Source: an uncultured Candidatus Saccharibacteria bacterium (GTDB lineage: Bacteria; Patescibacteriota; Minisyncoccia; Phycocordibacterales; UBA12088). From it: a stretch of DNA of 64,000 nucleotides. A program made the position numbers and the translations under genes. The stretch covers positions 2,885-66,884 of the forward strand of contig CAZLUD010000003.1 of NCBI GenBank assembly GCA_964562615.1, written 5' to 3'. Under the pieces are notes generated by a model. That model was not told the origin of the DNA, made no database searches, and worked only from the letters and a program-made list of their open reading frames with translations. This document shows, one piece after another, positions 1 through 64,000 of the stretch. Numbering within the stretch: position 1 is the stretch's first letter; every line of letters begins with the position of its first letter.

Positions 1-3000
1 ACCTTGCAAGCTGGTGATGCCAATCATCAAATTACGTTTGGTGATACTACAGTTTTCACGACTTGGCATAATTTTAAGTTTGATAAGAATAACGGCGGCG
101 CGACAACAATTATGACGGTGGGCACGGTAGGAAGCAGTAACGTCGGCATCGGGACGACAACACCAACAGCACCTCTTCATGTGAGTGGAGCAAGTGGATA
201 TTCAATAGCAAAATTTAAATCACAATTCAGTGTAAGTGGTGTGATTGCCTCTGATAATAGTCAAGTGTTCTTTGGTCATGATTCAGGATCTGATGGAACA
301 TGGAGTAATGGTATGGCAGCAATTAGTAGCGGTGGAGTATTTTTTAACTCGGGTGGATCAGAACGGATGCGGATTACAAGCGCCGGCTCTGTCGGCATCG
401 GCACCACCTCCCCATGGGCAAAGCTTTCCATAAAGGGAAGTGGTACCAGTACCGGCAAGGCGTTTGCAGTTTCTGACTCGTCAAATGTGACAAGGTTTGT
501 GATCAATGATAATGGCAACGTCGGCATCGGGACGGCGTCGCCTAGCTCACTTCTCCACCTCTCTGCGGGGTCAAGTGGTGCGACTGCTATTGCAAATGCA
601 CAGCTAATACTTGAGGCATCAGGTTCTCGCTATATTCAGTTTGCGCTTCCAACTGCTAGCACCGGTGGTATCTTCTTTGGTGATTCTTCTGATAACGATC
701 GGGGAGGAATCACGTATCAAAACAGTACCGCCGCAGGATTGCCCGACACGATGACATTTGTTACGAATGGAAACGCGCGGGCGGTTATAAACAGCACCGG
801 CAATGTAGGTATTGGGACTACCACCCCAGCATATAAACTTGATGTGTTTAGTAACACATCAGCGTCGGCCGCCCGCTTTACCAGTAGTAATGATGGAGGT
901 GGGGTAGGGCTACGCGTAGATACCACCGACACAAACCATGGTGTTATCACTGCCGATTTTGATACCTTGGGCAACCCTACTTTAACCGTTGATTCAGCTG
1001 GCGGTACAATCGGATATTTTCAAATGAGGGAAAGCGGGACACAAGTAATAAGGCTTGGTCAAACATTTAGCGGAGGACAAGTACTGGCGACAAAAAGCAA
1101 TTTGCAAGTAGCAATTGATGCAGATAATGATGGCACTGGGGCGTTTGAAATTGCAAAAGGTAGTTGGAATGGGCGTGTTGGTTCAGACGGAACAAGTCTA
1201 TTCAGAGTTACTAATGCTGGCAACGTCGGCATTGGGACGACGAACCCAGGGGCTAAACTTTCCGTTGCGGCACCGAGCGGAAGCAACGTTGTTGATTTTG
1301 CCCTCTATAACGACGCGGGCTCAACGCAAATCTTAAAACTATCAAGCAACAGCGGCGCGGTAGCGTCTGTTACTTCCTACGGGGATATGAACCTCGTCAC
1401 TCAAAATAGCGGAGTTCTGTACTTGAAGCCAAATGGTTCATCGATGCTTTCACTTAATCCTGTCACGGGGAATTCATCATTCACGGGCTCTGTCGGTATT
1501 GGGATTACCACACCCCTTGATAGTTTGCATTTGTTTAAAAATGAACCAGGAATTATCTTAGAAGACGATGGGTGGGGTGCGGGTACAGGTGGTATGTGGA
1601 GGATGCGTCCTGCAAACAATGATGGAAGGTTTAAAATCGAACGCAACACATCTTCGGCGAGAGATTTTGCTACGTATGTGGAGGATTTGGTGATAACAAC
1701 CGCAGGTAATGTGGGAATTGGGACGACGGCACCACTTTCTCAGCTGCAAATCAAAAATGCAACAAACCAAGAAACACAGATTGGCGGCACTGCAGGAATC
1801 TATACAAATTCAACATACTTTACCGATTTATTTAGACTTGACTCAGCTATAAACTTTAGCCGCAGTTCAGATGGTGCGTTTTTGAACTCGATTTTTGGTT
1901 ACGAAACCACTGCTCTTGCTGAGAATAATCTCGGTCTTGTTGCGCGTCATGACATTAAGTTTGTTGTTGGAGCCACAGCTGACAGAGGAATGATTATAAA
2001 AAGCGGAGGCAATGTGGGTATTGGTACTACCGCACCTGGAAATGATTTGCATATCTCAGGAACAGAATCGATCATCAGACTACAAGCAACTGCGGTAAGT
2101 GGAAAGTCATGGGATATTGTCTCTGGTGGTGGCGGGGCACACACCGCAGGAGTGTTTGCGCTTCAAGACACTACAGGTGGCACAACACCATTTAAAATAA
2201 TCAACCCCACAGCTAATGATGTGCTTGCGGTGGTGGGGAGTAGTGTCGGTATTGGAACAAGTAATCCAGGTGTAAAACTCGAAGTAAATGGTGGAAGTAG
2301 CATCGCAGCAATTCGCCTCGCAACATCTGCCCTTACTAACGGGTTCGATATTGGCTATCTCAACGGAACTTCTGACCCAGCACTCTACCTCTTTAACAGA
2401 GAAAATGGAGCAATGATTTTGAGTACAAACGCCACAGAGAGAATGCGCATCACTAGTGGTGGCAACGTCGGTATTGGTACAACAAACCCGGGACAAAGAC
2501 TTCAGGTTGGCGCGGGGGTAGTATCAGATTTTTCTGAGGCAAATATATTTGATACAGCAACTGAAGCTATATCTATCGTTGGAGATGCAGGTGGTGAAGA
2601 TGCTGCTCTTGTACTGGGTGTAACAGATGGGACAAGAAATAGTAGAGCCAAATTCTTTATCTCTGATCAAAAAGAGTGGGGATTGTGGCAAACATGGTCT
2701 TCTGGAGGAGATCAAGATTTTGTTCTTGGTATGGGAGCTGGTGGAGAAAGGTTAAGAGTCACCAGTGGGGGGAGTGTCGGTATTGGCACCTCCACACCAA
2801 CTACTGGTAAATTTGTTATCGCTGCTGGTCATAACGCAAATGCGCTTGTATTAGAGAATGTCGCCGTAGGAAAGTATTGGTCGGTGTATAACTACACCAA
2901 TAGCTCTGCGACAGATTTGCGATTCTACGAACAAAACTCAGGTGGTAATTCTTTGACCCTACAAGCAGGGGGTAATGTGGGTATAGGCACAGTAAATCCT

Positions 3001-5136
3001 ACTGCCAAACTTACAGTTGTAGGAGGTAATGTCCGAGTTGATACTAATCAAGGAGTAGAATTTGGCGGAGCAAACAACTTTATTTATGGAAACGAAACAA
3101 GTGATTTTATTGCACTTGTTACCAACAACACGGAAGCAATGCGAATGTTAAGTAACGGATATGTCGGTATTGGCACCACCTCGCCATCACAAAAACTTGA
3201 TGTTGCTGGCATTATTGCGGTAAGTGGACAGGCAGCCCTATGGTCTGATTCTTCTTATATTTATGTGGGTGATATTGCGGGAGGGGATGGATATCGAAGC
3301 TTGGTACTACGCAGTAATGATACAGAACAGATGCGTATTACCACTGCGGGTAACATTGGTATCGGCACCACCACCCCTACGGCAACAAGTAATAACCGAG
3401 CACTTTCTATCTATGGAACATGGACCTCAAGTATTGACTTGGGCGGTAACGGTGCTTATCGACACCTTACTCTAAGCACAGACGGCAGCGGAAATGGATA
3501 CCTTACAGCAAACAGTGCAAAAAGTCTCTATCTTGGATCAGACAATGCAACACGAATTACACTACACGCAAACGGTAATGTTGGCATCGGGACGACGGTG
3601 CCACAAAGTAGATTGGAGGTGATTGGCGCTGGATCAGACCAGGAAGCATTAACGTTGCGTAATGTATCAGGGGGTGGAAAGCTGGCGCTAGGTGCCAGAA
3701 CCACAACCGGAGAAGCGTTTTTGCAAGGATTAACCAATGGTGGCTCAGCTAACGCGTTACTTCTTAATCCAAACGGGGGTAATGTGGGTATTGGGACAAC
3801 AACACCTACCAGTGGCAAACTAGTTATTGCAGGTAGCGATGATCTTGTTGCGCTTGCGGTTACCAATACATCAGCTATGACCGCAAGTTTTGAACTTGGT
3901 CAGACCTTGCAAGGGGGGAACTCTATTCCATATCTTCGAACTCTTCGAGGTGGTGACAACGCCAGTTTTCGAATTTATGCGGGCGGTACCGCTCTCTCAG
4001 GTACTCCTGCATTGACAGTGCGGTATAACGGCAACATCGGCATCGGGACGACGACGCCAGGGGCGAAATTACAAGTGAACTATGATGGAGGGGCAACAGC
4101 TGCTCTCATAAGTGAAACAGTTGCGTCCTTTAGTAATACCTCTGCAACTACGGATAATGCTTACATAAGTATCCAATCAGGAAATGCGGCAGAAGCAGCA
4201 ATTGTATTTGGAGATACGGACGATGATAACCGAGGATATCTAAGATATGTAAACGGCGCGACTGATTACTTCTCGATTGCTGTTGCTGGAGAAAAAGTAA
4301 GAGTTCAGCAGGACGGCAACGTCGGCATCGGCACCACCACTCCATGGCGCACCCTCTCCGTCACCGGCACCGTCGGCTTTGATGGTCTCACCGGCTCCAC
4401 CGGAGCCGGGTCACTATGTCTCTCATCAAGCAAACAAGTGGTATACAACAGTGCATCAGACAGCTGTCTTCCATCACTAAGAGAAACAAAGCACGATATA
4501 GCAGCCCTCGCACTCTCAGCTACCGAAGTACTCTCTACCATAGAACCAGTATCATTTATATATAATGAGAGTGATGGCAGAGTCCGCTACGGCTTTATCG
4601 CAGAAGATGTCGCTGCAGTAGACCCTCACCTTGCTACCTATAACGCCTCAAGTACCATTTCTGGTATAGACGATAGAGCTATGGTGTCTCTTCTTGTGAA
4701 GGGGTTTAAGGAGGTGTGGAACGAGGTGGTGATGGTAAAAAATAGTGTGGTAGCGGTAACCAGCAGGGTAGATGAGCATGATAGAGAAATAGCAGAGCTG
4801 AAGGCGCGTATTGCTGCTCTTGAATCAACACAGGCTCCTGAAGAAGGAGAAGAAGAAACTCCTACCGACACAACACCCCCCACCATCACCATCACCGGCA
4901 ACAACCCCGCACAACTAACCGTAGGAGATAGCTATGCCGACCTAGGCGCAATTGCAATTGATGATAGTGGCACTGCAATCCTGCGCACCTACGTTAGAGG
5001 TATAGAGGTAACGGCAGTATCTATTGATACCTCAGTAGCAGGGGAGCATGCAGTGGTGTATGTCGCGACTGACCTTGCAGGCAACAGTGCGACGAGTACG
5101 AGGGCGGTGGTGGTGGAAGAGGTGATCCTTCCATAG
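1..5136 (+). CDS. Giant repeat fibre protein, 5'-truncated at the window edge (>1710 aa). It has about 18 copies of a 70-100 aa unit centred on G-N-V-G-I-G-T-T-x-P. The C-terminus carries a peptidase S74-like intramolecular chaperone (tail-fibre auto-processing) domain followed by a DUF5011/Ig-like domain
   Basis: ORF 4..5136 is open to the window start. The motif GNVGIGTT[TSAN]P recurs about 18 times. C-terminal SLRETKHDI...GFIAEDV...LLVKGFKEV fits the S74 chaperone consensus (SDxRxKxNI...GFIAQEV...LIEAIKEL). The last ~80 aa (TPPTITITGNNPAQLTVGDSYADLGAIAIDDSG) resemble DUF5011. Confidence 0.7.
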   Translation, partial: TLQAGDANHQITFGDTTVFTTWHNFKFDKNNGGATTIMTVGTVGSSNVGIGTTTPTAPLHVSGASGYSIAKFKSQFSVSGVIASDNSQVFFGHDSGSDGTWSNGMAAISSGGVFFNSGGSERMRITSAGSVGIGTTSPWAKLSIKGSGTSTGKAFAVSDSSNVTRFVINDNGNVGIGTASPSSLLHLSAGSSGATAIANAQLILEASGSRYIQFALPTASTGGIFFGDSSDNDRGGITYQNSTAAGLPDTMTFVTNGNARAVINSTGNVGIGTTTPAYKLDVFSNTSASAARFTSSNDGGGVGLRVDTTDTNHGVITADFDTLGNPTLTVDSAGGTIGYFQMRESGTQVIRLGQTFSGGQVLATKSNLQVAIDADNDGTGAFEIAKGSWNGRVGSDGTSLFRVTNAGNVGIGTTNPGAKLSVAAPSGSNVVDFALYNDAGSTQILKLSSNSGAVASVTSYGDMNLVTQNSGVLYLKPNGSSMLSLNPVTGNSSFTGSVGIGITTPLDSLHLFKNEPGIILEDDGWGAGTGGMWRMRPANNDGRFKIERNTSSARDFATYVEDLVITTAGNVGIGTTAPLSQLQIKNATNQETQIGGTAGIYTNSTYFTDLFRLDSAINFSRSSDGAFLNSIFGYETTALAENNLGLVARHDIKFVVGATADRGMIIKSGGNVGIGTTAPGNDLHISGTESIIRLQATAVSGKSWDIVSGGGGAHTAGVFALQDTTGGTTPFKIINPTANDVLAVVGSSVGIGTSNPGVKLEVNGGSSIAAIRLATSALTNGFDIGYLNGTSDPALYLFNRENGAMILSTNATERMRITSGGNVGIGTTNPGQRLQVGAGVVSDFSEANIFDTATEAISIVGDAGGEDAALVLGVTDGTRNSRAKFFISDQKEWGLWQTWSSGGDQDFVLGMGAGGERLRVTSGGSVGIGTSTPTTGKFVIAAGHNANALVLENVAVGKYWSVYNYTNSSATDLRFYEQNSGGNSLTLQAGGNVGIGTVNPTAKLTVVGGNVRVDTNQGVEFGGANNFIYGNETSDFIALVTNNTEAMRMLSNGYVGIGTTSPSQKLDVAGIIAVSGQAALWSDSSYIYVGDIAGGDGYRSLVLRSNDTEQMRITTAGNIGIGTTTPTATSNNRALSIYGTWTSSIDLGGNGAYRHLTLSTDGSGNGYLTANSAKSLYLGSDNATRITLHANGNVGIGTTVPQSRLEVIGAGSDQEALTLRNVSGGGKLALGARTTTGEAFLQGLTNGGSANALLLNPNGGNVGIGTTTPTSGKLVIAGSDDLVALAVTNTSAMTASFELGQTLQGGNSIPYLRTLRGGDNASFRIYAGGTALSGTPALTVRYNGNIGIGTTTPGAKLQVNYDGGATAALISETVASFSNTSATTDNAYISIQSGNAAEAAIVFGDTDDDNRGYLRYVNGATDYFSIAVAGEKVRVQQDGNVGIGTTTPWRTLSVTGTVGFDGLTGSTGAGSLCLSSSKQVVYNSASDSCLPSLRETKHDIAALALSATEVLSTIEPVSFIYNESDGRVRYGFIAEDVAAVDPHLATYNASSTISGIDDRAMVSLLVKGFKEVWNEVVMVKNSVVAVTSRVDEHDREIAELKARIAALESTQAPEEGEEETPTDTTPPTITITGNNPAQLTVGDSYADLGAIAIDDSGTAILRTYVRGIEVTAVSIDTSVAGEHAVVYVATDLAGNSATSTRAVVVEEVILP

Positions 5137-5162
5137 GGATATGGTTGTGATAGGGTGGTGGT

Positions 5163-5456
5163 ATGAAAGAAGCACTCATCCTCGTGACCGGAAAGGTACA
5201 AGGGGTATTTTTTAGAGAATTTGTCCACGATACCGCAGAATCGCTTGGTGTGGTGGGGAGAGTATCAAATGAAAAAGACGGTTCGGTGAGGGTTGTTGCG
5301 CAGGGATATGAGGCAATACTGAAGAAATTTATTGCAAAAGTAGAGGAAGGAAATGGACGTTCAGATATTTCATTTGTGCAAGTACTGTGGCAAAAGGAGC
5401 TATCTGAAACCTTTACCTACTTTGACATAGTTACTACTACTGATGACACCAAATAA
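5163..5456 (+). CDS. acyP: acylphosphatase
   Basis: VTGKVQGVFFREFV is the acylphosphatase signature. The 97-aa size fits. Confidence 0.85.
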   Translation: MKEALILVTGKVQGVFFREFVHDTAESLGVVGRVSNEKDGSVRVVAQGYEAILKKFIAKVEEGNGRSDISFVQVLWQKELSETFTYFDIVTTTDDTK

Positions 5457-6129
5457 AACACCTACGTGTATCGGTATTATTATTGATGGTAACCGTCGAT
5501 GGGCGACAGAGCGTGGTTGCTCTACCTATGAGGGGCATCGAGAGGGGAGCGAGCGCATAAAAGATGTGGTGCTGTGGGCAAAGGAGGCGGGAGTGGCGCA
5601 CCTTATCATCTATACCTTTTCAACAGAAAACTGGAAGCGAAGTGAAGAAGAAAAGAAATATCTCTTTGAGATACTTGAAAGTGCTATTGATACCTATGTA
5701 CAAGAGCTCGCACCCCATGGAGTGAAAATACGGTGCATAGGGCAACGAGAGAGATTTTCAAAAACATTTCAAGAAAAGATACACAATGCAGAAGTGCTCA
5801 CACAACAACACACCGCATGCACGGTTACCTTTGCTCTCTCGTATGGTGGTAGAGCTGAAATAACAAGCGCGGTTAACACGCTGCGTGTGGCGGATAAAAA
5901 AGAAGTAACCGAGGAGGATATCACAAATGCTATGTGGACTAGTGGTATCCCTGATCCTGACATCATTATTCGTACCGGTGGAGAAAAGCGCCTCTCTGGA
6001 TTTTTGCCATGGCAATCTGTATATGCAGAGCTGTTTTTTGTCGATGAGTACTGGCCGGCATTTTCAAAAGAGACATTTACCGCCATACTGAGCGAATATG
6101 GTAATAGAGAAAGACGGCGGGGTGCCTGA
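5443..6129 (+). CDS. uppS: undecaprenyl diphosphate synthase (isoprenyl transferase)
   Basis: The DGNRRWA and FSTENWKR motifs are present. The 228-aa size fits. Confidence 0.9.
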   Translation: MTPNKTPTCIGIIIDGNRRWATERGCSTYEGHREGSERIKDVVLWAKEAGVAHLIIYTFSTENWKRSEEEKKYLFEILESAIDTYVQELAPHGVKIRCIGQRERFSKTFQEKIHNAEVLTQQHTACTVTFALSYGGRAEITSAVNTLRVADKKEVTEEDITNAMWTSGIPDPDIIIRTGGEKRLSGFLPWQSVYAELFFVDEYWPAFSKETFTAILSEYGNRERRRGA

Positions 6130-6850
6130 CCCGACAATACTATTTGAAAACCACGACATGGTGGTTGTTAATAAACCCGCGGGGCTTATGGTGCATCCCG
6201 ATGGTCGCACAACAGTACCTACGCTTGTTGATTGGGTGCTTCGCACCTTTCCTTTGGTTGTGGGCGTTGGTGAGCCTATTATTCTTCAGGATGGTACGGT
6301 TATAGAAAAGCCGGGGATTGTTCATCGGCTTGATACTGATACGTCTGGTGCGCTTGTGCTTGCAAAGACACAAGAAGCATTTGTACATCTGAAAGATCAA
6401 TTTAAAAATAGACACGTAAAAAAAACATACGTCGCGTTTGTCTGGGGAGAAATAAAAGACGATAGGATAACTATAGATAGACCAATAGGGAGGTCGGGAA
6501 GTGATTTTAGAAAATGGTCTGCTACCCGTGGCGCGCGAGGCACTCTGCGTGATGCGTGCACAGATATACGTGTACTACAGCGTACAAAAGAATATACCTA
6601 TATTGAGGCATTGCCAAAAACAGGACGCACCCATCAAATACGAGTGCATCTAAAGGCCATTAATCATCCCATTTTGTGCGATACACAGTACGCAAATTCG
6701 TCACAATGTGGCCTTGGGTTTACGCGGCAAGCGCTTCATAGTAGGGTGATTGAGATTGAAACCCCCTCCGGGGAACGGGTGCGGGTGGAGGCTCCACTCC
6801 CAAGGGATTTTGAAGAAGCGCTTCGTATTTTTACTAAAGAGATTGCCTGA
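6098..6850 (+). CDS. RluA-family pseudouridine synthase
   Basis: The HRLDTDTSGALVLAK catalytic motif is present, preceded by the typical VVVNKPAGLMVHP. Confidence 0.8.
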   Translation: MVIEKDGGVPDPTILFENHDMVVVNKPAGLMVHPDGRTTVPTLVDWVLRTFPLVVGVGEPIILQDGTVIEKPGIVHRLDTDTSGALVLAKTQEAFVHLKDQFKNRHVKKTYVAFVWGEIKDDRITIDRPIGRSGSDFRKWSATRGARGTLRDACTDIRVLQRTKEYTYIEALPKTGRTHQIRVHLKAINHPILCDTQYANSSQCGLGFTRQALHSRVIEIETPSGERVRVEAPLPRDFEEALRIFTKEIA

Positions 6851-6882
6851 TAAAAAAGTTCGTGGTATCGTACGCAAACATT

Positions 6883-7485
6883 ATGAAAACGGCAGAAATT
6901 CATACATCTATTAATATAGACTCCCGAAAGGAGATAGCTATCTCGTCTGGAGACACCGTTCGCGTGTATTCTAAGATTGAGGATAAGGGAAAGACTCGTA
7001 TACAGATGTTTGAGGGAGTGGTTATCGCGACCAAGCACGGCAACGAACCAGGCGCCACCTTTACTGTTCGTAGGTCTCAAGGAGGGTATGGCGTAGAGAG
7101 GGTGTTTCCACTATTTTCTCCACTTATAGATAAAATTGAGGTGGTAAAAAGAACAAGGGTAAAGCGAGCTAAGCTTTATTACATCAGAGACAAGGCATCT
7201 AAGGAGATACGACGACAGATGCGAAAGACACGCATTGTTGCTGAAGGTACCCTAAGTGAACAAGCAGAAGCTCGAAGAATTGAGGATGAAGCAGCTAAAG
7301 CGAAGGCAGAGATAGAACAAGCTGAAGCAGAAGCAAAGAGAATCGAAGACGAAGCTCGCGCTAAAGAAGAGGCAGAGCAAAAGGCAAAGGAGGAGGCAGA
7401 AAAAGCAGCAGCAGCACCTGAGGTTGTCGAAGAGGCACCGAAAGAAGAAACTGCTACTGAAGAAAAAAAGGAGGAAGAGAAGTAA
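6883..7485 (+). CDS. rplS: 50S ribosomal protein L19 with an ~90-aa Ala/Glu/Lys-rich C-terminal extension
   Basis: GDTVRVYSKI...RIQMFEGVVIA...TFTVRR...GVERVFPLFSPLIDKIEVVKRTRVKRAKLYYIRD aligns along the full length of L19. After that the protein runs on through low-complexity AEAKRIEDEA repeats. An alternative GTG start lies at 6862. Confidence 0.85.
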   Translation: MKTAEIHTSINIDSRKEIAISSGDTVRVYSKIEDKGKTRIQMFEGVVIATKHGNEPGATFTVRRSQGGYGVERVFPLFSPLIDKIEVVKRTRVKRAKLYYIRDKASKEIRRQMRKTRIVAEGTLSEQAEARRIEDEAAKAKAEIEQAEAEAKRIEDEARAKEEAEQKAKEEAEKAAAAPEVVEEAPKEETATEEKKEEEK

Positions 7486-7490
7486 TACAC

Positions 7491-7522
7491 AAAAGCGAGC
7501 CACAACGGCTCGCTTTTGTTTT
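7491..7522 (+). terminator. rho-independent terminator after rplS
   Basis: aaaaGCGAGCCacaacGGCTCGCttttgtttt: a 7-bp GC stem followed by a T-tract. Confidence 0.7.
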
Positions 7523-7631
7523 GAGCGACCAAAGAAATAAGGAGCAAAGCGACTATATTTCTTGAAGTACTCTTGCGGTGCGACCAAATTTTTACGACCG
7601 TAGGGAGATAAAAATGGAAGTACTCTTTGTG

Positions 7632-7650
7632 GTGCCCAGGACAGGACTTG
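7632..7650 (-). repeat. 19-nt direct copy of the 3' end of tRNA-Leu (T-stem 3' side plus acceptor 3' side)
   Basis: gtgcccaggacaggacttg at 7632-7650 is identical to 7827-7845 inside the tRNA. Confidence 0.7.
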
Positions 7651-7660
7651 GTCACGAGTT

Positions 7661-7698
7661 GCTAAGTAGTTTATTCACTACGTTTTAAACTACTAAGC
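7661..7698. other. perfect 12-bp stem hairpin lying between the tRNA-Leu 3'-end copy and the intact tRNA
   Basis: gctaagtagttt-attcactacgtttt-aaactactaagc. Confidence 0.6.
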
Positions 7699-7827
7699 AC
7701 TCTCGACCCCGCCTCGCCGACAAGCACTCGCGTTGCTCGTCTTGTATACCGGCTGCGGCTTTCAAGTCCTTTCCTGTAGCCAAAACAATAATCGCCGAAT
7801 GCATACGCATCCGGCTCTTTTGTTTTG

Positions 7828-7911
7828 TGCCCAGGACAGGACTTGAACCTGCACAGCCTTGCGGCCACTACCACCTCAAGGTAGCGTGTATACCAATTTC
7901 ACCACCTGGGC
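7828..7911 (-). tRNA. tRNA-Leu (anticodon GAG), class II with a long variable arm and no encoded CCA
   Basis: The minus-strand sequence GCCCAGGTGGTGAAATTGGTATACACGCTACCTTGAGGTGGTAG...GCAGGTTCAAGTCCTGTCCTGGGCA folds as a cloverleaf. It has a 7-bp acceptor stem, a TTCAAGT T-loop and the anticodon loop cTTGAGgt. Confidence 0.8.
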
Positions 7912-8022
7912 ATAAGACTGCTGTAGTATGCCTTGCCCGAGCACTATTTTCAATAGTGCTCATATAATTCTAAAAAAACACCGAAATGCGGTATGCTATA
8001 TGTATATAGATAACATCCGCAT

Positions 8023-9174
8023 ATGCATATAGAACAAAAGAAATGGACGAAACAACATGGATGGGTTATGCACACCAAAGAACCGCTACCAACACCACCG
8101 TCACTTGTGTTGGTGTTTGGCGGCAATGATGCACTAAAGAACACCACTCTCTTTGAAGAGATTAGGTCGTGGTATCCATCAGCAAAAATAGTAAGCGCAT
8201 CTACTGCGGGGGAGATAATCGATACCGAGGTATCTGATGATGCGTTGGTACTTTCTGCAATCGCATTTGAAAAAACAACAATACAGTGTGTAGAGGCAAC
8301 AATAGACTCATCAGAGCATAGTGAAGAGGTAGGAAAGACTCTCGCACAAGCACTCCCTAAAGAAGGTCTTGTCCACGTAATGATATTTTCAGACGGGTTG
8401 TTTGTTAACGGTACTGCACTTGTGAAGGGTTTGTTGGCAGAACTACCGCAGAGCGTATCGGTAACCGGAGGGTTGGTGGGTGATGGCCCACGATTTAAAG
8501 AAACCATGGTAGGGCTAGACACCATGGCGGCACAAAAGAAACTCGTATGCATTGGTTTTTATGGGCAATCAATTAAGGTAGGATACGGCTCTTTGGGCGG
8601 ATGGGATTCATTTGGCGTATCTCGCACGATTACCAAGGCACAAGGTAATGTGTTGTATGAATTGGATGATAAACCAGCGCTCGTACTCTATAAAGAATAT
8701 CTTGGAGATCTAGCAAAAGATTTGCCAGCAAGTGGGCTTCTGTTTCCGCTTAGTCTAAAAGTCACCACCGACCTTGGTGTGGAGGTAGAGGTGGTGCGTA
8801 CGGTGCTTGGTGTTGATGAGGCCACACAATCAGTTACCTTTGCGGGGGACATGCCGGTAGGTGTTGTTGCTCGTTTTATGAAGGCTAATTTTGATCGCCT
8901 CATTGATGGCGCATCTGGTGCTGCAAGTATGAGCACGGTATCACTTGGCGAGGGAAAGGCAGAGCTTGCGATTTTGGTAAGTTGCATTGGTAGAAAATTG
9001 GTGTTGAAGGACAGGGTAGAGGATGAGACCGAAGCGGTACGAGAAATTGTTGGTGCAAATGCGCACATGATAGGGTTTTATTCTTATGGCGAGATTAGTC
9101 CAACCACCCCAACCGAGCGACAGTGTCAGCTACACAATCAGACCATGACCATTACCACCCTGAGGGAAGTATAG
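8023..9174 (+). CDS. FIST-domain sensor protein (FIST_N plus FIST_C)
   Basis: 383 aa. The C-terminal HMIGFYSYGEISP matches the FIST_C consensus. The N-terminal half is organised like a FIST_N domain. Confidence 0.7.
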   Translation: MHIEQKKWTKQHGWVMHTKEPLPTPPSLVLVFGGNDALKNTTLFEEIRSWYPSAKIVSASTAGEIIDTEVSDDALVLSAIAFEKTTIQCVEATIDSSEHSEEVGKTLAQALPKEGLVHVMIFSDGLFVNGTALVKGLLAELPQSVSVTGGLVGDGPRFKETMVGLDTMAAQKKLVCIGFYGQSIKVGYGSLGGWDSFGVSRTITKAQGNVLYELDDKPALVLYKEYLGDLAKDLPASGLLFPLSLKVTTDLGVEVEVVRTVLGVDEATQSVTFAGDMPVGVVARFMKANFDRLIDGASGAASMSTVSLGEGKAELAILVSCIGRKLVLKDRVEDETEAVREIVGANAHMIGFYSYGEISPTTPTERQCQLHNQTMTITTLREV

Positions 9175-9176
9175 CT

Positions 9177-10223
9177 ATGCATCATCTCCTAGAGCGCCAA
9201 TTAAAAAAGTACGTAGATGCCAAGGTACAGATTCCTCAGGAGTGCATGCAACTACTTGAGGCGGTAAGTGCCACCTACGAAGGGTACGATCAAGACAGGC
9301 GACTACTCGACCACTCATTTGATATCAGCTCAAAAGAATTTTCTGAGCTACACACTAAAGTCCTTACGCTTCTCTCTGAGCTACAAGCTGAAAAGGAGAG
9401 TGTTGAAAATAAGGTGGTAGAACGTACGCATGAGCTTCATCAAAAAGTAGAAGAGCTTAATGCAAGTAATCAATTACTCTCACAACAAGAAGCGCTGTTG
9501 ACTGAAGCGAACACCAGACTATTGGAGCTCGATAAGGTAAAGTCTGAATTTATTTCTGTTGCGGCACATCAACTACGCACACCACTCTCTGCTATTAAGT
9601 GGGCTCTCTCGCTTATGTGCGATGATTCTTCTGAAAACCTCACCATTGATCAGCGAAGCCTAATTCTTAAAGCATACGCAAGTACCGAGCGAACCATAAA
9701 CCTTATCAATAAAATGCTCGTGGTTACTCGAATAGAATCAGGAAAGCTCGAGTACGAACTTGCCCTTGTTCATATTGAGCATGTTATCGAATCGGTGATT
9801 TTAGATTTTGCTGGGTACGTGGCGCAGCATCAGGTAACACTTCATTTTGAGCCGCCACAAGAAGTGTTGCCGCCAGTAAAAATTGACTCAGAAAAAATAC
9901 GCGCCGTACTACAGAATTTAATAGAAAACGCACTCTCGTATACCAAAGCAGGGGGGAGTGTGGTGGTGCGAGCTCGTCATGAAGATGATCGAATTATGGT
10001 GTCAGTTAGCGATACAGGGATTGGTATACCCGAACATCAAAAAACCGCCATATTTACAAAGTTTTTCAGAGCAGATAACGCGCTCAAGGCTAAAACAGAT
10101 GGAACAGGACTCGGGCTATTTGTTGCAAAAAATATAATAGATAAACACGGTGGAGCAATCGCATTTGAAAGTGAAGAAGGCGAGGGTACCACTTTTTATT
10201 TTTCGCTACCAATTCCACGCTAG
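9177..10223 (+). CDS. cytoplasmic sensor histidine kinase: coiled coil, HisKA and HATPase_c domains, no transmembrane segment
   Basis: H-box SVAAHQLRTPLSAIK. N-box QNLIENALSYT. G-boxes DTGIGIP and GTGLGLFVAKNI. The ATG at 9177 has a GAGGGA RBS. An in-frame ATG at 9123 would overlap the FIST gene. Confidence 0.8.
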   Translation: MHHLLERQLKKYVDAKVQIPQECMQLLEAVSATYEGYDQDRRLLDHSFDISSKEFSELHTKVLTLLSELQAEKESVENKVVERTHELHQKVEELNASNQLLSQQEALLTEANTRLLELDKVKSEFISVAAHQLRTPLSAIKWALSLMCDDSSENLTIDQRSLILKAYASTERTINLINKMLVVTRIESGKLEYELALVHIEHVIESVILDFAGYVAQHQVTLHFEPPQEVLPPVKIDSEKIRAVLQNLIENALSYTKAGGSVVVRARHEDDRIMVSVSDTGIGIPEHQKTAIFTKFFRADNALKAKTDGTGLGLFVAKNIIDKHGGAIAFESEEGEGTTFYFSLPIPR

Positions 10224-10291
10224 TCACATAATGACTCTCACAGTGTGTGGGTAATTGATGGTATACTTTCACAAAGCGACATAACAACACT

Positions 10292-11089
10292 ATGAAAAAA
10301 ATCCTTATCATTGAAGATGAAGAAGTGCTCGGTGAACTGCTTCGTGATCACCTTGTGAACGAAGGATACGAGACCTATTGGGAAAAAGACGGTGAAGCAG
10401 GAATCGATACGCTAAAGAAGATACACCCAGATGTGGTATTGCTTGATATGGTGATGCCAAAAATGAATGGATACGAAACATTAGAAAAAATTCGCGGTGA
10501 TGAAGAAATAAAAGAAGTGCCTGTTATTGTTATTTCTAATTCGGGACAACCAGTTGAGATACGACACATTTTAGATATGGGGGTGAAGGATTACATTATC
10601 AAGGCGCAGTTTAGTCCTGCAGAAGTGCTTGAAAAGGTGCACAAGTATATAACGCCTAACGCAGAAGCAAAAAGCACCACCACCTCATCATTGCTTTCAA
10701 ATCCAGTAGCACGATTGCTCATTGTTGAGGATGACCCGTTTCTTTCATCTATTGCAGCAATGCACCTAAAAAAGAAAGGTTGCTCTGTCACGGTAGCGGT
10801 TGATGGAGAAAACGCTCTCGCATTACTTGAGAAGGAGATACCAGATCTTATACTTCTTGATATCATCATGCCCGGCATAAGTGGTATTGATGTCTTAAAG
10901 AAAATAAAAGCAGATTCGCGGTACAAGGATGTATCAGTCATTATGTTTTCTAACTTAGGGCAAGAGCATGAAATTGAGGAGTGCACCAACGCAGGAGCAG
11001 AAGATTTTTTGATAAAAGCTATGGTTACCCCACAAGAAGTTCTTGATCGAGTTCTCGCCATTTTAAAGAGAAAAGGGAAGCTACAATAG
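10292..11089 (+). CDS. response regulator with two tandem receiver (REC) domains and no output domain
   Basis: Two copies of the pattern ILIIEDE...LLDMVMP...KDYIIKA and LLIVEDD...LLDIIMP...EDFLIKA. Confidence 0.85.
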   Translation: MKKILIIEDEEVLGELLRDHLVNEGYETYWEKDGEAGIDTLKKIHPDVVLLDMVMPKMNGYETLEKIRGDEEIKEVPVIVISNSGQPVEIRHILDMGVKDYIIKAQFSPAEVLEKVHKYITPNAEAKSTTTSSLLSNPVARLLIVEDDPFLSSIAAMHLKKKGCSVTVAVDGENALALLEKEIPDLILLDIIMPGISGIDVLKKIKADSRYKDVSVIMFSNLGQEHEIEECTNAGAEDFLIKAMVTPQEVLDRVLAILKRKGKLQ

Positions 11090-11199
11090 CTCTATTGTTG
11101 TGGCGCTTTGACAGATAATGATATTTCTATACTCTCTGCGGTAGAGCCTCCCCGTGGTGGGTGGGGCATTGTGGCAAATAGCCACATGATGGAGTAGTC

Positions 11200-13131
11200 A
11201 TGACAGAGGGTAGAAATGATTTCGCGGCACTTATCGAGCTCGATCGCCAGGAACGGCAGAAGAAGCACTGGCGTGGCACGCTCCTTGACTATCTGGATCT
11301 CGTCAAGGCGAACCCACGGCTCGCCGATTTCTCGCACAAGCGCATGTACGACATGATCATCGATCGCGGCACGGAGAGTGTCGACGTCGAGGCCGACCCG
11401 CGCGCCAAGCGTGTCTTCGGTGATCAGAGCCCGAAGACGTACGGGTTCTTCAAGGACGAGTTCTTCGGCATGGAACGCACGCTCGACAAGATCGTGCGCT
11501 ACTTCCACTCGTCCGCCATGGGCGGCGAGGAAGCTCGCCAAGTCCTCTATCTGATGGGGCCGGTCGGCTCGGGAAAGAGCTCTCTCGTTGACCGCCTCAA
11601 GCGTGGCCTCGAGGATCTCGACCCGATCTATGTGATCGAAGGCTCTCCGAACTACTCAAGCCCGCTCTGCCTTATCCCGCGCCACTTACGCGGCGCGTTT
11701 GAGGAGATGCTGGGCGTGCGAATAGAGGGTGACATCGACCCGATCACCAGACATCGCCTGATGAACGAGTTCGGCGGTCAGTACGAGAAGATGCCGGTTT
11801 GCACGATGTCCTTCTCGATACGAGCCAGGAAGGGTGTCGGTGTCGTCCCCCCGGTCGACCCGAACAACCAGGACACCTCGGTCCTGATCGGCTCGGAGGA
11901 TATCAGCAAGCTCGACCGCTTCTCAGAGGGTGATCCGCGGGTATTGGAGCTGAGTGGCGCCTTCAACGTCGGTAATCGCGGCATGGTGGAGTTCATCGAG
12001 GTCTTCAAGAACGAGACCGAATATCTTCACACCATGATCACGGCGACGCAGGAGAAGATGGTTCCTGCACCTGGTCGCCATGGCACCATCTACGTCGACA
12101 CCGTGATCGTCGCACACAGCAACGAGGCGGAGTGGCAACGATTCAAGGCCGACCACACCAACGAGGCGATTCTTGATCGTATCGTCGTCGTCAAGGTGCC
12201 CTACAATCTCCGCCTCTCGGAGGAGGTGAAGATCTATCGGAAGTTCCTCAAGCGTTCCCGCTTCGACCTCAAGATCTCGCCGCATACGCTCGAGATCGCG
12301 TCGATGTTCGCGATCCTGACACGGCTCGAGCCAACGGGAAAATGCGATCTCCTCACCAAGCTCAAGATCTACAATGGTGAGGAGGTCCTCGAAAAGGGTA
12401 GACCAAAGAAGATCACGGCGCACGAGCTTCGTGACGACATCAAGCGAGAGGGGCTCTTTGGCATCAGCACGCGCTTCGTCATGAAGGCCCTCGACACGGC
12501 CCTCACGCAGAACGGTGGGTCTATTCATCCCATCAATGTGCGCGAGGCGCTCATTGGCATGGTCAAGGAGACCGACCTGCCGGAGGACACGAAACGGCAG
12601 CATCTGGAGTTCCTCCAGGACACGCTCCACAAGGTCTACCTCGAGCTGCTAGAGAAGGACATCACCAAGGCGTTTGTCTTTAGCTTCAAGGATCAAGCGG
12701 AGACACTCTTCCAGAACTACCTCGACAATGCCGAGGCCTACGTGACCAAGACCAAGGTCAAGGATCACGTGACCAAGGAGGAGATGCAGCCCGACGAGGG
12801 GTTCCTCAAATCCATCGAGGAGCAGATCGCGATTATCGGCCCGGCTGCCGACGGCTTTCGCCAAGAGGTGATCGCATACCTCTGGTCCGGCATGCGTCGT
12901 GGTGAGACGCTGAGCTACTCCGCCTACGAGCCCTTGAAAGAGGCCATCGAAAAGAAGCTGATGAACTCGGTCCGTGACATCAGCCGCATCATCACCAAGT
13001 CGCGCACCCGTGACGAGGAGCAGCGGCAAAAGTACTCGGCGATGGTCGAGAATCTCCTCGAGCAGGGGTACAACGAGGAGAGCATCGACACAGTGCTGAA
13101 GTATGCCGCTAACCATCTCTGGAAGGACTGA
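11200..13131 (+). CDS. prkA: PrkA-family serine protein kinase (YeaG-like, AAA+ N-domain)
   Basis: 643 aa and collinear with E. coli YeaG. Walker A is LMGPVGSGKSSL. The gene is markedly GC-rich compared with its flanks. Confidence 0.85.
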   Translation: MTEGRNDFAALIELDRQERQKKHWRGTLLDYLDLVKANPRLADFSHKRMYDMIIDRGTESVDVEADPRAKRVFGDQSPKTYGFFKDEFFGMERTLDKIVRYFHSSAMGGEEARQVLYLMGPVGSGKSSLVDRLKRGLEDLDPIYVIEGSPNYSSPLCLIPRHLRGAFEEMLGVRIEGDIDPITRHRLMNEFGGQYEKMPVCTMSFSIRARKGVGVVPPVDPNNQDTSVLIGSEDISKLDRFSEGDPRVLELSGAFNVGNRGMVEFIEVFKNETEYLHTMITATQEKMVPAPGRHGTIYVDTVIVAHSNEAEWQRFKADHTNEAILDRIVVVKVPYNLRLSEEVKIYRKFLKRSRFDLKISPHTLEIASMFAILTRLEPTGKCDLLTKLKIYNGEEVLEKGRPKKITAHELRDDIKREGLFGISTRFVMKALDTALTQNGGSIHPINVREALIGMVKETDLPEDTKRQHLEFLQDTLHKVYLELLEKDITKAFVFSFKDQAETLFQNYLDNAEAYVTKTKVKDHVTKEEMQPDEGFLKSIEEQIAIIGPAADGFRQEVIAYLWSGMRRGETLSYSAYEPLKEAIEKKLMNSVRDISRIITKSRTRDEEQRQKYSAMVENLLEQGYNEESIDTVLKYAANHLWKD

Positions 13132-13330
13132 TTGATGATCAGTCCTTTCCAACAACAACAATTTTTTTATAGATTATTGAGACGTGAAAAGTCTCGATGG
13201 TCAGGGCGGGGTATAAAAATACCTCGCTAGCAAACTGAGCCATACAAGGAAACTTGTATGGCTCACATTCTTGTCATTTTTTTATAAAGATATATGCTCA
13301 AAAAAGTTGAACCACATGTGGGGGTTGCAC

Positions 13331-14533
13331 ATGACTACGGTCTTTCGACCTTACAACGAGACGGAAGCACTGCGATCTGATCGCAGTGCAGGTGATCGCA
13401 AGCGCCATCGCGAGAAGCTGCGGCGCTCGCTTAAGGACAACATTGCCGACATCATCGCCGAGGAGAGCATCATCGGCCGAGATCGAGACAAGGTGATCAA
13501 GGTGCCGATCCGTGGTGTGAAGGAGTATCGCTTCACCTTCGGCAACAATTCAGGCAGTGTCGGTGTTGGCGATGGGAATACAGAAGTTGGGGATATCGTC
13601 GGCCCTGCCGGACAGGGCGAGAAGGGTCAAGGGCCGGCCAGCAATCATCCGGGTCAGGATATCTACGAGACGGAGATCACGATCGACGAGCTGATCGACA
13701 TCATGTTCGAGGATCTGGAACTCCCCGATATGGAGCGGAAGATCCTCAAGGAGGCCCTCGCTGAGCGGACGAGTAAGCGCAAGGGTTACCGCAAGGCCGG
13801 CATTCGTGTGCATCTCGATCGCAAACGTACCATCAAGTCGAAGATTAGGCGGCGGATCGCTCAGGGCCTGCCACTCGTTGATAGTGAGGACGAGACCGAT
13901 TTGCCCGAACATGATGAACGCGAGACCAGCTTTCCTTTTCGCAAGGAGGATCTGACTTACCGCCGTCTGGTCGACGAGCCGCGCGAGGAAAGCAACGCGG
14001 TCGTCATCTGCATCATGGACACGTCGGGCTCGATGGACCGCTTGAAGAAGTATCTGGCCCGAAGCTTCTTCTTTCTGCTCTACCAATTCGTCCGCACGCG
14101 TTATGATCAGGTGAAGATCGTCTTTGTTGCACATCAAAGCGAAGCCGCCGAGGTGACGGAGGACGAGTTCTTTCACAAGGGCGAGTCCGGCGGCACGCTG
14201 ATATCGTCGGGCTACAAGAAGGCGCTCGAGGTAATAGAGCAGCGATTTCACCCGGAGCATTGGAATATCTATGCATTCCACTGCTCGGATGGCGATAATT
14301 TTGGGAGTGACAACGAGGAGACGCTTGCGTGCGCCCAGCAGCTCTGCGACGTCACCAACCTCTTCGGCTATGGCGAAATCAAGCCGATTGGCGGCAACTA
14401 CCATGAGAGCTCGATGCTCGAGCGCTTCCGTCAGATGTGCCGCGACAATTTCCATACCGCGCTGATCAAGCGACGCGAGGATATCTGGCCGGCCTTCGCC
14501 AACCTCATGAAGAAGGATAAAACTAATTACTAA
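13331..14533 (+). CDS. yeaH: YeaH/YhbH family protein (DUF444, vWA-like)
   Basis: Gly-rich GQGEKGQGPASN segment. ELIDIMFEDLELPDM matches YeaH. The vWA-like segment is IMDTSGSM. The GC shift begins at the ATG at 13331; the ORF track's 13271 start lies in an AT-rich spacer. Confidence 0.8.
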   Translation: MTTVFRPYNETEALRSDRSAGDRKRHREKLRRSLKDNIADIIAEESIIGRDRDKVIKVPIRGVKEYRFTFGNNSGSVGVGDGNTEVGDIVGPAGQGEKGQGPASNHPGQDIYETEITIDELIDIMFEDLELPDMERKILKEALAERTSKRKGYRKAGIRVHLDRKRTIKSKIRRRIAQGLPLVDSEDETDLPEHDERETSFPFRKEDLTYRRLVDEPREESNAVVICIMDTSGSMDRLKKYLARSFFFLLYQFVRTRYDQVKIVFVAHQSEAAEVTEDEFFHKGESGGTLISSGYKKALEVIEQRFHPEHWNIYAFHCSDGDNFGSDNEETLACAQQLCDVTNLFGYGEIKPIGGNYHESSMLERFRQMCRDNFHTALIKRREDIWPAFANLMKKDKTNY

Positions 14534-14550
14534 TTGAGGGCAATGCCTCG

Positions 14551-14584
14551 AAGCCGTGCGTGGTACGCACGGCTTTTCTTTTTA
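14551..14584 (+). terminator. rho-independent terminator after yeaH
   Basis: aaGCCGTGCGtggtaCGCACGGCttttcttttt. Confidence 0.7.
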
Positions 14585-14648
14585 TATTTTTGCTATACAG
14601 TGCCGAAAGAAGCCCACTCATGATGAGTGGGTAAAAAGGAGAGTTGTA

Positions 14649-16049
14649 ATGTCTGAATGGAGCTTAGAGGACCTCGAGCGATGGGACGAGCGGATCCAGG
14701 TGAAGGTGGCCAACTACGGGCTCGATTGCTATCCTCAGGAGTTTGAGGTCTGCGATCAGAATGCCATGCTCGGCTACATGGCCTATCACGGCATGCCATC
14801 GCACTACCCGCACTGGTCCTATGGCAAGGCATACGAGCAACAGAAGACCATGTACGACTACGGGGTCACGGGCCTCCCGTATGAGCTGGTCATCAACTCC
14901 GACCCTTGCCTTGCCTACCTCATGCGCGACAACAGTCTGTGCCTACAGATCCTGACGATCGCTCATGTGTACGGGCACAACGACTTCTTCAAGAACAACT
15001 TCACCTTCACCAGCGCCACGCGCGCCAGCGAGACGATTGCATCCTTCAAGACCAGGGCCGATCGGATCCGCCGCTACATGAAGGATCCATCGATTGGCGC
15101 TGATGCGGTCGAGCGCTTCCTCGATGCGGCGCATGCCCTTGCATTCAACCGCACGCGGAACCTGGCGATCAAGAAGCTCGATGCCGAGGGTCAACGCGAG
15201 CGGCTGCGGGATCTTGCTGAGCCAAGGCGCGATCCGTTTGCTGCGATCCACAAAACCGCGGTGCATAACCCGCCCGATCTCTCTTGCTTCCCACTAGAAC
15301 CCGATCAGGACATTCTCTTGTTCGTCCGCGACAACAACAAGGATCTGGCCGCCTGGCAGCGGGACATCCTCACCATCGTAGACGAGGAGACCTGCTACTT
15401 CCTCCCTCAGATTGATACAAAGATCATGAACGAGGGCTGGGCCAGTTTCTGGCACCACAAGCTCATGAACGCGATCGATCTACCGCCCGAGATCCACATG
15501 GAGTTTCTGGTCCGCCACAACCAGGTGGTCTGCCCACATCCAGGCGGCCTCAATCCGTACCATGTTGGCTTTGTCATCTGGTCTGCCCTCGAAAAACGCT
15601 TCGGCGGGGTCGAGTCGAAGGACTGCGTCGCGAATCTCATGCAGATCCGCGAGGCGGAGCGCGATGTCTCGTTCCTGCGTCGTTTTCTCACGCCTGAACT
15701 GATGCATGAACTTGACCTCTTTGCCTACAGACCTCAAGGTGAACACCTCGTCGTGACTGAGGTGAGCGATAAAGATGATTGGGAGCATGTTAAGAACCAG
15801 CTACTCGCGCAGATCGGCTCGAACAGCTTCCCTGTCATCAAGATCGTTGATGCAAATAGTGAGGGGAAGGGTATCCTTCATCTCACTCACGAGCATGATG
15901 GCCGAGATCTCGATGTTACATCTGCAATAAAGACTCTGGTCCATCTTGAGACTTTGTGGGGTAGGGATGTCAGTCTTTTGACATGCATCGGTGCGTCTAA
16001 GAAGAAGATAAAAGTACACAGAGGAGATTCCGAAGTCAAAAACGCTTAG
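14649..16049 (+). CDS. spoVR: SpoVR family protein (YcgB-like)
   Basis: LDCYPQEFEV...MPSHYPHWSYGKAY...LAYLMRDN...IAHVYGHNDFFKNN matches the SpoVR/YcgB family. An AAGGAG RBS precedes the ATG at 14649. Confidence 0.85.
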   Translation: MSEWSLEDLERWDERIQVKVANYGLDCYPQEFEVCDQNAMLGYMAYHGMPSHYPHWSYGKAYEQQKTMYDYGVTGLPYELVINSDPCLAYLMRDNSLCLQILTIAHVYGHNDFFKNNFTFTSATRASETIASFKTRADRIRRYMKDPSIGADAVERFLDAAHALAFNRTRNLAIKKLDAEGQRERLRDLAEPRRDPFAAIHKTAVHNPPDLSCFPLEPDQDILLFVRDNNKDLAAWQRDILTIVDEETCYFLPQIDTKIMNEGWASFWHHKLMNAIDLPPEIHMEFLVRHNQVVCPHPGGLNPYHVGFVIWSALEKRFGGVESKDCVANLMQIREAERDVSFLRRFLTPELMHELDLFAYRPQGEHLVVTEVSDKDDWEHVKNQLLAQIGSNSFPVIKIVDANSEGKGILHLTHEHDGRDLDVTSAIKTLVHLETLWGRDVSLLTCIGASKKKIKVHRGDSEVKNA

Positions 16050-16054
16050 GTGGC

Positions 16055-16089
16055 CGCCCGCTCTTGTGAGCGGGCGTTTCCTTTTTGTC
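16055..16089 (+). terminator. rho-independent terminator after spoVR
   Basis: CGCCCGCTCttgtGAGCGGGCGtttcctttttgt. Confidence 0.75.
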
Positions 16090-16144
16090 TGGAGTCTGCT
16101 ATAAATCATAAGCGGTAGATGGTTGTGTATATAGTATTTTGCAT

Positions 16145-16217
16145 GGCGACTATGGTGTAATGGTCAACACAGGGGTTTGTGGAGCCCCTGATCTGGGTTC
16201 GATTCCCAGTAGTCGCC
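16145..16217 (+). tRNA. tRNA-His (anticodon GTG) with a genomically encoded G-1
   Basis: G-GCGACTA...anticodon loop tTTGTGGa...TTCGATTCC...TAGTCGC-C. The 7-bp acceptor stem is perfect. The extra 5' G pairs with the discriminator C73. Confidence 0.8.
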
Positions 16218-16270
16218 CAAATCGGCCGACCGAATACGCGAATGCGTTTCGGTCGTTGCCGTTTGGAGAG
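16200..16270 (+). repeat. 71-bp direct repeat, copy 1: the tRNA-His T-arm and acceptor 3' end plus 50 nt of downstream hairpin
   Basis: cgattcccagtagtcgcccaaatcggccgaccgaatacgcgaatgcgtttcggtcgttgccgtttggagag is identical to 16385-16455. Confidence 0.85.
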
Positions 16271-16384
16271 AGTACGGGAATCGAACGGCGGAGGCGGTCT
16301 ACGATTTTACGAAACAAAGTGCAGTAAAATTGTCGCCGAGCCGCGCCCAGCGTGCTTAGCCAAAATGGCTTAGCAAAAGCGGGG

Positions 16385-16455
16385 CGATTCCCAGTAGTCG
16401 CCCAAATCGGCCGACCGAATACGCGAATGCGTTTCGGTCGTTGCCGTTTGGAGAG
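16385..16455 (+). repeat. 71-bp direct repeat, copy 2: a partial tRNA-His 3' end plus flank, with no 5' half
   Basis: Identical to 16200-16270. It is preceded by gcgggg, not by a tRNA body. Confidence 0.85.
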
Positions 16456-16502
16456 GGGCAGTACATGATTACTATGATACCAGCCTCTGGTATAGTTACC
16501 TC

Positions 16503-17198
16503 ATGGAAGTCCCCACTACAAAAAATGAAAACAAAGAATCATTCTACTCTGCCATGGTATGGATTATTTCTGGCGTGGGACTTATCACGTACGGCACAAT
16601 GGGCGTACTTAGTGCTACTATCCCAGGAGTAGAAGAGCTTGTTGCGTACCTTTCAACCGCAAGCGGAACACACATATATATCGCTGCGTTTGTGTCTATT
16701 CTTATAGAGGGTACGTATCTTGTTGGTAATTTTTTCCCTGGAACAACTCTCATTGTTATTCTTACTATTCTCTCGCAAGTGAGTGGGGTCAGTGTATTTA
16801 TAGGAACCATCCTCTGTGTGTTGTTGGGGTGGTATACGGCGGGCGCAATCAATATCTATCTTGCAAAGACATATTACAAAAAAATGATTTCTCCAGTGGG
16901 ATCAGAGTCATCGCTGGTACACGATAGACTTTTTACTACATGGTTTCCTGCATTTAGAGCAAATTATGAAGTAGCCCAAATCACCGAAGGGGGAAGTGCG
17001 CGCGGTGTGTTTTTTTCATCACTTCGAGTAAAAACACTTGTTGTGGGGGTAGCAACAATAGGAGCACTGCTTGTGCCGTATGTATTAGATATCCACTCTA
17101 TTAGTAATGAAGAAGGGTTCCTCACTATTGCAGCAGTGGCTACTATTAGTATCGCCGTGGGGAGTTTTAAATTGTTTATGATATATAGACACGCGTGA
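16503..17198 (+). CDS. integral membrane protein, possibly DedA/TVP38 family
   Basis: Several hydrophobic helices. The LIEGTYLVGNFFPGTTLIVIL motif resembles the DedA E...P.PGE signature. Confidence 0.4.
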   Translation: MEVPTTKNENKESFYSAMVWIISGVGLITYGTMGVLSATIPGVEELVAYLSTASGTHIYIAAFVSILIEGTYLVGNFFPGTTLIVILTILSQVSGVSVFIGTILCVLLGWYTAGAINIYLAKTYYKKMISPVGSESSLVHDRLFTTWFPAFRANYEVAQITEGGSARGVFFSSLRVKTLVVGVATIGALLVPYVLDIHSISNEEGFLTIAAVATISIAVGSFKLFMIYRHA

Positions 17199-17232
17199 GG
17201 TAACATTTAATATGCACATAGCAATGTAATGT

Positions 17233-17742
17233 ATGAGAATATCTATACCGTATTTTAAACAAGACACCGTATACACCTGTGGCGCCGCATCATTACAAAT
17301 GGCGCTTGCGTACTGGGGGATTGATGATAGTGAAAAACGGTTAGCAAAATGGATGGGTACTAACTACTCAGTTGGTACCCTACGTTCAGCTATGCAAGAA
17401 GAGGCAAGGCGTCACGGTCTGTATGCGTATGTAAATGAATCTGCACATATAGAAGAAATAGGATATTTTCTTCACAGAAAAATCCCCGTAATAGTGAGAT
17501 TTATTGAGCGTTCTCCATCACACGATGAGCACTATGCAGTAGTATCAGGGTATGGGCCAACCTACATCACGTTACGGGATCCGTGGCACGGTCCAAAAAT
17601 TCGCTACGAGCGAGAACATTTTATAGAAAAATGGAAAGGGCAAGGGATGGTTGCATGGCTTATGGCAGTAGCGCCATTTGATATGCAGTTTGGAAGGCAG
17701 CTTGGCCCGAAGCGCTCACACCGCACCTCATCAATTACCTAG
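17233..17742 (+). CDS. peptidase C39-like (papain-fold) domain protein
   Basis: Cys motif QDTVYTCGAASLQMAL and His motif EHYAVVSGY, as in C39_2-like peptidases. Confidence 0.55.
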   Translation: MRISIPYFKQDTVYTCGAASLQMALAYWGIDDSEKRLAKWMGTNYSVGTLRSAMQEEARRHGLYAYVNESAHIEEIGYFLHRKIPVIVRFIERSPSHDEHYAVVSGYGPTYITLRDPWHGPKIRYEREHFIEKWKGQGMVAWLMAVAPFDMQFGRQLGPKRSHRTSSIT

Positions 17743-18142
17743 ATGTAAACGTAATGTGTTTATGAAGAAAAAAGGTACCAATACCTGTCACGATAGCTAA
17801 TAATGCTCGCGCGGCAAGCGGGTGAATGAGGGTGTATTCAGTAAGTAAGTGAATCACTCCAGTAACGGCAATAGCCCCACCTAATGCGATGAGTAAAAAT
17901 TTTGCGTATACGTACTTATTCTTTTCTTTTTTTCGTCGAGTGAAGGCAAAGTGCTTAGACACATAATAGTGCATAGATACTGCAATAAAAAAGGTAGGAC
18001 CAGTTGCATATAGATAGGGAATACCCAGGTAGTCTATAAGTATCCAAAGAGAGAAAAGTTCTAGGCTAAAAAGCGCCGTACCAGCAAGTGAGTAGGGGAT
18101 AAATGCCTCTTTATTCTTTTTAATAATTCGGCCTAACACCAT
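17735..18142 (-). CDS. small 4-TM membrane protein, GtrA-like
   Basis: 135 aa with four predicted helices and a basic loop, consistent with a GtrA-family topology. Confidence 0.4.
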   Translation of the reverse strand: MVLGRIIKKNKEAFIPYSLAGTALFSLELFSLWILIDYLGIPYLYATGPTFFIAVSMHYYVSKHFAFTRRKKEKNKYVYAKFLLIALGGAIAVTGVIHLLTEYTLIHPLAARALLAIVTGIGTFFLHKHITFTSR

Positions 18143-18201
18143 AGATGCAATAGTAATAATATGCTACTATCGAGGCAAATTAATAGCTAGCACAGTAGTA
18201 C

Positions 18202-18573
18202 ATGATTGATGAATTCAAGAAGTTTGCAATGAGAGGTAATGTTATAGACTTGGCAGTCGGTGTAGTCATCGGCGGCGCTTTTGGAAAAATAGTCGATTCA
18301 CTAGTAGGAGATATTTTAATGCCAATTGTTGGGGTACTCACGGGCGGGATTAACTTTAGCGGACTTTCATTTACTGTTGGATCTGCAACGCTTGCGTACG
18401 GTAAGTTTATCCAAGCGACTATCGTGTTTGTAATTGTGGCATTTGCGTTGTTTGTGCTTATAAAAGCAATAAACACCATGAAGAAAAAAGAGGATGAAGC
18501 ACCTCATGCACCAGCAAAGCCAAGCGCAGAGGTGGAGCTTTTGACACAAATCCGAGATTCACTCAAAAAGTAG
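18202..18573 (+). CDS. mscL: large-conductance mechanosensitive channel
   Basis: [38 protein letters not shown] is near-identical to the MscL N-terminus. Confidence 0.9.
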
Positions 18574-18625
18574 TCTATACACAGCGCACACATAGAGCAT
18601 TACGATTGTTTGCTATACTGTGTGT

Positions 18626-19900
18626 ATGAAAAAAAGCGTATATTACCTATCCTTTATAGGAGTGTGTGTTATTGCAATAACGACACTTGTTCCTTTTACA
18701 TTTGGTCAAACAACCATTAGTGATATCCAGCGATCAATTCAACAAAAAGAGCAAGAGATACTTATTTTGCAGGAGCAATTAAAAGCCCTACGAGAAACAC
18801 TCTCAAAGGCGCAAAAGGATCAATCTACACAACTCTCTACTGCAACAGGAGGAAGTCCCTCTGGGCTTGTACTCATGCGTGAGTACACCGCCTTCACGCG
18901 AGCAATTGGATACGGCTCAACCGGTGAGGATGTAAAGAGTCTTCAGCTTATTCTCAATGAACTGGGGTACTATCCAGAGGCGGTGTTTAGCGGCTACTTT
19001 GGCGAGATGTCTGTTACCGCACTAAAACGATTTCAGTCAGCAAAGGGAATCGTCTCTAGTGGAGATGCAAGTACTACTGGGTATGGCATGCTTGGACCTT
19101 CTACAAGAAAGGCGATAAATGCGATTATTTCTGGATCAGTTGTACCAGGCATAGTGAGCAACGATCCGGTGAAGGATACTTCAACAAGTGGCAGTTCAAG
19201 TAGTAGTAAGGATGAAGGAAACACCTCATTTTATGCAGGCAAGGTCATTCTAAAGAAGGCGAGTGCTAGCAATGCAACAGCAAAGGATGAATATATTGAA
19301 ATAGAGATAGATGATAAGGCTGGATCAGATGTCATTCTTGCAGGATGGAAGGTACAGAGCACTATCACTAACAATGTGATTACGCTTGATACGGTATCGC
19401 CATTGTTTAGATTTGGTAGGTCTGGCACTACAGATGAGCTTAGACTGAAACCAAAGGACACGCTCACCATAGTGACGGGAATGTCACCACTTACGCAAAA
19501 GAGCTTTAGAGAAAACAAGTGTATGGGCTATTTGCGCCACTACTACTCGTTTAGCCCTTCAATTAGCTCATCATGTCCAAAACCAGAAGATGAATTAGAG
19601 GCGTACGGCAAAATCCCACTCACTGATGATGCATGCAGAACATATGTATCAAGACTTTCGTCATGCAAAGCACCACTGTCATCAGAAATTCCAACCACCG
19701 TATCACTTGCGTGTAGGTATTTTGTTGAAAACAACATCAACTACAATGCGTGTATCGACAAGCACCTCTCAGATGCAGATTTTTGGAAAGACGAGTGGCG
19801 CATATATCTAAATCGTTCAGATGAATTATGGAGAAAGAACAGAGAAGAGCTGGTGTTGCTTGATCAGTTTGGAAATCAGGTTGATAAGGTAACGTACTAA
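18626..19900 (+). CDS. secreted protein with a coiled coil, a peptidoglycan-binding (PG_binding_1) domain, a lamin-tail-like (LTD) domain and a Cys-rich C-terminus
   Basis: Signal-like N-terminus. The PG-binding segment is GSTGEDVKSLQLILNELGYY...ALKRFQ. DEYIEIEIDDKAGSDVILAGWKV resembles the LTD signature. Confidence 0.55.
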   Translation: MKKSVYYLSFIGVCVIAITTLVPFTFGQTTISDIQRSIQQKEQEILILQEQLKALRETLSKAQKDQSTQLSTATGGSPSGLVLMREYTAFTRAIGYGSTGEDVKSLQLILNELGYYPEAVFSGYFGEMSVTALKRFQSAKGIVSSGDASTTGYGMLGPSTRKAINAIISGSVVPGIVSNDPVKDTSTSGSSSSSKDEGNTSFYAGKVILKKASASNATAKDEYIEIEIDDKAGSDVILAGWKVQSTITNNVITLDTVSPLFRFGRSGTTDELRLKPKDTLTIVTGMSPLTQKSFRENKCMGYLRHYYSFSPSISSSCPKPEDELEAYGKIPLTDDACRTYVSRLSSCKAPLSSEIPTTVSLACRYFVENNINYNACIDKHLSDADFWKDEWRIYLNRSDELWRKNREELVLLDQFGNQVDKVTY

Positions 19901-19909
19901 TACATATCT

Positions 19910-20332
19910 ATGATAATCTTTCCAGACAGTTATAGCGACATACTCCTGTTGTATGCAGTGGGGCTCGCCACCTTTTTTATTATTGATATGGTATGGCTTG
20001 GTGTCGTTGCAAAAAAGTTTTACGCCAAAGAAATGGAAGGCCTACTCGCGCCCACCGTACGCTGGAATAGTGCAATACTGTTTTATCTACTGTATGTCGC
20101 TGGCATTATTGTGTTTGCTGTGTTGCCAGCGCTATACACACAAAAACTCGTAGTCGCGCCTGTTCTTGGTGGATTGTATGGATTCTTTACGTATATGACC
20201 TACGATCTTACAAATCGAGCGACACTTATCCGTTGGCCAATGAAGCTCGTGATTGTGGACATTGCCTGGGGGGTAATTATTTCTGCTATTGTCGCGATGA
20301 GTGTGTACTCTGCACATTTTGTGATACTTTAA
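19910..20332 (+). CDS. small multi-pass membrane protein (DUF2177-like)
   Basis: 140 aa with four hydrophobic helices. Confidence 0.4.
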   Translation: MIIFPDSYSDILLLYAVGLATFFIIDMVWLGVVAKKFYAKEMEGLLAPTVRWNSAILFYLLYVAGIIVFAVLPALYTQKLVVAPVLGGLYGFFTYMTYDLTNRATLIRWPMKLVIVDIAWGVIISAIVAMSVYSAHFVIL

Positions 20333-20340
20333 TATCCATT

Positions 20341-21303
20341 ATGCGTATCGCTCACCGACGAGCTGCTATTTTTGGACTACTGCTACCAGTGCTGTTTTTT
20401 GCAGTACCGGTTTATGCATATGATATTACTAACGGAGTGCGTCACTCTATTCCGCTTAGTGAGATTATTTCAAGCAAGGTACCTAAGGGGGGAGTTCCCG
20501 CACTTACAAATCCTCGTTTTGCAACAATAGAGGAGGCAGATATATTTTTGCTTCAAGAAACCATGGGCATAGGAATTGAATACAAGGGAGAGACTCGTTT
20601 TTATCCCTTTAGTATTTTGCTCTGGCATGAGGTAGTGAATGACACCATACTTGGCGTGCCGATTCTTGTAACCTATAACCCACTCTCTGGTACTGCAGTG
20701 GTATTTGATAGAACAATTGATGGGGAGGTGTATGAATTTAAGGTGTCTAGCAAATTCTGGAAGTCTAATTTGCTTATGTATAACAAGGCAGAGAATCTGC
20801 GACACGAATCACTTTGGTCACAAATACAAGGCACAGCAGTGGTTGGTATGCACACAGGAAAGAAGCTCGCTATACGCCCGTACGACGTAATGGCATACAA
20901 CCAATGGAAAACGCTTCACCCTGATACAAAAATACTCTCAATCAGAACCCCGTACGGCAGAAACTACGCAGATGACCCATATGGGATAGGTGGATATTAT
21001 ACCTCGTGGGATATCGCCTATGGCGCAAAGAAAGAGCTAACACCTACTATGCATCCAAAGCAGCCAGTGCTTGGGGTGAGGTATAACGGCAAGACAAAGG
21101 CGTATCCACTATATACTCTTGCTAAAGGGGTTACTCATGACGATTTTGCTGGGCATACAATAAAAATAGACCGCAAATCGTATGGGGACACGAGATTGTA
21201 TGTGGTGACACCCCAGGGTGATGTGCCGCTCATGTATACCGTGGCGTATTGGTTTTCTTGGATAAATGCCTACCCACAAAGCGAGGTGTATCTACCTGAA
21301 TAG
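20341..21303 (+). CDS. DUF3179 family secreted protein
   Basis: Signal peptide followed by KGGVPALTNPRF, which fits the DUF3179 GG[IV]P..D.IP motif. The in-frame upstream extension from 20233 overlaps the preceding gene and is probably not used. Confidence 0.55.
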   Translation: MRIAHRRAAIFGLLLPVLFFAVPVYAYDITNGVRHSIPLSEIISSKVPKGGVPALTNPRFATIEEADIFLLQETMGIGIEYKGETRFYPFSILLWHEVVNDTILGVPILVTYNPLSGTAVVFDRTIDGEVYEFKVSSKFWKSNLLMYNKAENLRHESLWSQIQGTAVVGMHTGKKLAIRPYDVMAYNQWKTLHPDTKILSIRTPYGRNYADDPYGIGGYYTSWDIAYGAKKELTPTMHPKQPVLGVRYNGKTKAYPLYTLAKGVTHDDFAGHTIKIDRKSYGDTRLYVVTPQGDVPLMYTVAYWFSWINAYPQSEVYLPE

Positions 21304-21573
21304 TGGGGGTATAAAAGTTTTCCACAGGGTATTTTTTATGATTTTTACCCCTGCTAACGTTTTATTTTTTTAGGTACGTACGATGGGTAAAATTGGTGAC
21401 GAGTCATAAGGTCATTTTACAAATACAAATTCGTGTGATCTGGACAAGAACCTCGAGAGCTGATCTGGTGGGGATTTTCTTGGTGGCAGGTGAGCGAGGT
21501 GGGACAATCATATACACGCATTATTAATTTAATTACGTGCTTGATTTGTTTCTATTCTGGGCAAGCAAATTGA

Positions 21574-23880
21574 GTGCATATACACAGTATGAGTGAAAGC
21601 ACCCCACGCATGGCGACTGAGAAAAAGTCGCTCCCATTACCAACCAGCATCGTAAAGCGGGATGGTAGTTCGGTTACGTTTGATAAGACAAAAATCGCAA
21701 GCGCTGCCGAGAAGGCGCTTAAAGAGACAGGAGAGTATAAAGCAGGCCTACCTTCGGTGGTATCAGATGCGGTGGTGGTTGCGCTATCACACAGAAAGGA
21801 TGCATCAAGCAATCCTCCTACGGTTGAAGATGTGCAGGATTTGGTTGAGAAGGAGCTCATGCTCTTGGGGCTTACTGAAACCGCGAAGGCGTATATTTTG
21901 TATAGACAAAAGCGAGCAGAGGAGAGAAAGCAGGTTGCAATGGTTCCACAGGAGGTAAAAGAATTGGTAGATTCAAGCAAAAAATATTTTCAAAACCAGC
22001 TTTCTGAATTTATTTTTTACACCATGTATGCACGCTGGATCCCAGAGAAAGGTAGACGTGAATCGTGGATAGAGGCAATAGACAGGTACATAGGCTTTAT
22101 GAGAGAGAATATCGGCTCTAAACTCACCGAGGCAGAATACGCTGAGGTAAGAGAGAGTATGCTCAAGATGGAGGCGATGGGATCTATGCGACTTTTGTGG
22201 AGTGCTGGAGAGGCAGCCCGAAAGACAAATGTCTGTGTATATAACTGCGCGTACATCGCACCATCTGCGTGGCAAGATTTCGGAGAAATAATGTACGTAC
22301 TTATGTGCGGCACGGGTATGGGATTTTCTGTTGAGCGACAAACAGTTGAGCAGTTGCCGCTCATACAACGACAGCGTGGAGAGATGCTCCCTACCCACAC
22401 GGTAGAGGATAGCAAAGAAGGGTGGGCGAAAGCCTTCGTAATGGCACTTGAGGTATGGTCTTCAGGAAGGGATATACAATTTGATTACAGCAAAATTCGC
22501 CCACAAGGGTCACGTCTAAAGACTATGGGGGGTAGGGCGTCGGGACCTGATCCACTTATAAAATTGATTAACTACACAAGAGAAAAGATGCTCGCGAGAC
22601 AGGGTAGGCACCTTACCACTCTTGATGTGCACGATATCATCTGCATTACTGGTGAAGTTGTGGTGGCGGGTGGGGTGCGAAGGAGCGCGCTCATCTCGCT
22701 TTCTGACCTCGATGATGGTGATCTTCGTACGGCAAAAAATGGGCAGTTTTATCTCACCAACCCAGAGCGCTCTATGGCAAACAACTCTGTTGCCTATAAC
22801 GAGAAGCCAACCATGCGACAGTTTCTTGATGAGTGGACAAACCTTGCGATTTCAGGTTCTGGAGAGCGAGGTATCTTTAACAGAGGAAGTCTTACCCAGC
22901 AGGTTCCTGCTCGACGATGGAGAAATCTTTCACAAGAAGAGAGATGGAAGACGGGTACTAATCCCTGCGGAGAGATTGTACTCAAGTCAAAGCAGTTTTG
23001 TAACCTGAGCGAGGTGGTAGCACGAGCCGAGGATACAGAAGAAACACTTATGAAGAAGGTTCGCATTGCGACCATACTTGGTACGTATCAAGCATCGCTT
23101 ACCAAGTTTAACTACCTATCAGAAGATTGGAAAAAAAATTGTGATGAAGAAGCGCTTCTCGGGGTATCAATAACAGGGCAATGGGATTCTCCTGTGGTAC
23201 GAAGTCCGCAGACTCTGCGCAAGCTAAAAGAAATAGCAGTTGAGGTTAACCGAGAGTACGCAGCTCGCTTTGGTATCAATCCCTCGACGTGCGTCACTAC
23301 CGTAAAGCCTTCTGGTAACGGGTCACAACTCTTTAACTGCTCATCAGGATTGCATCCACGACATGCTAAGTACTACATTCGTCGTGTGCGCATCGAGGGC
23401 CATAACCCACTCTTTAAGATGTTGGTTGATGAAGGGGTGCCATATCATCCAGAGGTAGGGCAGACGAGAGAAAACGCAAAGACATGGGTTCTCGAGTTTC
23501 CTGTAAAGGCTCCTGCTGGAGCAGTAGTAAAGGATGATGTCTCGGCGCTTGATCACCTTGCGTACTGGAAGGTAGCAAAAGAAAATTACACAGAGCACAA
23601 CCCATCAGTAACTATATCGGTAGGAGAGGACGAGTGGCTTGCGGTAGGTGATTGGGTCTATAAAAACTGGGATATTGTCGGCGGGCTTTCATTCCTTCCT
23701 CGAAGCGAGCATATCTACCAACTTGCTCCATACGAAGAAATTTCTGCTGAAGAATATGAAGCTCGAGCAAAGGCATTTCCTGCGATAGACTTCTCAAAGC
23801 TCTATGTGTACGAACAAGAGGATGTGACAGAAGGCGCAAAAACACTCGCGTGCACCGGCGGTACCTGCGAAATAGTGTAG
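21574..23880 (+). CDS. nrdJ: ribonucleotide reductase, class II (adenosylcobalamin-dependent, monomeric NrdJ type) with an N-terminal ATP-cone
   Basis: ATP-cone segment VKRDGSSVTFDKTKI. Active-site loop TNPCGEIVL (class II type rather than class I NLC.E). C-terminal Cys pair CTGGTC. No nrdB lies nearby. A PduO adenosyltransferase is adjacent. Confidence 0.75.
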   Translation: MHIHSMSESTPRMATEKKSLPLPTSIVKRDGSSVTFDKTKIASAAEKALKETGEYKAGLPSVVSDAVVVALSHRKDASSNPPTVEDVQDLVEKELMLLGLTETAKAYILYRQKRAEERKQVAMVPQEVKELVDSSKKYFQNQLSEFIFYTMYARWIPEKGRRESWIEAIDRYIGFMRENIGSKLTEAEYAEVRESMLKMEAMGSMRLLWSAGEAARKTNVCVYNCAYIAPSAWQDFGEIMYVLMCGTGMGFSVERQTVEQLPLIQRQRGEMLPTHTVEDSKEGWAKAFVMALEVWSSGRDIQFDYSKIRPQGSRLKTMGGRASGPDPLIKLINYTREKMLARQGRHLTTLDVHDIICITGEVVVAGGVRRSALISLSDLDDGDLRTAKNGQFYLTNPERSMANNSVAYNEKPTMRQFLDEWTNLAISGSGERGIFNRGSLTQQVPARRWRNLSQEERWKTGTNPCGEIVLKSKQFCNLSEVVARAEDTEETLMKKVRIATILGTYQASLTKFNYLSEDWKKNCDEEALLGVSITGQWDSPVVRSPQTLRKLKEIAVEVNREYAARFGINPSTCVTTVKPSGNGSQLFNCSSGLHPRHAKYYIRRVRIEGHNPLFKMLVDEGVPYHPEVGQTRENAKTWVLEFPVKAPAGAVVKDDVSALDHLAYWKVAKENYTEHNPSVTISVGEDEWLAVGDWVYKNWDIVGGLSFLPRSEHIYQLAPYEEISAEEYEARAKAFPAIDFSKLYVYEQEDVTEGAKTLACTGGTCEIV

Positions 23881-23892
23881 AGTACTCGCGTA

Positions 23893-24441
23893 CTAAAAGT
23901 AACGTGGATTCTTCTCGGTAATTCCCTTGAGGTGGATGAGGTAACGGGCAAATACATAGAGCACACTTGAAAGGCGATTGATGTAGGCAAGCGAGCCGTG
24001 TGATAGGGGGGTGGTTTTAGAAAATGTCACCATCCTCCGCTCGGCCCTGCGGGCTACCGTACGTGCCACATCACACCGTGCTGACAATACATCTTCACCG
24101 GGTACAATAAATGCGGTAGGTGGAGGAAGCTCCTTATCTATGTCAGCGATGAGTGATTCAAGAAAGACTAGTCGTTCTTGAGGGAGACGCTTATCAGCCC
24201 CTGCCACCTCAGCTTGTAGGGTGAAGCAGTCATTCTGTATCGCAAGCACCGCAGAGCTTAAGCGAGTTGTCTCAGGGGATTCGTTTGCGGCATTTAATTC
24301 TGCGCGCAACGAACCAAGTACAGAGCAGAGCTCATCAAGCGTACCGAGTGCCTCAAATCGCGCATCATCCTTTGGGGTACGATCTTTGCCGTCAAACCAT
24401 TTGCTGTCGCCATTATCACCTTTTCCTGTGTACCAAGACAT
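23893..24441 (-). CDS. pduO: ATP:cob(I)alamin adenosyltransferase, PduO type
   Basis: The N-terminus WYTGKGDNGDS matches the family motif YT.TGDKG.T. The 180-aa size fits. An in-frame upstream Met lies at 24456. Confidence 0.75.
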   Translation of the reverse strand: MSWYTGKGDNGDSKWFDGKDRTPKDDARFEALGTLDELCSVLGSLRAELNAANESPETTRLSSAVLAIQNDCFTLQAEVAGADKRLPQERLVFLESLIADIDKELPPPTAFIVPGEDVLSARCDVARTVARRAERRMVTFSKTTPLSHGSLAYINRLSSVLYVFARYLIHLKGITEKNPRYF

Positions 24442-24465
24442 GCTTGCACTATACACATATCACGT

Positions 24466-24906
24466 ATGAATATCAAAAATAATTTTGCAACCATCAGTAG
24501 CCTCATTGTTGTTGCGCTTGCTATTAGCGGGGGAGGGTACCTTTTGTATGGGGCGACCAATACCACAAACAATGAGGTCGCAACGTCGACAGAAGAGATT
24601 GTATTAAAACACGGAACTCTTTTGGTGGACGGAATCTTGGAAGAAGTGCCCTATGTGGCTATGGCGGATGCCTCTACATTAGCGATATTGCGGGCAATAA
24701 CAGACGGTAGAAAAATCTCGATAACAACAAAAGAGTACGAAGGGCTTGGCACTCTGGTTACCGCGATAGGGCAAAATGAGAATGGTACCGATGGAAAGTA
24801 TTGGCAGTACACCATTAACGGTGCAGCACCCACGGTGGGGGCGGATGCCTATATTCCACAAGAGGGTGATGTTATTGCGTGGATGTTTTCATCATCAGCA
24901 TTTTAG
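24466..24906 (+). CDS. DUF4430-domain secreted protein (transcobalamin/intrinsic-factor-like B12-binding fold)
   Basis: Signal/TM N-terminus. The C-terminal KYWQYTINGAAPTVGADAYIPQEGDVIAWMF matches the DUF4430 W.Y.VNG...GA..Y.L..GD.I.W motif. Confidence 0.6.
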   Translation: MNIKNNFATISSLIVVALAISGGGYLLYGATNTTNNEVATSTEEIVLKHGTLLVDGILEEVPYVAMADASTLAILRAITDGRKISITTKEYEGLGTLVTAIGQNENGTDGKYWQYTINGAAPTVGADAYIPQEGDVIAWMFSSSAF

Positions 24907-24927
24907 TAAGCGGTAGATAATTACATT

Positions 24928-25470
24928 ATGAACATAGTACCCAAAGCAGTGTGCATGATGGTAGGTATTTTTGTGATCGTGCTCTCACGAATTATCCCAC
25001 ATCCACCCAACGCAACAGCTACAGGAGCAATTGCACTCTTTACTGCACGATATGGAGGCGCCAAGTATGCAGTCACTACCGTGGTAATTGCTATGGTGCT
25101 TAGCGATATAGTGATTGGGTTTTATGCGCCAATGCTAATGGCGCTTGTATACGGGTCATTTATTTTTGTTACCGTGCTTGGTTTATTTATACCAATGCGT
25201 CATGGGGTGATTATGCCCATGGCATTATCGGTTATAGGTTCAGGAATATTTTTTATTATTACCAATTTCGGTGTGTGGGCTTTTTCAGGTATGTACCCAC
25301 TCACGCTAGCTGGGCTTAGTGCTGCATACACGCTCGCGTTGCCATTTTATGGCTACATGTTGTTGGGGGATATGTTATATACGGGTCTTATTTTTGGCAG
25401 TGCAACATTGCTATCAACGGAAGCAGTTAAGGGGTATGCTGTAAGATACGAGGCAAAGAGCTCGTCATAA
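24928..25470 (+). CDS. small polytopic membrane protein (5-6 TM), possibly an ECF-type substrate (B12?) component
   Basis: 180 aa and entirely hydrophobic helices. It sits immediately after DUF4430. The function is inferred from context only. Confidence 0.35.
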   Translation: MNIVPKAVCMMVGIFVIVLSRIIPHPPNATATGAIALFTARYGGAKYAVTTVVIAMVLSDIVIGFYAPMLMALVYGSFIFVTVLGLFIPMRHGVIMPMALSVIGSGIFFIITNFGVWAFSGMYPLTLAGLSAAYTLALPFYGYMLLGDMLYTGLIFGSATLLSTEAVKGYAVRYEAKSSS

Positions 25471-25498
25471 TAGGTAACGCCAATTAATAATATATTGT

Positions 25499-26296
25499 AT
25501 GAATGAATCACTAGTTCAGTTTTTAAAGGAAAGTCGATTTGGGAAGATGCTCGCTATTGTGATGCTTGCTGTGGCAGCATATCTTTCTGTTCTTGTGGTT
25601 AATGGAATAAAAGAATACCAGTACATTGGAGCAGATGTACCACCAACTACAACTATAAGCGTCTCTGGAGAAGGTGAGGTATTTGCGGTTCCAGATATTG
25701 CTGAGTTTACCTTTGCCGTAACTGCAGAGGCTAAAGAAGCGAGTGTTGCACAAGAAGAAAGTGCGACAAAGATAAATGCTATTATGGCATACCTAAAGGA
25801 GTCAGGTATTGAGGATAAGGATATCAAGACAACAGGGTATAATCTTTACCCACAATATGATTATGTTCGAGCGCTACCATGCACACAATTTTCTTGCCCA
25901 GAGGGTGAGCGGGTACTCAAAGGATTTACCGTGACGCAGACTATACATGTGAAGGTGAGAGCGACAGAAAAAGCGGGCACACTTATTGCAGGAGCGGGTG
26001 AGCGCGGTGCAACCGATGTTAGCGGACTAACCTTTACCATTGATGATGAAGAAGCATTAAAGGCTCAGGCACGAAAAGATGCTATCGACGACGCGCAAGC
26101 TAAAGCAAAGATACTTGCTGATGACTTGGGGGTAACGCTTGTACGCATTGTTTCCTTTAGTGAAAATGGTTCATCACCAATGTATTACGCAAAAGATATG
26201 GCGCTTAGCGTAGGAGGTGCGGAATCAGTACCGTCACTCCCAATGGGTGAAAACAAAATAAGCTCAAACGTATCTATTACCTACCAGATACGATAA
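25499..26296 (+). CDS. SIMPL-domain (DUF541) protein, membrane-anchored
   Basis: N-terminal TM followed by TISVSGEGEVFAVPDIAEFTFAV, which matches the start of a SIMPL domain. Confidence 0.65.
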   Translation: MNESLVQFLKESRFGKMLAIVMLAVAAYLSVLVVNGIKEYQYIGADVPPTTTISVSGEGEVFAVPDIAEFTFAVTAEAKEASVAQEESATKINAIMAYLKESGIEDKDIKTTGYNLYPQYDYVRALPCTQFSCPEGERVLKGFTVTQTIHVKVRATEKAGTLIAGAGERGATDVSGLTFTIDDEEALKAQARKDAIDDAQAKAKILADDLGVTLVRIVSFSENGSSPMYYAKDMALSVGGAESVPSLPMGENKISSNVSITYQIR

Positions 26297-26317
26297 ATAT
26301 ATAAAATTTAATACCAT

Positions 26318-26357
26318 AAAAACAAACAGAAGGCATATGCCTTCTGTTTGTTTTTAT
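26318..26357 (+). terminator. rho-independent terminator
   Basis: aaACAAACAGAAGGCatatGCCTTCTGTTTGTttttat. Confidence 0.75.
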
Positions 26358-26442
26358 AGATTAAGTACTGATGTTCAAACAAAAATCTAAGCAGTTCTGT
26401 TTTCAGGCTAGTAAAAAGTCATTTTATTGATAGAATCCAAAA

Positions 26443-26988
26443 ATGAAAAGAAAAATTTACATCGCAAAGAGAACTGCGCAAAATCAATTCACAGATGCGA
26501 TTATTGATGTAAATAAATCAATGTCAGTTTCAGAATTAAAATCTGCCTATGCGGATAAAATAGTTGATCGTGGCGGGTATATCCATAATGGACATTGGAT
26601 AATGCGATCTATTTCGACAGAAAATGAATTTTCACCTAATAATTTCCCTAGCGATTTGCGTCCCTGCGATGTTATTGAGATGGTTGAAAATAAAATAAGG
26701 ACATCTGATGCAATTGTGGCTATAATTTCAGGTAAATCATATGGGGCAATAGCAGAAATAGGTTTAGCGGTAGGTTTAAAAAAGGCCCTATACGTATTAC
26801 CCGAACCTAATCTCAAAAATGATGAAATTGAGGATTTGTGGCTTTCATTTAATATCTCACTTTTGTCGAGAAGTTACTGGTTAGAAAGTGACATTGTCTC
26901 AGTCTCTGAGTTTAAGGAAAGAGGGATAGACTCACTTGAATCGTACTTATTATATATTAATAAAATTGTACCACCATTTCTAAAATAA
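26443..26988 (+). CDS. nucleoside 2-deoxyribosyltransferase-like (NDT/SLOG-like fold) protein
   Basis: KIYIAK at the N-terminus and DAIVAIISGKSYGAIAEIGLAVGLKKALYVL parallel the NDT Rossmann-like core with a candidate catalytic Glu. The gene is very AT-rich. Confidence 0.45.
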   Translation: MKRKIYIAKRTAQNQFTDAIIDVNKSMSVSELKSAYADKIVDRGGYIHNGHWIMRSISTENEFSPNNFPSDLRPCDVIEMVENKIRTSDAIVAIISGKSYGAIAEIGLAVGLKKALYVLPEPNLKNDEIEDLWLSFNISLLSRSYWLESDIVSVSEFKERGIDSLESYLLYINKIVPPFLK

Positions 26989-26995
26989 AATTTAT

Positions 26996-27433
26996 ATGCA
27001 CCACGAAATACTAGCACGAGGCGTTTGTGTAGAATCAAACAAAATATTATTAGCTCGTTTTAAACCAAAAGATTACTACTTTCTCCCAGGGGGGCATGTT
27101 GAGTTTGGCGAATCAGTGCTAAGCGCACTCGAAAGAGAGATAGAAGAAGAAATGGGAATAAAAATAAAAGCAACAGAAGTAAGGACGGTTTTTGAACATA
27201 CTTGGTCAGGAAAAAATGGTCTAGTACATGAATACAGCTTCATAACCTCATTTGAGTTTGGCGAAGAAAAATTGATCAACTCTCGAATAGATCATCTCGA
27301 GTTTGAGTGGGTCTCCTTGGATCATTTTGATAAGATAAATTTTCTACCGCAAGAGATAAAAAATACGATTTTAGAAATTGCTAATAATAGCTTTGTACCA
27401 GCATTTCAATCCTCATTACGTAACCAGCTATAG
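26996..27433 (+). CDS. NUDIX hydrolase
   Basis: Nudix box GGHVEFGESVLSALEREIEEEMGI. Confidence 0.8.
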   Translation: MHHEILARGVCVESNKILLARFKPKDYYFLPGGHVEFGESVLSALEREIEEEMGIKIKATEVRTVFEHTWSGKNGLVHEYSFITSFEFGEEKLINSRIDHLEFEWVSLDHFDKINFLPQEIKNTILEIANNSFVPAFQSSLRNQL

Positions 27434-27579
27434 TATTGTTGGTTATTTTCTACATTGATTAAGCAGGTAACTCAAGTCATGTGTGTTGACAGTGGGTGCT
27501 TCAGCATGGTAGTATTTATCTGTTAACCCCGGGAGGGGTTTTTAAATTGGCGAATTATTATCGGTACCGTTTTACGCGT

Positions 27580-27762
27580 ATGAACAGATTTATCAATTAT
27601 TTAAAGGATACAAGAGCGGAGCTTTCGCATGTGTCGTGGCCTACGCAAAAGCAAGCAAGTGTGTTTACTGCACTTGTGATTATTATTTCTGTACTCACCG
27701 CAATATACCTCGGTCTTTTTGATCGCCTCTTCCTCATTCTTGTTGGTGAATTCTTTATTTAA
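27580..27762 (+). CDS. secE: preprotein translocase subunit SecE
   Basis: 60 aa. ELSHVSWPTQKQ is followed by a single TM. The gene lies immediately upstream of nusG. The ORF-track start at 27496 is probably too early. Confidence 0.75.
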   Translation: MNRFINYLKDTRAELSHVSWPTQKQASVFTALVIIISVLTAIYLGLFDRLFLILVGEFFI

Positions 27763-27770
27763 TTCACTCT

Positions 27771-28316
27771 ATGGCAAAGCAAACAACAGACACTGATCCA
27801 CATTGGTATGCGATTCATACCTACGCTGGTTATGAGAATGCGGTAGAGCGCAATCTCAAACAACGTATCGAATCTCTCGGAATGGAGGACAGAATTTTTG
27901 AGGTGGTAGTTCCTACAGAGAAAAAAATTCGTATTAAGGCAGGCAAGCGCGTAGAGGAGGAAGAGAAAATTTATCCAGGCTATGTCTTGGTGAAGATGAT
28001 CGTAACTGATGACTCTTGGTATGTGGTGCGCAACACTCCACGAGTAACTGGTTTTGTAGGGAGTGGAGTACAACCAGTACCGCTTACCGAAGAGGAAATC
28101 AAAGGACTCTTCTCGCGCATGCATTCAGATACGGTAAAACATCAGATAGATTTCTCAGTCGATGACCCAGTTATTATTGTAGACGGTCCATTTAAAGAGC
28201 TTGAAGGAAAGATTGGCGAAATAGACGAAGAGCGAGGCAAGGTAAAGGTGCTTGTTCCGATGTTTGGTCGAGAAACACCAGTCGAGCTGGATTTCTTGCA
28301 GGTAAAGCGTATTTAA
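27771..28316 (+). CDS. nusG: transcription termination/antitermination factor NusG
   Basis: N-terminal WYAIHTYAGYENAV (NGN domain) and a C-terminal KOW domain. The secE-nusG-rplK order is conserved. Confidence 0.9.
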   Translation: MAKQTTDTDPHWYAIHTYAGYENAVERNLKQRIESLGMEDRIFEVVVPTEKKIRIKAGKRVEEEEKIYPGYVLVKMIVTDDSWYVVRNTPRVTGFVGSGVQPVPLTEEEIKGLFSRMHSDTVKHQIDFSVDDPVIIVDGPFKELEGKIGEIDEERGKVKVLVPMFGRETPVELDFLQVKRI

Positions 28317-28337
28317 GGTACTCTCTCATACACACAT

Positions 28338-28763
28338 ATGGCGAAAAAAATTCCAGTAAAACAGTTGAAGCTACAAATACAGGCGGGTAAGGCTACCCCA
28401 GCGCCGCCTGTGGGTCCTGCGCTTGGTCAGGCGGGTATTAACATTGGTCAATTCGTAAACGAATTTAACGAGAAAACAAGGGAGTTTATGGGATCGGTGA
28501 TTCCAGTCGTTATCTCGGTATACGACGACAGATCATTTAGTTTTGAACTAAAGAAGCCTCCTGCATCTAACCTTATTCTTAAAAAGCTAGGTAAGGAGAG
28601 TGGATCAGGCAAGCCAAATGTTTCTAAGATTGGCGCTCTCACCAAAGATCAGCTTAAGGAAATCGCATTTGAAAAAATGGAAGACCTTAACACCAATGAT
28701 GTGGAGCAAGCAATGAAGATTATTGCAGGTACCGCACGGTCAATGGGAGTAGACGTGAAGTAA
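28338..28763 (+). CDS. rplK: 50S ribosomal protein L11
   Basis: [34 protein letters not shown] is the canonical L11 N-terminus. Confidence 0.9.
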
Positions 28764-28780
28764 TACATATAACAAACAAC

Positions 28781-28814
28781 AAAAGAGCGCCGGCATGCCG
28801 GCGCTCTTTTGTTG
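28781..28814 (+). terminator. rho-independent terminator directly after rplK, with no rplA following
   Basis: aaaaGAGCGCCGGCatGCCGGCGCTCttttgttg. Confidence 0.8.
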
Positions 28815-28861
28815 TCTAATATTTTGTGGTATGGTCTCGATAGCAAAAATGGAGGTGTAAG

Positions 28862-29470
28862 ATGTTTGTGGACACGACGCTGGGGGATTGTGTTCTTGAA
28901 CTAACAAATCATATCGGGCAGCCAGCATCATTTCATTCGATTGATTATCTAGGTCATAAAATTCATTCCCTTGGTAAACAAGTGGGCGCAAGACCAACCG
29001 CGAAAGTTCTATTTCTTCTACCAAATAGCATGGTAGTGCTCGTTTCAAGAAATAAAAAGAATGAAGAAAAACGATTTTGCTTTCCTGGGGGTGGCATAGA
29101 GTATAACGTCCCAGGAGAGAACCTGCTTCCTGCGCTCATGCGGGAAGTAGTAGAGGAGGTGCGAATAGTTAAAGGTGGCATCGATTGGGATGGAGCAAAA
29201 TTTCTTGGTCCGCATCTGGTCAAAACAAAAAGAGATGGGTGGAAACAAAAATTATTATTGCCGGTTGTTTGTCGTTGTACTTCAGATTTTGAAGTGATAC
29301 CAAATCTTGGTGGTGATGGACCACCAGATCAGATATATACAGCAACACCAGAGGAGGTTTCTGAACTCTTAAAAAGGTATCCACAACGTCAAGACAGAGA
29401 AGGCTATATAGGAAAAGCAATTGCTTCAGCATTGCGAATACATAAACTGCACGTGAGAGAGGTGGCTTAG
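28862..29470 (+). CDS. NUDIX-family hydrolase (divergent)
   Basis: FCFPGGGIEYNVPGENLLPALMREVVEEVRI is Nudix-box-like. Confidence 0.55.
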   Translation: MFVDTTLGDCVLELTNHIGQPASFHSIDYLGHKIHSLGKQVGARPTAKVLFLLPNSMVVLVSRNKKNEEKRFCFPGGGIEYNVPGENLLPALMREVVEEVRIVKGGIDWDGAKFLGPHLVKTKRDGWKQKLLLPVVCRCTSDFEVIPNLGGDGPPDQIYTATPEEVSELLKRYPQRQDREGYIGKAIASALRIHKLHVREVA

Positions 29471-29491
29471 GCCACCTTTTCTTTTTATAAG

Positions 29492-30181
29492 CTATTTCCT
29501 TTTTGTGTCACCTTTTATATCTCTATCCATATAGAGCTTAGGGAGCATCATCTCTGGCTTCCAGTGCTTTTTTAATTCACGCAATTCTTTGTGTGGGTTG
29601 TATTTACCAGTCTCTGCATAATCCTTACCGTTAATCGGTCCCGTTTCAAAAAAAATTATTTGCGCGATTCTTCTGCCCACGACAAGCGGAATTAGGTAAT
29701 TACTACTGTTATTGGTTATTTCCATTGTCCAGCGATTTACATATCCCACATCACCCCATCCCGCGCATTTACAGACTTCTATAAAATTTCTACCAAGCGA
29801 AGAGCGTGCCTTCATCATGGTGGTGATGTGGTTTCGCCCACCAATAAATTCATTGGTATGTGCCAATATGGTTTCTCCGGGGCGAAGTAAGATCACCTTG
29901 TCTGTTGGTGATATACCATCCCATTCAAAATTGTATTTTTTAAATTCTTCCTTCGCGCTCATTGCCTTATGTGGATTTTTTGCGCCCCAGACATGCTCCA
30001 TGTGTGACTTGCTCCAAATGTTATAGAGCGAGTGGTTGTGTTCAATTGGTTGTTCTCTGAAGTACCACTCTCCCAAGGTGACATCATAGCTTGAGGTGGC
30101 AAGGTTTTCTTTGGTAAACGGTTCAATGATAATGTCTCCACGCGCGATTTCCTCAAGAATTTTTTTGTCTGAAAGTGCCAT
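29492..30181 (-). CDS. dcd: dCTP deaminase / dUTPase-superfamily protein (long form)
   Basis: MALSDKKILEEIARGDIIIEPF...SYDVTLG...ILLRPGETILAHTNEFI matches the dCTP deaminase N-terminus and core. Confidence 0.75.
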   Translation of the reverse strand: MALSDKKILEEIARGDIIIEPFTKENLATSSYDVTLGEWYFREQPIEHNHSLYNIWSKSHMEHVWGAKNPHKAMSAKEEFKKYNFEWDGISPTDKVILLRPGETILAHTNEFIGGRNHITTMMKARSSLGRNFIEVCKCAGWGDVGYVNRWTMEITNNSSNYLIPLVVGRRIAQIIFFETGPINGKDYAETGKYNPHKELRELKKHWKPEMMLPKLYMDRDIKGDTKRK

Positions 30182-30250
30182 AGGATTGTAGTATACCGCA
30201 TAGGTCTATGAGTGGGCGAGGCGTACCCCTCATGCTATATTGAAAAAATC

Positions 30251-31513
30251 ATGAATAGCGACTACCTACAATCACAAGATCCTGAAGCTTTTAGAGCGGT
30301 ACGAGGCGAGGAAATTCGAGCGCAAGATGGTCTCGAGCTGATTCCTTCTGAAAACTATGTATCTGAGGCGGTAAGGGAGGCAGTGGGTAGTGTGTTTACC
30401 AACAAATACGCTGAAGGACTTCCGGGCAAGCGGTATTATGGCGGACAAACGTATACTGATGAGATTGAAAACCTCGCGATACATCGCGCGAAACAGCTTT
30501 TTGGTGCGGCGTATGCAAATGTTCAACCACTCTCCGGTGCGCCAGCTAATCTTGCGGTGTATCATGCGCTCCTTTCTCCCGGAGACACCATAATGGGTAT
30601 GGACCTCTCTCACGGCGGGCATCTTACCCACGGCCATCCGATGACAATTGCGTCAAAGCTGTTTCGTTTTGTGACCTATAAAATGAAGAATCCAGATACT
30701 GGTGAAATAGACTACGACGCAATGCGGGAGGTTGCCCAAAGAGAAAAGCCAAAACTTATTATTGCGGGATTCAGCGCATACTCACGTGAACTTGACTATG
30801 CGGCGTTTACTCGTATCGCCAAAGAAGTTGGTGCGTACACCATGGCGGACATTGCACATATCGCAGGGCTCATTGCGGGTGGGGTAGCGCAAAATCCTTT
30901 TACTAGTGGTTTTGATCTTATGACCACTACCACACACAAAACATTGCGTGGCCCTCGCGGCGGTATGATTTTAGTACGAGAGAATGAAGAGATAAAAAAG
31001 AAAATCGACAAAGCAATATTTCCAGGCCTACAAGGTGGCCCACACATGCATGCGATAGCAGGGAAGGCAGTGGCATTTGGCGAGGCGCTCCACCCTTCGT
31101 TTGCAGTATACACAGCGCAGATACTAAAGAATGCAAAAGCAATGGAGGAAGTGTTTAGGAGCGCGTCAATCAGAATGCTTGGTGGCGGGACAAGCAATCA
31201 TCTTATTCTTGCGGATGTGTATGGATCCCTCGGAATCTCGGGAGGAGAGGCGGAAACGCTACTTGATTCGGTAGGTATAACCCTTAATAAAAACATGATC
31301 GCTGATGATGTGAGAAGCGCCTTTGATCCAAGTGGCATACGATTTGGTACTCCAGCAATAACCACAAGAGGATTTAAAGAACAAGAAGCAAAAAGAGTGG
31401 CAGAGCTTATGGTAGATGTTTTGCAAAAGAGAGACGCAATTACAGTAGCAGCTGTTCTAAAGGAGGTGACCGCACTGGCACATACATTTCCAATTCCAGC
31501 ATCTTTCGTGTAG
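30251..31513 (+). CDS. glyA: serine hydroxymethyltransferase
   Basis: LELIPSENYVSEAVREA...NKYAEGLPGKRYYGG...TTTTHKTLRGPRGG covers the PLP-lysine region. Confidence 0.9.
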   Translation: MNSDYLQSQDPEAFRAVRGEEIRAQDGLELIPSENYVSEAVREAVGSVFTNKYAEGLPGKRYYGGQTYTDEIENLAIHRAKQLFGAAYANVQPLSGAPANLAVYHALLSPGDTIMGMDLSHGGHLTHGHPMTIASKLFRFVTYKMKNPDTGEIDYDAMREVAQREKPKLIIAGFSAYSRELDYAAFTRIAKEVGAYTMADIAHIAGLIAGGVAQNPFTSGFDLMTTTTHKTLRGPRGGMILVRENEEIKKKIDKAIFPGLQGGPHMHAIAGKAVAFGEALHPSFAVYTAQILKNAKAMEEVFRSASIRMLGGGTSNHLILADVYGSLGISGGEAETLLDSVGITLNKNMIADDVRSAFDPSGIRFGTPAITTRGFKEQEAKRVAELMVDVLQKRDAITVAAVLKEVTALAHTFPIPASFV

Positions 31514-31519
31514 TATCGT

Positions 31520-31774
31520 GTGGGCAACAAGGAGAACCCAATGCACAATCCGTGGGGAAATCTTGAGCTCTACGAACAGATAACAAGGATGATGTTGTGC
31601 GTATGCAACGCAGGGCTGCCACAACGCCGCCCCACCATGACGGCAACTGAACAAACAATAGCCTTGTTTATCATTGATGAAATGATTTCGTGCGAGGACA
31701 CCCCTATGTCGGTAGTGCTTAACTTATTGGTACTCCGATTGGCATTTCTGTATGCAGATATTGAGCCCCAGTAA
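31520..31774 (+). CDS. small hypothetical ORF (84 aa), doubtful
   Basis: ORF only. It ends inside the terminator hairpin and has no recognisable motif. Confidence 0.2.
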   Translation: MGNKENPMHNPWGNLELYEQITRMMLCVCNAGLPQRRPTMTATEQTIALFIIDEMISCEDTPMSVVLNLLVLRLAFLYADIEPQ

Positions 31775-31790
31775 TGGGGCTCATTTCTTA
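31764..31790 (+). terminator. rho-independent terminator
   Basis: GAGCCCCagtaatGGGGCTCatttctt. Confidence 0.6.
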
Positions 31791-31819
31791 TACAAGTTTT
31801 TCATGCTTAAATCATAATA

Positions 31820-32935
31820 ATGATGAAGGTATACGAACAGCTCTATCTTTTTGTTGAGAGGAATGAAAAAATTCTTTCGTGGATAGCATTCCTCACTGGT
31901 TTTACGTGGGACAATCTTACTCTCGGCCGCATTGATAGATTATTTGACCTGCTTATTTTGTGTGGGTTACTTGTGGTCGCTACTCTCGGCATGCTCGCAG
32001 TAGCATACGCAGAGAGCGAGCTTCGAAAGCCTGAAGTGCTCTCTAGGGTGTCTGCGTGGCTTCCTCTCATCATGCAATTTTCCCTCGGAGGGCTCTTTAG
32101 TGGGTTGTTTGTATTTTATTCACGGAGCGGGTCGCTTGCTTCTGGATGGCCATTTGTACTGTGCATCACCTTACTGCTTATCGGGAACGAATTTTTTAGG
32201 AGGCGGTACCAAGGTATAGTTTTTCAAACCGCAATATATTTTGTTGCCGCACTTTCACTTAGCGCCCTTATCACTCCGGTTTTATTAAAAAAGATGTCAC
32301 CGGAGATATTTATACTAAGTACCGTGTTTGCGTGGGTGTGGATGATGATAGTCTTAAAGGGCGTTCGCCGGGTTGCGCCACGCCGATACAAAGAAGGTAA
32401 GTGGTATATCCGCGGGGTAATAATAGCCGAGCTAGCACTATTTATTACATTGTATTTTAGCAATATCATCCCCCCTATACCGCTAGCGGTAAAAGAGGTA
32501 AGTATATTTCACTCTGTTGTGCGTACCGCGGACGGTAACTATGAAGTTTCGTATAAAACCAAAGAAAGCACTCTTCCGTTTGTGGGCAAGTTACTTTCTA
32601 CGTTTACCCATTCAGATAGAGTGGTGTACCAAAGCACTAATCCCGTGTATTGCTTTTCATCAGTCTTTGCACCTAACGCACTATCAACCACAGTAGTACA
32701 CAGTTGGGAATATTATAATGAAAAGAATGGAGAGTGGGAGGTGGTATCTAAAATACCGTTCGCGCTTTCGGGTGGGAGGGATGGTGGATTTAGAGGCTAC
32801 ACACTAAGGGGCAATCTCGAGAAGGGAACATGGCGGTGTGATGTAGAGACAACTCGCGGACAGCTTATCGGCAGAAGAACCTTTGAGGTGCGAACAGGTG
32901 AGAGTGATGCTGCATTCAATATTGAAACAAGATAG
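31820..32935 (+). CDS. polytopic membrane protein with a C-terminal DUF2914-like beta domain
   Basis: About 7 N-terminal TMs. The C-terminus WEYYNEKNGEWEVVSKIPFALSGGRDGGFRGYTLRGNLEKGTWRCDVETTRGQLIGRRTFEV fits the DUF2914 pattern. Confidence 0.55.
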   Translation: MMKVYEQLYLFVERNEKILSWIAFLTGFTWDNLTLGRIDRLFDLLILCGLLVVATLGMLAVAYAESELRKPEVLSRVSAWLPLIMQFSLGGLFSGLFVFYSRSGSLASGWPFVLCITLLLIGNEFFRRRYQGIVFQTAIYFVAALSLSALITPVLLKKMSPEIFILSTVFAWVWMMIVLKGVRRVAPRRYKEGKWYIRGVIIAELALFITLYFSNIIPPIPLAVKEVSIFHSVVRTADGNYEVSYKTKESTLPFVGKLLSTFTHSDRVVYQSTNPVYCFSSVFAPNALSTTVVHSWEYYNEKNGEWEVVSKIPFALSGGRDGGFRGYTLRGNLEKGTWRCDVETTRGQLIGRRTFEVRTGESDAAFNIETR

Positions 32936-33163
32936 CGTATACTATATTTACCATGGCGCAATTTGACGATTTGGTGTTTGAAAAGCAGTGGAATAAGAAG
33001 TTGCAATTATTGGCGTTTTTTGCCGTACTTGCACTTACCTTTGAAGTTCTTAAACTACTGGTTGATCTTGATAAAAAGTATCAGGTGTTTGGTATTGTTC
33101 CAGAAATACAAGCGCAAGAAGTGGCAGAAGAGTAATACTGTATCAGGTTGAGCATTTGCCGTT

Positions 33164-34861
33164 TTGTGGCATGCTTCCACTATGAAAGAAACGGAAGAAT
33201 TAAAAATCGCCATACAGGGAGCGCTTACACAGCTTGGAATAGATGGCGGTGATTTTTCTGTTACCGCGACTGATGATGTGACACATGGCGATTTTGCATC
33301 AAATGTTGCGTTTGTGGTGGCAAGCGTGACAGGATTGACTCCAATTGAGGAGGCAAAGCGGATACTGACACAGATACAACTACCTTCCTATATTGACGCA
33401 GCTACCGTAGCAAAACCTGGGTACATCAATTTTTCATTCACCAGAGAATACTTTTTAAAGACGATAACCTCATTGAGGAGCGATAGTGGGGCATGGGGCA
33501 CATCAACATCATTACAGGGTAGACGGATATTGGTTGAGTATACGCAACCAAATCCCTTCAAGCCATTTCATATTGGACATCTCATGTCTAACACTATTGG
33601 AGAATCGATTTCTCGTCTCATTGAAAATGCCGGCGCCACCATTAAGCGCGCAAACTATCAAGGCGACATCGGCCCCCACGTAGCAAAAACAATGTGGGCG
33701 CTCATGAAGCGTGGCGCATCTGCTGATGATGTATCGGTGCTCGCTGCCGCATATGTAGAAGGAACTGCGGCGTATGAAGAAAACCTCGAAGCAAAACAAG
33801 AAATAGATGATATCAATAAACGCTTGTATAGCGGTGAGTTACGTGAGTCGCCATTGTATATACAAGGTAGAGAAACCTCACTCGCGCGCTTTGAAGAGCT
33901 TTATGCAATACTTGGTACCACATTTGATTACTATTTTTTTGAAACAGAGTCTGCGCCAGTTGGGCGGGAGGTAGTAACAGAGGGTCTTGCAAAAAAAATC
34001 TTTGAAGAGAGTGATGGAGCGATTGTGTTTAATGGTGAGCAATACGGACTCCATACTCGAGTGTTTGTTACGTCAAAAGGCACACCAACGTACGAAACCA
34101 AAGAGCTTGGTCTTGCCGTGTTAAAGCGAAAGGTATTTCCGTATGATGAAAACATAACCATCACCGCGGTTGAGCAGGAACAATATTTTAAGGTGGTAAC
34201 AAAGGCGATGGATATGGTGTGGCCGATACACGCTGGTACCTATAGGCACATTTCTCATGGCATGATGCAGCTTGCTGAGGGTAAGATGTCCTCACGAAAG
34301 GGGAACGTTATTACCGGCGAATCACTCATTGATGATATGCGAGAGAAAGCATATGAGAAAATGAAGGAGCGAGAGCTTGGTGATAAAAAGGCAGAGATAG
34401 CTGATGCCGTAGCAGTAGCAGCGATAAAATATTCAATTCTCAAACAAAGAATGGGAAAAAACATCGCTTTTGATCAAGAGGCATCACTTTCATTTGAAGG
34501 CAACTCGGGTCCATACCTACAATACGCGCATACTCGCGCATGTTCTGTGCTTCGCAAAGCATCCGCAATAGGACTACAAGCATCATATGATGAAGTGCCA
34601 GGTGTAGCATCACCCCTTGAAAAAGAGTTGGCGCGTTTTCCTCAGGTGATTGCACGAGCGTTGCATGAATACGAACCACACCATCTTACCACCTACCTTA
34701 CGCGACTCGCGGCGCTGTTTAATAGTATGTACGCGCAAGAAAAGATTGCGGTAGCAGATGACGTGTACGCACCATATAGGGTCGCGGTTACGGACGCTTT
34801 CAGGATCACCATGGAAAGAGGGCTGTACCTTTTAGGTATAAAATCACCCACAGAAATGTAG
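33164..34861 (+). CDS. argS: arginyl-tRNA synthetase
   Basis: PFHIGHLMSNTIGESISRL (HIGH). KMSSRKGNVIT (KMSKS-like). The C-terminal DALR-like domain is present. An alternative start lies at 33182. Confidence 0.9.
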   Translation: MWHASTMKETEELKIAIQGALTQLGIDGGDFSVTATDDVTHGDFASNVAFVVASVTGLTPIEEAKRILTQIQLPSYIDAATVAKPGYINFSFTREYFLKTITSLRSDSGAWGTSTSLQGRRILVEYTQPNPFKPFHIGHLMSNTIGESISRLIENAGATIKRANYQGDIGPHVAKTMWALMKRGASADDVSVLAAAYVEGTAAYEENLEAKQEIDDINKRLYSGELRESPLYIQGRETSLARFEELYAILGTTFDYYFFETESAPVGREVVTEGLAKKIFEESDGAIVFNGEQYGLHTRVFVTSKGTPTYETKELGLAVLKRKVFPYDENITITAVEQEQYFKVVTKAMDMVWPIHAGTYRHISHGMMQLAEGKMSSRKGNVITGESLIDDMREKAYEKMKERELGDKKAEIADAVAVAAIKYSILKQRMGKNIAFDQEASLSFEGNSGPYLQYAHTRACSVLRKASAIGLQASYDEVPGVASPLEKELARFPQVIARALHEYEPHHLTTYLTRLAALFNSMYAQEKIAVADDVYAPYRVAVTDAFRITMERGLYLLGIKSPTEM

Positions 34862-34901
34862 TTGCATAAAGGAAGTTTTTGGAGTAATTTCTCAATAGGC
34901 A

Positions 34902-35345
34902 ATGAGGGGGGTCGCTATGTCTAACGTGGTTTCTCTTTTTCCGAATAAACCTGTTATGCCAGTTTTGGAGGTAAGTAGATTTTGCGTAAAAATTAACTTC
35001 ACTGTCGGGTCAATGCATACCCAACAGCCAGTAGAGTGCGATTCATTACATGAATTATTCGGGGAAGCATTTACTTCCATAGGATTGTGGGTGGAAAGGA
35101 ATGTCAGAGTAGGCAGGCTCTGTATCATTTTGAAGGCAAAAAATGGAAGAATTTTATTCTCCGATGATTTTTTTTATAATCACACAACGATTATGTCTTT
35201 TCTTGCCACTGATTTGGCAAGAATAAGGAGTGATGTAACTACTGGTATCATATGTAATGAATACATTATCAATGTTCATTACATTAGTAATGTAGAGATA
35301 ATTAATCTCATGCAATACCGAACTAAAATAGGCTCACGAAAGTGA
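34902..35345 (+). CDS. orphan hypothetical protein (147 aa)
   Basis: A clean ORF between argS and ileS with its own terminator. I recognise no motif. It is AT-rich. Confidence 0.4.
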   Translation: MRGVAMSNVVSLFPNKPVMPVLEVSRFCVKINFTVGSMHTQQPVECDSLHELFGEAFTSIGLWVERNVRVGRLCIILKAKNGRILFSDDFFYNHTTIMSFLATDLARIRSDVTTGIICNEYIINVHYISNVEIINLMQYRTKIGSRK

Positions 35346-35357
35346 GCCGCCTTTTTT
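35331..35357 (+). terminator. rho-independent terminator
   Basis: GGCTCACgaaaGTGAGCCgccttttttg. Confidence 0.75.
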
Positions 35358-35417
35358 GCGTGACAAATTGGGCGCGCGATACTACTATGGGTGATGTACG
35401 CATAGATAGCCAAACCC

Positions 35418-38400
35418 ATGAAAGACTATAACGATTTTATGAAAGAATACGCCTCTGGCGAGGCAGCGAAACGGGAAAGCAACATACTTGCTTTTTGGGA
35501 CGAGCATGAGGTATTCAAAAAAACACTAGAGAAAGACTCACCAAAAGGCGAATTTATTTTCTACGAAGGTCCACCAACTGCTAATGGTCGCCCAGGTATA
35601 CACCACATTGAGGCTCGATCATTTAAGGATATTATTCCTCGATATAAGACCATGCAGGGGTATCATGTTCGCCGAAAAGGCGGGTGGGATACACACGGTC
35701 TTCCGGTTGAGCTTGAGGTTGAAAAGCGCCTTGGACTAAAAAATAAAAAAGACATAGAAACATTCGGTGTCGCTGCATTTAATGAGGAGTGTAAAAAAAG
35801 CGTGTGGACATACGCGAGCGAGTGGCAGGCATTTACAAAACGCATAGGCTATTGGGTAGATATTGAAGATGCCTATGTCACCTATAAAAGTGATTACATC
35901 GAGTCGGTGTGGCATGTAGTAAAAGAAGCAGACAATAAAGGTCTATTGTATAAGGATTATAAGGTGGTGCCATGGTGTGCTCGCTGTGGGACAGGGCTAT
36001 CAAGTCACGAACTAGCCCAAGGATATGACGAGGTCTCTGACGTATCAGTGTACGTAGCCTTTAAGGTGATTGCAGAAGAGAATACGTATTTGCTCGCGTG
36101 GACCACAACGCCGTGGACTTTGCCTGGTAATGTTGCGCTTGCGGTGCATGAGTCAGTCGAGTACGTAAAAGTAAAAAAAGATGACGCGTACTACTATGTG
36201 GCAAAAGAACGAATGGCCGTTTTGGGCGAAGAGGTGATGGTTGTAAGTAGTCACATGGGTAGTGATTTGGTGGGTATCTCGTATGAACCGCTGTTTCCAT
36301 ACCTTGCCGACTTGTTACCGACAGATCAACAAGAGCGATTAGAAAAGGCGTATAAGGTATATCCTGCGTCATTTGTCACTACCCTTGACGGTACCGGCAT
36401 TGTGCACACTGCCGTCATGTACGGACAAGATGATTTTGAGCTTGGTACGGTGGTGGGGCTACCAAAATTTCATCTTGTTGATGAAAGTGGAAAATTTGTT
36501 AACGGTACCGGCTCGTTACAAGGGCTTGTGGCAAAAGAAAAAGATGTTTTTTCTGAGGCAGAAAAAACCATATTGCGTGAACTTGGAGAGCGCATCTTTA
36601 AAAAAGAGAAAGTCACGCACACCTATCCATTTTGTTGGAGATGCAAACAACCGATTATCTACTACGCTCATGACTCGTGGTATTTTGCGATGTCAAAACT
36701 CCGTGACACGCTCGTAGAGGAGAATCAAAAAATTAATTGGGAGCCGTCCCACATCAAAGACGGACGATTTGGTGAATGGCTCAGTGGGGTAAAGGATTGG
36801 GCGCTGTCACGTGAGCGATATTGGGGCACGCCACTACCAGTCTGGGTATCGTCAGATAATAAAGAGCGACTCGTGGTTGATTCTATTGCCACCATGAGGG
36901 CGCACATGAAGCCGCCCAAGAATACGTTTGTTGTTATGAGGCATGGCGAGGCGCAGTCAAATGCTCATCAGTATTTAAATAGCAGTATTGATGCGCGTAA
37001 CGTACTTACCGATGAAGGAAAGCGACAAGTGCAGGCCCGCATAGAGGAGCTCAAGTCACTTGGTATAACAAAAGTATATACATCGCCACTACCGCGAACC
37101 ATGGAGACTGCTGCATGTATTACCGAGGCGCTCCAGCTTCCTCCGGCTATCATTGATGACCGTTTGAGAGAGACAAATTTTGGAGTCTTTGACGGAAGAC
37201 CTATTCATGAGATGGATGCGGTAATTCCACATCACAAATCATTTACCCATGCTCCAGAAGGAGGGGAGACTATCCGTGATGTCCGCACTCGAGTAGGTTC
37301 GTTTTTGTCTGAAAGAGATAATGAACACGAGGGAGAATCTATTCTTGTCGTTACCCATGCAGACGTGGTGTGGATGAGTCTTGCTATCTCAAACGGGTAT
37401 AGTGAGGATCGTTCAAAGAAAGCATATAAAGAAGGTGATTTTCCAAAAACAGCAGAAATACGAACCGTCTCATTTGTCCCACTTCCATACAATGCATCAT
37501 ACGAAATAGATTTACACCGCCCTTATGTAGATGATGTTGTCCTCTATAGCGACAAAGGAACCCCACTCACTCGTGTGAAGGAGGTTATGGATGTGTGGTT
37601 TGACAGTGGCTGTATGCCCTATGCACAAGACCACTATCCATTTGAGAATAAAGAGTGGGTAGACAATCACGGCTTTCCTGCAGACTATATTGCAGAAGCT
37701 ATCGATCAGACAAGAGGATGGTTTTATACGCTGCATGCGGTGGGGGTACTATTAGGACGCGGCAGGGCATATAAAAATGTCATTTGTTTAGGGCATATAC
37801 TTGATGACAAGGGAAAGAAGATGTCTAAATCACTTGGGAATATTGTAAATCCATGGGAGATGATGGCGCTTCATGGAGTTGATGCACTCAGATTGTTTAT
37901 GTATAGCGTCAATCAACCGGGTGATTCGAAAAATTTTGACCAAAGCACCGTCGACGAGATCACCAAAAAAGTATTTAACCCACTTATAAATACTGTTGCC
38001 TTGTATAGACTTTACGCAAAGGAATCCACGGCAAATCCATTTGAGAGTCCGCACGTGCTTGATATGTGGATATTGGCAATGCTTTCTCGACTAATCACCA
38101 CCACCACAAAGGCGCTTGATGAGTATCGGCTACTTGAATCTTCTCGCGCAATACGAGACTTCATAGCCGACCTGTCTCAGTGGTATGTGCGTCGTTCTCG
38201 GGATAGATATAAAGGCGATAATGAAGAAGATGCCAGGTTTGCGCTTGCTACCACTCGGTATGTACTCGAAACACTTGCAAAAGTGATGGCACCATTCACT
38301 CCTTTTATTGCTGAAGAGGTATATCAAACAGTTCGCACCAACGAAAGCCCATTAAGTGTGCATCTTGCCGCATGGCCACAACCTGCTGGAGATAACGAAG

Positions 38401-38876
38401 AAGTTATAACAAAAATGGAGACTACGCGAGAAATTGTGTCACGCGCTCTTAAACTGCGAGCAGGTGCTGGCATCAAAGTGAGACAGCCACTGAGAGCTCT
38501 ATTATTGCATGCTGATATTGCGATATATCCAGAATTAGTAAAAGAAGAGGTGAATGTAAAAGAGGTAACCTGCGTACCACAAGAAGGAGAGGAAATTTCT
38601 CTTGATACCACCCTTACTGAAGTGCTTATCGAAGAGGGTATTCTTCGAGATCTTTTGCGTGCAATCCAAGACACAAGAAAGGAGGAGGGACTATCACCGT
38701 TTGATAGCGCGTCACTAACTGTTTGTGCAGGAGAGCGCGAACGAGCATTCATTGAGAAGTATCGTACCGATATAATGAAAACCACCAAGGTTACCACTAT
38801 TACGTATACTGAAACAGAACAAGCACACCTCCATACCGCCGAAGGATATTCACTATCCTTTTCTATTGCGACATGA
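35418..38876 (+). CDS. ileS: isoleucyl-tRNA synthetase, type 2 (eukaryote/Thermus-like), carrying an inserted ~195-aa histidine-phosphatase (PGM-family) domain at nt ~36925-37508
   Basis: Collinear with Thermus-type IleRS throughout: YEGPPTANGRPGIHH, GWDTHGLPVELEVEK, KMSKSLGN, DQTRGWFY. The insert carries the RHG motif VVMRHGEAQSN, then VYTSPLPRTMETA, then LRETNFGVFDG, then ILVVTHADVV. Confidence 0.9.
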   Translation: MKDYNDFMKEYASGEAAKRESNILAFWDEHEVFKKTLEKDSPKGEFIFYEGPPTANGRPGIHHIEARSFKDIIPRYKTMQGYHVRRKGGWDTHGLPVELEVEKRLGLKNKKDIETFGVAAFNEECKKSVWTYASEWQAFTKRIGYWVDIEDAYVTYKSDYIESVWHVVKEADNKGLLYKDYKVVPWCARCGTGLSSHELAQGYDEVSDVSVYVAFKVIAEENTYLLAWTTTPWTLPGNVALAVHESVEYVKVKKDDAYYYVAKERMAVLGEEVMVVSSHMGSDLVGISYEPLFPYLADLLPTDQQERLEKAYKVYPASFVTTLDGTGIVHTAVMYGQDDFELGTVVGLPKFHLVDESGKFVNGTGSLQGLVAKEKDVFSEAEKTILRELGERIFKKEKVTHTYPFCWRCKQPIIYYAHDSWYFAMSKLRDTLVEENQKINWEPSHIKDGRFGEWLSGVKDWALSRERYWGTPLPVWVSSDNKERLVVDSIATMRAHMKPPKNTFVVMRHGEAQSNAHQYLNSSIDARNVLTDEGKRQVQARIEELKSLGITKVYTSPLPRTMETAACITEALQLPPAIIDDRLRETNFGVFDGRPIHEMDAVIPHHKSFTHAPEGGETIRDVRTRVGSFLSERDNEHEGESILVVTHADVVWMSLAISNGYSEDRSKKAYKEGDFPKTAEIRTVSFVPLPYNASYEIDLHRPYVDDVVLYSDKGTPLTRVKEVMDVWFDSGCMPYAQDHYPFENKEWVDNHGFPADYIAEAIDQTRGWFYTLHAVGVLLGRGRAYKNVICLGHILDDKGKKMSKSLGNIVNPWEMMALHGVDALRLFMYSVNQPGDSKNFDQSTVDEITKKVFNPLINTVALYRLYAKESTANPFESPHVLDMWILAMLSRLITTTTKALDEYRLLESSRAIRDFIADLSQWYVRRSRDRYKGDNEEDARFALATTRYVLETLAKVMAPFTPFIAEEVYQTVRTNESPLSVHLAAWPQPAGDNEEVITKMETTREIVSRALKLRAGAGIKVRQPLRALLLHADIAIYPELVKEEVNVKEVTCVPQEGEEISLDTTLTEVLIEEGILRDLLRAIQDTRKEEGLSPFDSASLTVCAGERERAFIEKYRTDIMKTTKVTTITYTETEQAHLHTAEGYSLSFSIAT

Positions 38877-39469
38877 GTCATCATATCTATAGGACAGAGG
38901 CGATAGTACTATCTGCACGCCCCTATAAAGAGGCGAATCTCCTCGCTACCTTTCTTACGCGCGAGATGGGCGTGGTACGTGCGGTAGTTATTAGTGGCAG
39001 AAAAGAATCGTCTCGCTTGCGATACGGCGTGCAGCCACTCTCACAAGTAGAGCTCTCTCTGGTGCGCGGCAAACTGCTTTGGAGAGTTACCGGGGTTCAT
39101 GTGGTTGAACAGTGGCAAACAACACTTGTGCGTAAGAGTGATAGGGAAATAATGCGACGCATAGGAAATCTCATTGAGGCACTAGTAGTAGAAGAGGATG
39201 CGAGTGTGACATTATATACCACCTTTATAGAGGGTATGCGCGCTATAGTGCTCGAGTCTGATGCGGGGATACGCTCTTTGAGGGAGTTGTACATGGTTCG
39301 GTACATACTAGGAGAGCTTGGATATATGGAAAAAGAAACCACCGCTTTGTTTAACTTGTCATCAGTGGTAAGCAAAGAAGCTATTGAGGCTATGATGAAA
39401 GAAAAGGCAACCTTGGTAGGAAAGATAAATCACGCAATTGGTGCATCACAGTTGTACCGAAGTCATTAA
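38873..39469 (+). CDS. recO: DNA repair protein RecO (short form)
   Basis: TEAIVLSARPYKEANLLATFLTREMGVVRAVVISGRKESSRLRYGVQPLSQVELSL matches the RecO N-terminal OB pattern. Confidence 0.7.
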   Translation: MSHHIYRTEAIVLSARPYKEANLLATFLTREMGVVRAVVISGRKESSRLRYGVQPLSQVELSLVRGKLLWRVTGVHVVEQWQTTLVRKSDREIMRRIGNLIEALVVEEDASVTLYTTFIEGMRAIVLESDAGIRSLRELYMVRYILGELGYMEKETTALFNLSSVVSKEAIEAMMKEKATLVGKINHAIGASQLYRSH

Positions 39470-39490
39470 ATACGCGCTATACTAATCGTA

Positions 39491-41452
39491 ATGAATGAAA
39501 AGGATGATGATGCTATACATAAGGTGCAATCCAAGCTCTACTCGCGAAAACAAGCGATAGAGCCAAGAGAGCGCAGGCAACTTGCTCCTGATACCCATGT
39601 GGTTTCTGAGGAGTGGGGGACACAGGATGTGGTAGCTGACCCATCCTATACCACCATGCTCATCTCAAAGATGAGAGCGCGTGCATCTGCAGCAAAACGG
39701 ACACAAGAGATGCTCCCTTCGGTAAAGATACTACTCATAGCGTCAGTAGTTTTTTTCCTCTTCTCGTCTGTTGTCTCACTCATTTTGTTTTTTGGAGGTT
39801 CAAATGTCGTGTCTGCCCGAAATATTGATATTGAAATAGCGGGTCCCGTTGCTATGGAGGGTGGTCAAGAGTTGGTGCTACAGATTGGCATAGTAAACAG
39901 AAATTCAATACCTCTTGAGCTTGCTGATCTTATTGTTGAATATCCTGATGGAACACGAATGTCAGGCAACCTTAATGCTGAGTTGCCACGAACAAGAGAA
40001 TCAATCGGCACCATTAAGCCGGGAGAGAAAGTAAAAAAAACCGCTCGCGCAATTTTGTTTGGACCTGAAAATTCTTCACAGCGTGTACTCGTTACTCTTG
40101 AATATCGCATACAAGATTCAAATGCCATTTTTGTGAAGGAGGCATCACACGATATCGTGCTTAGCGCGGCACCAATAGCAGTACGAGTGGGAGCACTAGA
40201 GGAGGTGGTTTCTGGTCAAGAAGTAGAATTTACCGTTGAGCTTATTTCTAACTCAACACAAACCATAGAGGATGTGTTGTTGGTAGCTGAATACCCACAA
40301 GGATTTGAACTTACCGAGAGTAATCCTAAAGCCTCATTTGATTCACATATTTGGGCACTAGGTTCTCTAGAGCCAAAAACAAAAAAGGTAGTTACCTTGC
40401 GTGGGGTGGTGATAGGACAAAATCTTGAATCACGAATAATTCGTTTTAATGTGGGTGTACAAAGCAAGAGTAACGAACGTGAGCTAGCCGCGACATTCGG
40501 GACCAATGAATCTTCATTTGTTATCAAAAAACCATTCATAGGACTTGCAGTAGGAATAAATGGATCTACCACGCAAGGAGATGCAGTGATTGCGGGTGGT
40601 GAGGCGGTACGAGTGGATATTGTTTGGGAAAACAATCTACCGACAAAGATTTTGGATGGTGAAATAATCGTCTCACTTTCTGGTGGTGGATACGACAGAA
40701 AATCAGTTGCAGCAGCAAATGGTTTTTATGATTCTAATACCAACACCATTCGATGGACGGCAGAGACTATCCCTGCGCTTAAAGAAATAGCTCCCGGTGC
40801 AAGGGGGAGTGTTTCTTATAGCATAAAGACCCTCGCGATAGCAGATGATAGAAGTAACAATCAAACTCTCTCACTAGATACTCGTATACGAGGAAGAAGA
40901 ATTAACGAGGTAAATGTTCCAGAAGAAATAGAGTCATTAGTTACGAAGCGAGCGCTTATTGCTACCGATCTTATTTTTACCGCTCGCTCGCTGTATAGCA
41001 CCGGCGCCTTCAGTAACAGTGGTCCGATACCGCCAAAGGCAGAAACACAGACAACGTACACCGTGGTGTGGTCGCTTGGAAATAGTGTTAATGATCTTGA
41101 GAATGTAAAAGTGGTGGCAAACATTCCATCATATGTAAAATGGCTAGGTGCAATTAATCCTATAGGTGAAGATGTGGTATACAATCCCGTTGGTGGGAGA
41201 GTGACATGGAATGTCGGCACGCTCCCTGCGGGTGTGGGTACTAATACTAAATCAAGAGAGGTGTCCTTTCAGATTGCGATAACTCCAAGCCTCTCACAGA
41301 TTGATGAATCACCCCTGTTGGTAGGGCAGCAATCAGTCACTGGGCTTGACTCATTTACAAAGACGCAGATACAATCCTCCTACGCTCCTGTAACGACAGA
41401 ATTACTTCTTGATCCTGCGCATGGACGAGGGTCAGGGAAGGTGGCACCATAA
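39491..41452 (+). CDS. large N-terminally membrane-anchored beta-rich protein (653 aa), function unknown
   Basis: One TM (ILLIASVVFFLFSSVVSLILFF) followed by about 550 aa of repetitive Ig/CARDB-like beta segments. Confidence 0.5.
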   Translation: MNEKDDDAIHKVQSKLYSRKQAIEPRERRQLAPDTHVVSEEWGTQDVVADPSYTTMLISKMRARASAAKRTQEMLPSVKILLIASVVFFLFSSVVSLILFFGGSNVVSARNIDIEIAGPVAMEGGQELVLQIGIVNRNSIPLELADLIVEYPDGTRMSGNLNAELPRTRESIGTIKPGEKVKKTARAILFGPENSSQRVLVTLEYRIQDSNAIFVKEASHDIVLSAAPIAVRVGALEEVVSGQEVEFTVELISNSTQTIEDVLLVAEYPQGFELTESNPKASFDSHIWALGSLEPKTKKVVTLRGVVIGQNLESRIIRFNVGVQSKSNERELAATFGTNESSFVIKKPFIGLAVGINGSTTQGDAVIAGGEAVRVDIVWENNLPTKILDGEIIVSLSGGGYDRKSVAAANGFYDSNTNTIRWTAETIPALKEIAPGARGSVSYSIKTLAIADDRSNNQTLSLDTRIRGRRINEVNVPEEIESLVTKRALIATDLIFTARSLYSTGAFSNSGPIPPKAETQTTYTVVWSLGNSVNDLENVKVVANIPSYVKWLGAINPIGEDVVYNPVGGRVTWNVGTLPAGVGTNTKSREVSFQIAITPSLSQIDESPLLVGQQSVTGLDSFTKTQIQSSYAPVTTELLLDPAHGRGSGKVAP

Positions 41453-41456
41453 CCGC

Positions 41457-42848
41457 ATGAAAGAACCACAAAAAGAATCATCCATCGAGAAAGTAGTGTC
41501 ACTTTGTAAACGAAGAGGCTTTATATTTCCGGGGTCAGAAATCTACGGAGGACTAGCTGGTACGTATGACTACGGACCTCTTGGTCTTGCTATAAAAAAG
41601 AACATCGAAGCGCTGTGGTGGAAGCATTTTGTAGACAGCAGGGACGAGGTGTACGGCATAGACAGCGCCATACTCATGAATCCTCGAGTCTGGGAAGCGT
41701 CAGGGCACGTTGGAGGATTTTCAGACCCGTTAGTTGAGGATGTGGTTAATCACAAACGATATCGCGCTGATCACCTGCTTGAAGAGGCGGGTGTGGATGT
41801 CTCTGGTATGTCACTTGCACAGATGGGAGAGATGCTTTTGGAAAAGAATATAAAGAGTGCGGATGGAAACTCTCTCTCAAGTCCACAACAATTCAATATG
41901 ATGTTTAAAACATCAGTTGGCTCAGTAGAAGGACCAGACCAAATAGCGTATCTCAGACCAGAAACCGCGCAGGGCATGTTTGTGAATTTCAAAAATATCA
42001 TTGACACCTTTCATCCAAAACTTCCTTTTGGTATTGCGCAAATTGGGAAAAATTTTAGAAATGAAATTGCACCACGAGATTTTATTTTTAGAGTACGCGA
42101 GCTTGAGATAATGGAATTTGAGTACTTCTTAGAAGAAAAGAATTGGCAAGAGACATTTGAATCACTCAAAATACTATCGCATGAGTTGTTTGCGCTCCTT
42201 GGATTTTCTTCTGATGATGTTAAAGAAGTAGAAGTAGGTGATGGGGATAGAGCCCACTACAGTAAGAGGACGCTTGATTTCTACTTTAAGTACCCATTCG
42301 GATATAAAGAAATAGGCGGTATCGCGTACCGTGGAGATTTTGACCTACGTAACCATATTGATAAAAGTGGTGCAGACTTGCGCTACCATGACGCCACAAG
42401 TAACGAAAAATTTGTACCTCATGTAATTGAGCCCACCTTTGGACTCGGACGATTAGTACTTGCCGTACTTGCTAAAGCATATGATGAGGATACGTTAGGG
42501 GGTGAGGATAGAGTGGTGCTTAGACTCCCAAAACATCTTGCCCCGTATCAGGCAGCAGTGTTTCCTCTGCTTAAAAACAAACCAGAGCTTCAAACCAAAG
42601 CGCGTGAGGTGTACGCACAGCTTAAAAAGGATTTTCCACGAATTACCTTTGATGATAATGGCAATATTGGCAAGCGCTATAGAAGACAAGATGAAATTGG
42701 AACACCACTTTGCATTACTATCGATTTTGACACACTCGGAGAAGGGGATGAGGCTACAAACAAAGACACGGTAACGGTGCGGGATAGGGACTCCGGAGAA
42801 CAGCACCGTGTCGCTATTGCCGACCTTGCGTCACATTTGCTCAGATAA
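41457..42848 (+). CDS. glyQS: glycyl-tRNA synthetase (dimeric GlyQS type)
   Basis: VSLCKRRGFIFPGSEIYGGLAGTYDYGPLG is the canonical start. Class II motifs are present. The ATG at 41457 lies just after the upstream stop. Confidence 0.9.
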   Translation: MKEPQKESSIEKVVSLCKRRGFIFPGSEIYGGLAGTYDYGPLGLAIKKNIEALWWKHFVDSRDEVYGIDSAILMNPRVWEASGHVGGFSDPLVEDVVNHKRYRADHLLEEAGVDVSGMSLAQMGEMLLEKNIKSADGNSLSSPQQFNMMFKTSVGSVEGPDQIAYLRPETAQGMFVNFKNIIDTFHPKLPFGIAQIGKNFRNEIAPRDFIFRVRELEIMEFEYFLEEKNWQETFESLKILSHELFALLGFSSDDVKEVEVGDGDRAHYSKRTLDFYFKYPFGYKEIGGIAYRGDFDLRNHIDKSGADLRYHDATSNEKFVPHVIEPTFGLGRLVLAVLAKAYDEDTLGGEDRVVLRLPKHLAPYQAAVFPLLKNKPELQTKAREVYAQLKKDFPRITFDDNGNIGKRYRRQDEIGTPLCITIDFDTLGEGDEATNKDTVTVRDRDSGEQHRVAIADLASHLLR

Positions 42849-42907
42849 CATATCTATATGGGGAAAGTGTGTAGTCTCTCTATATTGCTGCGTGCTACTA
42901 TAGAGCA

Positions 42908-43963
42908 ATGAAAGGAAACACTACTATAGTTATTAGTCCAAAGACGCTATTTTTAGCAACGGCGATTGTGCTTGGTCTTTACACGCTCTATGTACTCAAA
43001 GACCTTGTGCTGGTACTTCTCACCTCAATTGTTATCGCAAGCGCGATAGAGCCAGCGGTGGATTGGTTTAAACGGTACCACGTACCTCGCGTAGTTGCGG
43101 TCATTACGGTATATGCCACCATCATCGGATTTTTTGCTGGGCTTATTGGGTTTTTCATCCCACCAGTCCTTGATGAAATGTCCGGCTTTCTCGATATATT
43201 GCCAACATACTTAGAGCAAGTAAGTATCTCAAACCCAATGACTGGTGAGGTGGTCCATGATGAGGCGGGGGCAGTATTTTCACTTCGAGACGGAGTAATA
43301 GAGTTACGAAACGCGCTCACTAACGCATCAGACGGATTTGTACAAACGGTATCTATCGTATTCGGCGGCTTTGTAAGCTTTGTACTTATCATCATTTTTT
43401 CATTTTATTTTTCTGTACAAGATAAGGGAATTGATGACTTTCTTCGGTTGGTTGTTCCGGCAAAGTACACCAATAAGGTATTAGACCTCTGGAAGAGAAG
43501 TCAGAAAAAAATTGGTCTATGGATGCAAGGACAACTCCTTCTTGGGCTGATTGTGGGAGTGCTTACGTACCTAGGACTTACCGTGCTTGGCGTGAGATAC
43601 AGTTTACTTTTTGCAATAATTGCTGGATTGCTTGAGATTATCCCACTCTTTGGTCCGGTACTCGCATCAATACCCGCTATCGCTCTTGCCTTTGTGGATG
43701 GAGGCCCATCACTTGGCTTTTTAGTCATTGGGCTATACCTTATTATTCAGCAATTTGAAAACCATCTTATTCACCCGTTGGTGGTATCAAAAGTGGTTGG
43801 AGTACCGCCTATACTTATTATCCTCTCCCTCCTCGTGGGAGGGCATTTAGCAGGCTTTCTGGGCATAATTCTTGCGGTACCTCTTGCTGCGGTACTACAA
43901 GAATTAGTTGCAGAAATATCTCGAGAGCGAGCGAGCTTGAATAGCGCCCCAAAGAGTGCTTAG
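42908..43963 (+). CDS. AI-2E family transporter (PerM/UPF0118)
   Basis: 8 TMs. LLEIIPLFGPVLASIPAIALAF is the family signature region. Confidence 0.75.
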   Translation: MKGNTTIVISPKTLFLATAIVLGLYTLYVLKDLVLVLLTSIVIASAIEPAVDWFKRYHVPRVVAVITVYATIIGFFAGLIGFFIPPVLDEMSGFLDILPTYLEQVSISNPMTGEVVHDEAGAVFSLRDGVIELRNALTNASDGFVQTVSIVFGGFVSFVLIIIFSFYFSVQDKGIDDFLRLVVPAKYTNKVLDLWKRSQKKIGLWMQGQLLLGLIVGVLTYLGLTVLGVRYSLLFAIIAGLLEIIPLFGPVLASIPAIALAFVDGGPSLGFLVIGLYLIIQQFENHLIHPLVVSKVVGVPPILIILSLLVGGHLAGFLGIILAVPLAAVLQELVAEISRERASLNSAPKSA

Positions 43964-43972
43964 ATTGGCTCC

Positions 43973-45412
43973 ATGGTGAAAAAACCTTTATTTATATCGA
44001 CCTCTATACCGTATGTAAACGCAAGACCTCACCTCGGTCATGCGCTAGAATTTGTACAAGCAGATGCATTTGCTCGTTTTGCGAGGATGGTGGGATATGA
44101 TGTGTTTTTTCTTTCAGGGACTGATGACAATGCCTTAAAGAATGTGCTCAAGGCTGAAGAAGCGGGAGAGGACGTTCGCAAGTATGTAAATCGCCACGCG
44201 CTAATCTTTAAAGAGCTACTCGAACAACTCAATGTCTCTCATGATGATTTTATACGTACCTCGCATGACGCTCGACACTTGGTGGGGGCGCAAACTCTAT
44301 GGAAGTCTTTCAAAAAAGAAGACGTGGTAAAAAAGGAGTACGAGGGATTGTATTGTGTTGGGTGTGAAGAATTTAAAACAGAGAAAGATTTAGTTAATGG
44401 TGAATGTCCCGAACATCCCGGAAAGAAACCAGAGCGAATCTTAGAAGAAAATTATTTCTTTAAACTCGGCAATTATACTGAGGCATTAATCGCATACATT
44501 GAAGAAGATAAGCTTCGTATTAGTCCGCAGACAAGAAAAAATGAAGTACTCAGTTTTTTGCGAGGAGGACTAGAGGATCTTAGTATTTCTCGTAGTATGG
44601 CACGTGCGCACGGGTGGGGGGTGCCGGTGCCTCACGATGATTCTCAGGTTATGTATGTATGGGTAGATGCGCTATCAAATTACATCACCGCGCTCGAGTA
44701 CGGCACTCATGGAGACAACTTTACTCACTACTGGGAAAACCCAGCTTCAAGAAGTATTCATGTTATTGGTAAAGGTATAAGCAGGTTCCATGCTATTTAT
44801 TGGCCGGCAATGCTTCTGTCTGCTGGGGTACCACTACCGAAACAGCTTGTGGTGCACGGATACATCACTGTAAATGCACAAAAAATGTCAAAAACAATTG
44901 GTAATGTGGTTGACCCGTTATCGCTTGTTGCTGAGTATGGCACTGATGCGGTGCGGTACTATCTCCTTAGAGAAGTACATCCGTTTGAAGACGGAGACTT
45001 TACCTTTGAGCGATTTAAAGAGGTCTATAATGCCAATCTTGCAAATGGGCTAGGTAATGTAGTGTCTCGTGTTATGAAGCTTGCAGAAACATATCTTGCA
45101 GCAGATGAACTACCTACCATAGAAATGCCAGAAGCATTTGCCGCGCTACTAGAAGAGTACAAATACAATGAGGCAATGGATTATATTTGGAAACTAATCA
45201 AAGAGGCAGATGGCAGAATGACCAGTGAAGAGCCGTTTAAACTCATAAAGACTGATAGTGAGAAGGCGAAAAAGTGTATATATGAACTTCGCGCTATGGT
45301 GTATGCCATAGGGTGGTTACTCGCGCCGATGCTTCCAGAAACAAGCGAAAAAATACTCCAAGCGGTACGCGATAATAAAAAACCAGAACCACTCTTTTTA
45401 AGAAGGGACTAA
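43973..45412 (+). CDS. metG: methionyl-tRNA synthetase (short form)
   Basis: IPYVNARPHLGHALE (HIGH) and KMSKTIGNVV (KMSKS). Confidence 0.9.
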   Translation: MVKKPLFISTSIPYVNARPHLGHALEFVQADAFARFARMVGYDVFFLSGTDDNALKNVLKAEEAGEDVRKYVNRHALIFKELLEQLNVSHDDFIRTSHDARHLVGAQTLWKSFKKEDVVKKEYEGLYCVGCEEFKTEKDLVNGECPEHPGKKPERILEENYFFKLGNYTEALIAYIEEDKLRISPQTRKNEVLSFLRGGLEDLSISRSMARAHGWGVPVPHDDSQVMYVWVDALSNYITALEYGTHGDNFTHYWENPASRSIHVIGKGISRFHAIYWPAMLLSAGVPLPKQLVVHGYITVNAQKMSKTIGNVVDPLSLVAEYGTDAVRYYLLREVHPFEDGDFTFERFKEVYNANLANGLGNVVSRVMKLAETYLAADELPTIEMPEAFAALLEEYKYNEAMDYIWKLIKEADGRMTSEEPFKLIKTDSEKAKKCIYELRAMVYAIGWLLAPMLPETSEKILQAVRDNKKPEPLFLRRD

Positions 45413-45421
45413 TAGTATTTT

Positions 45422-46210
45422 GTGCGGTACATAGATATACATGCTCATCTTGATGATACGGCGTACGATACCGACAGAGCGGATGTATTGCGTGTACTTA
45501 AAGAACACGAGATTGGCGTTATTACGATTGGTACTACGTTACAAAGCTCGCAACAAGCAAGTGAGCTCGCAAGAGCAAATACCCATGTCTTTGCGTGCAT
45601 TGGTGTACATCCCGATGATGGCGCAGGTGAAATCTTTATAGAAAAGGAGTATGAGGCGATACTTCACCCTCGCGTGGTGGGGGTAGGTGAGTGCGGCTTG
45701 GATTATTTTCGTGCCAACAAAGCTGATGTATACCCCCAGCAAAAAGCACTATTTGAAGCACAGATACAATTTGCGATTTCGCACAACCTTCCTCTTATGC
45801 TCCACGTGCGTCCACGTAGGGGTACATGTGATGCGTATCACGATGCGCTCGACATACTAGAATCATACGCGCGGGAGTTTCCTACCCTGAGGGGTAATAG
45901 TCATTTTTTTGCGGGGGACGTGGCGGTTGCTTCGCGTTTGTTTGCTATTGGATTTACTATTTCCTTTACAGGGGTGATCACGTTTGCGCGAGAGTATGAT
46001 GAGGTCATACAGTATGCTCCGCTTGAGTGTATACACGCGGAGACTGATGCACCCTATGTCGCACCGGTGCCATACAGAAAAGAGCGTAATAATCCGCTCT
46101 ATATAAGCGAGATAGTACGACGCCTTGCAGAAATAAAAGGGATACAGCCGGAAAAATTGGAGGATATTCTGCTTAATAATGCAGCAAGACTATTTAACCT
46201 TGGGCTATAA
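45422..46210 (+). CDS. tatD: TatD-family metal-dependent hydrolase (GTG start)
   Basis: IDIHAHLDD...GECGLDY...LHVR. The start at 45422 is GTG. Confidence 0.8.
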   Translation: MRYIDIHAHLDDTAYDTDRADVLRVLKEHEIGVITIGTTLQSSQQASELARANTHVFACIGVHPDDGAGEIFIEKEYEAILHPRVVGVGECGLDYFRANKADVYPQQKALFEAQIQFAISHNLPLMLHVRPRRGTCDAYHDALDILESYAREFPTLRGNSHFFAGDVAVASRLFAIGFTISFTGVITFAREYDEVIQYAPLECIHAETDAPYVAPVPYRKERNNPLYISEIVRRLAEIKGIQPEKLEDILLNNAARLFNLGL

Positions 46211-46311
46211 GATGGGTTGTATATACAGAAAAGGTGCGGTGTGGGGTACTCACCGCGGCATATTGCCGATATTTGATTGGCGTGGTACAGTTCGTGCGTT
46301 ATTAGTTAGTT

Positions 46312-46836
46312 TTGTCAGTATTTATGACACAGACACACGAAGACAAGGCATCAGAGCTTGTGGTATATGAGCTAGGATATCACCTTGTTCCAACGCTCAC
46401 CGATGATGAGCTAGAACTTCGTGTGCAGGAACTACGCACGCTTATTACGCAAGCGAGCGGAACGATTCTCCATGAGGGGTTCCCGGAGCGTCACGATCTT
46501 GCATACACGATACGAAAGAGCATTCAAGGCTCGTATCAAAAGTTCGATGATTCATATTTCGGTTGGTGTAAGTTTGAAGGTATGCCAGAAGGGCAGGATG
46601 CATTAAAAGAAGGACTTGATCATATGCAGGATCTCGTACGATACATAATCGTAAAGACCAATGCAGATGCGTACGAGCCAACGGCACCAAAGATTATTGA
46701 GAGAGAAAAGGAGGCACCAGAGAGTAAGGGTATTGGTGCTGCAGGAGCGGGGGATATAGATATTTCTGAAGAGGAGATCACCAAGGCGGTTGATGAGCTT
46801 ATTGTTGAGGATGAGGGAGCGACTAAGAAAGAATAA
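46312..46836 (+). CDS. rpsF: 30S ribosomal protein S6 with an acidic C-terminal tail
   Basis: YELGYHLVP...ILHEGFPERHDLAYTIRK...VRYIIVKT. The gene lies upstream of ssb-rpsR. Confidence 0.75.
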   Translation: MSVFMTQTHEDKASELVVYELGYHLVPTLTDDELELRVQELRTLITQASGTILHEGFPERHDLAYTIRKSIQGSYQKFDDSYFGWCKFEGMPEGQDALKEGLDHMQDLVRYIIVKTNADAYEPTAPKIIEREKEAPESKGIGAAGAGDIDISEEEITKAVDELIVEDEGATKKE

Positions 46837-46881
46837 TCTGATACCATTATCAGTGTAATTATTCTTTAGACGTCTACGTAT

Positions 46882-47316
46882 ATGTATCTCAATAAAGTAT
46901 ATCTCATTGGTAACCTTACCCGCGATCCAGAAGAGCGAGCACTCCCATCAGGGATAAAAGTGACTTCTTTTTCGCTTGCAACAAATCGACGCTACAAAGA
47001 TCAATCGGGTGCGTGGCAGGATGCGACTGAATATCACAATGTAGTGGTATTTGGAAGACAAGCAGAGACATCAGCACAATACTTGCGTAAGGGTAATTCT
47101 GTTCTCATCGAAGGTCGTATGCAGACAAGAAGTTGGGAAAAGGATGGACAAAAGCAGTATCGCACCGAGATAGTTGCTGAGCGCGTTCAATTCGGACCTA
47201 AGGGAGGTGAGGCGGGAGGCGCTGCCGCTCCCGGGGCTCCAAAGAAAGATACCAAAGAGCCTGAGGCTATTGAGTACCCTGAAGATGATATTAATCCAGA
47301 AGACATACCGTTTTAA
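46882..47316 (+). CDS. ssb: single-stranded DNA-binding protein
   Basis: OB fold YLIGNLTRDPE...TEYHNVVVFGRQAE. Gly-rich linker. Acidic DDINPEDIPF tip. Confidence 0.9.
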   Translation: MYLNKVYLIGNLTRDPEERALPSGIKVTSFSLATNRRYKDQSGAWQDATEYHNVVVFGRQAETSAQYLRKGNSVLIEGRMQTRSWEKDGQKQYRTEIVAERVQFGPKGGEAGGAAAPGAPKKDTKEPEAIEYPEDDINPEDIPF

Positions 47317-47319
47317 ACA

Positions 47320-47526
47320 TTGTTGTTACTCACCATGGAACAAAAAAGACACAGTCACAAACACATAGACTACAAAGACCTAGAGCTATTGAAGCGATAC
47401 CTTAACCCATATGGCCGTATTCTTTCTCGAAAGAGAACAGGACTTACTGCAAGTAGCCAGCGAATGCTCGCGGGCGCGGTAAAGCGAGCTCGTTTTATGG
47501 CATTGCTTCCATATATCGAACGATAG
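47320..47526 (+). CDS. rpsR: 30S ribosomal protein S18
   Basis: [50 protein letters not shown]. Confidence 0.9.
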
Positions 47527-47543
47527 TAGTACGTGTGAATGCA

Positions 47544-47590
47544 CACCAAAAAACCACTATAGCAGTATTGCTATAGTGGTTTTTTGGTGT
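47544..47590. terminator. bidirectional rho-independent terminator between rpsR (+) and efp (-)
   Basis: acaccAAAAAACCACTATAGCagtattGCTATAGTGGTTTTTTggtgt. Confidence 0.8.
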
Positions 47591-47603
47591 CTAAGGTGTA
47601 TAC

Positions 47604-48173
47604 CTACGCCTTCTCTACGCGCTCCACATATTCATTTGAGTCTGTATTTACTCGTATCATGTCACCAACATTGATAAACATTGGTACGGTAACCGCAGCG
47701 CCGCTCTCGAGGGTTGCGATTTTGTTACCGCCTTGTACCGAGTTGCCTTTTACATTTGGTGGAGTGTCAGCTACAAGCAATTCCATTTTAACCGGGATAG
47801 TAATACTGATAAGCGCCTCATTAAAGAATAGGGCAGTCACCTCAGTATTTGCTTTTAAGTACAATAGCTCGTGTTCAATGGTGTCACTCGGTATCATGTA
47901 CCGCTCGCTCTTGTTGGTGACGTTATGGAACCAGCTTTCGCCTTTTTGGGTGTATATATATACCAACGTTTTTGTTTCTATATCAGCTTCAGGGATAGTT
48001 TCGTTTTGGTGGAACGACCGCTCCGTTACTTTGCCAGTTTTAAGGTGCTTAAGCGTTGTCTGATTAACCGGTTTTCGCTGTTGCTTTCTAAATACATGTG
48101 AGGCAAGCACCATATATGGCTCGCCCTCTATGTCGATAATCTTCTTTGGTAGTATTTCATTATAGTCCAACAT
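47604..48173 (-). CDS. efp: elongation factor P
   Basis: 189 aa. The N-terminal KOW-like domain is IIDIEGEPYMVLASHVFRKQQRKP...KTGKV and is followed by two OB domains. The loop carries RKQQRKP instead of the KPGKG of the EF-P I know. Confidence 0.8.
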   Translation of the reverse strand: MLDYNEILPKKIIDIEGEPYMVLASHVFRKQQRKPVNQTTLKHLKTGKVTERSFHQNETIPEADIETKTLVYIYTQKGESWFHNVTNKSERYMIPSDTIEHELLYLKANTEVTALFFNEALISITIPVKMELLVADTPPNVKGNSVQGGNKIATLESGAAVTVPMFINVGDMIRVNTDSNEYVERVEKA

Positions 48174-48266
48174 ACCGAATGATTATGCCGTTTTTTAAAT
48201 ACTTTGCAACCTTTTTGCTGTGCGGACGGTTGCAATATGTGTAGGTCGAGTTAGCATACTATTACC

Positions 48267-48833
48267 ATGGAGTATTTAGAAGACAATAAAGAACTTTCAG
48301 ACCTACAGGTGTTGCGTGCTTCTATCGAGGCGCCTGAGATGTTTGTGTATGTAGTGAGGCGTTATGAAGATGCCTTCATGAGAAAGGCAAAGACGGTGCT
48401 TCGTAATGAAGACGACGCTCGGGATGTGGTGCAGGATACGTTTACTAAAATTTTTATTAACGCAGGAAAGTTTAAAGAAGAGGAGGGGGCATCATTTAGC
48501 TCATGGGCATATCGAATACTCATGAATACTGCATTTACTAAGTACCAAAAAAGTAAACGTGACCGTGCGCGATCGGCAGACCTAGAGCCTGAGGCATTTG
48601 AAGCGCTCCCAGATACGCAGATGAGGCAGTTTGAAAAACTTGAGGTGACCGATGCGGTTATGATCGCACTTGCCAAATTACCAGAGCATTTTGAAACGGT
48701 GCTTCGGTTATCGTATCTAGAAGGTTTGCCACACGAAGCAATAGCAAAGAGAGAGGGTATAAGTGTTGGGGCAATAAAGACACGAATGCACCGAGCAAAG
48801 CATGCCTTCAAAAAGGCAGTGGGGGAATGGTGA
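48267..48833 (+). CDS. RNA polymerase sigma factor, sigma-70 family (ECF-like, regions 2 and 4)
   Basis: Region 2 DVVQDTFTKIF...SWAYRILMN. Region 4 LRLSYLEGLPHEAIAKREGISVGAIKTRMHRAK. Confidence 0.75.
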   Translation: MEYLEDNKELSDLQVLRASIEAPEMFVYVVRRYEDAFMRKAKTVLRNEDDARDVVQDTFTKIFINAGKFKEEEGASFSSWAYRILMNTAFTKYQKSKRDRARSADLEPEAFEALPDTQMRQFEKLEVTDAVMIALAKLPEHFETVLRLSYLEGLPHEAIAKREGISVGAIKTRMHRAKHAFKKAVGEW

Positions 48834-48855
48834 TATTATCAGTTATATACTTGTT

Positions 48856-49182
48856 ATGAATTCAAGAATTGAAGTAACGGTGATGAGGAGAGTGAGAGTG
48901 CTATCTTTTGTACGGATGCTGGTTTCTTCTGCAGCGCTTCGCCTCTACCTACTTGTGGTGTTTTCAGCAGCACTTACCTCTATGGTGTCTATATCAAATA
49001 TCGCAAGCAATGTACCGAACATCTTTGAATATGAGCGGTTTCTTACCTATGTCGTCGTAGCATTTAGCCACACTGAACTTGCAGTGCAGATTATTATTGT
49101 TGCCGTTGCCCTCATTGGTACTATGGTGCTACGTGATGCGATGCGACCAATAAAGGCGTTTCAAAAAGTGCAGCGTGCCTAG
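48856..49182 (+). CDS. small membrane protein downstream of the sigma factor (candidate anti-sigma factor)
   Basis: Three hydrophobic helices. Its position after the sigma gene is the only functional clue. Confidence 0.3.
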
Positions 49183-50222
49183 TCTAGGTGTGTGCGTATC
49201 TCGCCAAGTATAGTTTGCGCCGTCTTTTGATTTTCTCTAAGGTAGGTTCTTGAGGCGTCATATCCTCTTCCAAGCTTCTCTTCTTTGTAAGAATAGGAAG
49301 ACCCTGACTTTTCGACAATGCCGTACTTCTCGCCGAGTGCAAGAATTTCTCCTTCGCGAGCGATGCCCTCGTTATACATAAGATCGAACTCTGTCTGTCT
49401 AAATGGTGCGGCGACTTTATTTTTAACAACCTTTACTCGGTGTCTTCCTCCCACTACCTCTTCTCCTTTTTTGATTTGGGCAATTCGACGGATATCAAGA
49501 CGAACTGAGGTGTAGAATTTAAGCGCCTTACCGCCTGGAGTGGTTTCTGGGTTACCAAACATAACCCCAATTTGCATTCTGATTTGATTGATGAAGATAA
49601 CCACCGCCTTTGATTTGTGAACAATAGCAGTAAGCTTGCGAAGTGCTTGGCTCATGAGGCGTGCCTGCTTACCAACATGGAAGGCACCCATATCTCCCTC
49701 AATTTCGTCTTTTGGTGTAAGAGCAGCAACAGAGTCAACCACGATGATATCAATAGAATTTGAACGAACGAGTGATTCGCATATTTCAAGGGCCTGTTCA
49801 CCAGTATCTGGTTGTGAGACAAGAAGCTGATCAGTGCGTACGCCTATTTTGGCTGCGTATTCAGGATCGAGAGCATGCTCTGCATCAATAAAAGCACAGA
49901 TGCCTCCTAGTTTTTGTGCCTCGGCAATTGCATGGAGTGATAGCGTGGTCTTTCCTGATGATTCAGGTCCGTATATTTCAATGATGCGTCCACGTGGGTA
50001 GCCACCGATACCAAGCGCCCAATCAAGTCCAATTGAACCTGATGGGATAGCATCAATATTAACTTTAGGAGTATCTCCAAGTTTCATTATTGATTCTTCT
50101 CCAAACTTTGATTTTACGGCTTTAAGCGCGTCCTCTAATTTTTTTGACACAAACGGCACGTCTCCGGTAGGGAGGTCTGCGGCTACTGACACCTTCTTAG
50201 TCTTCTTTTCTTTCTCTGCCAT
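49179..50222 (-). CDS. recA: recombinase RecA
   Basis: [42 protein letters not shown] is canonical. Confidence 0.95.
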
Positions 50223-50223
50223 A

Positions 50224-50568
50224 TTATCGTAGGGTAAGTAATAATTGCTTTTGTACCGATCGGTCGTATTTATCTTTTGCCGTTACTTCAATTATATTAT
50301 AGCCGTACGAGAGCAACAATTGATCCGCAAAGTTGCCATCTGGACTTACAAATATCGGCCTATCATTAATTGAAATTTCAGATATCGAATGCGCATTGCC
50401 ACGTATGGTAACTAATGGGGATTCAACAACGCCCCCATGTACTGGTTCAAATAGTACTAGTGATGGTCCAAGTATGTATGATCGAAAGGCAAATACGCAG
50501 TAGCTAAGGAACATTCCTGCTACAAGCGAAATGAGTAGTAATTTTTGTCTGAAGGATAGAGCGATCAT
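50224..50568 (-). CDS. small membrane-anchored protein with an Ig-like beta domain, hypothetical
   Basis: TM at the N-terminus. It overlaps the ftsK start by 4 nt and the recA start by 1 nt, so it is probably co-transcribed with ftsK. Confidence 0.45.
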
Positions 50569-52823
50569 GATAGTTTAGGTGTATCCGTGTAGTCAGACCC
50601 TTCATCTGGGGAAGCGGCATCATCAGATAAGCCGTGGTGTATGACTTCTCTTGGCTTCGCTCCATCTTGCGGTCCTATAACACCTCGCTCTTCGAGCATA
50701 TCCATAAGGCGTGCCGCACGCGCATAGCCAATGCGGAGCTTGCGTTGCAGGTATGAGGTAGAAGCGCGCTTTGCCTCTATAACATATACCTTCGCCTCTT
50801 CATACAAGTCGTCATTATCATCATCGTTACCAATCGATGCGCTAAACGCCGCTCCAGAAACGTGGTCACTTGAAAGATCGATGCCCGCCTCAGGAACATA
50901 GTCATTATGCTTTTTAATGAATTGCACTATATTTTTTACTTCATTCTCAGATATATATGGCGCTTGAAGACGTACCGGCTTTGCCATTTCTGCAGAGAGG
51001 TAAAGGGTATCTCCGGCACCAAGGAGTTTTTCTGCACCCGCGCTGTCGAGGATAGTTCTTGAGTCGATTTGTGAGGCCACCTGGAGAGCGAGTCGTGTAG
51101 GGACGTTTGCTTTTATAAGACCAGTTATAACGTTAACAGAGGGGCGTTGCGTTGAGAGTAGTAGGTGAATACCAACCGCTCTCGACATTTGTGCGAGGCG
51201 TACAATTGACGCTTCAAGTTCTCGTGGGTATGAGCTCATGAGATCAGCAAGCTCATCAATGATAACGACAATGTAAGGCATTTGTTCTGGTAGGCGAGAC
51301 TCATCTTCTTCAGTGAGATCAGCCTTTTTTGCTCGCTCTGCATAGGCAGTAAGTGCAGGAGTAAGTATGTTTGTGTGGTACGAATGAATGTCGCGAACTT
51401 GTTCAGTTTCTAATACATCATAACGTCGCTCCATTTCTTTGGTTGCCCACTTTAGCGCGAGTATCGCCTTTTTTGGATCAGTGATAACAGGGGTAAGGAG
51501 GTGAGGTATGCCGTTATATGAGGTCAATTCTACCCGCTTTGGGTCAACGAGAATGAGTCGCAGCTTTTCAGGGCCGTTTCTGTAGAGGAGTGAGGTGATG
51601 ATGCCGTGTACAGAGACAGACTTACCCGCACCAGTAGCACCGGCAATAAGCGAGTGAGGCATTTTTGCGATATCGGCATAATACGGGGTGCCGGTAATAT
51701 TTCTACCTAGGGCAACAAGAAGAGATTTTGGACTTGTTACAAATTCATCAGCACCAAGAAGAGAGGCGAGTCCGAGGGTGGTCTTTGCGGTATTTGGTAC
51801 TTCTATACCCACAAGCGATTTTCCTGGAATTGGTGCCTCAATACGAATAGGGGATGCGGCGAGCGCGAGCTCGAGGTTGCTTTGTAAGGATACTATCTTA
51901 GATATACGGACTCCTTCTGCTGGTTTGAGCGCATACCTTGTGACGGTTGGGCCAATCGAGATTTCATCCATGTCGACAGTGATACCAAAGTTTTGGAGAG
52001 TTCTTTTTATGATATTTGCATTTGCTTTGATATCACCAACCCCTGGCTTTCCTCGGTCCTTCTCAAGAAGAGAAACAGGTGGAGGAGTGTATACGTTAAA
52101 TGATCTATCCGGAACAAAGGCAACGGCACCATCTGCTTTTTCACCAAAGCCCAAAAATTGTTTTACCTTATCTCCAGCGCTGGTTGCGTTCTTGTCTTCG
52201 TTATCTTTTTCTTGAGCCTCCTCAGGTTCAGCAACTACAGGTGGTTGAAGAGGGGCGGTAACTGCAACTGGTTCGTCCTCATCAGACTGATCTTGTTCAC
52301 GTGCTTCTTTAATTCGAGACCATAATTTTGCTGGAGCAAGAAGAAGGTGTGTCTCTAGTATTACAAGGAGTGAGATAAGCATAAGTGAACCAAGAAGGAG
52401 TACCGTTGCATAGACATCAACAAGTGCAACTAGTGGCCGAGCAATGTAAGTACCCGCGATACCACCGCTGCCTGCATGCATCATCTCTATCATTCCGAGG
52501 CTCGCAATAAAAAAAACAATAGAGCCTATAACTCGTAGTGGTCGCAGGTCTCGTCGGAGGCTAAATAGATACGATACAGATAAGGTAAACAACAGCGCCG
52601 GCATGATGTAGTATCCAATGCCAAACAGGTAGCTGAGCCCCTTGAATATATATGAGCCGAGCACCCCAGAGAGCTCGAATGCAGCGAGGGCAAGTAGTGT
52701 TGCGAGTACAAAAAATACTATCGCAAACAAAACGCGTACGGTCTCTTCCTCTAAGTCATGAAAATAAGAAGTACGCTCTATTTCTTGAGTAGGAGGATTT
52801 TTTTTCTTACGCGCCATAGTCAC
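50565..52823 (-). CDS. ftsK: DNA translocase FtsK/SpoIIIE
   Basis: 4 N-terminal TMs. Walker A is AGATGAGKSVS. The C-terminal gamma winged-helix is LYEEAKVYVIEAKRASTSYLQRKLRIGYARAARLMDMLEE. Confidence 0.9.
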   Translation of the reverse strand: MTMARKKKNPPTQEIERTSYFHDLEEETVRVLFAIVFFVLATLLALAAFELSGVLGSYIFKGLSYLFGIGYYIMPALLFTLSVSYLFSLRRDLRPLRVIGSIVFFIASLGMIEMMHAGSGGIAGTYIARPLVALVDVYATVLLLGSLMLISLLVILETHLLLAPAKLWSRIKEAREQDQSDEDEPVAVTAPLQPPVVAEPEEAQEKDNEDKNATSAGDKVKQFLGFGEKADGAVAFVPDRSFNVYTPPPVSLLEKDRGKPGVGDIKANANIIKRTLQNFGITVDMDEISIGPTVTRYALKPAEGVRISKIVSLQSNLELALAASPIRIEAPIPGKSLVGIEVPNTAKTTLGLASLLGADEFVTSPKSLLVALGRNITGTPYYADIAKMPHSLIAGATGAGKSVSVHGIITSLLYRNGPEKLRLILVDPKRVELTSYNGIPHLLTPVITDPKKAILALKWATKEMERRYDVLETEQVRDIHSYHTNILTPALTAYAERAKKADLTEEDESRLPEQMPYIVVIIDELADLMSSYPRELEASIVRLAQMSRAVGIHLLLSTQRPSVNVITGLIKANVPTRLALQVASQIDSRTILDSAGAEKLLGAGDTLYLSAEMAKPVRLQAPYISENEVKNIVQFIKKHNDYVPEAGIDLSSDHVSGAAFSASIGNDDDNDDLYEEAKVYVIEAKRASTSYLQRKLRIGYARAARLMDMLEERGVIGPQDGAKPREVIHHGLSDDAASPDEGSDYTDTPKLS

Positions 52824-52981
52824 CTAATCATACCAAATACTTTTATATTGAGCTATTTATTGGCACATCGGTATACCACGCAACACTTCTTTCTTTTGGA
52901 CAATTGTAAAAAAGACAAAGCACCCTATAATCACTGCAACTGACGTCTTATTAACCACCCGTGGCAGAATAAAGGACAAAA

Positions 52982-53758
52982 ATGATAAATAAAAGTCATG
53001 TCCAATACAATGGGACAAACCACCAAATCAATACAAAAAACAAGATATTTTTGTATGTCCTTAAAAAGGCTGAACGCCTTGTCGCTGCACTTGAAGTACT
53101 GACCATAACAATAGGACAAGAGAAAGAAGTCCTAAAGAGAATAAAGGACAAAGGATACACTGCTCTTGCCCTTATTGCAGAGCTGCCACTATGTGAAGAC
53201 CCACATCTACAGCGAGAGAAGATTGTATATTCGATACTACACTTAACCAGCCTCCTTTCTATTGCAAGGGATGCCAGAGTAATAACCCAGATGAATGCAG
53301 ACCTGCTTGTGCAGGAATATCAACTTCTTATTGCCACCATACAAGACGCGTCAGAGCGATTGGAAGGAGTGATTCTTGAACGTGACGCAATGTATGTTGA
53401 GCCGGTCGACATGCCTCTTAGAAATACTCAAAAGGACATCAAGATTTCCACACGAAGTACTCACACAAGCTCAGGGACATCTATAGGACCATTTTCACGC
53501 ATACGAGCTGAAAAGACACTTAGCGTATCAAGTGACACAGAAAAGAAAATCAAAAGCATTGAGGACAGAGTTGATATAAGAAAGAGAGCAATTATGGATA
53601 TTATCAAGCGAAAAGGAGTGGTATCTATAAAAGACATCTCTACTGAGATAAAAGACTTTAGCGAAAAGACCATACAACGAGAGCTGCTTGCGATGGTTGA
53701 ATCAGGTGTCCTTACAAAAGAAGGGGAGAGAAGGTGGAGTACCTATAAACTTGCGTAA
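52982..53758 (+). CDS. hypothetical protein with a C-terminal winged-helix DNA-binding domain
   Basis: The C-terminus DIIKRKGVVSIKDISTEIKDFSEKTIQRELLAMVESGVLTKEGERRWSTYKL is wHTH-like. An AAGGA RBS precedes the ATG. Confidence 0.5.
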   Translation: MINKSHVQYNGTNHQINTKNKIFLYVLKKAERLVAALEVLTITIGQEKEVLKRIKDKGYTALALIAELPLCEDPHLQREKIVYSILHLTSLLSIARDARVITQMNADLLVQEYQLLIATIQDASERLEGVILERDAMYVEPVDMPLRNTQKDIKISTRSTHTSSGTSIGPFSRIRAEKTLSVSSDTEKKIKSIEDRVDIRKRAIMDIIKRKGVVSIKDISTEIKDFSEKTIQRELLAMVESGVLTKEGERRWSTYKLA

Positions 53759-54654
53759 CCATATAGAGTGTTGCCTAATCAATCACTGCTGTATTGCTTG
53801 GTAATTATAAAGATATTCTCTCGTCTTCGTATGTAGAGGAGTATACCGCTTGTATGGATACTATAAGCCTCTTATTTATGGCAACAGCGCCACCGCTACG
53901 GCGGGGCTTACTGCTTTGACTTTGTTGCCTTTTTATGAGATTCTATGGTGTATGGATGCTCTTTAATGAGTGGGGATTTGCGAGGGATTTACTACTGTAT
54001 CGGGCACACAAAAGGTGATAAAAATCACCGTACTCGATTACGTATCATGCTGATGAAAATTAGTATGAAGTAGTACATACATTTCGCTATAATCTTCTGC
54101 TTATTACGTAGTTATCCACAAAGTATGTTTTGCCCGGATCTTTATAGAGGGCTATACTTTGCATACATTCCGAGTGCGACTTTAACAGTGTCTTTGTTTT
54201 TATAGATACAGGTGTTATTGGCACACACAAATCGGAATATCCTGTACCTCGACAACTGAATATCCTAAAAATTTTCCTGAAATGATTATTCTGCTCGCCA
54301 GCGGTGTATGTTCTTAATCGAACTATCTACCACTGGTATTGTCGCAATAACGGATGCACTCAGACCAAAGTATTGTTACCAACATTGTTGTGTGTGGGGG
54401 AGTCGATCATGCCCATGCCAATAATTGAATCGTTGGTAAGTTGTAGTTGGTGAACAATATGAACTCACTCATTTATATATTCTTATATATAAGAGAGTGT
54501 TTCAGATTGTTAACAAAGAAAAAAGTTATCGTTGGTCGAAATAACAACGTTGCTTTTTTCTACATTCATTTAGGTTCGTTGCTGACGTGGCATCATTACT
54601 CATTATTAATAGTAACTGCCGAAGGGGCGAACTGATTACAGAATTAAACATCCT

Positions 54655-57600
54655 ATGAAACTTACTATAGTTAGCTCAAAAATCGCTGCACTCGTCGTTG
54701 CTTTTGCAATGATCGCTGGCGTAGCTTTTGTTCTCGCAACACCGAAGGCAAAAGCTGTAACACTTTCTGAGCTTGTAGAACTCTTTATCGCGCTCGAGGT
54801 TATTCCTGCGGATAAGGCGGTACAAGCTCGAAGCGTTCTCTCTTCACAGGGAGGAAGCTCATCGACTGGTTCATCTTCTTCATCATCAGTATGTCCTTAC
54901 ACTTGGAATTCAAACCTCAAGGTAGGTTCAACTGGTACTGATGTAATGAAGCTCCAGAAGTTCCTCAATGATATGGGTATTACTGTATCAGCGAGCGGCG
55001 CTGGTTCTCCAGGAAACGAAACTTCAACCTACGGCCCAGCAACTGGTGCTGCAGTAAAGAAGTTCCAGGAGAAGTATGCGTCAGATATTCTTTCTCCGAT
55101 TGGTCTTACCAGCGGAACAACGAATTTCTTCGCATCTACTCGCGCTAAGGCTAACAGCCTCTGCACAACATCAACCGGTTCAACTGGTGGAACAACTTCT
55201 CCAGCTGGAACAGGTCTATCAGTAAGCTCGGCTTCACAACCTGCTAACGCTCTATTCGTAGAGAAGGCAGCACGTGTTCCATTCACACGCTTCACTGTAA
55301 CTGCAGGTTCTGATGGCGACGTTGTTATGAACAGCGTTACTGTTAAGAAAACCGGTCTTATCAACAAGTCAGCTTTCAACGGCGTAGTACTTCTTGATGA
55401 GAACGGCATGCAACTTGGATCATCAAAGACTCTTAACTCTAACCACGAGGCAATCGTAGGTGAGAAGGTCACTATCGCAAAGGGAACATCAAAGACGTTC
55501 ACCATTGCTGCTAATGCACCAACATCACTCGATGCATACGCTGGTGAAGTAGGAGGTCTTCAAGTTGTAGGTATTAACACTCCTGCGACTGTTTCTGGAA
55601 CTCTTCCAATCAACGGAGCAAACCACACTACTAACGCGACACTTGCAATCGGCACCGCAACACTTGATATTTCTTCATTTGACCCAAATACATCAAGGAC
55701 TAAGGAGGTAGGTACCACTGCGTACACTTTCTCTGGTATCCGAGTAACTGCAGGTTCAGCTGAAGATGTTCGCCTTAAGTCAGTACGATGGAACCAGACT
55801 GGTTCTGTTTCAGAGTCTGACCTAGCAAACGTTGTTACTGTAGTTGACGGTACTGCGTACCCAACCGTAGCGTCAGAGGGTGGTAAGTACTACACCTCTA
55901 CATTCGGTAGCGGTATCCTTATTCAGGAGGGATTCTCAGTAGATGTCTACGTTCGCGGCGACATCACTGGATCTAATGCAGCTGGACGCACCGTATTCTT
56001 CGATATCGACGAATCTAACGATGTGTTCATGACTGGTGAGACTTTCGGTTACGGTATAACACCAACCGCAGCTTCAACAGCTTCAGCAACAGATACAGCA
56101 TCTGAGTTCACTACTGGTACTCCATTCTTCGATGGTTCTAAAGTAACTGTTGAGGCTGGTTCAGTATCAACTATCTCAAAGTCATCAAAGGTACCTGCTC
56201 AGAACATTGCTATCAATGTTCCTGGTCAGCCACTTGGTGGATTTGATATCGATGTAAAGGGTGAAGCAGTCACTGTACAACAGATGATTGTTAACTTCGC
56301 TACATCATCAGGTACTAGCCGTGGTCTTATGACGAACATTACGCTCGTCGATGAAAACGGTGCAGTAGTAGCTGGTCCAGTTGATGCAACGTATGTTAGC
56401 GCATCAGTACAAAGGGCAACCTTCTCTGATACGGTTACCTTGCCTCTTGGCAAGCACACATACACGATAAAGGGTCGTGTTCCTTCTACCTTCGGTAATG
56501 GAACAACCGTTATCGCGTCAACCGATCCATCATCATGGACAAATGTTAAGGGTGAAGTGACTGGTGATACCATCACTCTCTCAAACACATCATTCACGAT
56601 GAACACAATGACAGTAAAGGCTGCGGCTCTTGCTGTTAGCGTGTCTGGTACTCCATCAGCACAAAACATTGTTTCTGGCGTACAAGGATTCACCTTCGCT
56701 AACTACCAACTTGATGCAACAGCATCTGGTGAAGACGTTCGATTCTCATCAATCGCGCTTTATTACGACGGTGGTGATAACGCAAAGGCAGGTGCTCCAA
56801 GTAATCTTACGAGCTGCCAGCTCTATGATGGAACAACCGCGCTTAACACTGGTTCTAACGTAGTTAACGTATCTGGTTCAGCAACGACATCAGCAGTAAC
56901 TTCAACGTTCACTCTTGATAACTCGTTTGTAGTTCCAAAGGGTACTGTTAAGACGCTTGCACTTAAGTGTAACCTTTCAGGTAGCGCGCACTCATCATCT
57001 GAGTACCAGTGGGGTATCAACACTCCATCTGCTGCATTGACTACAACTGGAGTAACATCTAGTCAGTCAGTAACTGAGACTGGTTCTGCTGCTAACGGAC
57101 AGGTTATGACAGTTGCAACTGCTTCTCTTACTATCACTAAGGACTCATCAAGTCCTGCGTATAGAATTGTTGCAGGTGGCGCTACTGACGTAACTCTTGG
57201 TGTTCTTCGACTTCGCGCTACAAATGAAGACCTTTCTCTTCAGGATATCGCGCTTCAGATCACTAGCCCAGCAGCATCAAGCTCTGCTAACAACCTAGTT
57301 GGTGGCAAAGTAATGGTATACAGTGGTTCAACTAAGGTAGGTGAGGGTGTATTTACTTCAAGCGCAACAACTACGCTTGTATCTCTTACATCTCCTCTTA
57401 ACCTAGCTAAGGACACTGATGTACAGCTCACTATTAAGGGCGACCTCCAGAATATCGGTTCTTCACAGTCTGGTACTCAAGGAGCTCACCTTAAGATTGA
57501 CTGGGATGGTGTTGGCCAAGCTGGTAACACTAAGGCAGTTGGTGTAACAGGTTCAGGTACTTCAGTTATCGTAACTGGTACTGACACTGCTACTGATGGA

Positions 57601-58209
57601 ATTCGAATCTTCCGATCGTTCCCAACGTTCGCTAAGATGGATGTTCCTTCAACAACACTTGTTAAGGGTACTGCTAATGAGCTTTACCGATTCTCAATAT
57701 CGGCTAATAACTCAGGATCAGGTATTAACCTCTACAAGCTTACTGTTAACGTAGCTACTTCAACAGCTACAACTACTAACCTAAAGGTATTCGCTTACAC
57801 CAACTCTGGATTCTCAGCACCGGTGGCAGGCTTTACTGATGGTCAGATAGTTGCAACTATCCCTGGTCTTGTATCTTCTGGCGATAACAACGCAGTACTT
57901 TCATCAGTACTCGAAATCCCAGCAGGTGCGACCTACTACTTCAAGGTGGTTGGTGACGTGAACGTTACCGCTTCGACTGGTACCAGCCAGGTATCAACTC
58001 GAATCAGCGGTGACTCTGATTATCACGGCGCTGCAACCTTGGTTGAAACCGCAGCTAACGTTGATGCTGACGCTGATGATGACTTTATCTGGTCACCAAA
58101 CGCGACAGGATCTTCAGCTGCTGGTACAGCAGACTGGACCAACGGTTACCAGGTTTCTGGTCTAACCTCAACTGGTTCTGATCTAGTAACTATCTCTAAG
58201 ACTAACTAG
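54655..58209 (+). CDS. very large secreted surface protein (1184 aa): signal anchor, PG_binding_1-like domain, then about 1000 aa of Ser/Thr/Gly/Val-rich beta-sandwich repeats; candidate S-layer or sheath protein
   Basis: The N-terminus MKLTIVSSKIAALVVAFAMIAGVAFVLATPKAKA is signal-like. The segment DVMKLQKFLNDMGI...AAVKKFQEKY is PG-binding-like. Codon bias is strong (ggt, tct, act, gtt, aac). A strong terminator follows. Confidence 0.7.
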   Translation: MKLTIVSSKIAALVVAFAMIAGVAFVLATPKAKAVTLSELVELFIALEVIPADKAVQARSVLSSQGGSSSTGSSSSSSVCPYTWNSNLKVGSTGTDVMKLQKFLNDMGITVSASGAGSPGNETSTYGPATGAAVKKFQEKYASDILSPIGLTSGTTNFFASTRAKANSLCTTSTGSTGGTTSPAGTGLSVSSASQPANALFVEKAARVPFTRFTVTAGSDGDVVMNSVTVKKTGLINKSAFNGVVLLDENGMQLGSSKTLNSNHEAIVGEKVTIAKGTSKTFTIAANAPTSLDAYAGEVGGLQVVGINTPATVSGTLPINGANHTTNATLAIGTATLDISSFDPNTSRTKEVGTTAYTFSGIRVTAGSAEDVRLKSVRWNQTGSVSESDLANVVTVVDGTAYPTVASEGGKYYTSTFGSGILIQEGFSVDVYVRGDITGSNAAGRTVFFDIDESNDVFMTGETFGYGITPTAASTASATDTASEFTTGTPFFDGSKVTVEAGSVSTISKSSKVPAQNIAINVPGQPLGGFDIDVKGEAVTVQQMIVNFATSSGTSRGLMTNITLVDENGAVVAGPVDATYVSASVQRATFSDTVTLPLGKHTYTIKGRVPSTFGNGTTVIASTDPSSWTNVKGEVTGDTITLSNTSFTMNTMTVKAAALAVSVSGTPSAQNIVSGVQGFTFANYQLDATASGEDVRFSSIALYYDGGDNAKAGAPSNLTSCQLYDGTTALNTGSNVVNVSGSATTSAVTSTFTLDNSFVVPKGTVKTLALKCNLSGSAHSSSEYQWGINTPSAALTTTGVTSSQSVTETGSAANGQVMTVATASLTITKDSSSPAYRIVAGGATDVTLGVLRLRATNEDLSLQDIALQITSPAASSSANNLVGGKVMVYSGSTKVGEGVFTSSATTTLVSLTSPLNLAKDTDVQLTIKGDLQNIGSSQSGTQGAHLKIDWDGVGQAGNTKAVGVTGSGTSVIVTGTDTATDGIRIFRSFPTFAKMDVPSTTLVKGTANELYRFSISANNSGSGINLYKLTVNVATSTATTTNLKVFAYTNSGFSAPVAGFTDGQIVATIPGLVSSGDNNAVLSSVLEIPAGATYYFKVVGDVNVTASTGTSQVSTRISGDSDYHGAATLVETAANVDADADDDFIWSPNATGSSAAGTADWTNGYQVSGLTSTGSDLVTISKTN

Positions 58210-58245
58210 TCTTATTGGTAGACCTGGATCAAAAGGTCAAACACA

Positions 58246-58278
58246 AAACCGCCCGAAAGGGCGGTTTTGTGTTTTTAC
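58246..58278 (+). terminator. strong rho-independent terminator
   Basis: AAAACCGCCCgaaaGGGCGGTTTTgtgttttt. Confidence 0.85.
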
Positions 58279-58342
58279 TACTTGAGCCTATTGCCATACA
58301 CGCCATACTTGTTACAATCGGCGTGTACTAACAATATTTTTT

Positions 58343-59086
58343 ATGAACCTACGAGCAATAGTTATCTGGGGCATTGCAATCATCGTGCTACTATCTGCAC
58401 TTGGATATCTCTATCTTCAAACAAAGGTGGTACCGCCACTTCCTGAAGGAGTATCTACCGAGGTAGAGGTTAATCCTGAAACCGAGGTAACAGATATACC
58501 AATGAATAAGCTGCCCGAGATGCCTTCGCTTACACGGTCAATAGATGAGTACTCGCCAAGCGATGACATGAGAAAGAGTATTCAAAATACTGTTGCAACC
58601 ATACGAAAGACACCAAATAGTTTTGATGATTGGATACTCCTTGGTATCTATCGAAAGCAAATAGGAGATTATGCAGGAGCGCTTGAGGCGTGGGAATTTG
58701 CATCAAAGATTCGACCTGAGGATGCAATTCCAAAAAACAACATAGGCATGCTCTACTATCTTCATACAAAAGAGTATGCAAAGGCAGAGGAGATATTACT
58801 TGCCACTACAAAAACTCATCCACACTACACCGCAACCTTTCAAAACTTATACGAGCTATATCACTATGCGTATAAGCAGGGGACGGGCGCAGATGAACAA
58901 ATACTCCTTGCTGGTATAAAAGAAAATCCAAAAGGCTTGGAGCTCATTATGTTGCTTGCTAGTTTCTATGATGAGACAGGAAAAACTGCTGATGCAAAAA
59001 AGACCTACACTACCGCACTTGAAATAGCTACAGAACTACAAGATGAAGCACTCATAGCGTACATACAAGAATTACTGAGTAAGTAA
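58343..59086 (+). CDS. TPR-repeat protein with an N-terminal TM anchor
   Basis: The TM is IWGIAIIVLLSALGYLYL. About 4 TPR-like units follow (AGALEAWEFASKIRPEDAIPKNNIGMLYY...). Confidence 0.6.
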   Translation: MNLRAIVIWGIAIIVLLSALGYLYLQTKVVPPLPEGVSTEVEVNPETEVTDIPMNKLPEMPSLTRSIDEYSPSDDMRKSIQNTVATIRKTPNSFDDWILLGIYRKQIGDYAGALEAWEFASKIRPEDAIPKNNIGMLYYLHTKEYAKAEEILLATTKTHPHYTATFQNLYELYHYAYKQGTGADEQILLAGIKENPKGLELIMLLASFYDETGKTADAKKTYTTALEIATELQDEALIAYIQELLSK

Positions 59087-59209
59087 AAAGTGGTATACTC
59101 TTTGTATAAGGGATACTCATGAAAAACCTCTTCAACAAAACCTTCCTACATTTTTTGATTGGATTTTTAACCATTATTGTTCTTACGTTTACTCTTGTCA
59201 TCTATATAG

Positions 59210-59734
59210 GTGACACATCAGGAAAACATGAGAACGCAAACAATAACGCAACTAGCCATGAGTAATGAGCAAGGAGTAAAAAATTTTATCGCATCAGTTC
59301 TCTTTGGATTGATGCTGATGCTCGCGATGTATCTTTTGTACATCGGCCCTGGTATACCCACGGCAATTAGTGAGTTTGAATTTGTGCTACTTGCTCTTGC
59401 GGTATTTAGAGTCGTTAGACTTTTTGCATATGACAAAATAACCGAATGGCTCCGAGACATCTTTTATGATGTAAGAGTACAAGGAGAAGAAGTTATTAGG
59501 ACAAAGCCATCACGGGGTGTGCGTAGGACAATTATAGATTTATTGCTATGCCCATGGTGCCTTGGGGTCTGGGCGTCACTTTTTATTACGTTCTTTTATT
59601 TCTATACTCCATTTGCATGGTTCCCAATAATCATGCTCGCCATTGCCGGAGTCGGCTCACTCTTTGCTATCTTTGCCAATCTCATCGGCTGGTATGCCGA
59701 GGGCAGAAAGAGGGAAGTCGAAGGAAGTCGATAA
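59210..59734 (+). CDS. DUF1360-family membrane protein
   Basis: LLCPWCLGVWASL (the CPWC motif) lies between hydrophobic helices. The start may be at a downstream Met. Confidence 0.55.
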   Translation: MTHQENMRTQTITQLAMSNEQGVKNFIASVLFGLMLMLAMYLLYIGPGIPTAISEFEFVLLALAVFRVVRLFAYDKITEWLRDIFYDVRVQGEEVIRTKPSRGVRRTIIDLLLCPWCLGVWASLFITFFYFYTPFAWFPIIMLAIAGVGSLFAIFANLIGWYAEGRKREVEGSR

Positions 59735-59832
59735 ATTGAGAGCTATATTGACGTATACTTTTTTTAATTGTACCGTTGTCACGGGTAAGGTACTTACCCA
59801 GAACCTTAACATCCACACGAAAGGAAGCTTCG

Positions 59833-61149
59833 ATGAAGACTTGCTTCATCTCTGACTTCCTTGCTGCAAATCCTGGTGGGGCAGCTACCCTCCATGGATG
59901 GCTGCGAAGTCGCAGGCGGCAAGGCAGGATCATTTTTCTCGACGTCGTTGATTCCACGGGCGTAATCCAGGTGGTTGTCGAGAAGTTGTCAGTGAACCAG
60001 GACGAATTCGAACAAGCCTCAAAGGTGGCGCTTGAGTCGGGCGTTATGGTATCTGGCGTACTTCAGAGCCGAAATAGGAAGACAAACGAGATTCACGCGA
60101 GTTCGTTTGTGGTTGTTGGCGAGGCGATGCTTCGTCTTGACCCGCAACCACGATCAGACTTTGATCCCTTCGACGAGCGTCTTACAAGACAGATGCTGGA
60201 ATTTCGCCATATTTACCTTCGTAATCCGAAAGTGATGGCGGTTCTTCAGTTTCGGTCAGAGCTGATGCGTATAGTCCGGGAGTGGTTCTACCAGAATCAT
60301 TTCATGGAATTCGATGCGCCGATCCTCACGCCAACTCCACTTTATGATGGAAAAACCGCCATGACGATCAATGTGCACGGTGAGGATTTATTTCTCTCAC
60401 AGTGCGCTGGCTTCTACCTTGAAGCTGCGGTACACGCATTCGAACGTATCTTCAACATGGGACCTAGCTTCCGCGGTGAAGAGTCGCATAGCAAGCGACA
60501 TCTGATGGAATACTGGCACATAAAGGCAGAAGTTGCCTTCGGTAATCGAGAAGATATCATCGGCTTGGTCGAGGATATTCTCGGTTACATCACTCGAGAA
60601 TGCCGGCAACGTTGCCAAGACATGCTTACAGTTCTCGGTACGAACTTGTGTTTAGACGGGCTAAGATCGCCGTTTCCTCGTATCACCTACGAGGAAGCGG
60701 TTGCCTACCTGAAGGGTATGGGCGTCGATGCCGAATTCGGCAAGGCGCTAAGTACGGCGGACGAGGAAAAGCTCTCCGGGTACTTCAAGAGTCCGTTTTG
60801 GATTGTCGGCATTCCTCGCGCGGTTGAGCCGTTCCCTTATGTGATTGACCCCAACGACACTCGTGTGACAATGGTGGCTGATCTCATCGCGAGCAATGGT
60901 TGTGGTGAATTGCTCGGCGTTGCCGAGAAGATCTATGACCCGTCGATGCTCGATGAACGACTTCGAGAGAAGGGTAAGCTCGGCGAACCGCGCTATCAGT
61001 TCGTTCGTGACGTTCATGCCGCTGGCTGTGTGCCTCACATCGCCTTTGGTATGGGACTCGAGCGGCTGATCCGTTGGTTGCTCAACATCCCACATGTTCG
61101 TGATGCTATCCCGTTCCCACGAGTAGTGCGTCGTCAAGTCTATCCCTGA
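59833..61149 (+). CDS. asnS: asparaginyl-tRNA synthetase (class IIb)
   Basis: N-terminal OB fold. Motif 2 GPSFRGEESHSKRHLMEYWHIKAEVAF follows the AsnRS pattern FRAE.S.T.RHLAEFWM.EPEVAF. Motif 3 is GMGLERLIRWL. AAGGAAG RBS plus the ATG at 59833. GC-rich. Confidence 0.7.
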   Translation: MKTCFISDFLAANPGGAATLHGWLRSRRRQGRIIFLDVVDSTGVIQVVVEKLSVNQDEFEQASKVALESGVMVSGVLQSRNRKTNEIHASSFVVVGEAMLRLDPQPRSDFDPFDERLTRQMLEFRHIYLRNPKVMAVLQFRSELMRIVREWFYQNHFMEFDAPILTPTPLYDGKTAMTINVHGEDLFLSQCAGFYLEAAVHAFERIFNMGPSFRGEESHSKRHLMEYWHIKAEVAFGNREDIIGLVEDILGYITRECRQRCQDMLTVLGTNLCLDGLRSPFPRITYEEAVAYLKGMGVDAEFGKALSTADEEKLSGYFKSPFWIVGIPRAVEPFPYVIDPNDTRVTMVADLIASNGCGELLGVAEKIYDPSMLDERLREKGKLGEPRYQFVRDVHAAGCVPHIAFGMGLERLIRWLLNIPHVRDAIPFPRVVRRQVYP

Positions 61150-61167
61150 TCAACTTGGAGTAGAGAG

Positions 61168-62478
61168 ATGAAGGACAGAACCACGGTACGCGACCTTCGA
61201 GGTCGCGTTGGTCAAACCGTCTCTGTAATGGGTTTTGCGGATACAGTCCGTAACCAGAAGCAGATACAGTTTCTTGTCTTGCGTGATCATACTGGCAAAG
61301 CTCAGATGGTGCACAGCAAGGCCAACGGTCCCGACGGTATTACGGAGACGATCAAATCACTGAGTCTTGAGTCGGCAATCGTTGTGACTGGTATGGTGGT
61401 CGAGGCCCCTAATGTCAAGCTTGGTGGCATCGAGCTTCAGATCCAGTCGATTGAGGTAAGTAGTGTGGCGGAGTCACCACTCCCTATTACTGCCGAATCG
61501 GTACTCGATAAGCAAATGGACTGGCGACAGTTGAGCTTGCGCCAGCCGAAGAATCTGCTCATCTTCCAGATTCAGACCACTATGGAGAATGCCATGCGGT
61601 CGTTCTGGTTGAGAAGGGATTTCATCGAGATTCACTCGCCGAAGCTCATGGGTACGGCAAGCGAATCGGGGGCGGAATTGTTTTCGCTTCCGTACTTCAA
61701 TGACTGGACGGCCTACCTCGCTCAATCGCCGCAATTCTACAAGCAGATGGCGATGGCGGCTGGGTTCGATCGTATCTTTGAAATCGGTCCTGTGTTTCGT
61801 GCGAACCCTTCCATGACATCTCGACACGACACCGAGTTCACCTCGGTTGATATGGAGATCTCGTGGATCGAATCTCACGAAGACATCATGCACTTCGAGG
61901 AAGAGTGGCTGGCCTACGTGCTAGCGAAAGTCGAAGAGAAACATGGTGATGCGATCAAGGAGACCTTCGGAGTCGAATTGATCGTGCCAACCACGCCATT
62001 TCCTCGGATGTCGCTAGCAGATGCTCGCGCCATTCTCGCCAAGAAAGGGCACGTAATCAACCACAAGGAGGATCTTGACCCCCCAGGTGAACGTCTGTTG
62101 AGTGCTCATGTCAGGGAGGAGCTCGGGCACGAGTTCATCTTCGTAACCGACTATCCGGCCGAGGTGCGGGCATTCTATCATATGCGACACCCAGATCGCC
62201 CCGACCTCACCAAGAGCTTCGACCTACTTTGGAAGGGGCTCGAGATCACAACTGGGGCACAACGTGAGCACCGACTTGAGAAGCTGAAGGAACAAGCAAT
62301 CGATCGTGGGTTCGCTCATGGTCCGCTCGAGCACTACTTCAATTTCTTCCGGTATGGATGCCCACCGCACGGCGGCTGTGGCGTTGGTCTGACGCGTCTG
62401 CTGATGATCATATTAGGTCGATCAAATGTGCGGGAGGTGACGTTCCTTTATCGAGGGATGAACCGGCTCACACCGTAA
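61168..62478 (+). CDS. aspS: aspartyl-tRNA synthetase, archaeal/eukaryotic type (class IIb)
   Basis: OB fold. Motif 2 GPVFRANPSMTSRHDTEFTSVDMEISW resembles archaeal AspRS. Motif 3 is GGCGVGLTRLLM. There is no bacterial GAD insertion. GC-rich. Confidence 0.65.
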   Translation: MKDRTTVRDLRGRVGQTVSVMGFADTVRNQKQIQFLVLRDHTGKAQMVHSKANGPDGITETIKSLSLESAIVVTGMVVEAPNVKLGGIELQIQSIEVSSVAESPLPITAESVLDKQMDWRQLSLRQPKNLLIFQIQTTMENAMRSFWLRRDFIEIHSPKLMGTASESGAELFSLPYFNDWTAYLAQSPQFYKQMAMAAGFDRIFEIGPVFRANPSMTSRHDTEFTSVDMEISWIESHEDIMHFEEEWLAYVLAKVEEKHGDAIKETFGVELIVPTTPFPRMSLADARAILAKKGHVINHKEDLDPPGERLLSAHVREELGHEFIFVTDYPAEVRAFYHMRHPDRPDLTKSFDLLWKGLEITTGAQREHRLEKLKEQAIDRGFAHGPLEHYFNFFRYGCPPHGGCGVGLTRLLMIILGRSNVREVTFLYRGMNRLTP

Positions 62479-62488
62479 TCCCAACTTG

Positions 62489-62522
62489 ACTCGGGGCAGC
62501 AATGCCCCGAGTTTTCTTTTTG
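62489..62522 (+). terminator. rho-independent terminator after aspS
   Basis: ACTCGGGGCagcaatGCCCCGAGTtttctttttg. Confidence 0.8.
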
Positions 62523-62548
62523 TATACTCGAGTTATAATGTTCAATAT

Positions 62549-63016
62549 ATGGAACATAAAGAAAATTGTATTTTTTGTAAAATTGTATCTGGAGAGTCTC
62601 CTTGTCATAAAATTTGGGAAGACGAGAAGCACCTAGCTTTTTTGTCTATCTTTCCAAACACAGAGGGTTTTTCTGTTGTTATTACCAAAGATCACAACAG
62701 TAGTTATCTATTTGATCTCTCTGAGGAGGTTGTGAATGGTATCGTGCATGCAGCAAGACAAACTGCGAAGTTGTTGGATGAAAAACTTGAAGATGTTGGT
62801 CGTACCGGCATGATGTTCGAAGGGTTTGGTGTCGATCACATCCACGCAAAACTTTTTCCAATGCATGGCACCGTTGCAGATACTTGGGAAAAGAGATCTT
62901 CAAATGTTGAAAAATACTTTGAACAGTACGAAGGGTACATTTCTTCTCATGACTACAAACGGGAAGATGACGAAAAGCTTGCTAAGCTTGCTAAAAAAAT
63001 ACGTGGTGAGGAATAA
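62549..63016 (+). CDS. HIT-family hydrolase
   Basis: The N-terminus is CIFCKIV. The histidine triad region is VDHIHAKLFP. The ORF-track start at 62486 lies within the aspS terminator. Confidence 0.7.
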   Translation: MEHKENCIFCKIVSGESPCHKIWEDEKHLAFLSIFPNTEGFSVVITKDHNSSYLFDLSEEVVNGIVHAARQTAKLLDEKLEDVGRTGMMFEGFGVDHIHAKLFPMHGTVADTWEKRSSNVEKYFEQYEGYISSHDYKREDDEKLAKLAKKIRGEE

Positions 63017-63055
63017 ATAAAGAAGATGGTCCCGCTCATAGGCGGGACCATCTCG

Positions 63056-64000
63056 TCAGAATCCATACACTGCTTCTGCTGTTTTTCTAAACACCCACTC
63101 TCTCGTGGTGGTCTGTTCATTTTTCGGTAGTTGATCGATGGCAGTTCTGAGCGCGAGCATCGACAACCAGTGTGAATGAACAGCGTTTTCCGCTAAATGA
63201 CCGTATTTACGGAATTCATCTTCATCCACCCAGTGGTAGGGATAGTCACTCACGATGCGCTGACCTTTTTCAGGATGCTCGTATGCAACCGATCGGATGA
63301 GATTCAGTGGTTCGTCAGAGCCGTACAGGATGCGTTTACCACCAAACAAACGCAGTGACATGGCGACCACGTCAGCTGTTGGATTGAGGGCGGTGTCCAT
63401 GAAGACTGTGTCGACCTTGGCAGCTGCTTTGAGTGCATCCTCAAGACCTAGAACTACATGCTTAGAAAGTCCCAAGTGAGCCAAGACTATCCGCAACCGT
63501 GGAAAGTCACGAGTAACCCGTAGAAGATCATCAATACTGTGTACGATCATCCTCGGTAGATGAAGCACTAACGGAATATCAAGAGCTTGTGCCTCCTCGA
63601 GGATCTCTGGTAGGAAGAAGTCATAAATAATCTTGGCAGACGGCTCGACGTATGACCAGTACATCTTGAGTGCTGACACCCGGGGATGCTGAAGCATCTG
63701 ATTGGTATACTCGACGTCTTCCGGAAGTCCAAATATGGCGATCCGGTCTTCAGCAGGACTTTGCTCGAGCAGGTAATCGTTGGCCGACCGATGATCAAGT
63801 CCACGGTAGGTATTCGCAAACCTTAACGAACGCAATCGTTTACCTGGAAAGAACGTTGCTCGCAATCGCTCCGAATCCTCGAGCGGAAAATACGGAAAGG
63901 TGGACAGCATATGCTGACGTGCACGTGGATCGATATCGATGACATGCGCTGCAAGACTGCAGTGAGCGTGAGCATCGATTACGTCGTCAGGTAGCCAGTC
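63056..64000 (-). CDS. amidohydrolase-2 / TIM-barrel metal-dependent hydrolase family protein, N-terminus beyond the window end
   Basis: On the minus strand the frame stays open past the ATG at 63910 and reads ...VIDAHAH..., the N-terminal metal-binding motif. RILYGSDEPL lies near the C-terminus. Confidence 0.6.
   Translation of the reverse strand, partial: DWLPDDVIDAHAHCSLAAHVIDIDPRARQHMLSTFPYFPLEDSERLRATFFPGKRLRSLRFANTYRGLDHRSANDYLLEQSPAEDRIAIFGLPEDVEYTNQMLQHPRVSALKMYWSYVEPSAKIIYDFFLPEILEEAQALDIPLVLHLPRMIVHSIDDLLRVTRDFPRLRIVLAHLGLSKHVVLGLEDALKAAAKVDTVFMDTALNPTADVVAMSLRLFGGKRILYGSDEPLNLIRSVAYEHPEKGQRIVSDYPYHWVDEDEFRKYGHLAENAVHSHWLSMLALRTAIDQLPKNEQTTTREWVFRKTAEAVYGF

Follow-up and report, generated by a model that had tools for sequence, protein, structure and literature searches.

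A very long repeat fibre protein with an export signal and an internal S74 domain in a patescibacterium

The gene at the start of the window (the whole stretch of 64,000 nucleotides analysed here) belongs to P0001, a protein of 2332 aa that combines a Sec-type export signal, a long shaft of degenerate repeats homologous to the MAT fibres of Bdellovibrio bacteriovorus, and an internal peptidase S74 chaperone domain followed by a long helix and an Ig-like domain. We favour, with moderate confidence, a reading in which P0001 is a very long surface fibre of a Paceibacteria-like cell that is exported by the Sec route, frees itself from its S74 domain by self-cleavage, binds host cells and has its shaft swapped between strains. 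This reading builds on the architecture and homologies of the protein, a conserved catalytic dyad, the export signal, a cellular gene context and allelic mosaicism. Trimer formation and self-cleavage would apply to P0001 by analogy with its homologues, as would N-terminal anchoring and host binding, for which the lifestyle of the phylum offers a further argument.

In the literature searched on how the ultrasmall, host-dependent Patescibacteria locate their hosts and attach to them, type IV pili and unspecified 'adhesins' are the only structures named, and we found there no description of S74 or MAT-type fibres in these bacteria. The gene ties a large family of proteins, most of them unnamed (of 8000 candidates scored, at least 3791 match at E ≤ 1e-10, and many come from CPR genomes), to the sole experimentally characterised system in which fibres of this kind recognise other bacteria, and its predicted cleavage site, two catalytic residues and conserved anchor end are handles for experiments.

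Gene extent, export signal and genomic setting

Frame 1 of the window is free of stop codons from nt 1 to the stop at 5134-5136, giving 1711 codons. The preliminary description had reported an ORF of more than 1710 aa still open at the window edge, and the full-length protein, P0001, is 100% identical to this ORF and confirms it. The window holds the 3' three-quarters of the gene; a TTG at nt 4 that was listed as a start codon is an artefact of the ORF lister, as P0001 continues 621 aa (1863 nt) further upstream. The architecture of S74 domain, helix, Ig-like domain and 18 repeat motifs cannot be chance. The positions of all features are given in Table 1.

Table 1. Features of the fibre gene, in window coordinates (nt), with amino acids numbered along the window ORF
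Feature	Position (nt)	Strand	Basis or remark
Fibre gene, 3' part: 1711 codons and stop	1..5136	+	First 621 codons upstream of the window
Beta-rich shaft, 18 copies of (E-R-M-R-I-x-x-x-)G-N-V-G-I-G-T-T-x-P-x-x-K-L-x-V	136..4350	+	Motif positions, PDB profile matches; hypervariable between strains
Predicted pre-cleavage tip GNVGIGTTTPWRTLSVTGTVGFDGLTGSTGAGSLCLSSSKQVVYNSASDSCLP, aa 1439-1491, two conserved Cys	4315..4473	+	92.5% identical to the L008 orthologue; conserved across distant tails
Recombination breakpoint, inside the last GNVGIGTTTPW motif	4322..4322	+	L001 comparison
Predicted catalytic motif S-L-R-E-T-K; Ser1492 (nt 4474-4476), Lys1497 (nt 4489-4491)	4474..4491	+	11-tail alignment
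Peptidase_S74 / intramolecular chaperone core, aa 1492-1557, including GFIAEDV	4474..4671	+	Pfam, profile, AlphaFold2
52-residue helix, aa 1558-1609	4672..4827	+	AlphaFold2, module residues 99-150, pLDDT ~83-88
Acidic Pro/Thr-rich linker, aa 1610-1627	4828..4881	+	Low pLDDT at model residues 152-160; 50% identity between orthologues
Bact_surface_Ig-like PF16403, aa 1628-1706	4882..5118	+	Pfam, AlphaFold2, Foldseek

The N-terminus and signal peptide, sought upstream of the window, are both present in full-length P0001. The signal is of the Sec type (MRTTLFCIVMFALAPWVAGA|SS), a call based on a hydropathy heuristic (hydrophobicity peaks at 2.38 over 12 residues) and on inspection of the sequence. 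Behind it come a domain of ~100 aa, a spacer rich in Pro and Thr, a short helix and the first of the repeats, which together form an N-terminal module of ~400 aa. Pfam returned no domain for aa 1-402 of P0001, and a metagenome scan with the same N-terminal 402 aa gave no confirmed match. A separate contig scan for the fibre locus returned only a distant Saccharibacteria locus. The signal argues for a cellular protein, since tail fibres of phages are assembled in the cytoplasm and would need none. Among relatives, export signals accompany extended tails after the S74 domain (10/19, compared to 0/28 where S74 is terminal). Such an extended tail is the rule among exported patescibacterial relatives.

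The fibre gene ends 26 nt before an acylphosphatase-UppS-RluA-L19 series, and no terminator was found between the two. Downstream of the fibre the window carries the acylphosphatase, UppS, the pseudouridine synthase, L19, tRNAs and eight aminoacyl-tRNA synthetases, and further genes include those for RecA, FtsK, RecO, S6 and a sigma factor. A search for phage genes in these 59 kb found none, in agreement with the housekeeping context originally proposed. Rfam and tRNA scans returned nothing associated with the fibre gene. Judged by its ArgRS, the organism is a patescibacterium, because the named relatives of that enzyme are all Patescibacteria/Paceibacterota. It occurs in the samples JGI 3300043411, SRR12762274, SRR12762285, SRR8640622, SRR35185575 and SRR21875703. 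The position of the fibre gene is conserved at a syntenic orthologous locus (L008) in a genome with 87% ArgRS identity. Homologues in complete Campbellbacteria and Giovannonibacteria genomes and on large Paceibacterota and Nomurabacteria contigs likewise have cellular neighbours, namely SecDF, Mur ligase, RF1, GatB, Obg, MurJ, LepA, rpsP, trmD and MreB, with rpsP-rimM-trmD in the Giovannonibacteria region. No structural cluster of a virion or injection system was found in the 59 kb downstream or around five homologues on long contigs. The closest known phage proteins are 24-29% identical to P0001, and viral contigs match the S74 part only, none of them matching the Ig-like part. As far as can be seen over the 59 kb downstream, then, P0001 is not a prophage fibre.

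The repeat shaft and its variation between strains

The repeat motif (...ERMRITxxGNVGIGTTxPxxKLxV...) occurs 18 times in the window and 23 times in full-length P0001. Within the window, copies lie at aa 46, 129, 172, 267, 407, 496, 569, 670, 747, 821, 924, 991, 1053, 1117, 1192, 1260, 1344 and 1439, at a spacing of 43-140 aa with a median of ~77. The count of about 18 units in the preliminary description therefore stands, although its range of 70-100 aa per unit was too narrow. When all 23 copies are aligned, two Gly and the Pro (G, G, P) are invariant and I, T and L nearly so. At the DNA level, copies share only 60-83% identity across 35-63 nt, and TRF found no tandem array in the repeat region, so the repeats are old and degenerate, with no recent duplications. 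No second fibre copy or silent cassette was found in the window.

A profile of the repeat matched only five sequences in the PDB, all of them Bdellovibrio MAT fibres (8OND, E=2.2e-24; 8OML, 1.4e-11; 8OJN, 1e-9; 8OL4, 2e-8; 8ON4, 4e-5), and single-sequence searches also match MAT structures. The motif of P0001 fits the published consensus of the MAT 'capping loop', V-G-G/N-pi-x-x-P-x-x-x-L (PMC10769870). NCBIfam contained zero matching models. Modelled as a monomer, four repeats come out all-beta at low confidence (pLDDT 59). The only significant Foldseek match of this model was the Bd2133 fibre (E=1.4e-4), at a TM-score of only ~0.2. Given that score and the low confidence of the shaft model, we have set this match aside as proof of the fibre fold.

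Comparison of strains indicates that the shaft is exchanged. In the L001 strain, the DNA is 98.5% identical over window positions 4322-6761, and 5' of nt 4322 the shaft is unrelated. The P0089 allele shows the other end of the gene: it is ~100% identical across the first ~400 aa, with one variable patch at aa ~240-360, and falls below 40% past the first full GNVGxGT motif, so that shaft and C-terminal module both differ. With the L008 orthologue the shaft shares mostly <50% identity, compared to 75-93% for neighbouring genes. From these alignments we read P0001 as a cassette-diversified surface fibre. A wholly different shaft in near-identical strains is what one would expect of a specificity determinant, and it marks P0001 as a good candidate for host recognition.

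The C-terminal module and its predicted cleavage

As anticipated in the preliminary description, Pfam identifies Peptidase_S74 (PF13884), at window aa 1494-1544 with a score of 29.0 bits (cutoff 22). Its Ser-x4-Lys dyad is intact. A profile built from 11 tails matches phage fibre chaperone domains of solved structure (8JOV, E=8.5e-11; 6F45, E=3.4e-6), and Foldseek matches to a model of the C-terminal module include the ICA domain of MyRF (7DC3). Ser1492 and Lys1497 are invariant among the 11 tails, and in the alignment they fall on the Ser and Lys of the motifs SDERLK (8JOV) and SDRRIK (6F45). However, Leu takes the place of the near-universal Asp behind the catalytic Ser, and an Arg lies at +2 instead of +3. 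With this non-canonical SLRETK motif, cleavage could be weakened or absent. The AlphaFold2 monomer model is of low confidence around the dyad.

The S74 core continues into a helix of 52 residues that is only 46% identical between P0001 and the L008 orthologue. Rather than being the separate coiled coil that had been placed after S74, this helix is the terminal one of the S74/ICA domain in lengthened form, and it probably makes a trimeric coiled coil. In MyRF, the C-terminal helix, or triple coiled coil, drives trimerisation. The Ig-like domain beyond the linker had also been predicted, as DUF5011, and the search recovered it under its present name: PF16403 scores 40.5 bits (cutoff 27) at window aa 1629-1705, and NCBI calls relatives 'DUF5011 domain-containing'. 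The domain is modelled as a beta-sandwich (pLDDT 77-91 by 10-residue block), and it finds Ig/PKD-like domains in Foldseek, including 9KVU, SraP 4M02 and 2KPN. Between orthologues it is 80% identical. The protein ends in ...VVVEEVILP, with neither an LPXTG motif nor a membrane anchor.

All S74 proteins studied cut the bond directly before the catalytic Ser, at the domain's N-terminal edge. In Bd3182 the cut is at S782, leaving A781 as the last residue of the mature tip (PMC10769870). MyRF is cut at P586|S587, and there cleavage is abolished by mutation of the Ser or the Lys but of no other residue. By analogy, the bond cut in P0001 is expected at CLP|SLRETK, that is Pro1491|Ser1492, ahead of the S74 domain. 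The preliminary description had instead put the cut between the coiled coil and the Ig-like domain, which does not agree with these precedents. A cut at P1491|S1492 would mean that the Ig-like domain leaves together with the chaperone, in a released fragment of 220 aa that would comprise S74, helix and Ig-like domain. It would produce peptides ending in ...VVYNSASDSCLP (...SASDSCLP) or starting with SLRETKHDIAALALSATEVLSTIEPVSFIYNESDGR, and the segment ahead of it, to judge by sequence, would become the C-terminus of the mature fibre. Two observations count against the favoured reading here. The Ig-like domain is kept at 80% identity although it would be discarded on cleavage, and the distal tip is the most conserved part of the mature fibre (92.5% identity), which runs opposite to the usual receptor-binding tips.

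Known fibre systems and alternative readings

The closest known system is that of the MAT fibres of B. bacteriovorus, in particular the S74 subgroup with Bd3182 (Caulton et al. 2024, PMC10769870), for which the reference structures used were of C-terminal fragments (8OND, 8OML, 8OJN/8ONB/8ONC, 8OL4/8ONF and 8ON4). MAT fibres are cellular and signal-bearing like P0001, and the two have in common the repeat E-R-M-R-I-x-x-x-G-N-V-G-I-G-T-x-x-P-x-x-x-L, in the S74 subgroup the chaperone/protease with its Ser-x4-Lys dyad, and a mosaic evolution where one end stays conserved and other parts are exchanged. A producer that lives attached to other bacteria is a further likeness. [quoted passage not shown] Its S74 domain is internal, followed by the lengthened helix, linker and Ig-like domain, and that of MATs is terminal; the catalytic motif is S-L-R-E-T-K instead of S-D-x-x-x-K. 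The part swapped between strains is the shaft in P0001 and mainly the tip in MATs. Unlike Bdellovibrio, Patescibacteria are not known to have an outer membrane. They are absent from the MAT-bearing taxa listed in PMC10769870.

Phage fibres (endosialidase K1F endoNF, T5 pb1, the long tail fibre distal subunit 6F45 and the putative fibre 8JOV) have a homologous S74 domain with aligned Ser and Lys and a terminal helix, and cyanophage and pelagiphage fibres and PHROG tail-fibre families resemble P0001 at the level of the repeat. The idea that phage fibre assembly chemistry is reused in a cell is supported by an experimentally characterised precedent, the Bdellovibrio MAT fibres, which the preliminary description did not name. 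Phage fibres lack an export signal, carry S74 at the end and are encoded among virion genes; P0001 differs in all three respects, and identity to them is only 24-30%. Finally, the eukaryotic MyRF/MrfA (7DC3) resembles P0001 in its internal S74/ICA domain, Pro|Ser bond and Ser-x4-Lys dyad, and its C-terminal triple coiled coil may have a counterpart in the predicted 52-residue helix. MyRF/MrfA carries a DNA-binding domain upstream and, downstream, a transmembrane anchor; it lacks a long repeat shaft, and its sequence relationship to P0001 is confined to the ICA domain.

From these comparisons, a course of assembly can be proposed. The signal peptide would take the chain out of the cell, and the ~400-aa N-terminal module, which is identical between alleles, would anchor it on the cell surface. 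The S74 domain and long helix would gather three chains and nucleate the folding of an intertwined beta-helical shaft, and the Ser1492-Lys1497 dyad would then cut CLP|SLRETK to release the fragment of S74, helix, linker and Ig-like domain. The mature fibre of ~2090 aa, on the order of 100-150 nm long if extrapolated from the ~550 Angstrom model of Bd3182, would bind surface structures of a host or partner cell. Between strains, shafts would be swapped like cassettes that join at the first and the last of the conserved motifs.

A different fate of the C-terminal module was considered, in which S74 trimerises and folds the fibre but does not cut, or cuts poorly, so that the helix and Ig-like domain stay as a distal adhesive tip. 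This would suit the lack of the canonical Asp after Ser in SLRETK, the conservation of the Ig-like domain at the background rate (80%), the occurrence of PF16403 on bacterial surface proteins and carbohydrate-active enzymes, and the extended post-S74 tail usual in exported patescibacterial relatives. We nevertheless regard it as unlikely, given that the Ser and Lys essential for MyRF cleavage are invariant in the 11 tails and that MyRF, which also has domains past its S74, still cleaves, likewise at P|S. Moreover, the relatives P0023, P0034 and P0063 have low-complexity acidic tails instead, and the Ig-like domain is thus dispensable for the family. The function of an exported fibre might also be another one, either a protective, antigenically variable coat whose turnover reflects escape from phages and grazers, or an adhesin for particles or biofilms. 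Shaft replacement between conserved ends is a signature of surface antigens under escape selection as well, and the distal tip is conserved instead of variable. We hold this to be quite improbable, as the only characterised proteins with the fibre repeat are prey-binding fibres (PMC10769870) and receptor-binding fibres of phages make up the more distant relatives. Furthermore, PMC12206443 describes all cultivated Patescibacteria as episymbionts that must recognise a host.

It is very improbable that P0001 instead serves as tail fibre to a prophage, a tailocin or an extracellular contractile injection system, with the other genes upstream of the window, even though PHROGs tail-fibre families match it strongly (E=1e-68 and 1e-66), NCBI labels relatives 'tail fiber domain-containing protein', and a LexA/S24-like gene, possibly a phage-type repressor, lies directly 5' of the fibre in two relatives. 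P0001 has a Sec signal, found in 0/28 of the terminal-S74 relatives without cellular hallmarks; the 59 kb downstream hold no phage genes, and just 26 nt, with no terminator found, separate the fibre from the acylphosphatase-UppS-RluA-L19 genes. Its position is conserved in a second genome, and none of the five homologues on long contigs has phage structural genes around it. At most ~5.9 kb of contig is left upstream, which is too little for a tail module and capsid, and the closest phage proteins are 24-29% identical.

We can tentatively suggest a wider reading. Patescibacteria may possess their own lineage of phage-like, MAT-type fibres as host-range determinants, with shaft cassettes swapped within species by recombination at the first and last conserved motifs. 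The internal S74-helix-Ig module, which exported relatives have and phage-type ones lack, would be an adaptation to extracellular assembly. This module would gather three secreted chains, fold the fibre from its C-terminus and then cut itself off.

Metagenome assemblies tend to break in fibre genes of this kind, and the genes are mis-called. The 3' end of the fibre gene is a breaking point in five independent public assemblies, which also speaks for its diversification, and the neighbouring acylphosphatase is found elsewhere only on contigs <5 kb that end inside the fibre gene or right at it. P0002 (978 aa, L008) was rejected as a short orthologue, as a run of N interrupts the gene and a 1157-aa in-frame ORF reaches the contig end; a scaffold gap had turned a giant protein into a '978-aa' one. 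Three 'small genes' upstream of P0002 were rejected as antisense artefacts. Another gene call joined fibre and a LexA-like fragment into one, and a LexA-like fragment 5' of P0089 scored 16.6 bits, under the Pfam cutoff of 23.7, and is a lead only.

A probable MAT-type fibre of a patescibacterium

The fibre ORF runs in frame 1 of the + strand from window nt 1, with no stop up to the stop codon at 5134-5136. A protein search recovered the full-length form, P0001, a 2332-aa protein on a 71,748-bp NCBI contig that is 100% identical to the window ORF product (P0001 residues are numbered as window residue n+621). The preliminary description had proposed a search for the N-terminus and a signal peptide, and the start is seen in P0001: it reads MRTTLFCIVMFALAPWVAGA, followed after the signal cleavage point by SSY. 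Judged by inspection and hydropathy, it has the form of a Sec signal peptide: the n-region is short and basic, and a hydrophobic core and an A-x-A-like site come next. Behind the signal come a region of about 100 aa, for which no family match was found, a Pro/Thr-rich spacer of about 70 aa, a short helix-like stretch and then the repeats. P0001 contains 23 copies of the motif [G/S]-x-[V/I/L]-G-[I/V]-G-T-x-x-P, of which 18 fall in the window, spaced there by 43-140 aa; E-R-M-R-I-T-x-x usually precedes the motif and x-x-K-L-x-V usually follows. These counts, together with the Pfam matches tabulated below, bear out the original observation of a repeat fibre with S74 and Ig-like domains. The repeats are ancient and degenerate, because at the DNA level the copies are just 60-83% alike over 35-63 nt and form no tandem array.

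A profile of the 23 repeat copies was compared with every PDB sequence and gave five matches, all to Bdellovibrio bacteriovorus fibres: Bd2133 8OND (2.2e-24), 8OML (1.4e-11; the Bd1334 entry by title), 8OJN (1e-9; its sequence is common to the Bd3182 entry 8ONC), 8OL4 (2e-8) and 8ON4 (4e-5). The mosaic adhesive trimer (MAT) family, named by Caulton et al. (PMC10769870), comprises signal-peptide-bearing, surface-displayed, intertwined trimeric beta-helical fibres; strain HD100 has 21 MATs, 13 of which end in an S74 domain, and one member binds Proteus-type glycans. The MAT capping-loop motif, V-G-G/N-pi-x-x-P-x-x-x-L, is the motif repeated in P0001. The MATs listed in other organisms by the same paper are from predators and Omnitrophica, with no Patescibacteria. 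A four-repeat monomer model was all-beta and of low confidence, and its sole significant fold match was Bd2133, with a TM-score too low for proof; the homology of the repeats to MATs is drawn from the sequence profile. P0001 is a variant of the MAT/S74 fibres, in a phylum for which the literature searched gave no description of such fibres.

The C-terminal module and its predicted self-cleavage

The families to be checked, Peptidase_S74 and DUF5011, both scored above their Pfam cutoffs, the latter as PF16403, a type whose relatives carry the NCBI name 'DUF5011 domain-containing'. Alignment A1, built from the tails of 11 relatives, shows no variation at Ser33 and Lys38 of the C-terminal module (Ser1492 and Lys1497 by window numbering, within S-L-R-E-T-K). 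The A1 profile matches the solved chaperone domains of two phage fibres, 8JOV (E=8.5e-11) and 6F45 (E=3.4e-6), with the Ser and Lys aligned to those of SDERLK and SDRRIK, respectively; S-L-R-E-T-K has Leu after Ser where Asp is usual, and Arg at +2 instead of +3. An AlphaFold2 model of the module (mean pLDDT 75.5) comprises a small alpha/beta S74 core, a single helix and an Ig-like beta-sandwich. Confidence is low for 44 residues around the Ser-Lys dyad, as would be expected of a segment that threads into the neighbouring chain in a trimer. Foldseek with this model returned Ig/PKD-like domains, with the MyRF ICA domain lower in the ranking. In an exhaustive search, the 252-aa module had 9434 matches at E<=1e-3, of which 466 reached E<=1e-30. 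Of the top 150 cluster representatives, about two dozen match the whole S74-helix-Ig cassette in one piece (44-56% identity), and the remainder match mostly via multi-copy Ig-like domains alone.

Bd3182 cleaves itself at the catalytic S782, and its mature tip ends at A781 (PMC10769870). In MyRF the scissile bond is P586-S587, a complete loss of cleavage is seen with S587A and K592A only, and trimerisation is driven mainly by the C-terminal triple coiled coil. Because Bd3182 and MyRF are cut directly before the catalytic Ser, the bond predicted by homology for the fibre lies between Pro1491 and Ser1492, upstream of S74; the preliminary description had wrongly expected it further on, past the coiled coil and before the Ig-like domain. 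Trimerisation and cleavage would follow the pattern of these homologues, and the predicted cut would free a 220-aa piece containing S74, helix, linker and Ig-like domain. The Leu after Ser and the displaced Arg call for caution over this prediction.

Among the 120 best relatives, 53 have a recognisable S74 motif no more than 500 aa from the end, and 47 of these are complete gene calls. In one group the domain forms the terminus, with 83-101 aa from Ser to end (28 complete) and the motif S-D-x-x-x-K in 29 of 30, the exception being STRTLK; in the other, 141-439 aa follow the Ser (19 complete). A hydrophobic N-terminal signal is present in 10/19 complete extended-tail calls versus 0/28 with terminal S74 (Fisher p=1.8e-5), and several of the nine extended-tail relatives without one are truncated or mis-started gene calls. 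P0001, with its export signal and extended tail, differs on both counts from the terminal-S74 relatives. The post-S74 extensions are mosaic: the helix is present in all, followed in varied combinations by a Cys-containing element (KLCVxxxCxT..QL..LL), a GITLYDxxTGxxYC mini-domain, low-complexity linkers and the Ig-like domain. The mini-domain, which is conserved and of about 35 aa with two Cys (...EKPSGITLYDEVTGEPYCLKxxNGxxxxxxGxC...), recurs behind the S74 helix in the patescibacterial fibres P0005, P0012, P0019, P0028, P0073 and P0104, and had no Pfam name in the scans made.

Coordinates of the fibre gene, its predicted elements and other features (window positions unless a locus is named)
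Feature	Position	Strand	Detail
Fibre gene, 3' part	1-5136	+	
Predicted scissile bond	nt 4473/4474		by homology
Peptidase_S74	aa 1494-1544		29 bits, cutoff 22 (Pfam)
Predicted helix	aa 1558-1609		52 residues; AlphaFold2 model
Predicted Ig-like beta-sandwich	aa 1628-1706		behind disordered linker; AlphaFold2 model
Bact_surface_Ig-like PF16403	aa 1629-1705		40.5 bits, cutoff 27 (Pfam)
PrkA/DUF444/SpoVR trio	11200-16049	+	
tRNA-His	16146-16218		
Candidate surface protein	18620-19900	+	426 aa
IleRS-like ORF	35418-38876	+	1152 aa
Candidate surface protein	39491-41452	+	653 aa
Candidate surface protein	54655-58209	+	1184 aa
Two class II synthetases	59776-61149; 61168-62478	+	Asp/Asn/Lys-type
Region with fibre homologue, Giovannonibacteria	L026 5671-15146		complete genome
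Run of N inside fibre ORF	L008 3317-3490		
Continuation of fibre ORF	L008 4-3477		1157 more codons, to contig edge
Peptidase_S24 gene, Nomurabacteria	L027 7411-7854		147 aa
P0068 neighbourhood, Paceibacterota	L009 4436-17977		

Genomic setting and variation of the shaft

The fibre gene is followed by acylphosphatase, whose start lies 26 nt behind the fibre stop; no terminator was found in this gap. UppS, a pseudouridine synthase, L19 and tRNA-Leu come next. Further downstream lie a FIST/histidine-kinase/response-regulator set, PrkA-DUF444-SpoVR and tRNA-His; ribonucleotide reductase, SHMT, ArgRS, IleRS, RecO, a class II aminoacyl-tRNA synthetase (tRNA-synt_2b core), MetRS, TatD and S6; and a sigma factor, RecA, FtsK and two class II synthetases. 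The cellular housekeeping context first proposed is upheld over the 59 kb read downstream, which are all cellular with no phage gene; at most 5.9 kb of contig precede the gene start. Matches to sequenced phages (cyanophage and pelagiphage fibres) are at no more than 24-29% identity, via the repeats, and IMG/VR contigs match the S74 part only, at about 30% identity, with none matching the Ig-like part.

Named relatives of the window's ArgRS are all Patescibacteria/Paceibacterota (about 52-57% identity). A second genome, represented by locus L008 (ArgRS 87% identical), shares the order fibre, acylphosphatase, UppS, RluA, L19, FIST, HK, RR. Fibre homologues are flanked by PAP2, SecDF, Mur ligase and RF1 in a complete Campbellbacteria genome, by Obg, GatB, MurJ and LepA on a 562-kb Paceibacterota contig, and by cellular genes on a 997-kb Nomurabacteria contig. 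The Giovannonibacteria homologue lies directly behind rpsP-KH-x-trmD, and the window fibre (region 1-7485) sits just upstream of rplS. In many bacteria rpsP, rimM, trmD and rplS form a single operon. The two fibre genes adjoin the two halves of that operon, and this points to a place on the chromosome that is old and conserved.

A JGI metagenome contig (L001) has 98.5% DNA identity to window 4322-6761. The 948 nt at its start lack any DNA similarity to the window and encode a shaft 26-33% identical to any part of P0001, with the junction inside the last GNVGIGTTTPW motif. Relative P0089 is mostly 98-100% identical to P0001 over residues 1-400, with a patch at about 240-360 at 48-80%, and 10-45% identical beyond the first full GNVGVGT motif (residue 403); counted from the shared start its length is about 1209 aa, and its S74 is of a different subtype. 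Compared with the L008 orthologue, identity is 92.5% in the pre-cleavage tip, 79% in the S74 core, 80% in the Ig-like domain, 46% in the helix and 50% in the linker, against a background of 75-93% for neighbouring genes. The shaft is mostly below 50%, with a few blocks at 70-82% in a different order. Public assemblies tend to break here: five independent ones stop within 60 nt of the 3' end of the fibre gene, which fits population heterogeneity at this locus. From these comparisons, the gene appears to have a conserved anchoring end and a conserved maturation end, with the shaft replaced wholesale.

The closest database relative, P0002 at L008, is not a true 978-aa protein: its length is a scaffold-gap artefact, as a run of N lies inside an ORF that continues to the contig edge. 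Three opposite-strand 'genes' called there lie inside the fibre ORF. Errors of this kind are probably frequent in public MAGs for the giant repeat genes of the family.

The best-supported reading is that P0001 is an exported patescibacterial MAT-like fibre, with an S74 module that serves its folding and maturation and with recombination as the source of its diversity. The outline of the preliminary description, a cellular surface fibre with S74, therefore stands, with the cleaved bond instead expected before that domain. Conservation of the N-terminal module suggests that it would anchor the fibre. The MAT and phage precedents, and the life of cultivated Patescibacteria as episymbionts, suggest that the fibre may bind a host cell. 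Although predicted to be cut off, the Ig-like domain is conserved; possibly, the post-S74 extension gathers three secreted chains at the cell surface before it is discarded. Within the mature fibre, conservation is highest at the distal tip and the shaft is variable; binding sites may lie along the shaft. The domain arrangement and allelic pattern make the fibre a concrete, testable candidate for host recognition.

Other features of the window and of related loci

In two relatives, the gene just before the fibre is of the LexA/S24 type. Residues 1-108 of P0089 are a LexA-like HTH fragment running in frame into the fibre signal peptide (LexA_DNA_bind, 16.6 bits, below the Pfam cutoff), and 146 nt separate the end of the Nomurabacteria Peptidase_S24 gene from the fibre. 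Since the first 400 or so residues of P0089 are nearly identical to P0001, a LexA-like gene may lie upstream of the window's fibre too. In L009, P0068 is directly preceded by a 519-aa fn3 protein and directly followed by a 533-aa Gly_rich_2 protein, with an HTH_17/MerR-type gene and five genes without family match around them; this may be a small surface-protein island.

The window encodes three other candidate envelope or surface proteins, all lacking the fibre motif: the 1184-aa protein has a peptidoglycan-binding domain, the 426-aa protein has one together with a sub-threshold lamin-tail match, and the 653-aa protein is a DUF11 protein. The PrkA/DUF444 (YeaH-like)/SpoVR trio, which ends at a tRNA gene, has 55% G+C versus about 45% elsewhere in the window and may be a horizontally acquired island; at the syntenic L008 locus, DUF444 alone was called in this region. 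The two adjacent class II synthetases each carry an OB anticodon-binding domain. In the IleRS-like ORF, His_Phos_1 (aa 505-662, E=8e-34) lies between the class I catalytic halves, and a complete histidine-phosphatase domain inside an aminoacyl-tRNA synthetase is an unusual fusion or insertion.

Follow-up and report, generated by a model that had tools for sequence, protein, structure and literature searches.

The window, meaning the whole 64,000-nucleotide stretch of DNA analysed, carries at 11090-16100 the complete prkA-yeaH(yhbH)-spoVR trio that an earlier note on this DNA had described; all three genes are co-directional and have strong Pfam matches. prkA (11200..13131, + strand) encodes a 643-aa AAA+ ATPase and putative Ser kinase with matches to AAA_PrkA (5.8e-145) and the PrkA C-domain (4.1e-77); the protein has the Walker A sequence GPVGSGKS, keeps 299 of 301 clade-invariant residues and matches PDB 9xip (E 1e-84). 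The second gene (13331..14533, +) encodes a 400-aa DUF444/YhbH-type vWA-like protein (DUF444, 9.6e-123 to 1.2e-122), with a weak VWA_CoxE match and a MIDAS-type DxSxS motif (DTSGS); among NCBIfam models, the protein comes nearest to spore_yhbH, at 453 bits where the cut-off is 468. The third, spoVR (14649..16049, +), encodes 466 aa with matches to SpoVR (3.9e-136) and SpoVR_C. The upstream TTG or GTG starts implied by the earlier note do not hold for the last two genes, whose likely true starts are ATG 13331 and ATG 14649; each lies 3′ of a GGGGG or AAGGAG ribosome-binding site, and both agree with gene calls on an independent contig. The antisense ORFs listed at 11923-12630, 12649-13161 and 13550-14455 are all present. 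Measured against the copy in a sister species (L006; CAYPBQ010000005.1, "uncultured Candidatus Saccharibacteria"), dN/dS is 0.029 for prkA and 0.10 for both DUF444 and spoVR, and the trio is under strong purifying selection.

The distances reported earlier for the surroundings are correct. A module of FIST sensor, histidine kinase (HK) and double-REC response regulator (RR), assigned by Pfam (8023..11089, +), ends with the RR stop at 11089, 110 bp ahead of the prkA ATG; tRNA-Leu(GAG) lies to its left (7827..7911, − strand), and tRNA-His(GTG) (16146..16218, +; ARAGORN and Rfam) is the right-hand neighbour of the island, which stands on the 5′ side of that tRNA gene. The FIST-HK-RR module, with a GC3 of 0.37-0.41, is a neighbour of host composition outside the transferred DNA. 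No integrase, transposase or direct repeat flanking the island was found in a Pfam domain search and a repeat search around it.

The island opens with an AT-rich leader (11090..11199, +) containing TTGACA/TATACT-like boxes, two small hairpins and a GGAG ribosome-binding site; its fold alone is not significant (z −1.46), and it probably acts as a promoter. Spacer 1 (13132..13330, +; 199 bp, AT-rich; MFE −53.1 kcal/mol) holds three tandem hairpins, a T-run after the last, and then a promoter-like site (13271-13298) and a ribosome-binding site. Spacer 2 (14534..14648, +; 115 bp) holds a terminator-like hairpin with T-run, a second hairpin and an AAGGAG ribosome-binding site. The island is closed by a terminator-like hairpin and T-run (16055..16085, +) with a 9-bp stem, eight of whose pairs are G-C, followed by TTTCCTTTTT. 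The spacers are AT-rich, as had been noted (38.5% GC at 13100-13299). The good terminators of the earlier note are borne out in that a hairpin and T-run follow each stop (13236-13265, 14550-14576 and 16055-16076), with folding z-scores for the post-stop regions of −8.0 (spacer 1), −5.4 (spacer 2) and about −3.4 (island end), but their raw count shows no excess (six terminator-like sites at 10-17.5 kb versus 5.7 in shuffled sequence), so their support comes from placement and stability, not from number.

The composition of the trio is foreign. Windowed GC steps up at ~11.1-11.2 kb and down at ~15.7-16.1 kb, and the segment 11001-16000 is the top tetranucleotide outlier of the 64 kb (robust z 11.9); both checks had been proposed by the earlier note. 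Its estimate of 58-60% coding GC holds for prkA alone (58.1%), with DUF444 at 54.9% and spoVR at 54.6%; neighbouring genes have 40.5-46.5%. The signal lies almost wholly at third codon positions: GC3 is 0.80 in prkA, 0.72 in DUF444 and 0.71 in spoVR (falling to 0.42-0.54 over the last ~100 codons of spoVR) versus 0.27-0.48 in almost all other ORFs and ~0.38 in host genes, and G+C makes up 76% of fourfold sites in the trio versus 36% in the host pool. Karlin codon bias is 0.64-0.86 versus a host mean of 0.26 (SD 0.095), which places the three genes 4-6 SD off.

Protein similarity and phylogeny, the other checks proposed earlier, identify the donor clade as high-GC Geminicoccaceae-type Alphaproteobacteria, a name taken from MAG labels and applied to sequences of which the nearest still differ by 13%. 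PrkA is 81-87% identical to its best matches outside Saccharibacteria and 86-87% identical to a cluster (P0008, with MCS6876927.1 and BCX18075.1; loci L003-L005) that includes NCBI proteins named Geminicoccaceae, versus just 31-40% for Bacillus, rhizobial, plasmid and phage PrkA/YeaG copies. The chromosomal operon of these bacteria holds these three genes in identical order, with matching protein lengths (643, about 400 and 467 aa) and identities of ~75% for DUF444 and 71-72% for SpoVR, whose best matches overall are 70-72% identical and also named Geminicoccaceae. The best SpoVR and PrkA matches share contigs (91,718, 15,653, 16,092 and 223,434 bp), and at least prkA and spoVR came en bloc. 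The donor-like genes lie in tightly packed contigs of 67-70% GC, beside TctABC or PutA. In a neighbour-joining tree with 200 bootstraps, the Saccharibacteria copies form one clade in 200/200 replicates, nested inside the Geminicoccaceae-type clade; they join P0005-P0010 in 148/200 and are basal in 0/200. Saccharibacteria PrkA has seven private fixed residues.

The trio is present in at least three recipient Saccharibacteria lineages, with two different left junctions, which dates the transfer further back than the earlier note had assumed. The 20-kb contig of L006 is syntenic with the window over 12 genes, and the sister species (L002/L006) has the trio at this locus too, equally odd in composition and again with tRNA-His as right-hand neighbour; the earlier note would have read such a finding as vertical inheritance, but it only dates the event and does not make the trio vertical CPR heritage. 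The island junctions are identical in four independent assemblies. In a third lineage (L171) the trio lies directly 3′ of tRNA-Leu, not of the RR gene; this is the same tRNA-Leu as in the window (67/68 identity), and in L171 it immediately precedes the leader and prkA on their strand. All three lineages share tRNA-Leu, its 3′ hairpin and GATTATTGTTTTG, and diverge thereafter. The related FIST loci all belong to Saccharibacteria or Patescibacteria, which, with the title of the syntenic L006 contig, marks the host as Candidatus Saccharibacteria, a CPR bacterium with a tiny genome. In other Saccharibacteria the FIST-HK-RR module stands in unrelated contexts without the trio; its adjacency to the island is lineage-specific (1 of 80 FIST loci). 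The empty site between the RR gene and tRNA-His suggested by the earlier note was not found; in the intermediate relatives L168 and L169 the sequence stops at, or shortly ahead of, tRNA-His.

Since capture, the trio has been decaying towards AT, and the decay is ongoing. Polarised fourfold changes in its three genes number 33, 27 and 13 for GC→AT versus 1, 2 and 2 for AT→GC, and GC3 falls from 0.88-0.93 in donor-like copies to 0.81-0.88 in L171 and 0.71-0.84 in the window (0.71-0.80) and L006. The synonymous pattern is not fully neutral, in that deep branches inside the Saccharibacteria clade have more G↔C changes (17 and 12) than GC→AT changes (8 and 6), and L171 is barely ameliorated (GC3 0.88), yet its prkA differs from that of the window at 55% of fourfold sites. 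The intergenic regions were remodelled in the recipient. The leader is ~95% conserved between the window and L006 and recognisably homologous in L171, and was not found upstream of prkA at the donor-like loci compared. The counterpart of spacer 1 at donor-like loci is only 15-36 bp and that of spacer 2 is either 51 bp and GC-rich or a 4-bp overlap, versus the hairpin-rich 199 and 115 bp of the window. Spacer 1 shows three compensatory pair changes relative to L006, whose spacer 2 carries, at the matching position and ahead of the same T-run, a hairpin quite unlike that of the window in sequence, and which keeps the closing hairpin at 16055 with base changes in its stem. A single origin of the remodelled operon is supported by the derived leader common to the copies and by the seven Saccharibacteria-specific PrkA residues.

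These observations make it very probable that ~11090-16100 is a horizontally acquired island, a compact prkA-yhbH(DUF444)-spoVR operon that passed from a high-GC Geminicoccaceae-type alphaproteobacterium into an ancestor of a few Candidatus Saccharibacteria lineages; the horizontal acquisition proposed by the earlier note is upheld by composition, by the Saccharibacteria identity of the host, by specific Geminicoccaceae matches, by nesting in the tree and by directional GC→AT decay. A Geminicoccaceae fragment misjoined into a Saccharibacteria contig during assembly or binning might also produce GC steps that are sharp at both ends, and the two groups may co-occur in the same samples; this artefact is effectively refuted already by junctions that recur identically across assemblies from different runs, by distances of at least 13% (PrkA) and at least 28% (SpoVR) from every Geminicoccaceae-type protein found, by the host-like AT-richness of spacers and leader, by intermediate, decaying GC3 and by island copies that diverged together with their flanks. 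It is very improbable that the trio is instead ancient CPR/Saccharibacteria heritage whose high GC3 is held by selection, although the sister species shares locus and composition, the third lineage has the trio too, and GC3 is still high while fourfold sites of host genes differ by ~50% between the window and L006; against this stand a shallow Saccharibacteria clade that is nested and never basal, 87% amino-acid identity across phyla versus 31-40% to all other PrkA subfamilies, absence of the trio beside the FIST module at seven other Saccharibacteria/Patescibacteria FIST loci, and synonymous change as directional as 33:1.

Delivery as cargo, or as an anti-phage defence module, of a phage or plasmid is similarly hard to credit: PrkA-DUF444-SpoVR is carried by jumbo phages and Thermus phages, all three proteins have PHROG families and the trio occurs on many megaplasmids, but phage and plasmid copies are far more distant (31-40%) than the chromosomal Geminicoccaceae ones (87%), a PADLOC search of the trio gave no match, and no integrase, relaxase or phage gene adjoins the island. 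More than one transfer is unlikely but merits some weight, whether as two captures, by L171 and by the window/L006 lineage, from closely related GC-rich donors, or as later movement of the already remodelled island between Saccharibacteria lineages (e.g., natural transformation into a hot spot flanked by tRNA genes). The differing left junctions (RR gene or tRNA-Leu), the excess of G↔C over GC→AT on deep intra-clade branches, as expected from time in a GC-rich genome, the near-donor GC3 of L171, a window-L006 synonymous difference that is smaller for PrkA (pS 0.38) than for flanking genes (0.61), and repeated insertions and duplications on the 3′ sides of tRNA-His and tRNA-Leu all point that way. 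Conversely, in all three copies the leader is derived and AT-rich, the spacers are expanded and a conserved motif precedes the DUF444 ribosome-binding site, none of which holds for donor-like loci; the clade is monophyletic in every bootstrap with its private residues, and one inversion can account for both junctions. These points argue against separate donor captures and stay compatible with secondary spread among Saccharibacteria.

Under the favoured reading of horizontal acquisition from a Geminicoccaceae-type donor, the captured operon would have been "domesticated" by gain of a host-like AT-rich leader, and its near-absent spacers would have grown into the present AT-rich ones. Both spacers now offer a T-run and stable hairpins along with a good ribosome-binding site, so that terminator or attenuator, and start signals too, are probably separate for each gene. 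The ancestral island site would have been directly 3′ of tRNA-Leu(GAG) and 5′ of tRNA-His(GTG), and a later inversion in the window's lineage may have brought the FIST-HK-RR module in between the island and tRNA-Leu.

Capture of this operon by Saccharibacteria is clear horizontal gene transfer, though of a kind with precedent. The same block occurs on mobile genomes (Ralstonia jumbo phage RsoM2USA ORF30-28, Thermus phages and huge uncultured phages), and the trio is therefore transferable as a unit; the phage copies are 31-34% identical, and the window island has no surrounding phage genes. With classical tRNA-linked genomic islands it shares foreign composition, tRNA genes at its borders and presence in some lineages only, but it differs from them in having no integrase or att-type direct repeats, in lying on the 5′ side of tRNA-His and in its very small size of 5 kb, a single operon. 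The E. coli YeaG/YeaH type is more distant from the trio than is the Bacillus-type PrkA/YhbH subfamily. The domain architectures are those of Bacillus prkA-yhbH and spoVR, the window DUF444 protein scores best against the NCBIfam model "sporulation protein YhbH", and Bacillus PrkA is ~40% identical, slightly closer than the rhizobial/enterobacterial type; relative to the equivalog cut-offs, YhbH falls just below, and PrkA and SpoVR well below. In B. subtilis, spoVR is not known to lie in the prkA-yhbH operon, and Saccharibacteria, unlike Bacillus, are not known to form endospores. The E. coli genes yeaG-yeaH and ycgB, which belong to the nitrogen-starvation and RpoS regulons, represent the same three families and one functional unit (bioRxiv 10.1101/072470; PMC4664914), but are split over two operons, unlike in the window, and YeaG-type proteins are ~33-35% identical to the window PrkA. 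For a Saccharibacteria genome, regulation by NtrC/sigma-54 or RpoS would not be expected.

Tight co-fitness links the three genes in six bacteria (bioRxiv 10.1101/072470), and they have roles in nitrogen-starvation survival in E. coli (PMC4664914) and in osmotic stress and sporulation in Bacillus anthracis (PMC13001217). The biochemical activity of PrkA is disputed; the B. anthracis protein had negligible kinase and protease activity in vitro (PMC13001217). By analogy, PrkA, YhbH and SpoVR may act jointly as a stress/starvation-survival signalling module in Saccharibacteria, in which YhbH, as the vWA/MIDAS protein, and SpoVR would be the partners of PrkA, an AAA+ ring ATPase whose C-domain is kinase-like. 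In an obligate epibiont, such a module would most plausibly help the cell to survive, or to arrest its growth, in the absence of nutrients or of the host.

The segment between 11 and 16 kb of the window is filled by three neighbouring open reading frames, all in one direction and in the order prkA-yhbH-spoVR, which is also the order in the Geminicoccaceae-type loci, in Thermomicrobium and in phage RsoM2USA. The gene trio described in the earlier note stands, with two of its start codons corrected, to ATG 13331 for the yhbH (DUF444) gene and ATG 14649 for spoVR; these starts are preferred because good ribosome-binding sites lie upstream and because they agree with the gene calls of an independent contig. 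Overall GC content of the window is 45.6%. A 1-kb scan gives 54–57% GC at 11–16 kb vs. 41–47% on either side, and a 200-bp scan shows GC rising at 11.1–11.3 kb and falling at 15.7–16.1 kb, so that the compositional step proposed for both ends of the island is present; sharp AT-rich dips lie at 13.1–13.3 kb (38.5% GC) and 14.5–14.7 kb. The GC excess of the island genes is that of third codon positions: GC3 is 0.80, 0.72, and 0.71 in prkA, the DUF444 gene and spoVR, compared with 0.27–0.48 in nearly all other ORFs, and fourfold sites are 76% G+C in the island vs. 36% in the host gene pool. By Karlin codon bias the three genes are 4–6 SD away from host genes, and 11001–16000 is the top tetranucleotide outlier of the 64 kb (robust z 11.9). 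The earlier note was also right about the three long antisense ORFs, about how far the island lies from the response regulator (RR) gene and about where tRNA-Leu and tRNA-His are placed. At the 3′ end of spoVR (15700–16049), GC3 drops from about 0.8 to 0.42–0.54 across the last ~100 codons, and no alignment to donor-like SpoVR proteins is obtained for the final ~20 residues; this C-terminal tail seems either faster-evolving or partly exchanged.

All three predicted proteins match their Pfam families. PrkA carries AAA_PrkA (PF08298, residues 27–381, 5.8e-145) and PrkA (PF06798, residues 385–635, 4.1e-77) domains and an intact Walker A P-loop (GPVGSGKS, residue 120), and its residues 20–638 align with the solved structure 9xip. 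Of 301 residues that do not vary among 116 close Geminicoccaceae-type homologues it keeps 299, and of the 89 that are constant in the Thermomicrobium and phage outgroups as well it keeps 88. The DUF444 protein matches PF04285 over its full length (residues 15–395 of 400, 9.6e-123) and has a MIDAS-type DxSxS motif (DTSGS) in its C-terminal half, with a weak VWA_CoxE match (E 0.043); SpoVR matches PF04293 (3.9e-136) and PF24755 (SpoVR_C, 1.3e-11). These profile matches place the trio within the known PrkA-YhbH-SpoVR family. Its subfamily nevertheless falls below the NCBIfam equivalog cut-offs: PrkA scores 418.6 bits against the YeaG threshold of 576 (PRK15455), SpoVR 298 against the YcgB cut-off of 679 (PRK11767), and the DUF444 protein narrowly misses the YhbH threshold (TIGR02877, its best-scoring model) at 453.2 vs. 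467.95 bits. PrkA belongs to a subfamily apart from the YeaG and Bacillus types, to which it is 31–40% identical. The literature search found no paper accompanying the deposited PrkA-family structures 9xip, 9xiq, and 9xir. A role of the trio as a defence system was rejected because PADLOC gave no match. The island is not an artefact and its genes are not dead: its junctions are identical in four independent assemblies, and dN/dS between the window and a sister species is 0.029, 0.10, and 0.10 for prkA, the DUF444 gene and spoVR, in the same range as flanking host genes.

Apart from a few near-identical sequences, the best PrkA matches are 81–87% identical, and the only named sources of these matches are Geminicoccaceae or Benzoatithermus (both Geminicoccales, Alphaproteobacteria); the cluster at 87% includes NCBI proteins of Geminicoccaceae MAGs, one of them on a 3.76-Mb contig. 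The donor-like contigs have 67–70% GC, a tightly packed trio and proteobacterial-type neighbours (TctABC, PutA). The best SpoVR matches (70–72% identity) are named Geminicoccaceae and lie on contigs shared with the best PrkA matches, which indicates that at least prkA and spoVR arrived together; DUF444 proteins in the same Geminicoccaceae-type loci are ~75% identical. Identity is only 31–40% to the PrkA/YeaG proteins of rhizobial, sphingomonad and enterobacterial replicons, to Bacillus and Thermomicrobium PrkA and to all phage copies, and a phage or plasmid vector as the source of the trio was rejected on these values. In a neighbour-joining tree of PrkA (120 sequences with two outgroups, 200 bootstraps), 200/200 bootstraps recover a single clade of the four Saccharibacteria sequences; this clade groups with P0005–P0010, among which is the Geminicoccaceae cluster, in 148/200, and is sister to all other sequences in 0/200, a placement that gives the direction of transfer as into Saccharibacteria. 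The horizontal acquisition proposed earlier is thus borne out by deviant composition and codon usage and by a phylogeny that conflicts with host taxonomy and nests in another phylum, and the search for a donor lineage leads, through PrkA and SpoVR, to Geminicoccaceae. No integrase or transposase domains and no phage genes were found in the genes neighbouring the island, no repeats were found bracketing 11090–16100, although tRNA genes do flank it, and no att repeat of tRNA-Leu lies at its right border. A mention of Saccharibacteria in a jumbo-phage paper was traced to an unrelated GatB match.

The sister-species locus L006 is syntenic with the window through the L19 gene, tRNA-Leu (7827–7911, minus strand), the FIST sensor, histidine kinase (HK) and RR genes (8023–11089), the trio, tRNA-His (16146–16218, plus strand) and five further genes. 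The CPR-like nature of the host was rightly recognised, as the closest FIST matches among species-representative genomes, with L006 the best of them, are Saccharibacteria/Patescibacteria MAGs. A third Saccharibacteria lineage, L171, comes from a different sample and encodes a PrkA 94.5% identical to that of the window, followed by a spacer of 229 bp rich in hairpins and by the first part of the DUF444 gene. The samples behind the three lineages are SRR12762285, SRR14271331/SRP292972 and ERR14369873. Upstream of its prkA there is no RR gene; its place is taken by the 3′ part of a co-oriented tRNA-Leu(GAG), which matches the tRNA-Leu of the window at 67/68 positions; the conserved 3′ hairpin and T-tract of this tRNA come next, ahead of a leader homologous to window positions 11090–11199. 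Nothing resembling this leader occurs in the donor-like loci; together with the L171 arrangement, this assigns the leader to the island, argues for a single origin of the remodelled operon and makes its adjacency to FIST-HK-RR secondary. A single inversion of the tRNA-Leu and FIST-HK-RR block would turn the L171 arrangement into that of the window, where the island border CTATTGTTGTGG (11092–11103) is still similar to the tRNA-Leu T-tract GATTATTGTTTTG. The grouping ((window, L006), L171) is backed by 36 shared derived sites, vs. 8 and 5 for the alternatives. The island is therefore older and more mobile than the earlier note supposed.

A conserved functional coupling between the trio and FIST-HK-RR was rejected because, across many phyla, the two adjoin in only one of the 80 FIST loci and the module is missing from that position in L171. 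Across loci L017–L085, the FIST protein shows full-length identities of 47–55% with proteins from very many phyla (Acidobacteriota, Chloroflexota, Bacteroidota, Nitrospirota, and others); the module occurs in varied contexts within Saccharibacteria, often beside tRNA genes, and its RR protein lacks an output domain, being made up of two receiver domains. No empty island site was found among JGI metagenome contigs, FIST loci or relatives identified through the downstream C39 peptidase. The JGI scan with the RR protein returned only relatives at 24–46% identity and no close ones. Seven more distant Saccharibacteria/Patescibacteria FIST-HK-RR loci have no adjacent trio, and synteny is not conserved there, the genes downstream of the module being unrelated (PIF1 helicase and a class I tRNA synthetase). 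The C39 peptidase has relatives at 77% and 70% identity, on contigs (L168 and L169) that stop at or before tRNA-His.

Between the genes of the trio, donor-like loci have GC-rich spacers of 15–51 bp or a 4-bp overlap; those of the window measure 199 and 115 bp, are AT-rich and contain strong hairpins (z −8.0 and −5.4). A hairpin with a T-run lies directly 3′ of each stop codon of the trio, and spacer 1 also has a promoter-like site, so that transcription of the operon may be segmented or attenuated. Spacer 1 contains three hairpins, in each of which pairing is kept between the window and L006 by a compensatory double change; the terminator hairpin of spacer 2 differs wholly in sequence between the two, with its position and downstream T-run the same. 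The intergenic regions of the trio have been rebuilt since capture. The fold of the leader is not significant (z −1.46), and neither leader nor spacers gave an Rfam match, even at E ≤ 1.

Substitutions at fourfold sites were polarised by taking as ancestral the state on which two donor-like copies agree. GC→AT changes outnumber AT→GC changes by 33:1 in the window, 27:2 in L006 and 13:2 in L171, and GC3 of prkA falls from 0.91–0.92 in the donor-like loci to 0.88 in L171, 0.84 in L006 and 0.80 in the window. L171 prkA is thus barely ameliorated, yet it differs from window prkA at 55% of fourfold sites, a share as large as that seen with the donor-like copies. Within Saccharibacteria, the two deep branches carry more G↔C changes (17 and 12) than GC→AT changes (8 and 6). 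What a first rough estimate had presented as a strong paradox of amelioration was reduced to a milder discrepancy by a class-by-class count, which puts the GC→AT flux of the island between the window and L006 at ~60% of the prediction from host-gene rates. Between the same two genomes, pS is 0.38 for prkA, 0.49–0.54 for the other two island genes and 0.60–0.62 for flanking host genes. The low pS of prkA and the G↔C excess are not explained by simple neutral amelioration, and the pattern is not quite neutral.

Several accounts of this pattern may be weighed. Mosaic recombination with donor DNA is unsupported, since GC3 is uniform along prkA and the DUF444 gene, with an SD equal to the binomial expectation, which argues against patchy replacement. 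Secondary spread of the island among Saccharibacteria is a possible explanation, as is weak selection on synonymous sites. Natural transformation is reported for Saccharibacteria (PMC10633639). A more far-reaching proposal, that this Saccharibacteria subclade lives on, or in intimate contact with, Geminicoccaceae-type Alphaproteobacteria, and not on the usual Actinobacteria hosts, with the donor as its partner and a source of repeated DNA uptake, strikes us as rather improbable; if true, it would explain both a "fresh" island (GC3 0.71–0.88) despite near-saturated synonymous divergence of the recipients and the dominance of G↔C changes on the deep branches within the clade, and the PrkA module would be a host-derived starvation or dormancy switch for surviving host-free periods.

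Both tRNA-His and tRNA-Leu have their 3′ end duplicated ~185–195 bp downstream. The tRNA-His repeat is perfect over 71 nt (19 nt of tRNA plus 52 nt; 16200–16270 and 16385–16455), and that of tRNA-Leu spans 19 nt (7632–7650 and 7827–7845, minus strand). The fillers between the copies are GC-rich and mutually paralogous, with common blocks and hairpins; they are shorter in L006, and the tRNA-His filler is missing from a 99%-identical strain (L172), while L169 has approximately three such copies after tRNA-His. These regions gave no Rfam match, and they are candidates for a family of small insertion elements or att scars targeting tRNA 3′ ends, or for a tRNA-linked small RNA. In the relative L168 (positions 1–870), whose C39 peptidase is 77% identical, a ParE-like toxin-antitoxin pair lies between a tRNA-His 3′-end fragment and a homologue of hyp231, where the window has only the repeat; this adds to the evidence for a hot spot of insertion 3′ of tRNA-His in this lineage.

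Elsewhere in the window, the 1152-aa isoleucyl-tRNA synthetase (35418–38876, plus strand) has a His_Phos_1 domain inserted at residues ~505–662, between the synthetase halves. Among 1.84 billion cluster representatives searched, dozens of 50%-identity clusters (~1130–1200 aa) match unbroken across the insertion and other clusters, of ~970–1000 aa, match in two stretches without it, so that the fusion is widespread and this genome is only one of its carriers. Two adjacent class II synthetases (59776–62478, plus strand) form a milder GC-rich pair (GC 52–53.5%, GC3 0.56 and 0.63, codon-bias z 1.8 and 2.6), which may represent another, older transfer; one passes the cut-off for a non-discriminating aspartate-tRNA(Asn) ligase, and the other is AsnRS-like and below all cut-offs. 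Three predicted surface proteins are encoded on the plus strand: one of at least 1710 aa (4–5136), with endosialidase-chaperone (Peptidase_S74) and Ig-like domains, which reaches within 3 bases of the left edge of the window and may be cut off, and two of 1184 aa (54655–58209) and 426 aa (18620–19900), with peptidoglycan-binding domains and unusually high GC2. These very large or repetitive proteins plausibly belong to an epibiont attachment apparatus.

With respect to function, PrkA would be an ATP-driven remodeller acting together with the vWA/MIDAS protein and SpoVR. In combining an AAA+ ATPase and a vWA protein, such a system would be analogous to MoxR-vWA systems. In six bacteria the three genes show their tightest co-fitness with one another, and a single signalling pathway has been proposed for them (bioRxiv 10.1101/072470). 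[quoted passage not shown] PrkA of B. anthracis is an AAA+ protein required for osmotic-stress tolerance and sporulation; its kinase and protease activities in vitro are negligible, and the activities of Bacillus PrkA are disputed (PMC13001217). The island is best read as a putative growth-arrest or starvation-survival module of these epibionts.

The event is of a standard kind, a small horizontally transferred island, with an unusual recipient, an unusually clear donor and a clear record of domestication; it reveals no new kind of system, and no earlier report linking PrkA with Patescibacteria/CPR was found in the literature searched. A complete, conserved stress and starvation module has been gained from a nameable donor clade, and at least three lineages have retained it under strong purifying selection; the intact gain, this selection and the visible re-engineering make it a clean natural example of operon domestication in a reduced genome, and donor GC3 of 0.9 followed by 0.88, 0.84, and 0.80 offers a usable time series of amelioration. 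It is also a PrkA-YhbH-SpoVR system that is small, phylogenetically isolated and set against a minimal background, in which the biochemistry of the trio could be easier to isolate. Because CPR/Patescibacteria genomes are shaped mainly by loss, well-documented gains tell what epibionts need, and this one suggests selection in Saccharibacteria for surviving a lack of nutrients or of the host.

Follow-up and report, generated by a model that had tools for sequence, protein, structure and literature searches.

What would a phosphomonoesterase do for a class Ia aminoacyl-tRNA synthetase in an organism with a minimal genome? The question is raised by the isoleucyl-tRNA synthetase (IleRS) encoded in the window analysed here, the whole 64,000-nucleotide stretch of DNA from an uncultured Candidatus Saccharibacteria bacterium. 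Judging by its sequence, an apparently active second enzyme, a histidine phosphatase, is located within the catalytic domain of this IleRS, and the same arrangement is found across much of what is known as the Candidate Phyla Radiation (CPR). Aminoacyl-tRNA synthetases are among the best-studied enzymes, and domains added to them usually signal editing, tRNA binding or regulation.

The IleRS of the window and its nested domain

The ileS ORF (35418..38876; this and all other features given here lie on the plus strand) encodes a type-2 IleRS of 1152 aa with a nested phosphatase, as established from the ORF list, TIGR00392, Pfam and the PDB structures 8c8w and 1ile. Pfam assigns tRNA-synt_1, His_Phos_1, Anticodon_1 and DUF5915 domains to it, and TIGR00392 matches in two stretches around the insert with 861 bits against a cut-off of 621.4, which is the level of an IleRS equivalog. 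The alignment to the solved type-2 enzymes 8c8w and 1ile extends from residue 9-16 to about residue 1133 and has a sole break, at which residues 497 to 696 of the query correspond to 478 to 485 of the chains. This agrees with an earlier sequence-only reading of the locus, which had described an end-to-end type-2 IleRS with one break of about 195 aa, at a position where the alignment to 1ile indeed places a short Thermus loop. An exact-sequence look-up of the protein returned no record.

The class I signature reads G60-I-H-H63 (35595..35606, motif reading), that is, a non-canonical GXHH in place of HXGH, a variant that in IleRS2 is functional and tied to mupirocin hyper-resistance (PMC10485003), and the KMSKS motif (aa 801-805, 37818..37832, motif reading) is intact. 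The CP1 editing domain (approximately aa 202-404, 36021..36629) matches the isolated IleRS editing domains 1wk8 and 1wny, and the hinge zinc site is kept around it, with C187/C190 in WCARC (186-190) and C406/C409 in CWRC (406-409). The anticodon-binding helical domain and the type-2 C-terminal domain (Anticodon_1, aa 882-1027; DUF5915, aa 1059-1150) occupy 38061..38867, and the C-terminus has neither a zinc-binding domain nor a Cys cluster, as expected for type 2. With GIHH, KMSKS and the editing and anticodon-binding domains all kept, the synthetase looks functional. The acquired mupirocin-resistance enzymes MupA and MupB were also considered as an assignment and rejected (739 and 718 bits, respectively, against a cut-off of 1900).

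The insert comprises aa 503-697 (36924..37508) and consists of a complete branch-1 histidine phosphatase, ordered over aa 503-687, and a C-terminal linker. The range given earlier, 36925-37508, had the right end, but its start lies one base past the codon boundary and it therefore contains stop codons when read in frame 1; the correct start is 36924. When aa 503-690 were deleted in silico, the protein aligned continuously to residues 412-569 of Thermus IleRS, apart from a gap of 2 residues. The last of the connective-peptide elements in the catalytic domain is the zinc knuckle, bounded by 'WGTPLPVW' and 'DLHRPYVD', and the phosphatase is nested at its tip; going by sequence order, this knuckle would be the element named CP3 in PMC11685878. 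At the junction, Thermus has '...WVCQACGKE...', and the window protein has '...WVSSDNKE...KPPKN', followed by the insert and then by ASYEIDLHRPYVDDVVLYSDKG. Both halves of the knuckle are degenerate in the alignment to 1ile: in the first, W476-VSSDNK482 (36843..36863), the cysteines of Thermus WVCQACGK are replaced by S478 and N481, and in the second, L709-YSDKGT715 (37542..37562), those of LACACGG are replaced by S711 and K713. The sequence-only reading had already reported the zinc-binding cysteines as absent, which is correct for the window protein, where all four are replaced, but not as a trait of the family, in which this is a minority state. The pattern CxxC...CxC on both sides of the insert is kept in most members of the fusion family, and six IleRS of relatives in which the phosphatase is a separate gene all keep the cysteines as well, so that their loss is lineage-specific and no bar to membership in type 2. 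The linker PLPYNASYEI (aa 688-697, 37479..37508), which leads back into IleRS, is of low confidence or disordered in the predicted model (pLDDT <50 for the last residues); the consensus of standalone homologs stops just short of this region, and PLPHNxxYEL is a linker motif conserved in one large fusion subclade.

The nature of the inserted domain had been deduced earlier from four motifs, with a search for Pfam His_Phos_1 (PF00300) and a structure prediction proposed as checks. The Pfam model matches residues 505-662 with E=8.2e-34 and 117.4 bits against a cut-off of 21.7, far beyond chance, and all four motifs were recovered: VVMRHGEAQSN (R508, H509), VYTSPLPRTMETA (R560), LRETNFGVFDG (E585) and ILVVTHADVV (H647). 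R508-H509-G510, R560, E585 and H647 align in order with their counterparts in PhoE (1h2e), which identifies R508-H509 (36939..36944) as the phosphate-binding Arg and nucleophilic His of the RHG motif, R560 (37095..37097) as the second catalytic Arg, E585 (37170..37172) as the proton-donor Glu and H647 (37356..37358) as the second catalytic His. R560 and H647 are invariant in 306/306 domains and position 585 is E in 282/306 and D in 24/306, while Arg and His of the RHG motif are present in 179/184 inserted copies (the other 5 are N-terminally truncated) and in 122/122 standalone ones, without exception among the copies that cover the motif. The AF2 model of the domain (pLDDT 93) has the ordinary alpha/beta fold of the superfamily, and the closest folds are metabolic small-molecule enzymes, clearly nearer than SixA, PGAM5 or Sts. 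Profile, predicted fold and residue-by-residue comparison with PhoE thus agree with the proposal of a complete and, by its residues, catalytically intact phosphatase domain in IleRS. The domain is a PhoE/PspA/GpgP-type histidine phosphatase of approximately 185 residues plus a linker of approximately 10 residues, and it looks functional, with the full Arg-His, Arg, Glu and His set kept.

A narrower assignment was sought by profile search, in which the insert reached no NCBIfam equivalog cut-off. For a cofactor-dependent phosphoglycerate mutase (dPGM), the top NCBIfam match, dPGM_arch, gave 90.8 bits against 225, GpmB 55 against 261 and GpmA-type models at most 30 against more than 300. Hallmarks of dPGM are 'HGN' after the second His and an RR pair; the insert family has 'THAD' or 'SHGD' at that position and no RR pair. 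CobC (89 bits against 163), PspA (64 against 350) and SixA (28 against 74, and not the closest fold either) were rejected likewise. NCBIfam has no model for a phosphatase-containing IleRS, and neither the insert nor the whole protein nor orf147 matched any of the PADLOC defence models.

We consider it refuted that the insert is an artefact, such as a chimeric assembly or a wrongly called gene, or a selfish element, such as an intein or a mobile insertion. The reading frame is unbroken, the insert and the remainder of ileS have the same GC content (0.448 each), and the RSCU correlation between the two is 0.75, compared with 0.31-0.58 for equal-sized chunks of ileS itself, in line with the earlier observation of an in-frame insert with the codon usage of its host gene. 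The insert is under strong purifying selection, like the synthetase: against an 88%-identical ortholog, dN/dS was 0.039 for the insert, 0.045 for the N-terminal and 0.054 for the C-terminal part of the synthetase, where the value for the insert is approximate because dS is near saturation (pS 0.72), and pN/pS gave the same picture. The same architecture was found in 80 inspected genomes from many studies, one of which contributes an ortholog of 87-92% identity (L002). Codon usage, selection and this recurrence reject an assembly chimera or a recent horizontal insertion. Nothing positive speaks for any of these possibilities; the linker 'PLPHN' only superficially recalls the C-terminal HN of inteins, the window protein has YN instead, an N-terminal Cys or Ser nucleophile is absent (the insert starts with TFVV and ends with ...YNASYEI), the fold is that of an ordinary alpha/beta phosphatase, and no Hint or intein Pfam family matched at E<=0.01, so that the insert was rightly called not intein-like.

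Nested, split and repeated forms

The family was delineated by an exhaustive homolog search; a word-indexed search with the insert and its flanks gave 4 matches, badly underestimating it. Of the 150 best clusters at 50% identity, at least 111 are represented by an IleRS with the insert at this site. A genome scan, for which an alignment of 6 close sequences including the junction served as query, yielded 594 candidate species genomes, and the best 80 of these 594 were inspected; all were Patescibacteria with the full insert and full-length matches. The nested arrangement is common to hundreds of related species, and what had appeared as a peculiarity of one protein turned out, from both clusters and genome scan, to be a trait of a very large clade. 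The earlier suggestion of a CPR-specific module is probably right, given that all 80 inspected genomes belong to the Patescibacteria. The bacterium of the window is itself one of the Patescibacteria, probably from the Paceibacteria/Parcubacteria group. Among the genomes with the nested form, OY970290.1 and RAAC4_OD1_1 (AWSN01000001.1) are closed. The insert-bearing proteins are annotated merely as 'isoleucine--tRNA ligase', and in pathway reconstructions of CPR bacteria the embedded domain can mimic or hide a 'phosphoglycerate mutase-family' function. We found no description of a nested phosphatase in the full-text literature on IleRS and tRNA synthetases, histidine phosphatases and CPR/Patescibacteria, nor a mention in recent papers on IleRS evolution and structure.

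In all six relatives examined for a split form (6/6, taken from the top of the match list), a standalone homolog of approximately 190 aa is encoded just upstream of an ileS that lacks the insert. The intergenic distances are -4, +1, +1, +1, +2 and +24 nt, so that stop and start overlap or abut in 5/6 loci. These loci share an smpB/argS/ileS/recO block. In the window, ileS has two conserved neighbours, argS (33164..34861, TIGR00456) upstream and recO (38873..39469, TIGR00613), whose ATG overlaps the ileS stop codon (ATGA), downstream; the upstream position of argS recurs in the majority of the 80 fusion loci and in 6/6 split loci. Nested and split states are mutually exclusive in 86/86 loci, and on a neighbour-joining tree of 299 domains approximately 4 state changes suffice, compared with 84-94 when labels are shuffled. 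The adjacency of phosphatase and ileS could, because the syntenic block is deeply conserved, be inherited order rather than functional linkage; ribF, upstream of ileS in E. coli, is not known to have a functional link to it. The standalone homologs are ordinary-looking enzymes.

Some IleRS contain two phosphatase copies, including one at a second insertion site, and some valyl-tRNA synthetases (ValRS) have as many as four, distributed over two sites of which one is equivalent to the site in IleRS. Copies within one protein are 31-50% identical, with the catalytic residues kept in all of them. One family member (P0126) carries both His_Phos and GNAT domains. The split form beside ileS, the two-copy IleRS and the ValRS with up to four copies are new; the most informative of these facts, the split gene and the occurrence in ValRS, could not be seen by the author of the sequence-only reading. 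For protein evolution, the family provides a clean natural case of a whole enzyme inside a loop.

Possible roles of the phosphatase

On balance, we favour the explanation that the nested domain is an active phosphatase and a stoichiometric partner of IleRS, and that it represents a conserved two-gene module in covalently joined form. It would correspond in origin to what related lineages encode as a gene of its own, with a stop codon that overlaps or abuts the start of ileS, and it would serve the class Ia synthetase as a small-molecule phosphomonoesterase, a type of activity coupled to the synthetase that the predicted fold favours. We infer that both activities coexist and are physically as well as functionally coupled. 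Our best guess at the substrate class, a speculative one, is a phosphorylated product or by-product, of nucleotide type or other, that is dealt with at the synthetase. Among the possibilities raised in the sequence-only reading (alarmones, nucleotides, editing), the analysis points to no particular one. It is possible, and we propose it tentatively, that class Ia synthetases of Patescibacteria (IleRS, and ValRS in some lineages) depend on a dedicated histidine phosphatase, as a translationally coupled subunit or a CP3-nested domain, which acts directly on a nucleotide by-product, on pyrophosphate-type leaving groups or on a phosphorylated tRNA end at the synthetase. If such a dependence is true, a new catalytic step is tied to aminoacylation in a major bacterial radiation.

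The most serious alternative, which we hold to be rather unlikely, is that an unrelated housekeeping phosphatase or divergent mutase happened to be encoded upstream of ileS and subsequently became caught in a surface loop that tolerated it, with independent activities and a fusion that matters for co-expression only. Such an enzyme could be, for example, a phosphoserine or sugar-phosphate phosphatase, or supply the step of phosphoglycerate mutase, which some Parcubacteria reportedly lack; the metabolic small-molecule enzymes among the nearest folds and the archaeal dPGM model as top NCBIfam match point in this direction, and a passage of Jaffe et al. counts in its favour. The argS-ileS-recO order is conserved regardless, and several old, diverged copies per protein would make sense if catalytic capacity or more than one specificity were needed. 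However, independent insertions in the homologous loop of ValRS and at a second site in IleRS are unexpected from adjacency alone, the overlapping or abutting stop and start codons in 5/6 split loci suggest a 1:1 partnership, and a dPGM is contradicted by the lack of its hallmarks and by scores far under the cut-offs.

The small size of the domain (approximately 185 aa), its short cap, its tethering to the catalytic domain approximately 100 residues ahead of KMSKS and its recurrence in two class Ia synthetases would also suit a macromolecular substrate in cis or nearby, namely a protein or an RNA end that bears a phosphate. The KMSKS region of class I synthetases is a phosphorylation target of HipA-type toxin kinases and there are precedents for tRNA pyrophosphorylation, and the domain might remove an inhibitory phosphate from the synthetase, or free the CCA end of the tRNA from a 3'/2'-phosphate or pyrophosphate to render it chargeable. 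This appears improbable to us, as the fold is nearer to small-molecule phosphatases, cis-repair would hardly call for three or four diverged copies in one ValRS, damage to tRNA ends would hit all tRNAs and not those for Ile and Val alone, and we found no kinase or toxin link and no PADLOC match. Still further down in probability, and highly implausible, is a structural or phosphate- or tRNA-binding appendage without turnover, for instance a substitute for the lost zinc knuckle. The window protein lacks the zinc ligands, so its loop needs another stabiliser, and silent histidine-phosphatase domains do exist; TFIIIC tau55, which is not known to have a substrate, is among the fold matches. Yet most fusions retain all four zinc cysteines, standalone homologs look like ordinary enzymes, and every copy that covers these positions keeps the nucleophilic His, the two Arg and the second His, with E or D at the Glu position, residues that pseudoenzymes normally lose.

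Comparison with known systems

The window IleRS is homologous from end to end (E about 1e-228) to Thermus thermophilus IleRS (1ILE) and Priestia megaterium IleRS2 (8C8U/8C8W). It shares the editing domain and KMSKS with the solved type-2 enzymes, its type-2 C-terminal domain likewise comes without the zinc-binding one, and it has the GXHH variant in common with the hyper-resistant IleRS2 clade. It differs from them in carrying a 195-aa enzyme in the zinc-knuckle loop, where they have 5-6 residues, and in lacking the four knuckle cysteines; without the insert, it is approximately 80 aa shorter than the solved IleRS2. An extra enzyme domain in a bacterial IleRS has a precedent in NF040702 ('ileS_w_GNAT'), but the enzyme added there, an N-acetyltransferase, is a different one from another family, and with this model the window protein reaches 284 bits where the cut-off is 1999.

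The insert has the size of free-standing small branch-1 phosphatases and the same catalytic residues in the same order as PhoE/YhfR (1H2E), the phosphoserine phosphatase PspA (4IJ5), the glucosyl-3-phosphoglycerate phosphatase Rv2419c (4PZ9, 6S2Q) and CobC (6E4B). Its identity to these enzymes is 21-27% and its scores miss all equivalog cut-offs, so that none of their substrates can be assigned to it, and unlike them it is nested in another enzyme or, in the split form, a translationally coupled partner. Active histidine phosphatases that share one chain with a second enzyme are represented by mycobacterial MutT1 (Nudix and RHG domains), Rv2228c (RNase H and a CobC-like acid phosphatase) and PFK-2/FBPase-2; for MutT1, the substrate of the partner had to come from experiment (PMC12407098). 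In the window protein the partner is an aminoacyl-tRNA synthetase, a pairing of which our literature search revealed no description. MutT1, Rv2228c and PFK-2/FBPase-2 are end-to-end fusions, whereas the phosphatase of the window protein sits within the catalytic domain of its partner.

A complete histidine phosphatase in the zinc-knuckle loop of IleRS

The ileS gene (35418..38876, + strand), one long ORF, encodes a 1152-aa protein that a profile search identified as IleRS (NCBIfam TIGR00392, 861 bits against a cut-off of 621). Among solved structures its best matches are two type-2 enzymes, from Priestia megaterium (8c8u/8c8w) and Thermus thermophilus (1ile), at E ~1e-228, and the alignment to these structures has one break only, in which the query passes from 497 to 696 and the chain from 478 to 485. 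The gap is filled by Pfam His_Phos_1 (PF00300; residues 505-662, E=8.2e-34, 117 bits against a cut-off of 21.7), in agreement with the sequence-only reading, which had placed a PGM-family domain inside ileS. Read on codon boundaries, the insert comprises aa 503-697 (nt 36924-37508, + strand); of the previously proposed range of 36925-37508 the end stands and the start lies one base late, the observation itself being upheld on all points. After in silico deletion of aa 503-690 the window IleRS was continuous with Thermus IleRS 412-569 except for a two-residue gap, and the Thermus counterpart of the insert was just 'KPLPEPF', matching the short loop (LPEPF) that had been noted. S478, N481, S711 and K713 occupy the positions of the Thermus zinc ligands CQAC...CAC, bearing out the reported absence of the canonical cysteines. 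The host is a type-2 IleRS with intact synthetase motifs and the guest a branch-1 histidine phosphatase, and the exception in the host is the loss of the zinc ligands, which most relatives keep. The insertion site is the zinc-knuckle loop ahead of the second Rossmann-fold half, a loop that by its position in the sequence corresponds to CP3 in the nomenclature of PMC11685878; the core boundaries of PmIleRS2 are 40-168 and 513-632 (PMC10485003). GC content is 0.448 both in the insert and in the remainder of ileS, and their codon usage correlates with r=0.75, pieces of the gene correlating no better among themselves, which upholds the claim of a shared codon usage. An artefact, an intein and a recent mobile insertion were excluded.

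All four histidine-phosphatase motifs were found where the sequence-only reading had located them, and in a phmmer alignment R508-H509-G510, R560, E585 and H647 pair with the catalytic residues of crystallised PhoE (1h2e/1ebb). An AlphaFold2 model of the insert, built from a 106-sequence alignment, reached a mean pLDDT of 93 and a pTM of 0.89; the insert is well ordered in the model over its residues 1-185, and the last ~10 (PLPYNASYEI) form a low-confidence linker. Fold comparison of this model gave values of 22.8 for PspA, 22.3 for GpgP, 21.6 for both PhoE and a riboflavin-pathway phosphatase (9mmh) and 20.2 for CobC, and of 14.9, 14.3 and 13.7 for the protein phosphatases SixA, PGAM5 and Sts-2, which makes the insert a whole enzyme of the free-standing, small-molecule phosphatase kind and confirms that it is not intein-like. 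The domain nested in IleRS is thus a complete phosphatase of the PhoE/PspA/GpgP type. It stays under every NCBIfam equivalog cut-off (dPGM_arch 91 vs 225, CobC 89 vs 163, PspA 64 vs 350, SixA 28 vs 74), and therefore no substrate can be transferred by homology.

Distribution and conservation of the fusion

A word-indexed search returned four relatives only, one being a fragment that shares the architecture, and an exhaustive HMMER search over 1.84 billion cluster representatives yielded 15,842 matches at E<=1e-3. Among the best 150 of these, no fewer than 111 are IleRS, whole or fragmentary, that carry the phosphatase at this position: 78 have both flanks, 8 have only the N flank and 25 only the C flank. 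A single junction variant, the peptide YE[LI]DLHRP[YF], was also used to scan one genome per GTDB species and matched at least 599 stretches, of which at least 594 passed tblastn and count as candidates. The best 80 candidates match the full insert at 36-88% identity and all belong to Patescibacteria (Kaiser-, Nomura-, Adler-, Taylor- and Lloydbacteria, Paceibacterota, Minisyncoccia, Parcubacteria and others), so the fusion is a lineage-wide trait and not unique to the window. As RAAC4_OD1_1 and GW2011 genomes were among the scan matches, such sequences have been publicly available for some ten years; the sole named fusion among the matches listed is annotated just as 'isoleucine--tRNA ligase'. 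The closest relative, locus L002, is 87-92% identical over the gene and has the same neighbours. The window thus stems from a Patescibacteria genome.

In an alignment of 37 full-length fusion proteins the insert occupies the identical loop throughout, and most keep the CxxC before and the CxC/CxxC after it; the Cys-less knuckle of the window protein is a minority state, seen also in P0015, P0016, P0045, P0117, P0140, P0141 and P0143. Both the HXGH and the GXHH form of the class I 'HIGH' signature occur among these fusions. The window protein carries the swapped form GIHH (aa 60-63, 35595-35606), and Brkic et al. 2023 (PMC10485003) linked GXHH in IleRS2 to mupirocin hyper-resistance with a millimolar Ki.

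Across 184 inserted and 122 standalone phosphatase domains, R560, H647 and E617 are invariant, R508 and H509 are invariant wherever covered (five copies are N-terminally truncated), and the position of E585 holds Glu in 282 and Asp in 24. In comparison with L002, dN/dS was 0.039 for the insert, whose dS is near saturation (pN/pS gives the same picture), 0.045 for the N-terminal and 0.054 for the C-terminal part of IleRS, indicating purifying selection on the insert as strong as on the synthetase. We consider it very probable that the insert is a real, selected and catalytically competent domain. A non-catalytic role is unlikely in view of the invariant nucleophile.

Adjacent genes, duplicated copies and entry into ValRS

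The best matches of the insert profile are hundreds of free-standing Patescibacteria proteins of ~185-200 aa, called, where named, 'broad specificity phosphatase PhoE' or 'histidine phosphatase family protein'; their consensus covers the insert from its RHG strand through its final strand and ends where the linker starts. In all six standalone homologs on long contigs whose context was examined, the gene lies directly upstream of, and on the same strand as, an insert-less ileS (940-972 aa) that keeps the four knuckle cysteines and the short loop. Stop and start codons overlap (ATGA) or lie 1-3 nt apart in five of these loci and 24 nt apart in the sixth. Gene order is as in the window: smpB, argS, phosphatase, ileS and recO, sometimes with small ORFs before the phosphatase and after ileS. 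A second phosphatase copy was found in the flanks of none of 80 fusion loci, and the window has the nested copy only. On a rough neighbour-joining tree of 299 phosphatase domains the inserted or standalone character changed ~4 times, to be read as 'few', vs 84-94 times with shuffled labels; both states are therefore ancient and mostly inherited vertically, switches having been few. The pairing of phosphatase and IleRS is thus conserved, as two adjacent genes or as one chain.

In the window, the ileS stop overlaps the recO start (ATGA, 38873-38876), so argS-ileS-recO probably form one operon, and this order is kept in most of 86 related loci. Between argS and ileS, a position sometimes taken in split-state relatives by an unrelated small ORF, lies a 147-aa ORF (34902-35345, + strand) with no match in Pfam, NCBIfam or PADLOC and no tblastn match in L002, which has ~540 nt between the two genes; it may be no real gene or a very fast-evolving one. 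Synthetase genes are unusually dense in 33164-62478: besides argS and ileS there are a class II synthetase (41409-42848), a metG of only 479 aa (43973-45412) and two adjacent class IIb synthetases (59776-61149 and 61168-62478), and the phosphatase domain is absent from all of these except ileS. Elsewhere on the + strand, a 1710-aa protein entering from the window edge (4-5136) carries a Peptidase_S74 intramolecular-chaperone domain and, at its C-terminus, a bacterial Ig-like domain, much like proteins of phage tail fibres or surface fibres. Also on the + strand, genes for a FIST-domain protein and a histidine kinase (8023-10223) precede a PrkA serine kinase/DUF444/SpoVR trio (11200-16049), a YeaG-YeaH-YcgB-type stress module that is notable for a reduced CPR genome. 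A B12-dependent (class II) ribonucleotide reductase with an ATP-cone (21574-23880, + strand) would fit an organism that salvages nucleotides instead of making them de novo.

Some IleRS (P0051, P0063, P0082, P0083 and P0096) have two phosphatase domains; in P0051 (1419 aa) the second copy (aa 871-1061) follows the catalytic domain and precedes the anticodon-binding domain, and the zinc-knuckle copy is kept. The IleRS P0126 (1066 aa) combines an IS200-like Y1 transposase domain within the editing-domain region (aa 340-461), a histidine phosphatase (aa 680-854) and a C-terminal GNAT acetyltransferase (aa 935-1063), and may be a genuine mosaic or a product of read-through in gene calling.

The same phosphatase domain has entered ValRS. 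P0007, a valyl-tRNA synthetase (NF004349, 411 bits), has four copies, one after the 'QWF' region and three in tandem after 'WWGHRIPVWY', a site homologous to that of the IleRS insertion. Five further ValRS-phosphatase sequences (P0274-P0278) were found, and at least three copies occur in the valS region (4369-8188) of L091, a 195-kb MAG contig whose fragmented valS gene calls are probably due to assembly frameshifts. These ValRS, with up to four phosphatase domains at two sites, belong to uncultured bacteria (P0007/L089, L090; L091; P0274-P0278). Copies inside one protein are 31-50% identical, and in P0007 each keeps the catalytic residues where covered (the fourth breaks off ahead of the second His), pointing to old duplicates, not recent slippage.

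Possible coupling of phosphatase and synthetase

On balance we lean slightly towards a functional coupling of the phosphatase to the synthetase. Both activities would then operate in the fusion protein, with the phosphatase as a stoichiometric partner, and insertion into the knuckle may represent the covalent capture of a pre-existing phosphatase-IleRS contact. The chief alternative is that ileS captured the gene of an unrelated housekeeping enzyme because the two were neighbours. Such a view could draw on Jaffe et al., according to whom phosphoglycerate mutase appears to be missing from several Parcubacteria clades, but the domain is without dPGM hallmarks and scores far under the dPGM thresholds, and adjacency leaves the ValRS insertions unexplained. 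Any particular substrate class is doubtful; speculatively, nucleotide-type by-products rank first. The fold favours a small phosphomonoester over a protein, so a macromolecular substrate such as a phospho-synthetase or a phosphorylated tRNA end, although possible, is less favoured. The multiple diverged active copies speak for a need of catalytic capacity or of more than one specificity, and against a lone regulatory event.

Full-text literature searches gave no account of an aminoacyl-tRNA synthetase with a histidine phosphatase inside or next to it, two recent broad IleRS studies being silent on it, and NCBIfam has no model for a phosphatase-containing IleRS. The arrangement is real, widespread, present in databases and apparently unremarked; synthetase specialists would find it surprising, and it can be tested directly. 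A precedent for an IleRS with an added domain is the NCBIfam IleRS-with-GNAT model, and in MutT1 (Nudix), Rv2228c (RNase H) and PFK-2 an RHG domain is fused end-to-end to its partner.
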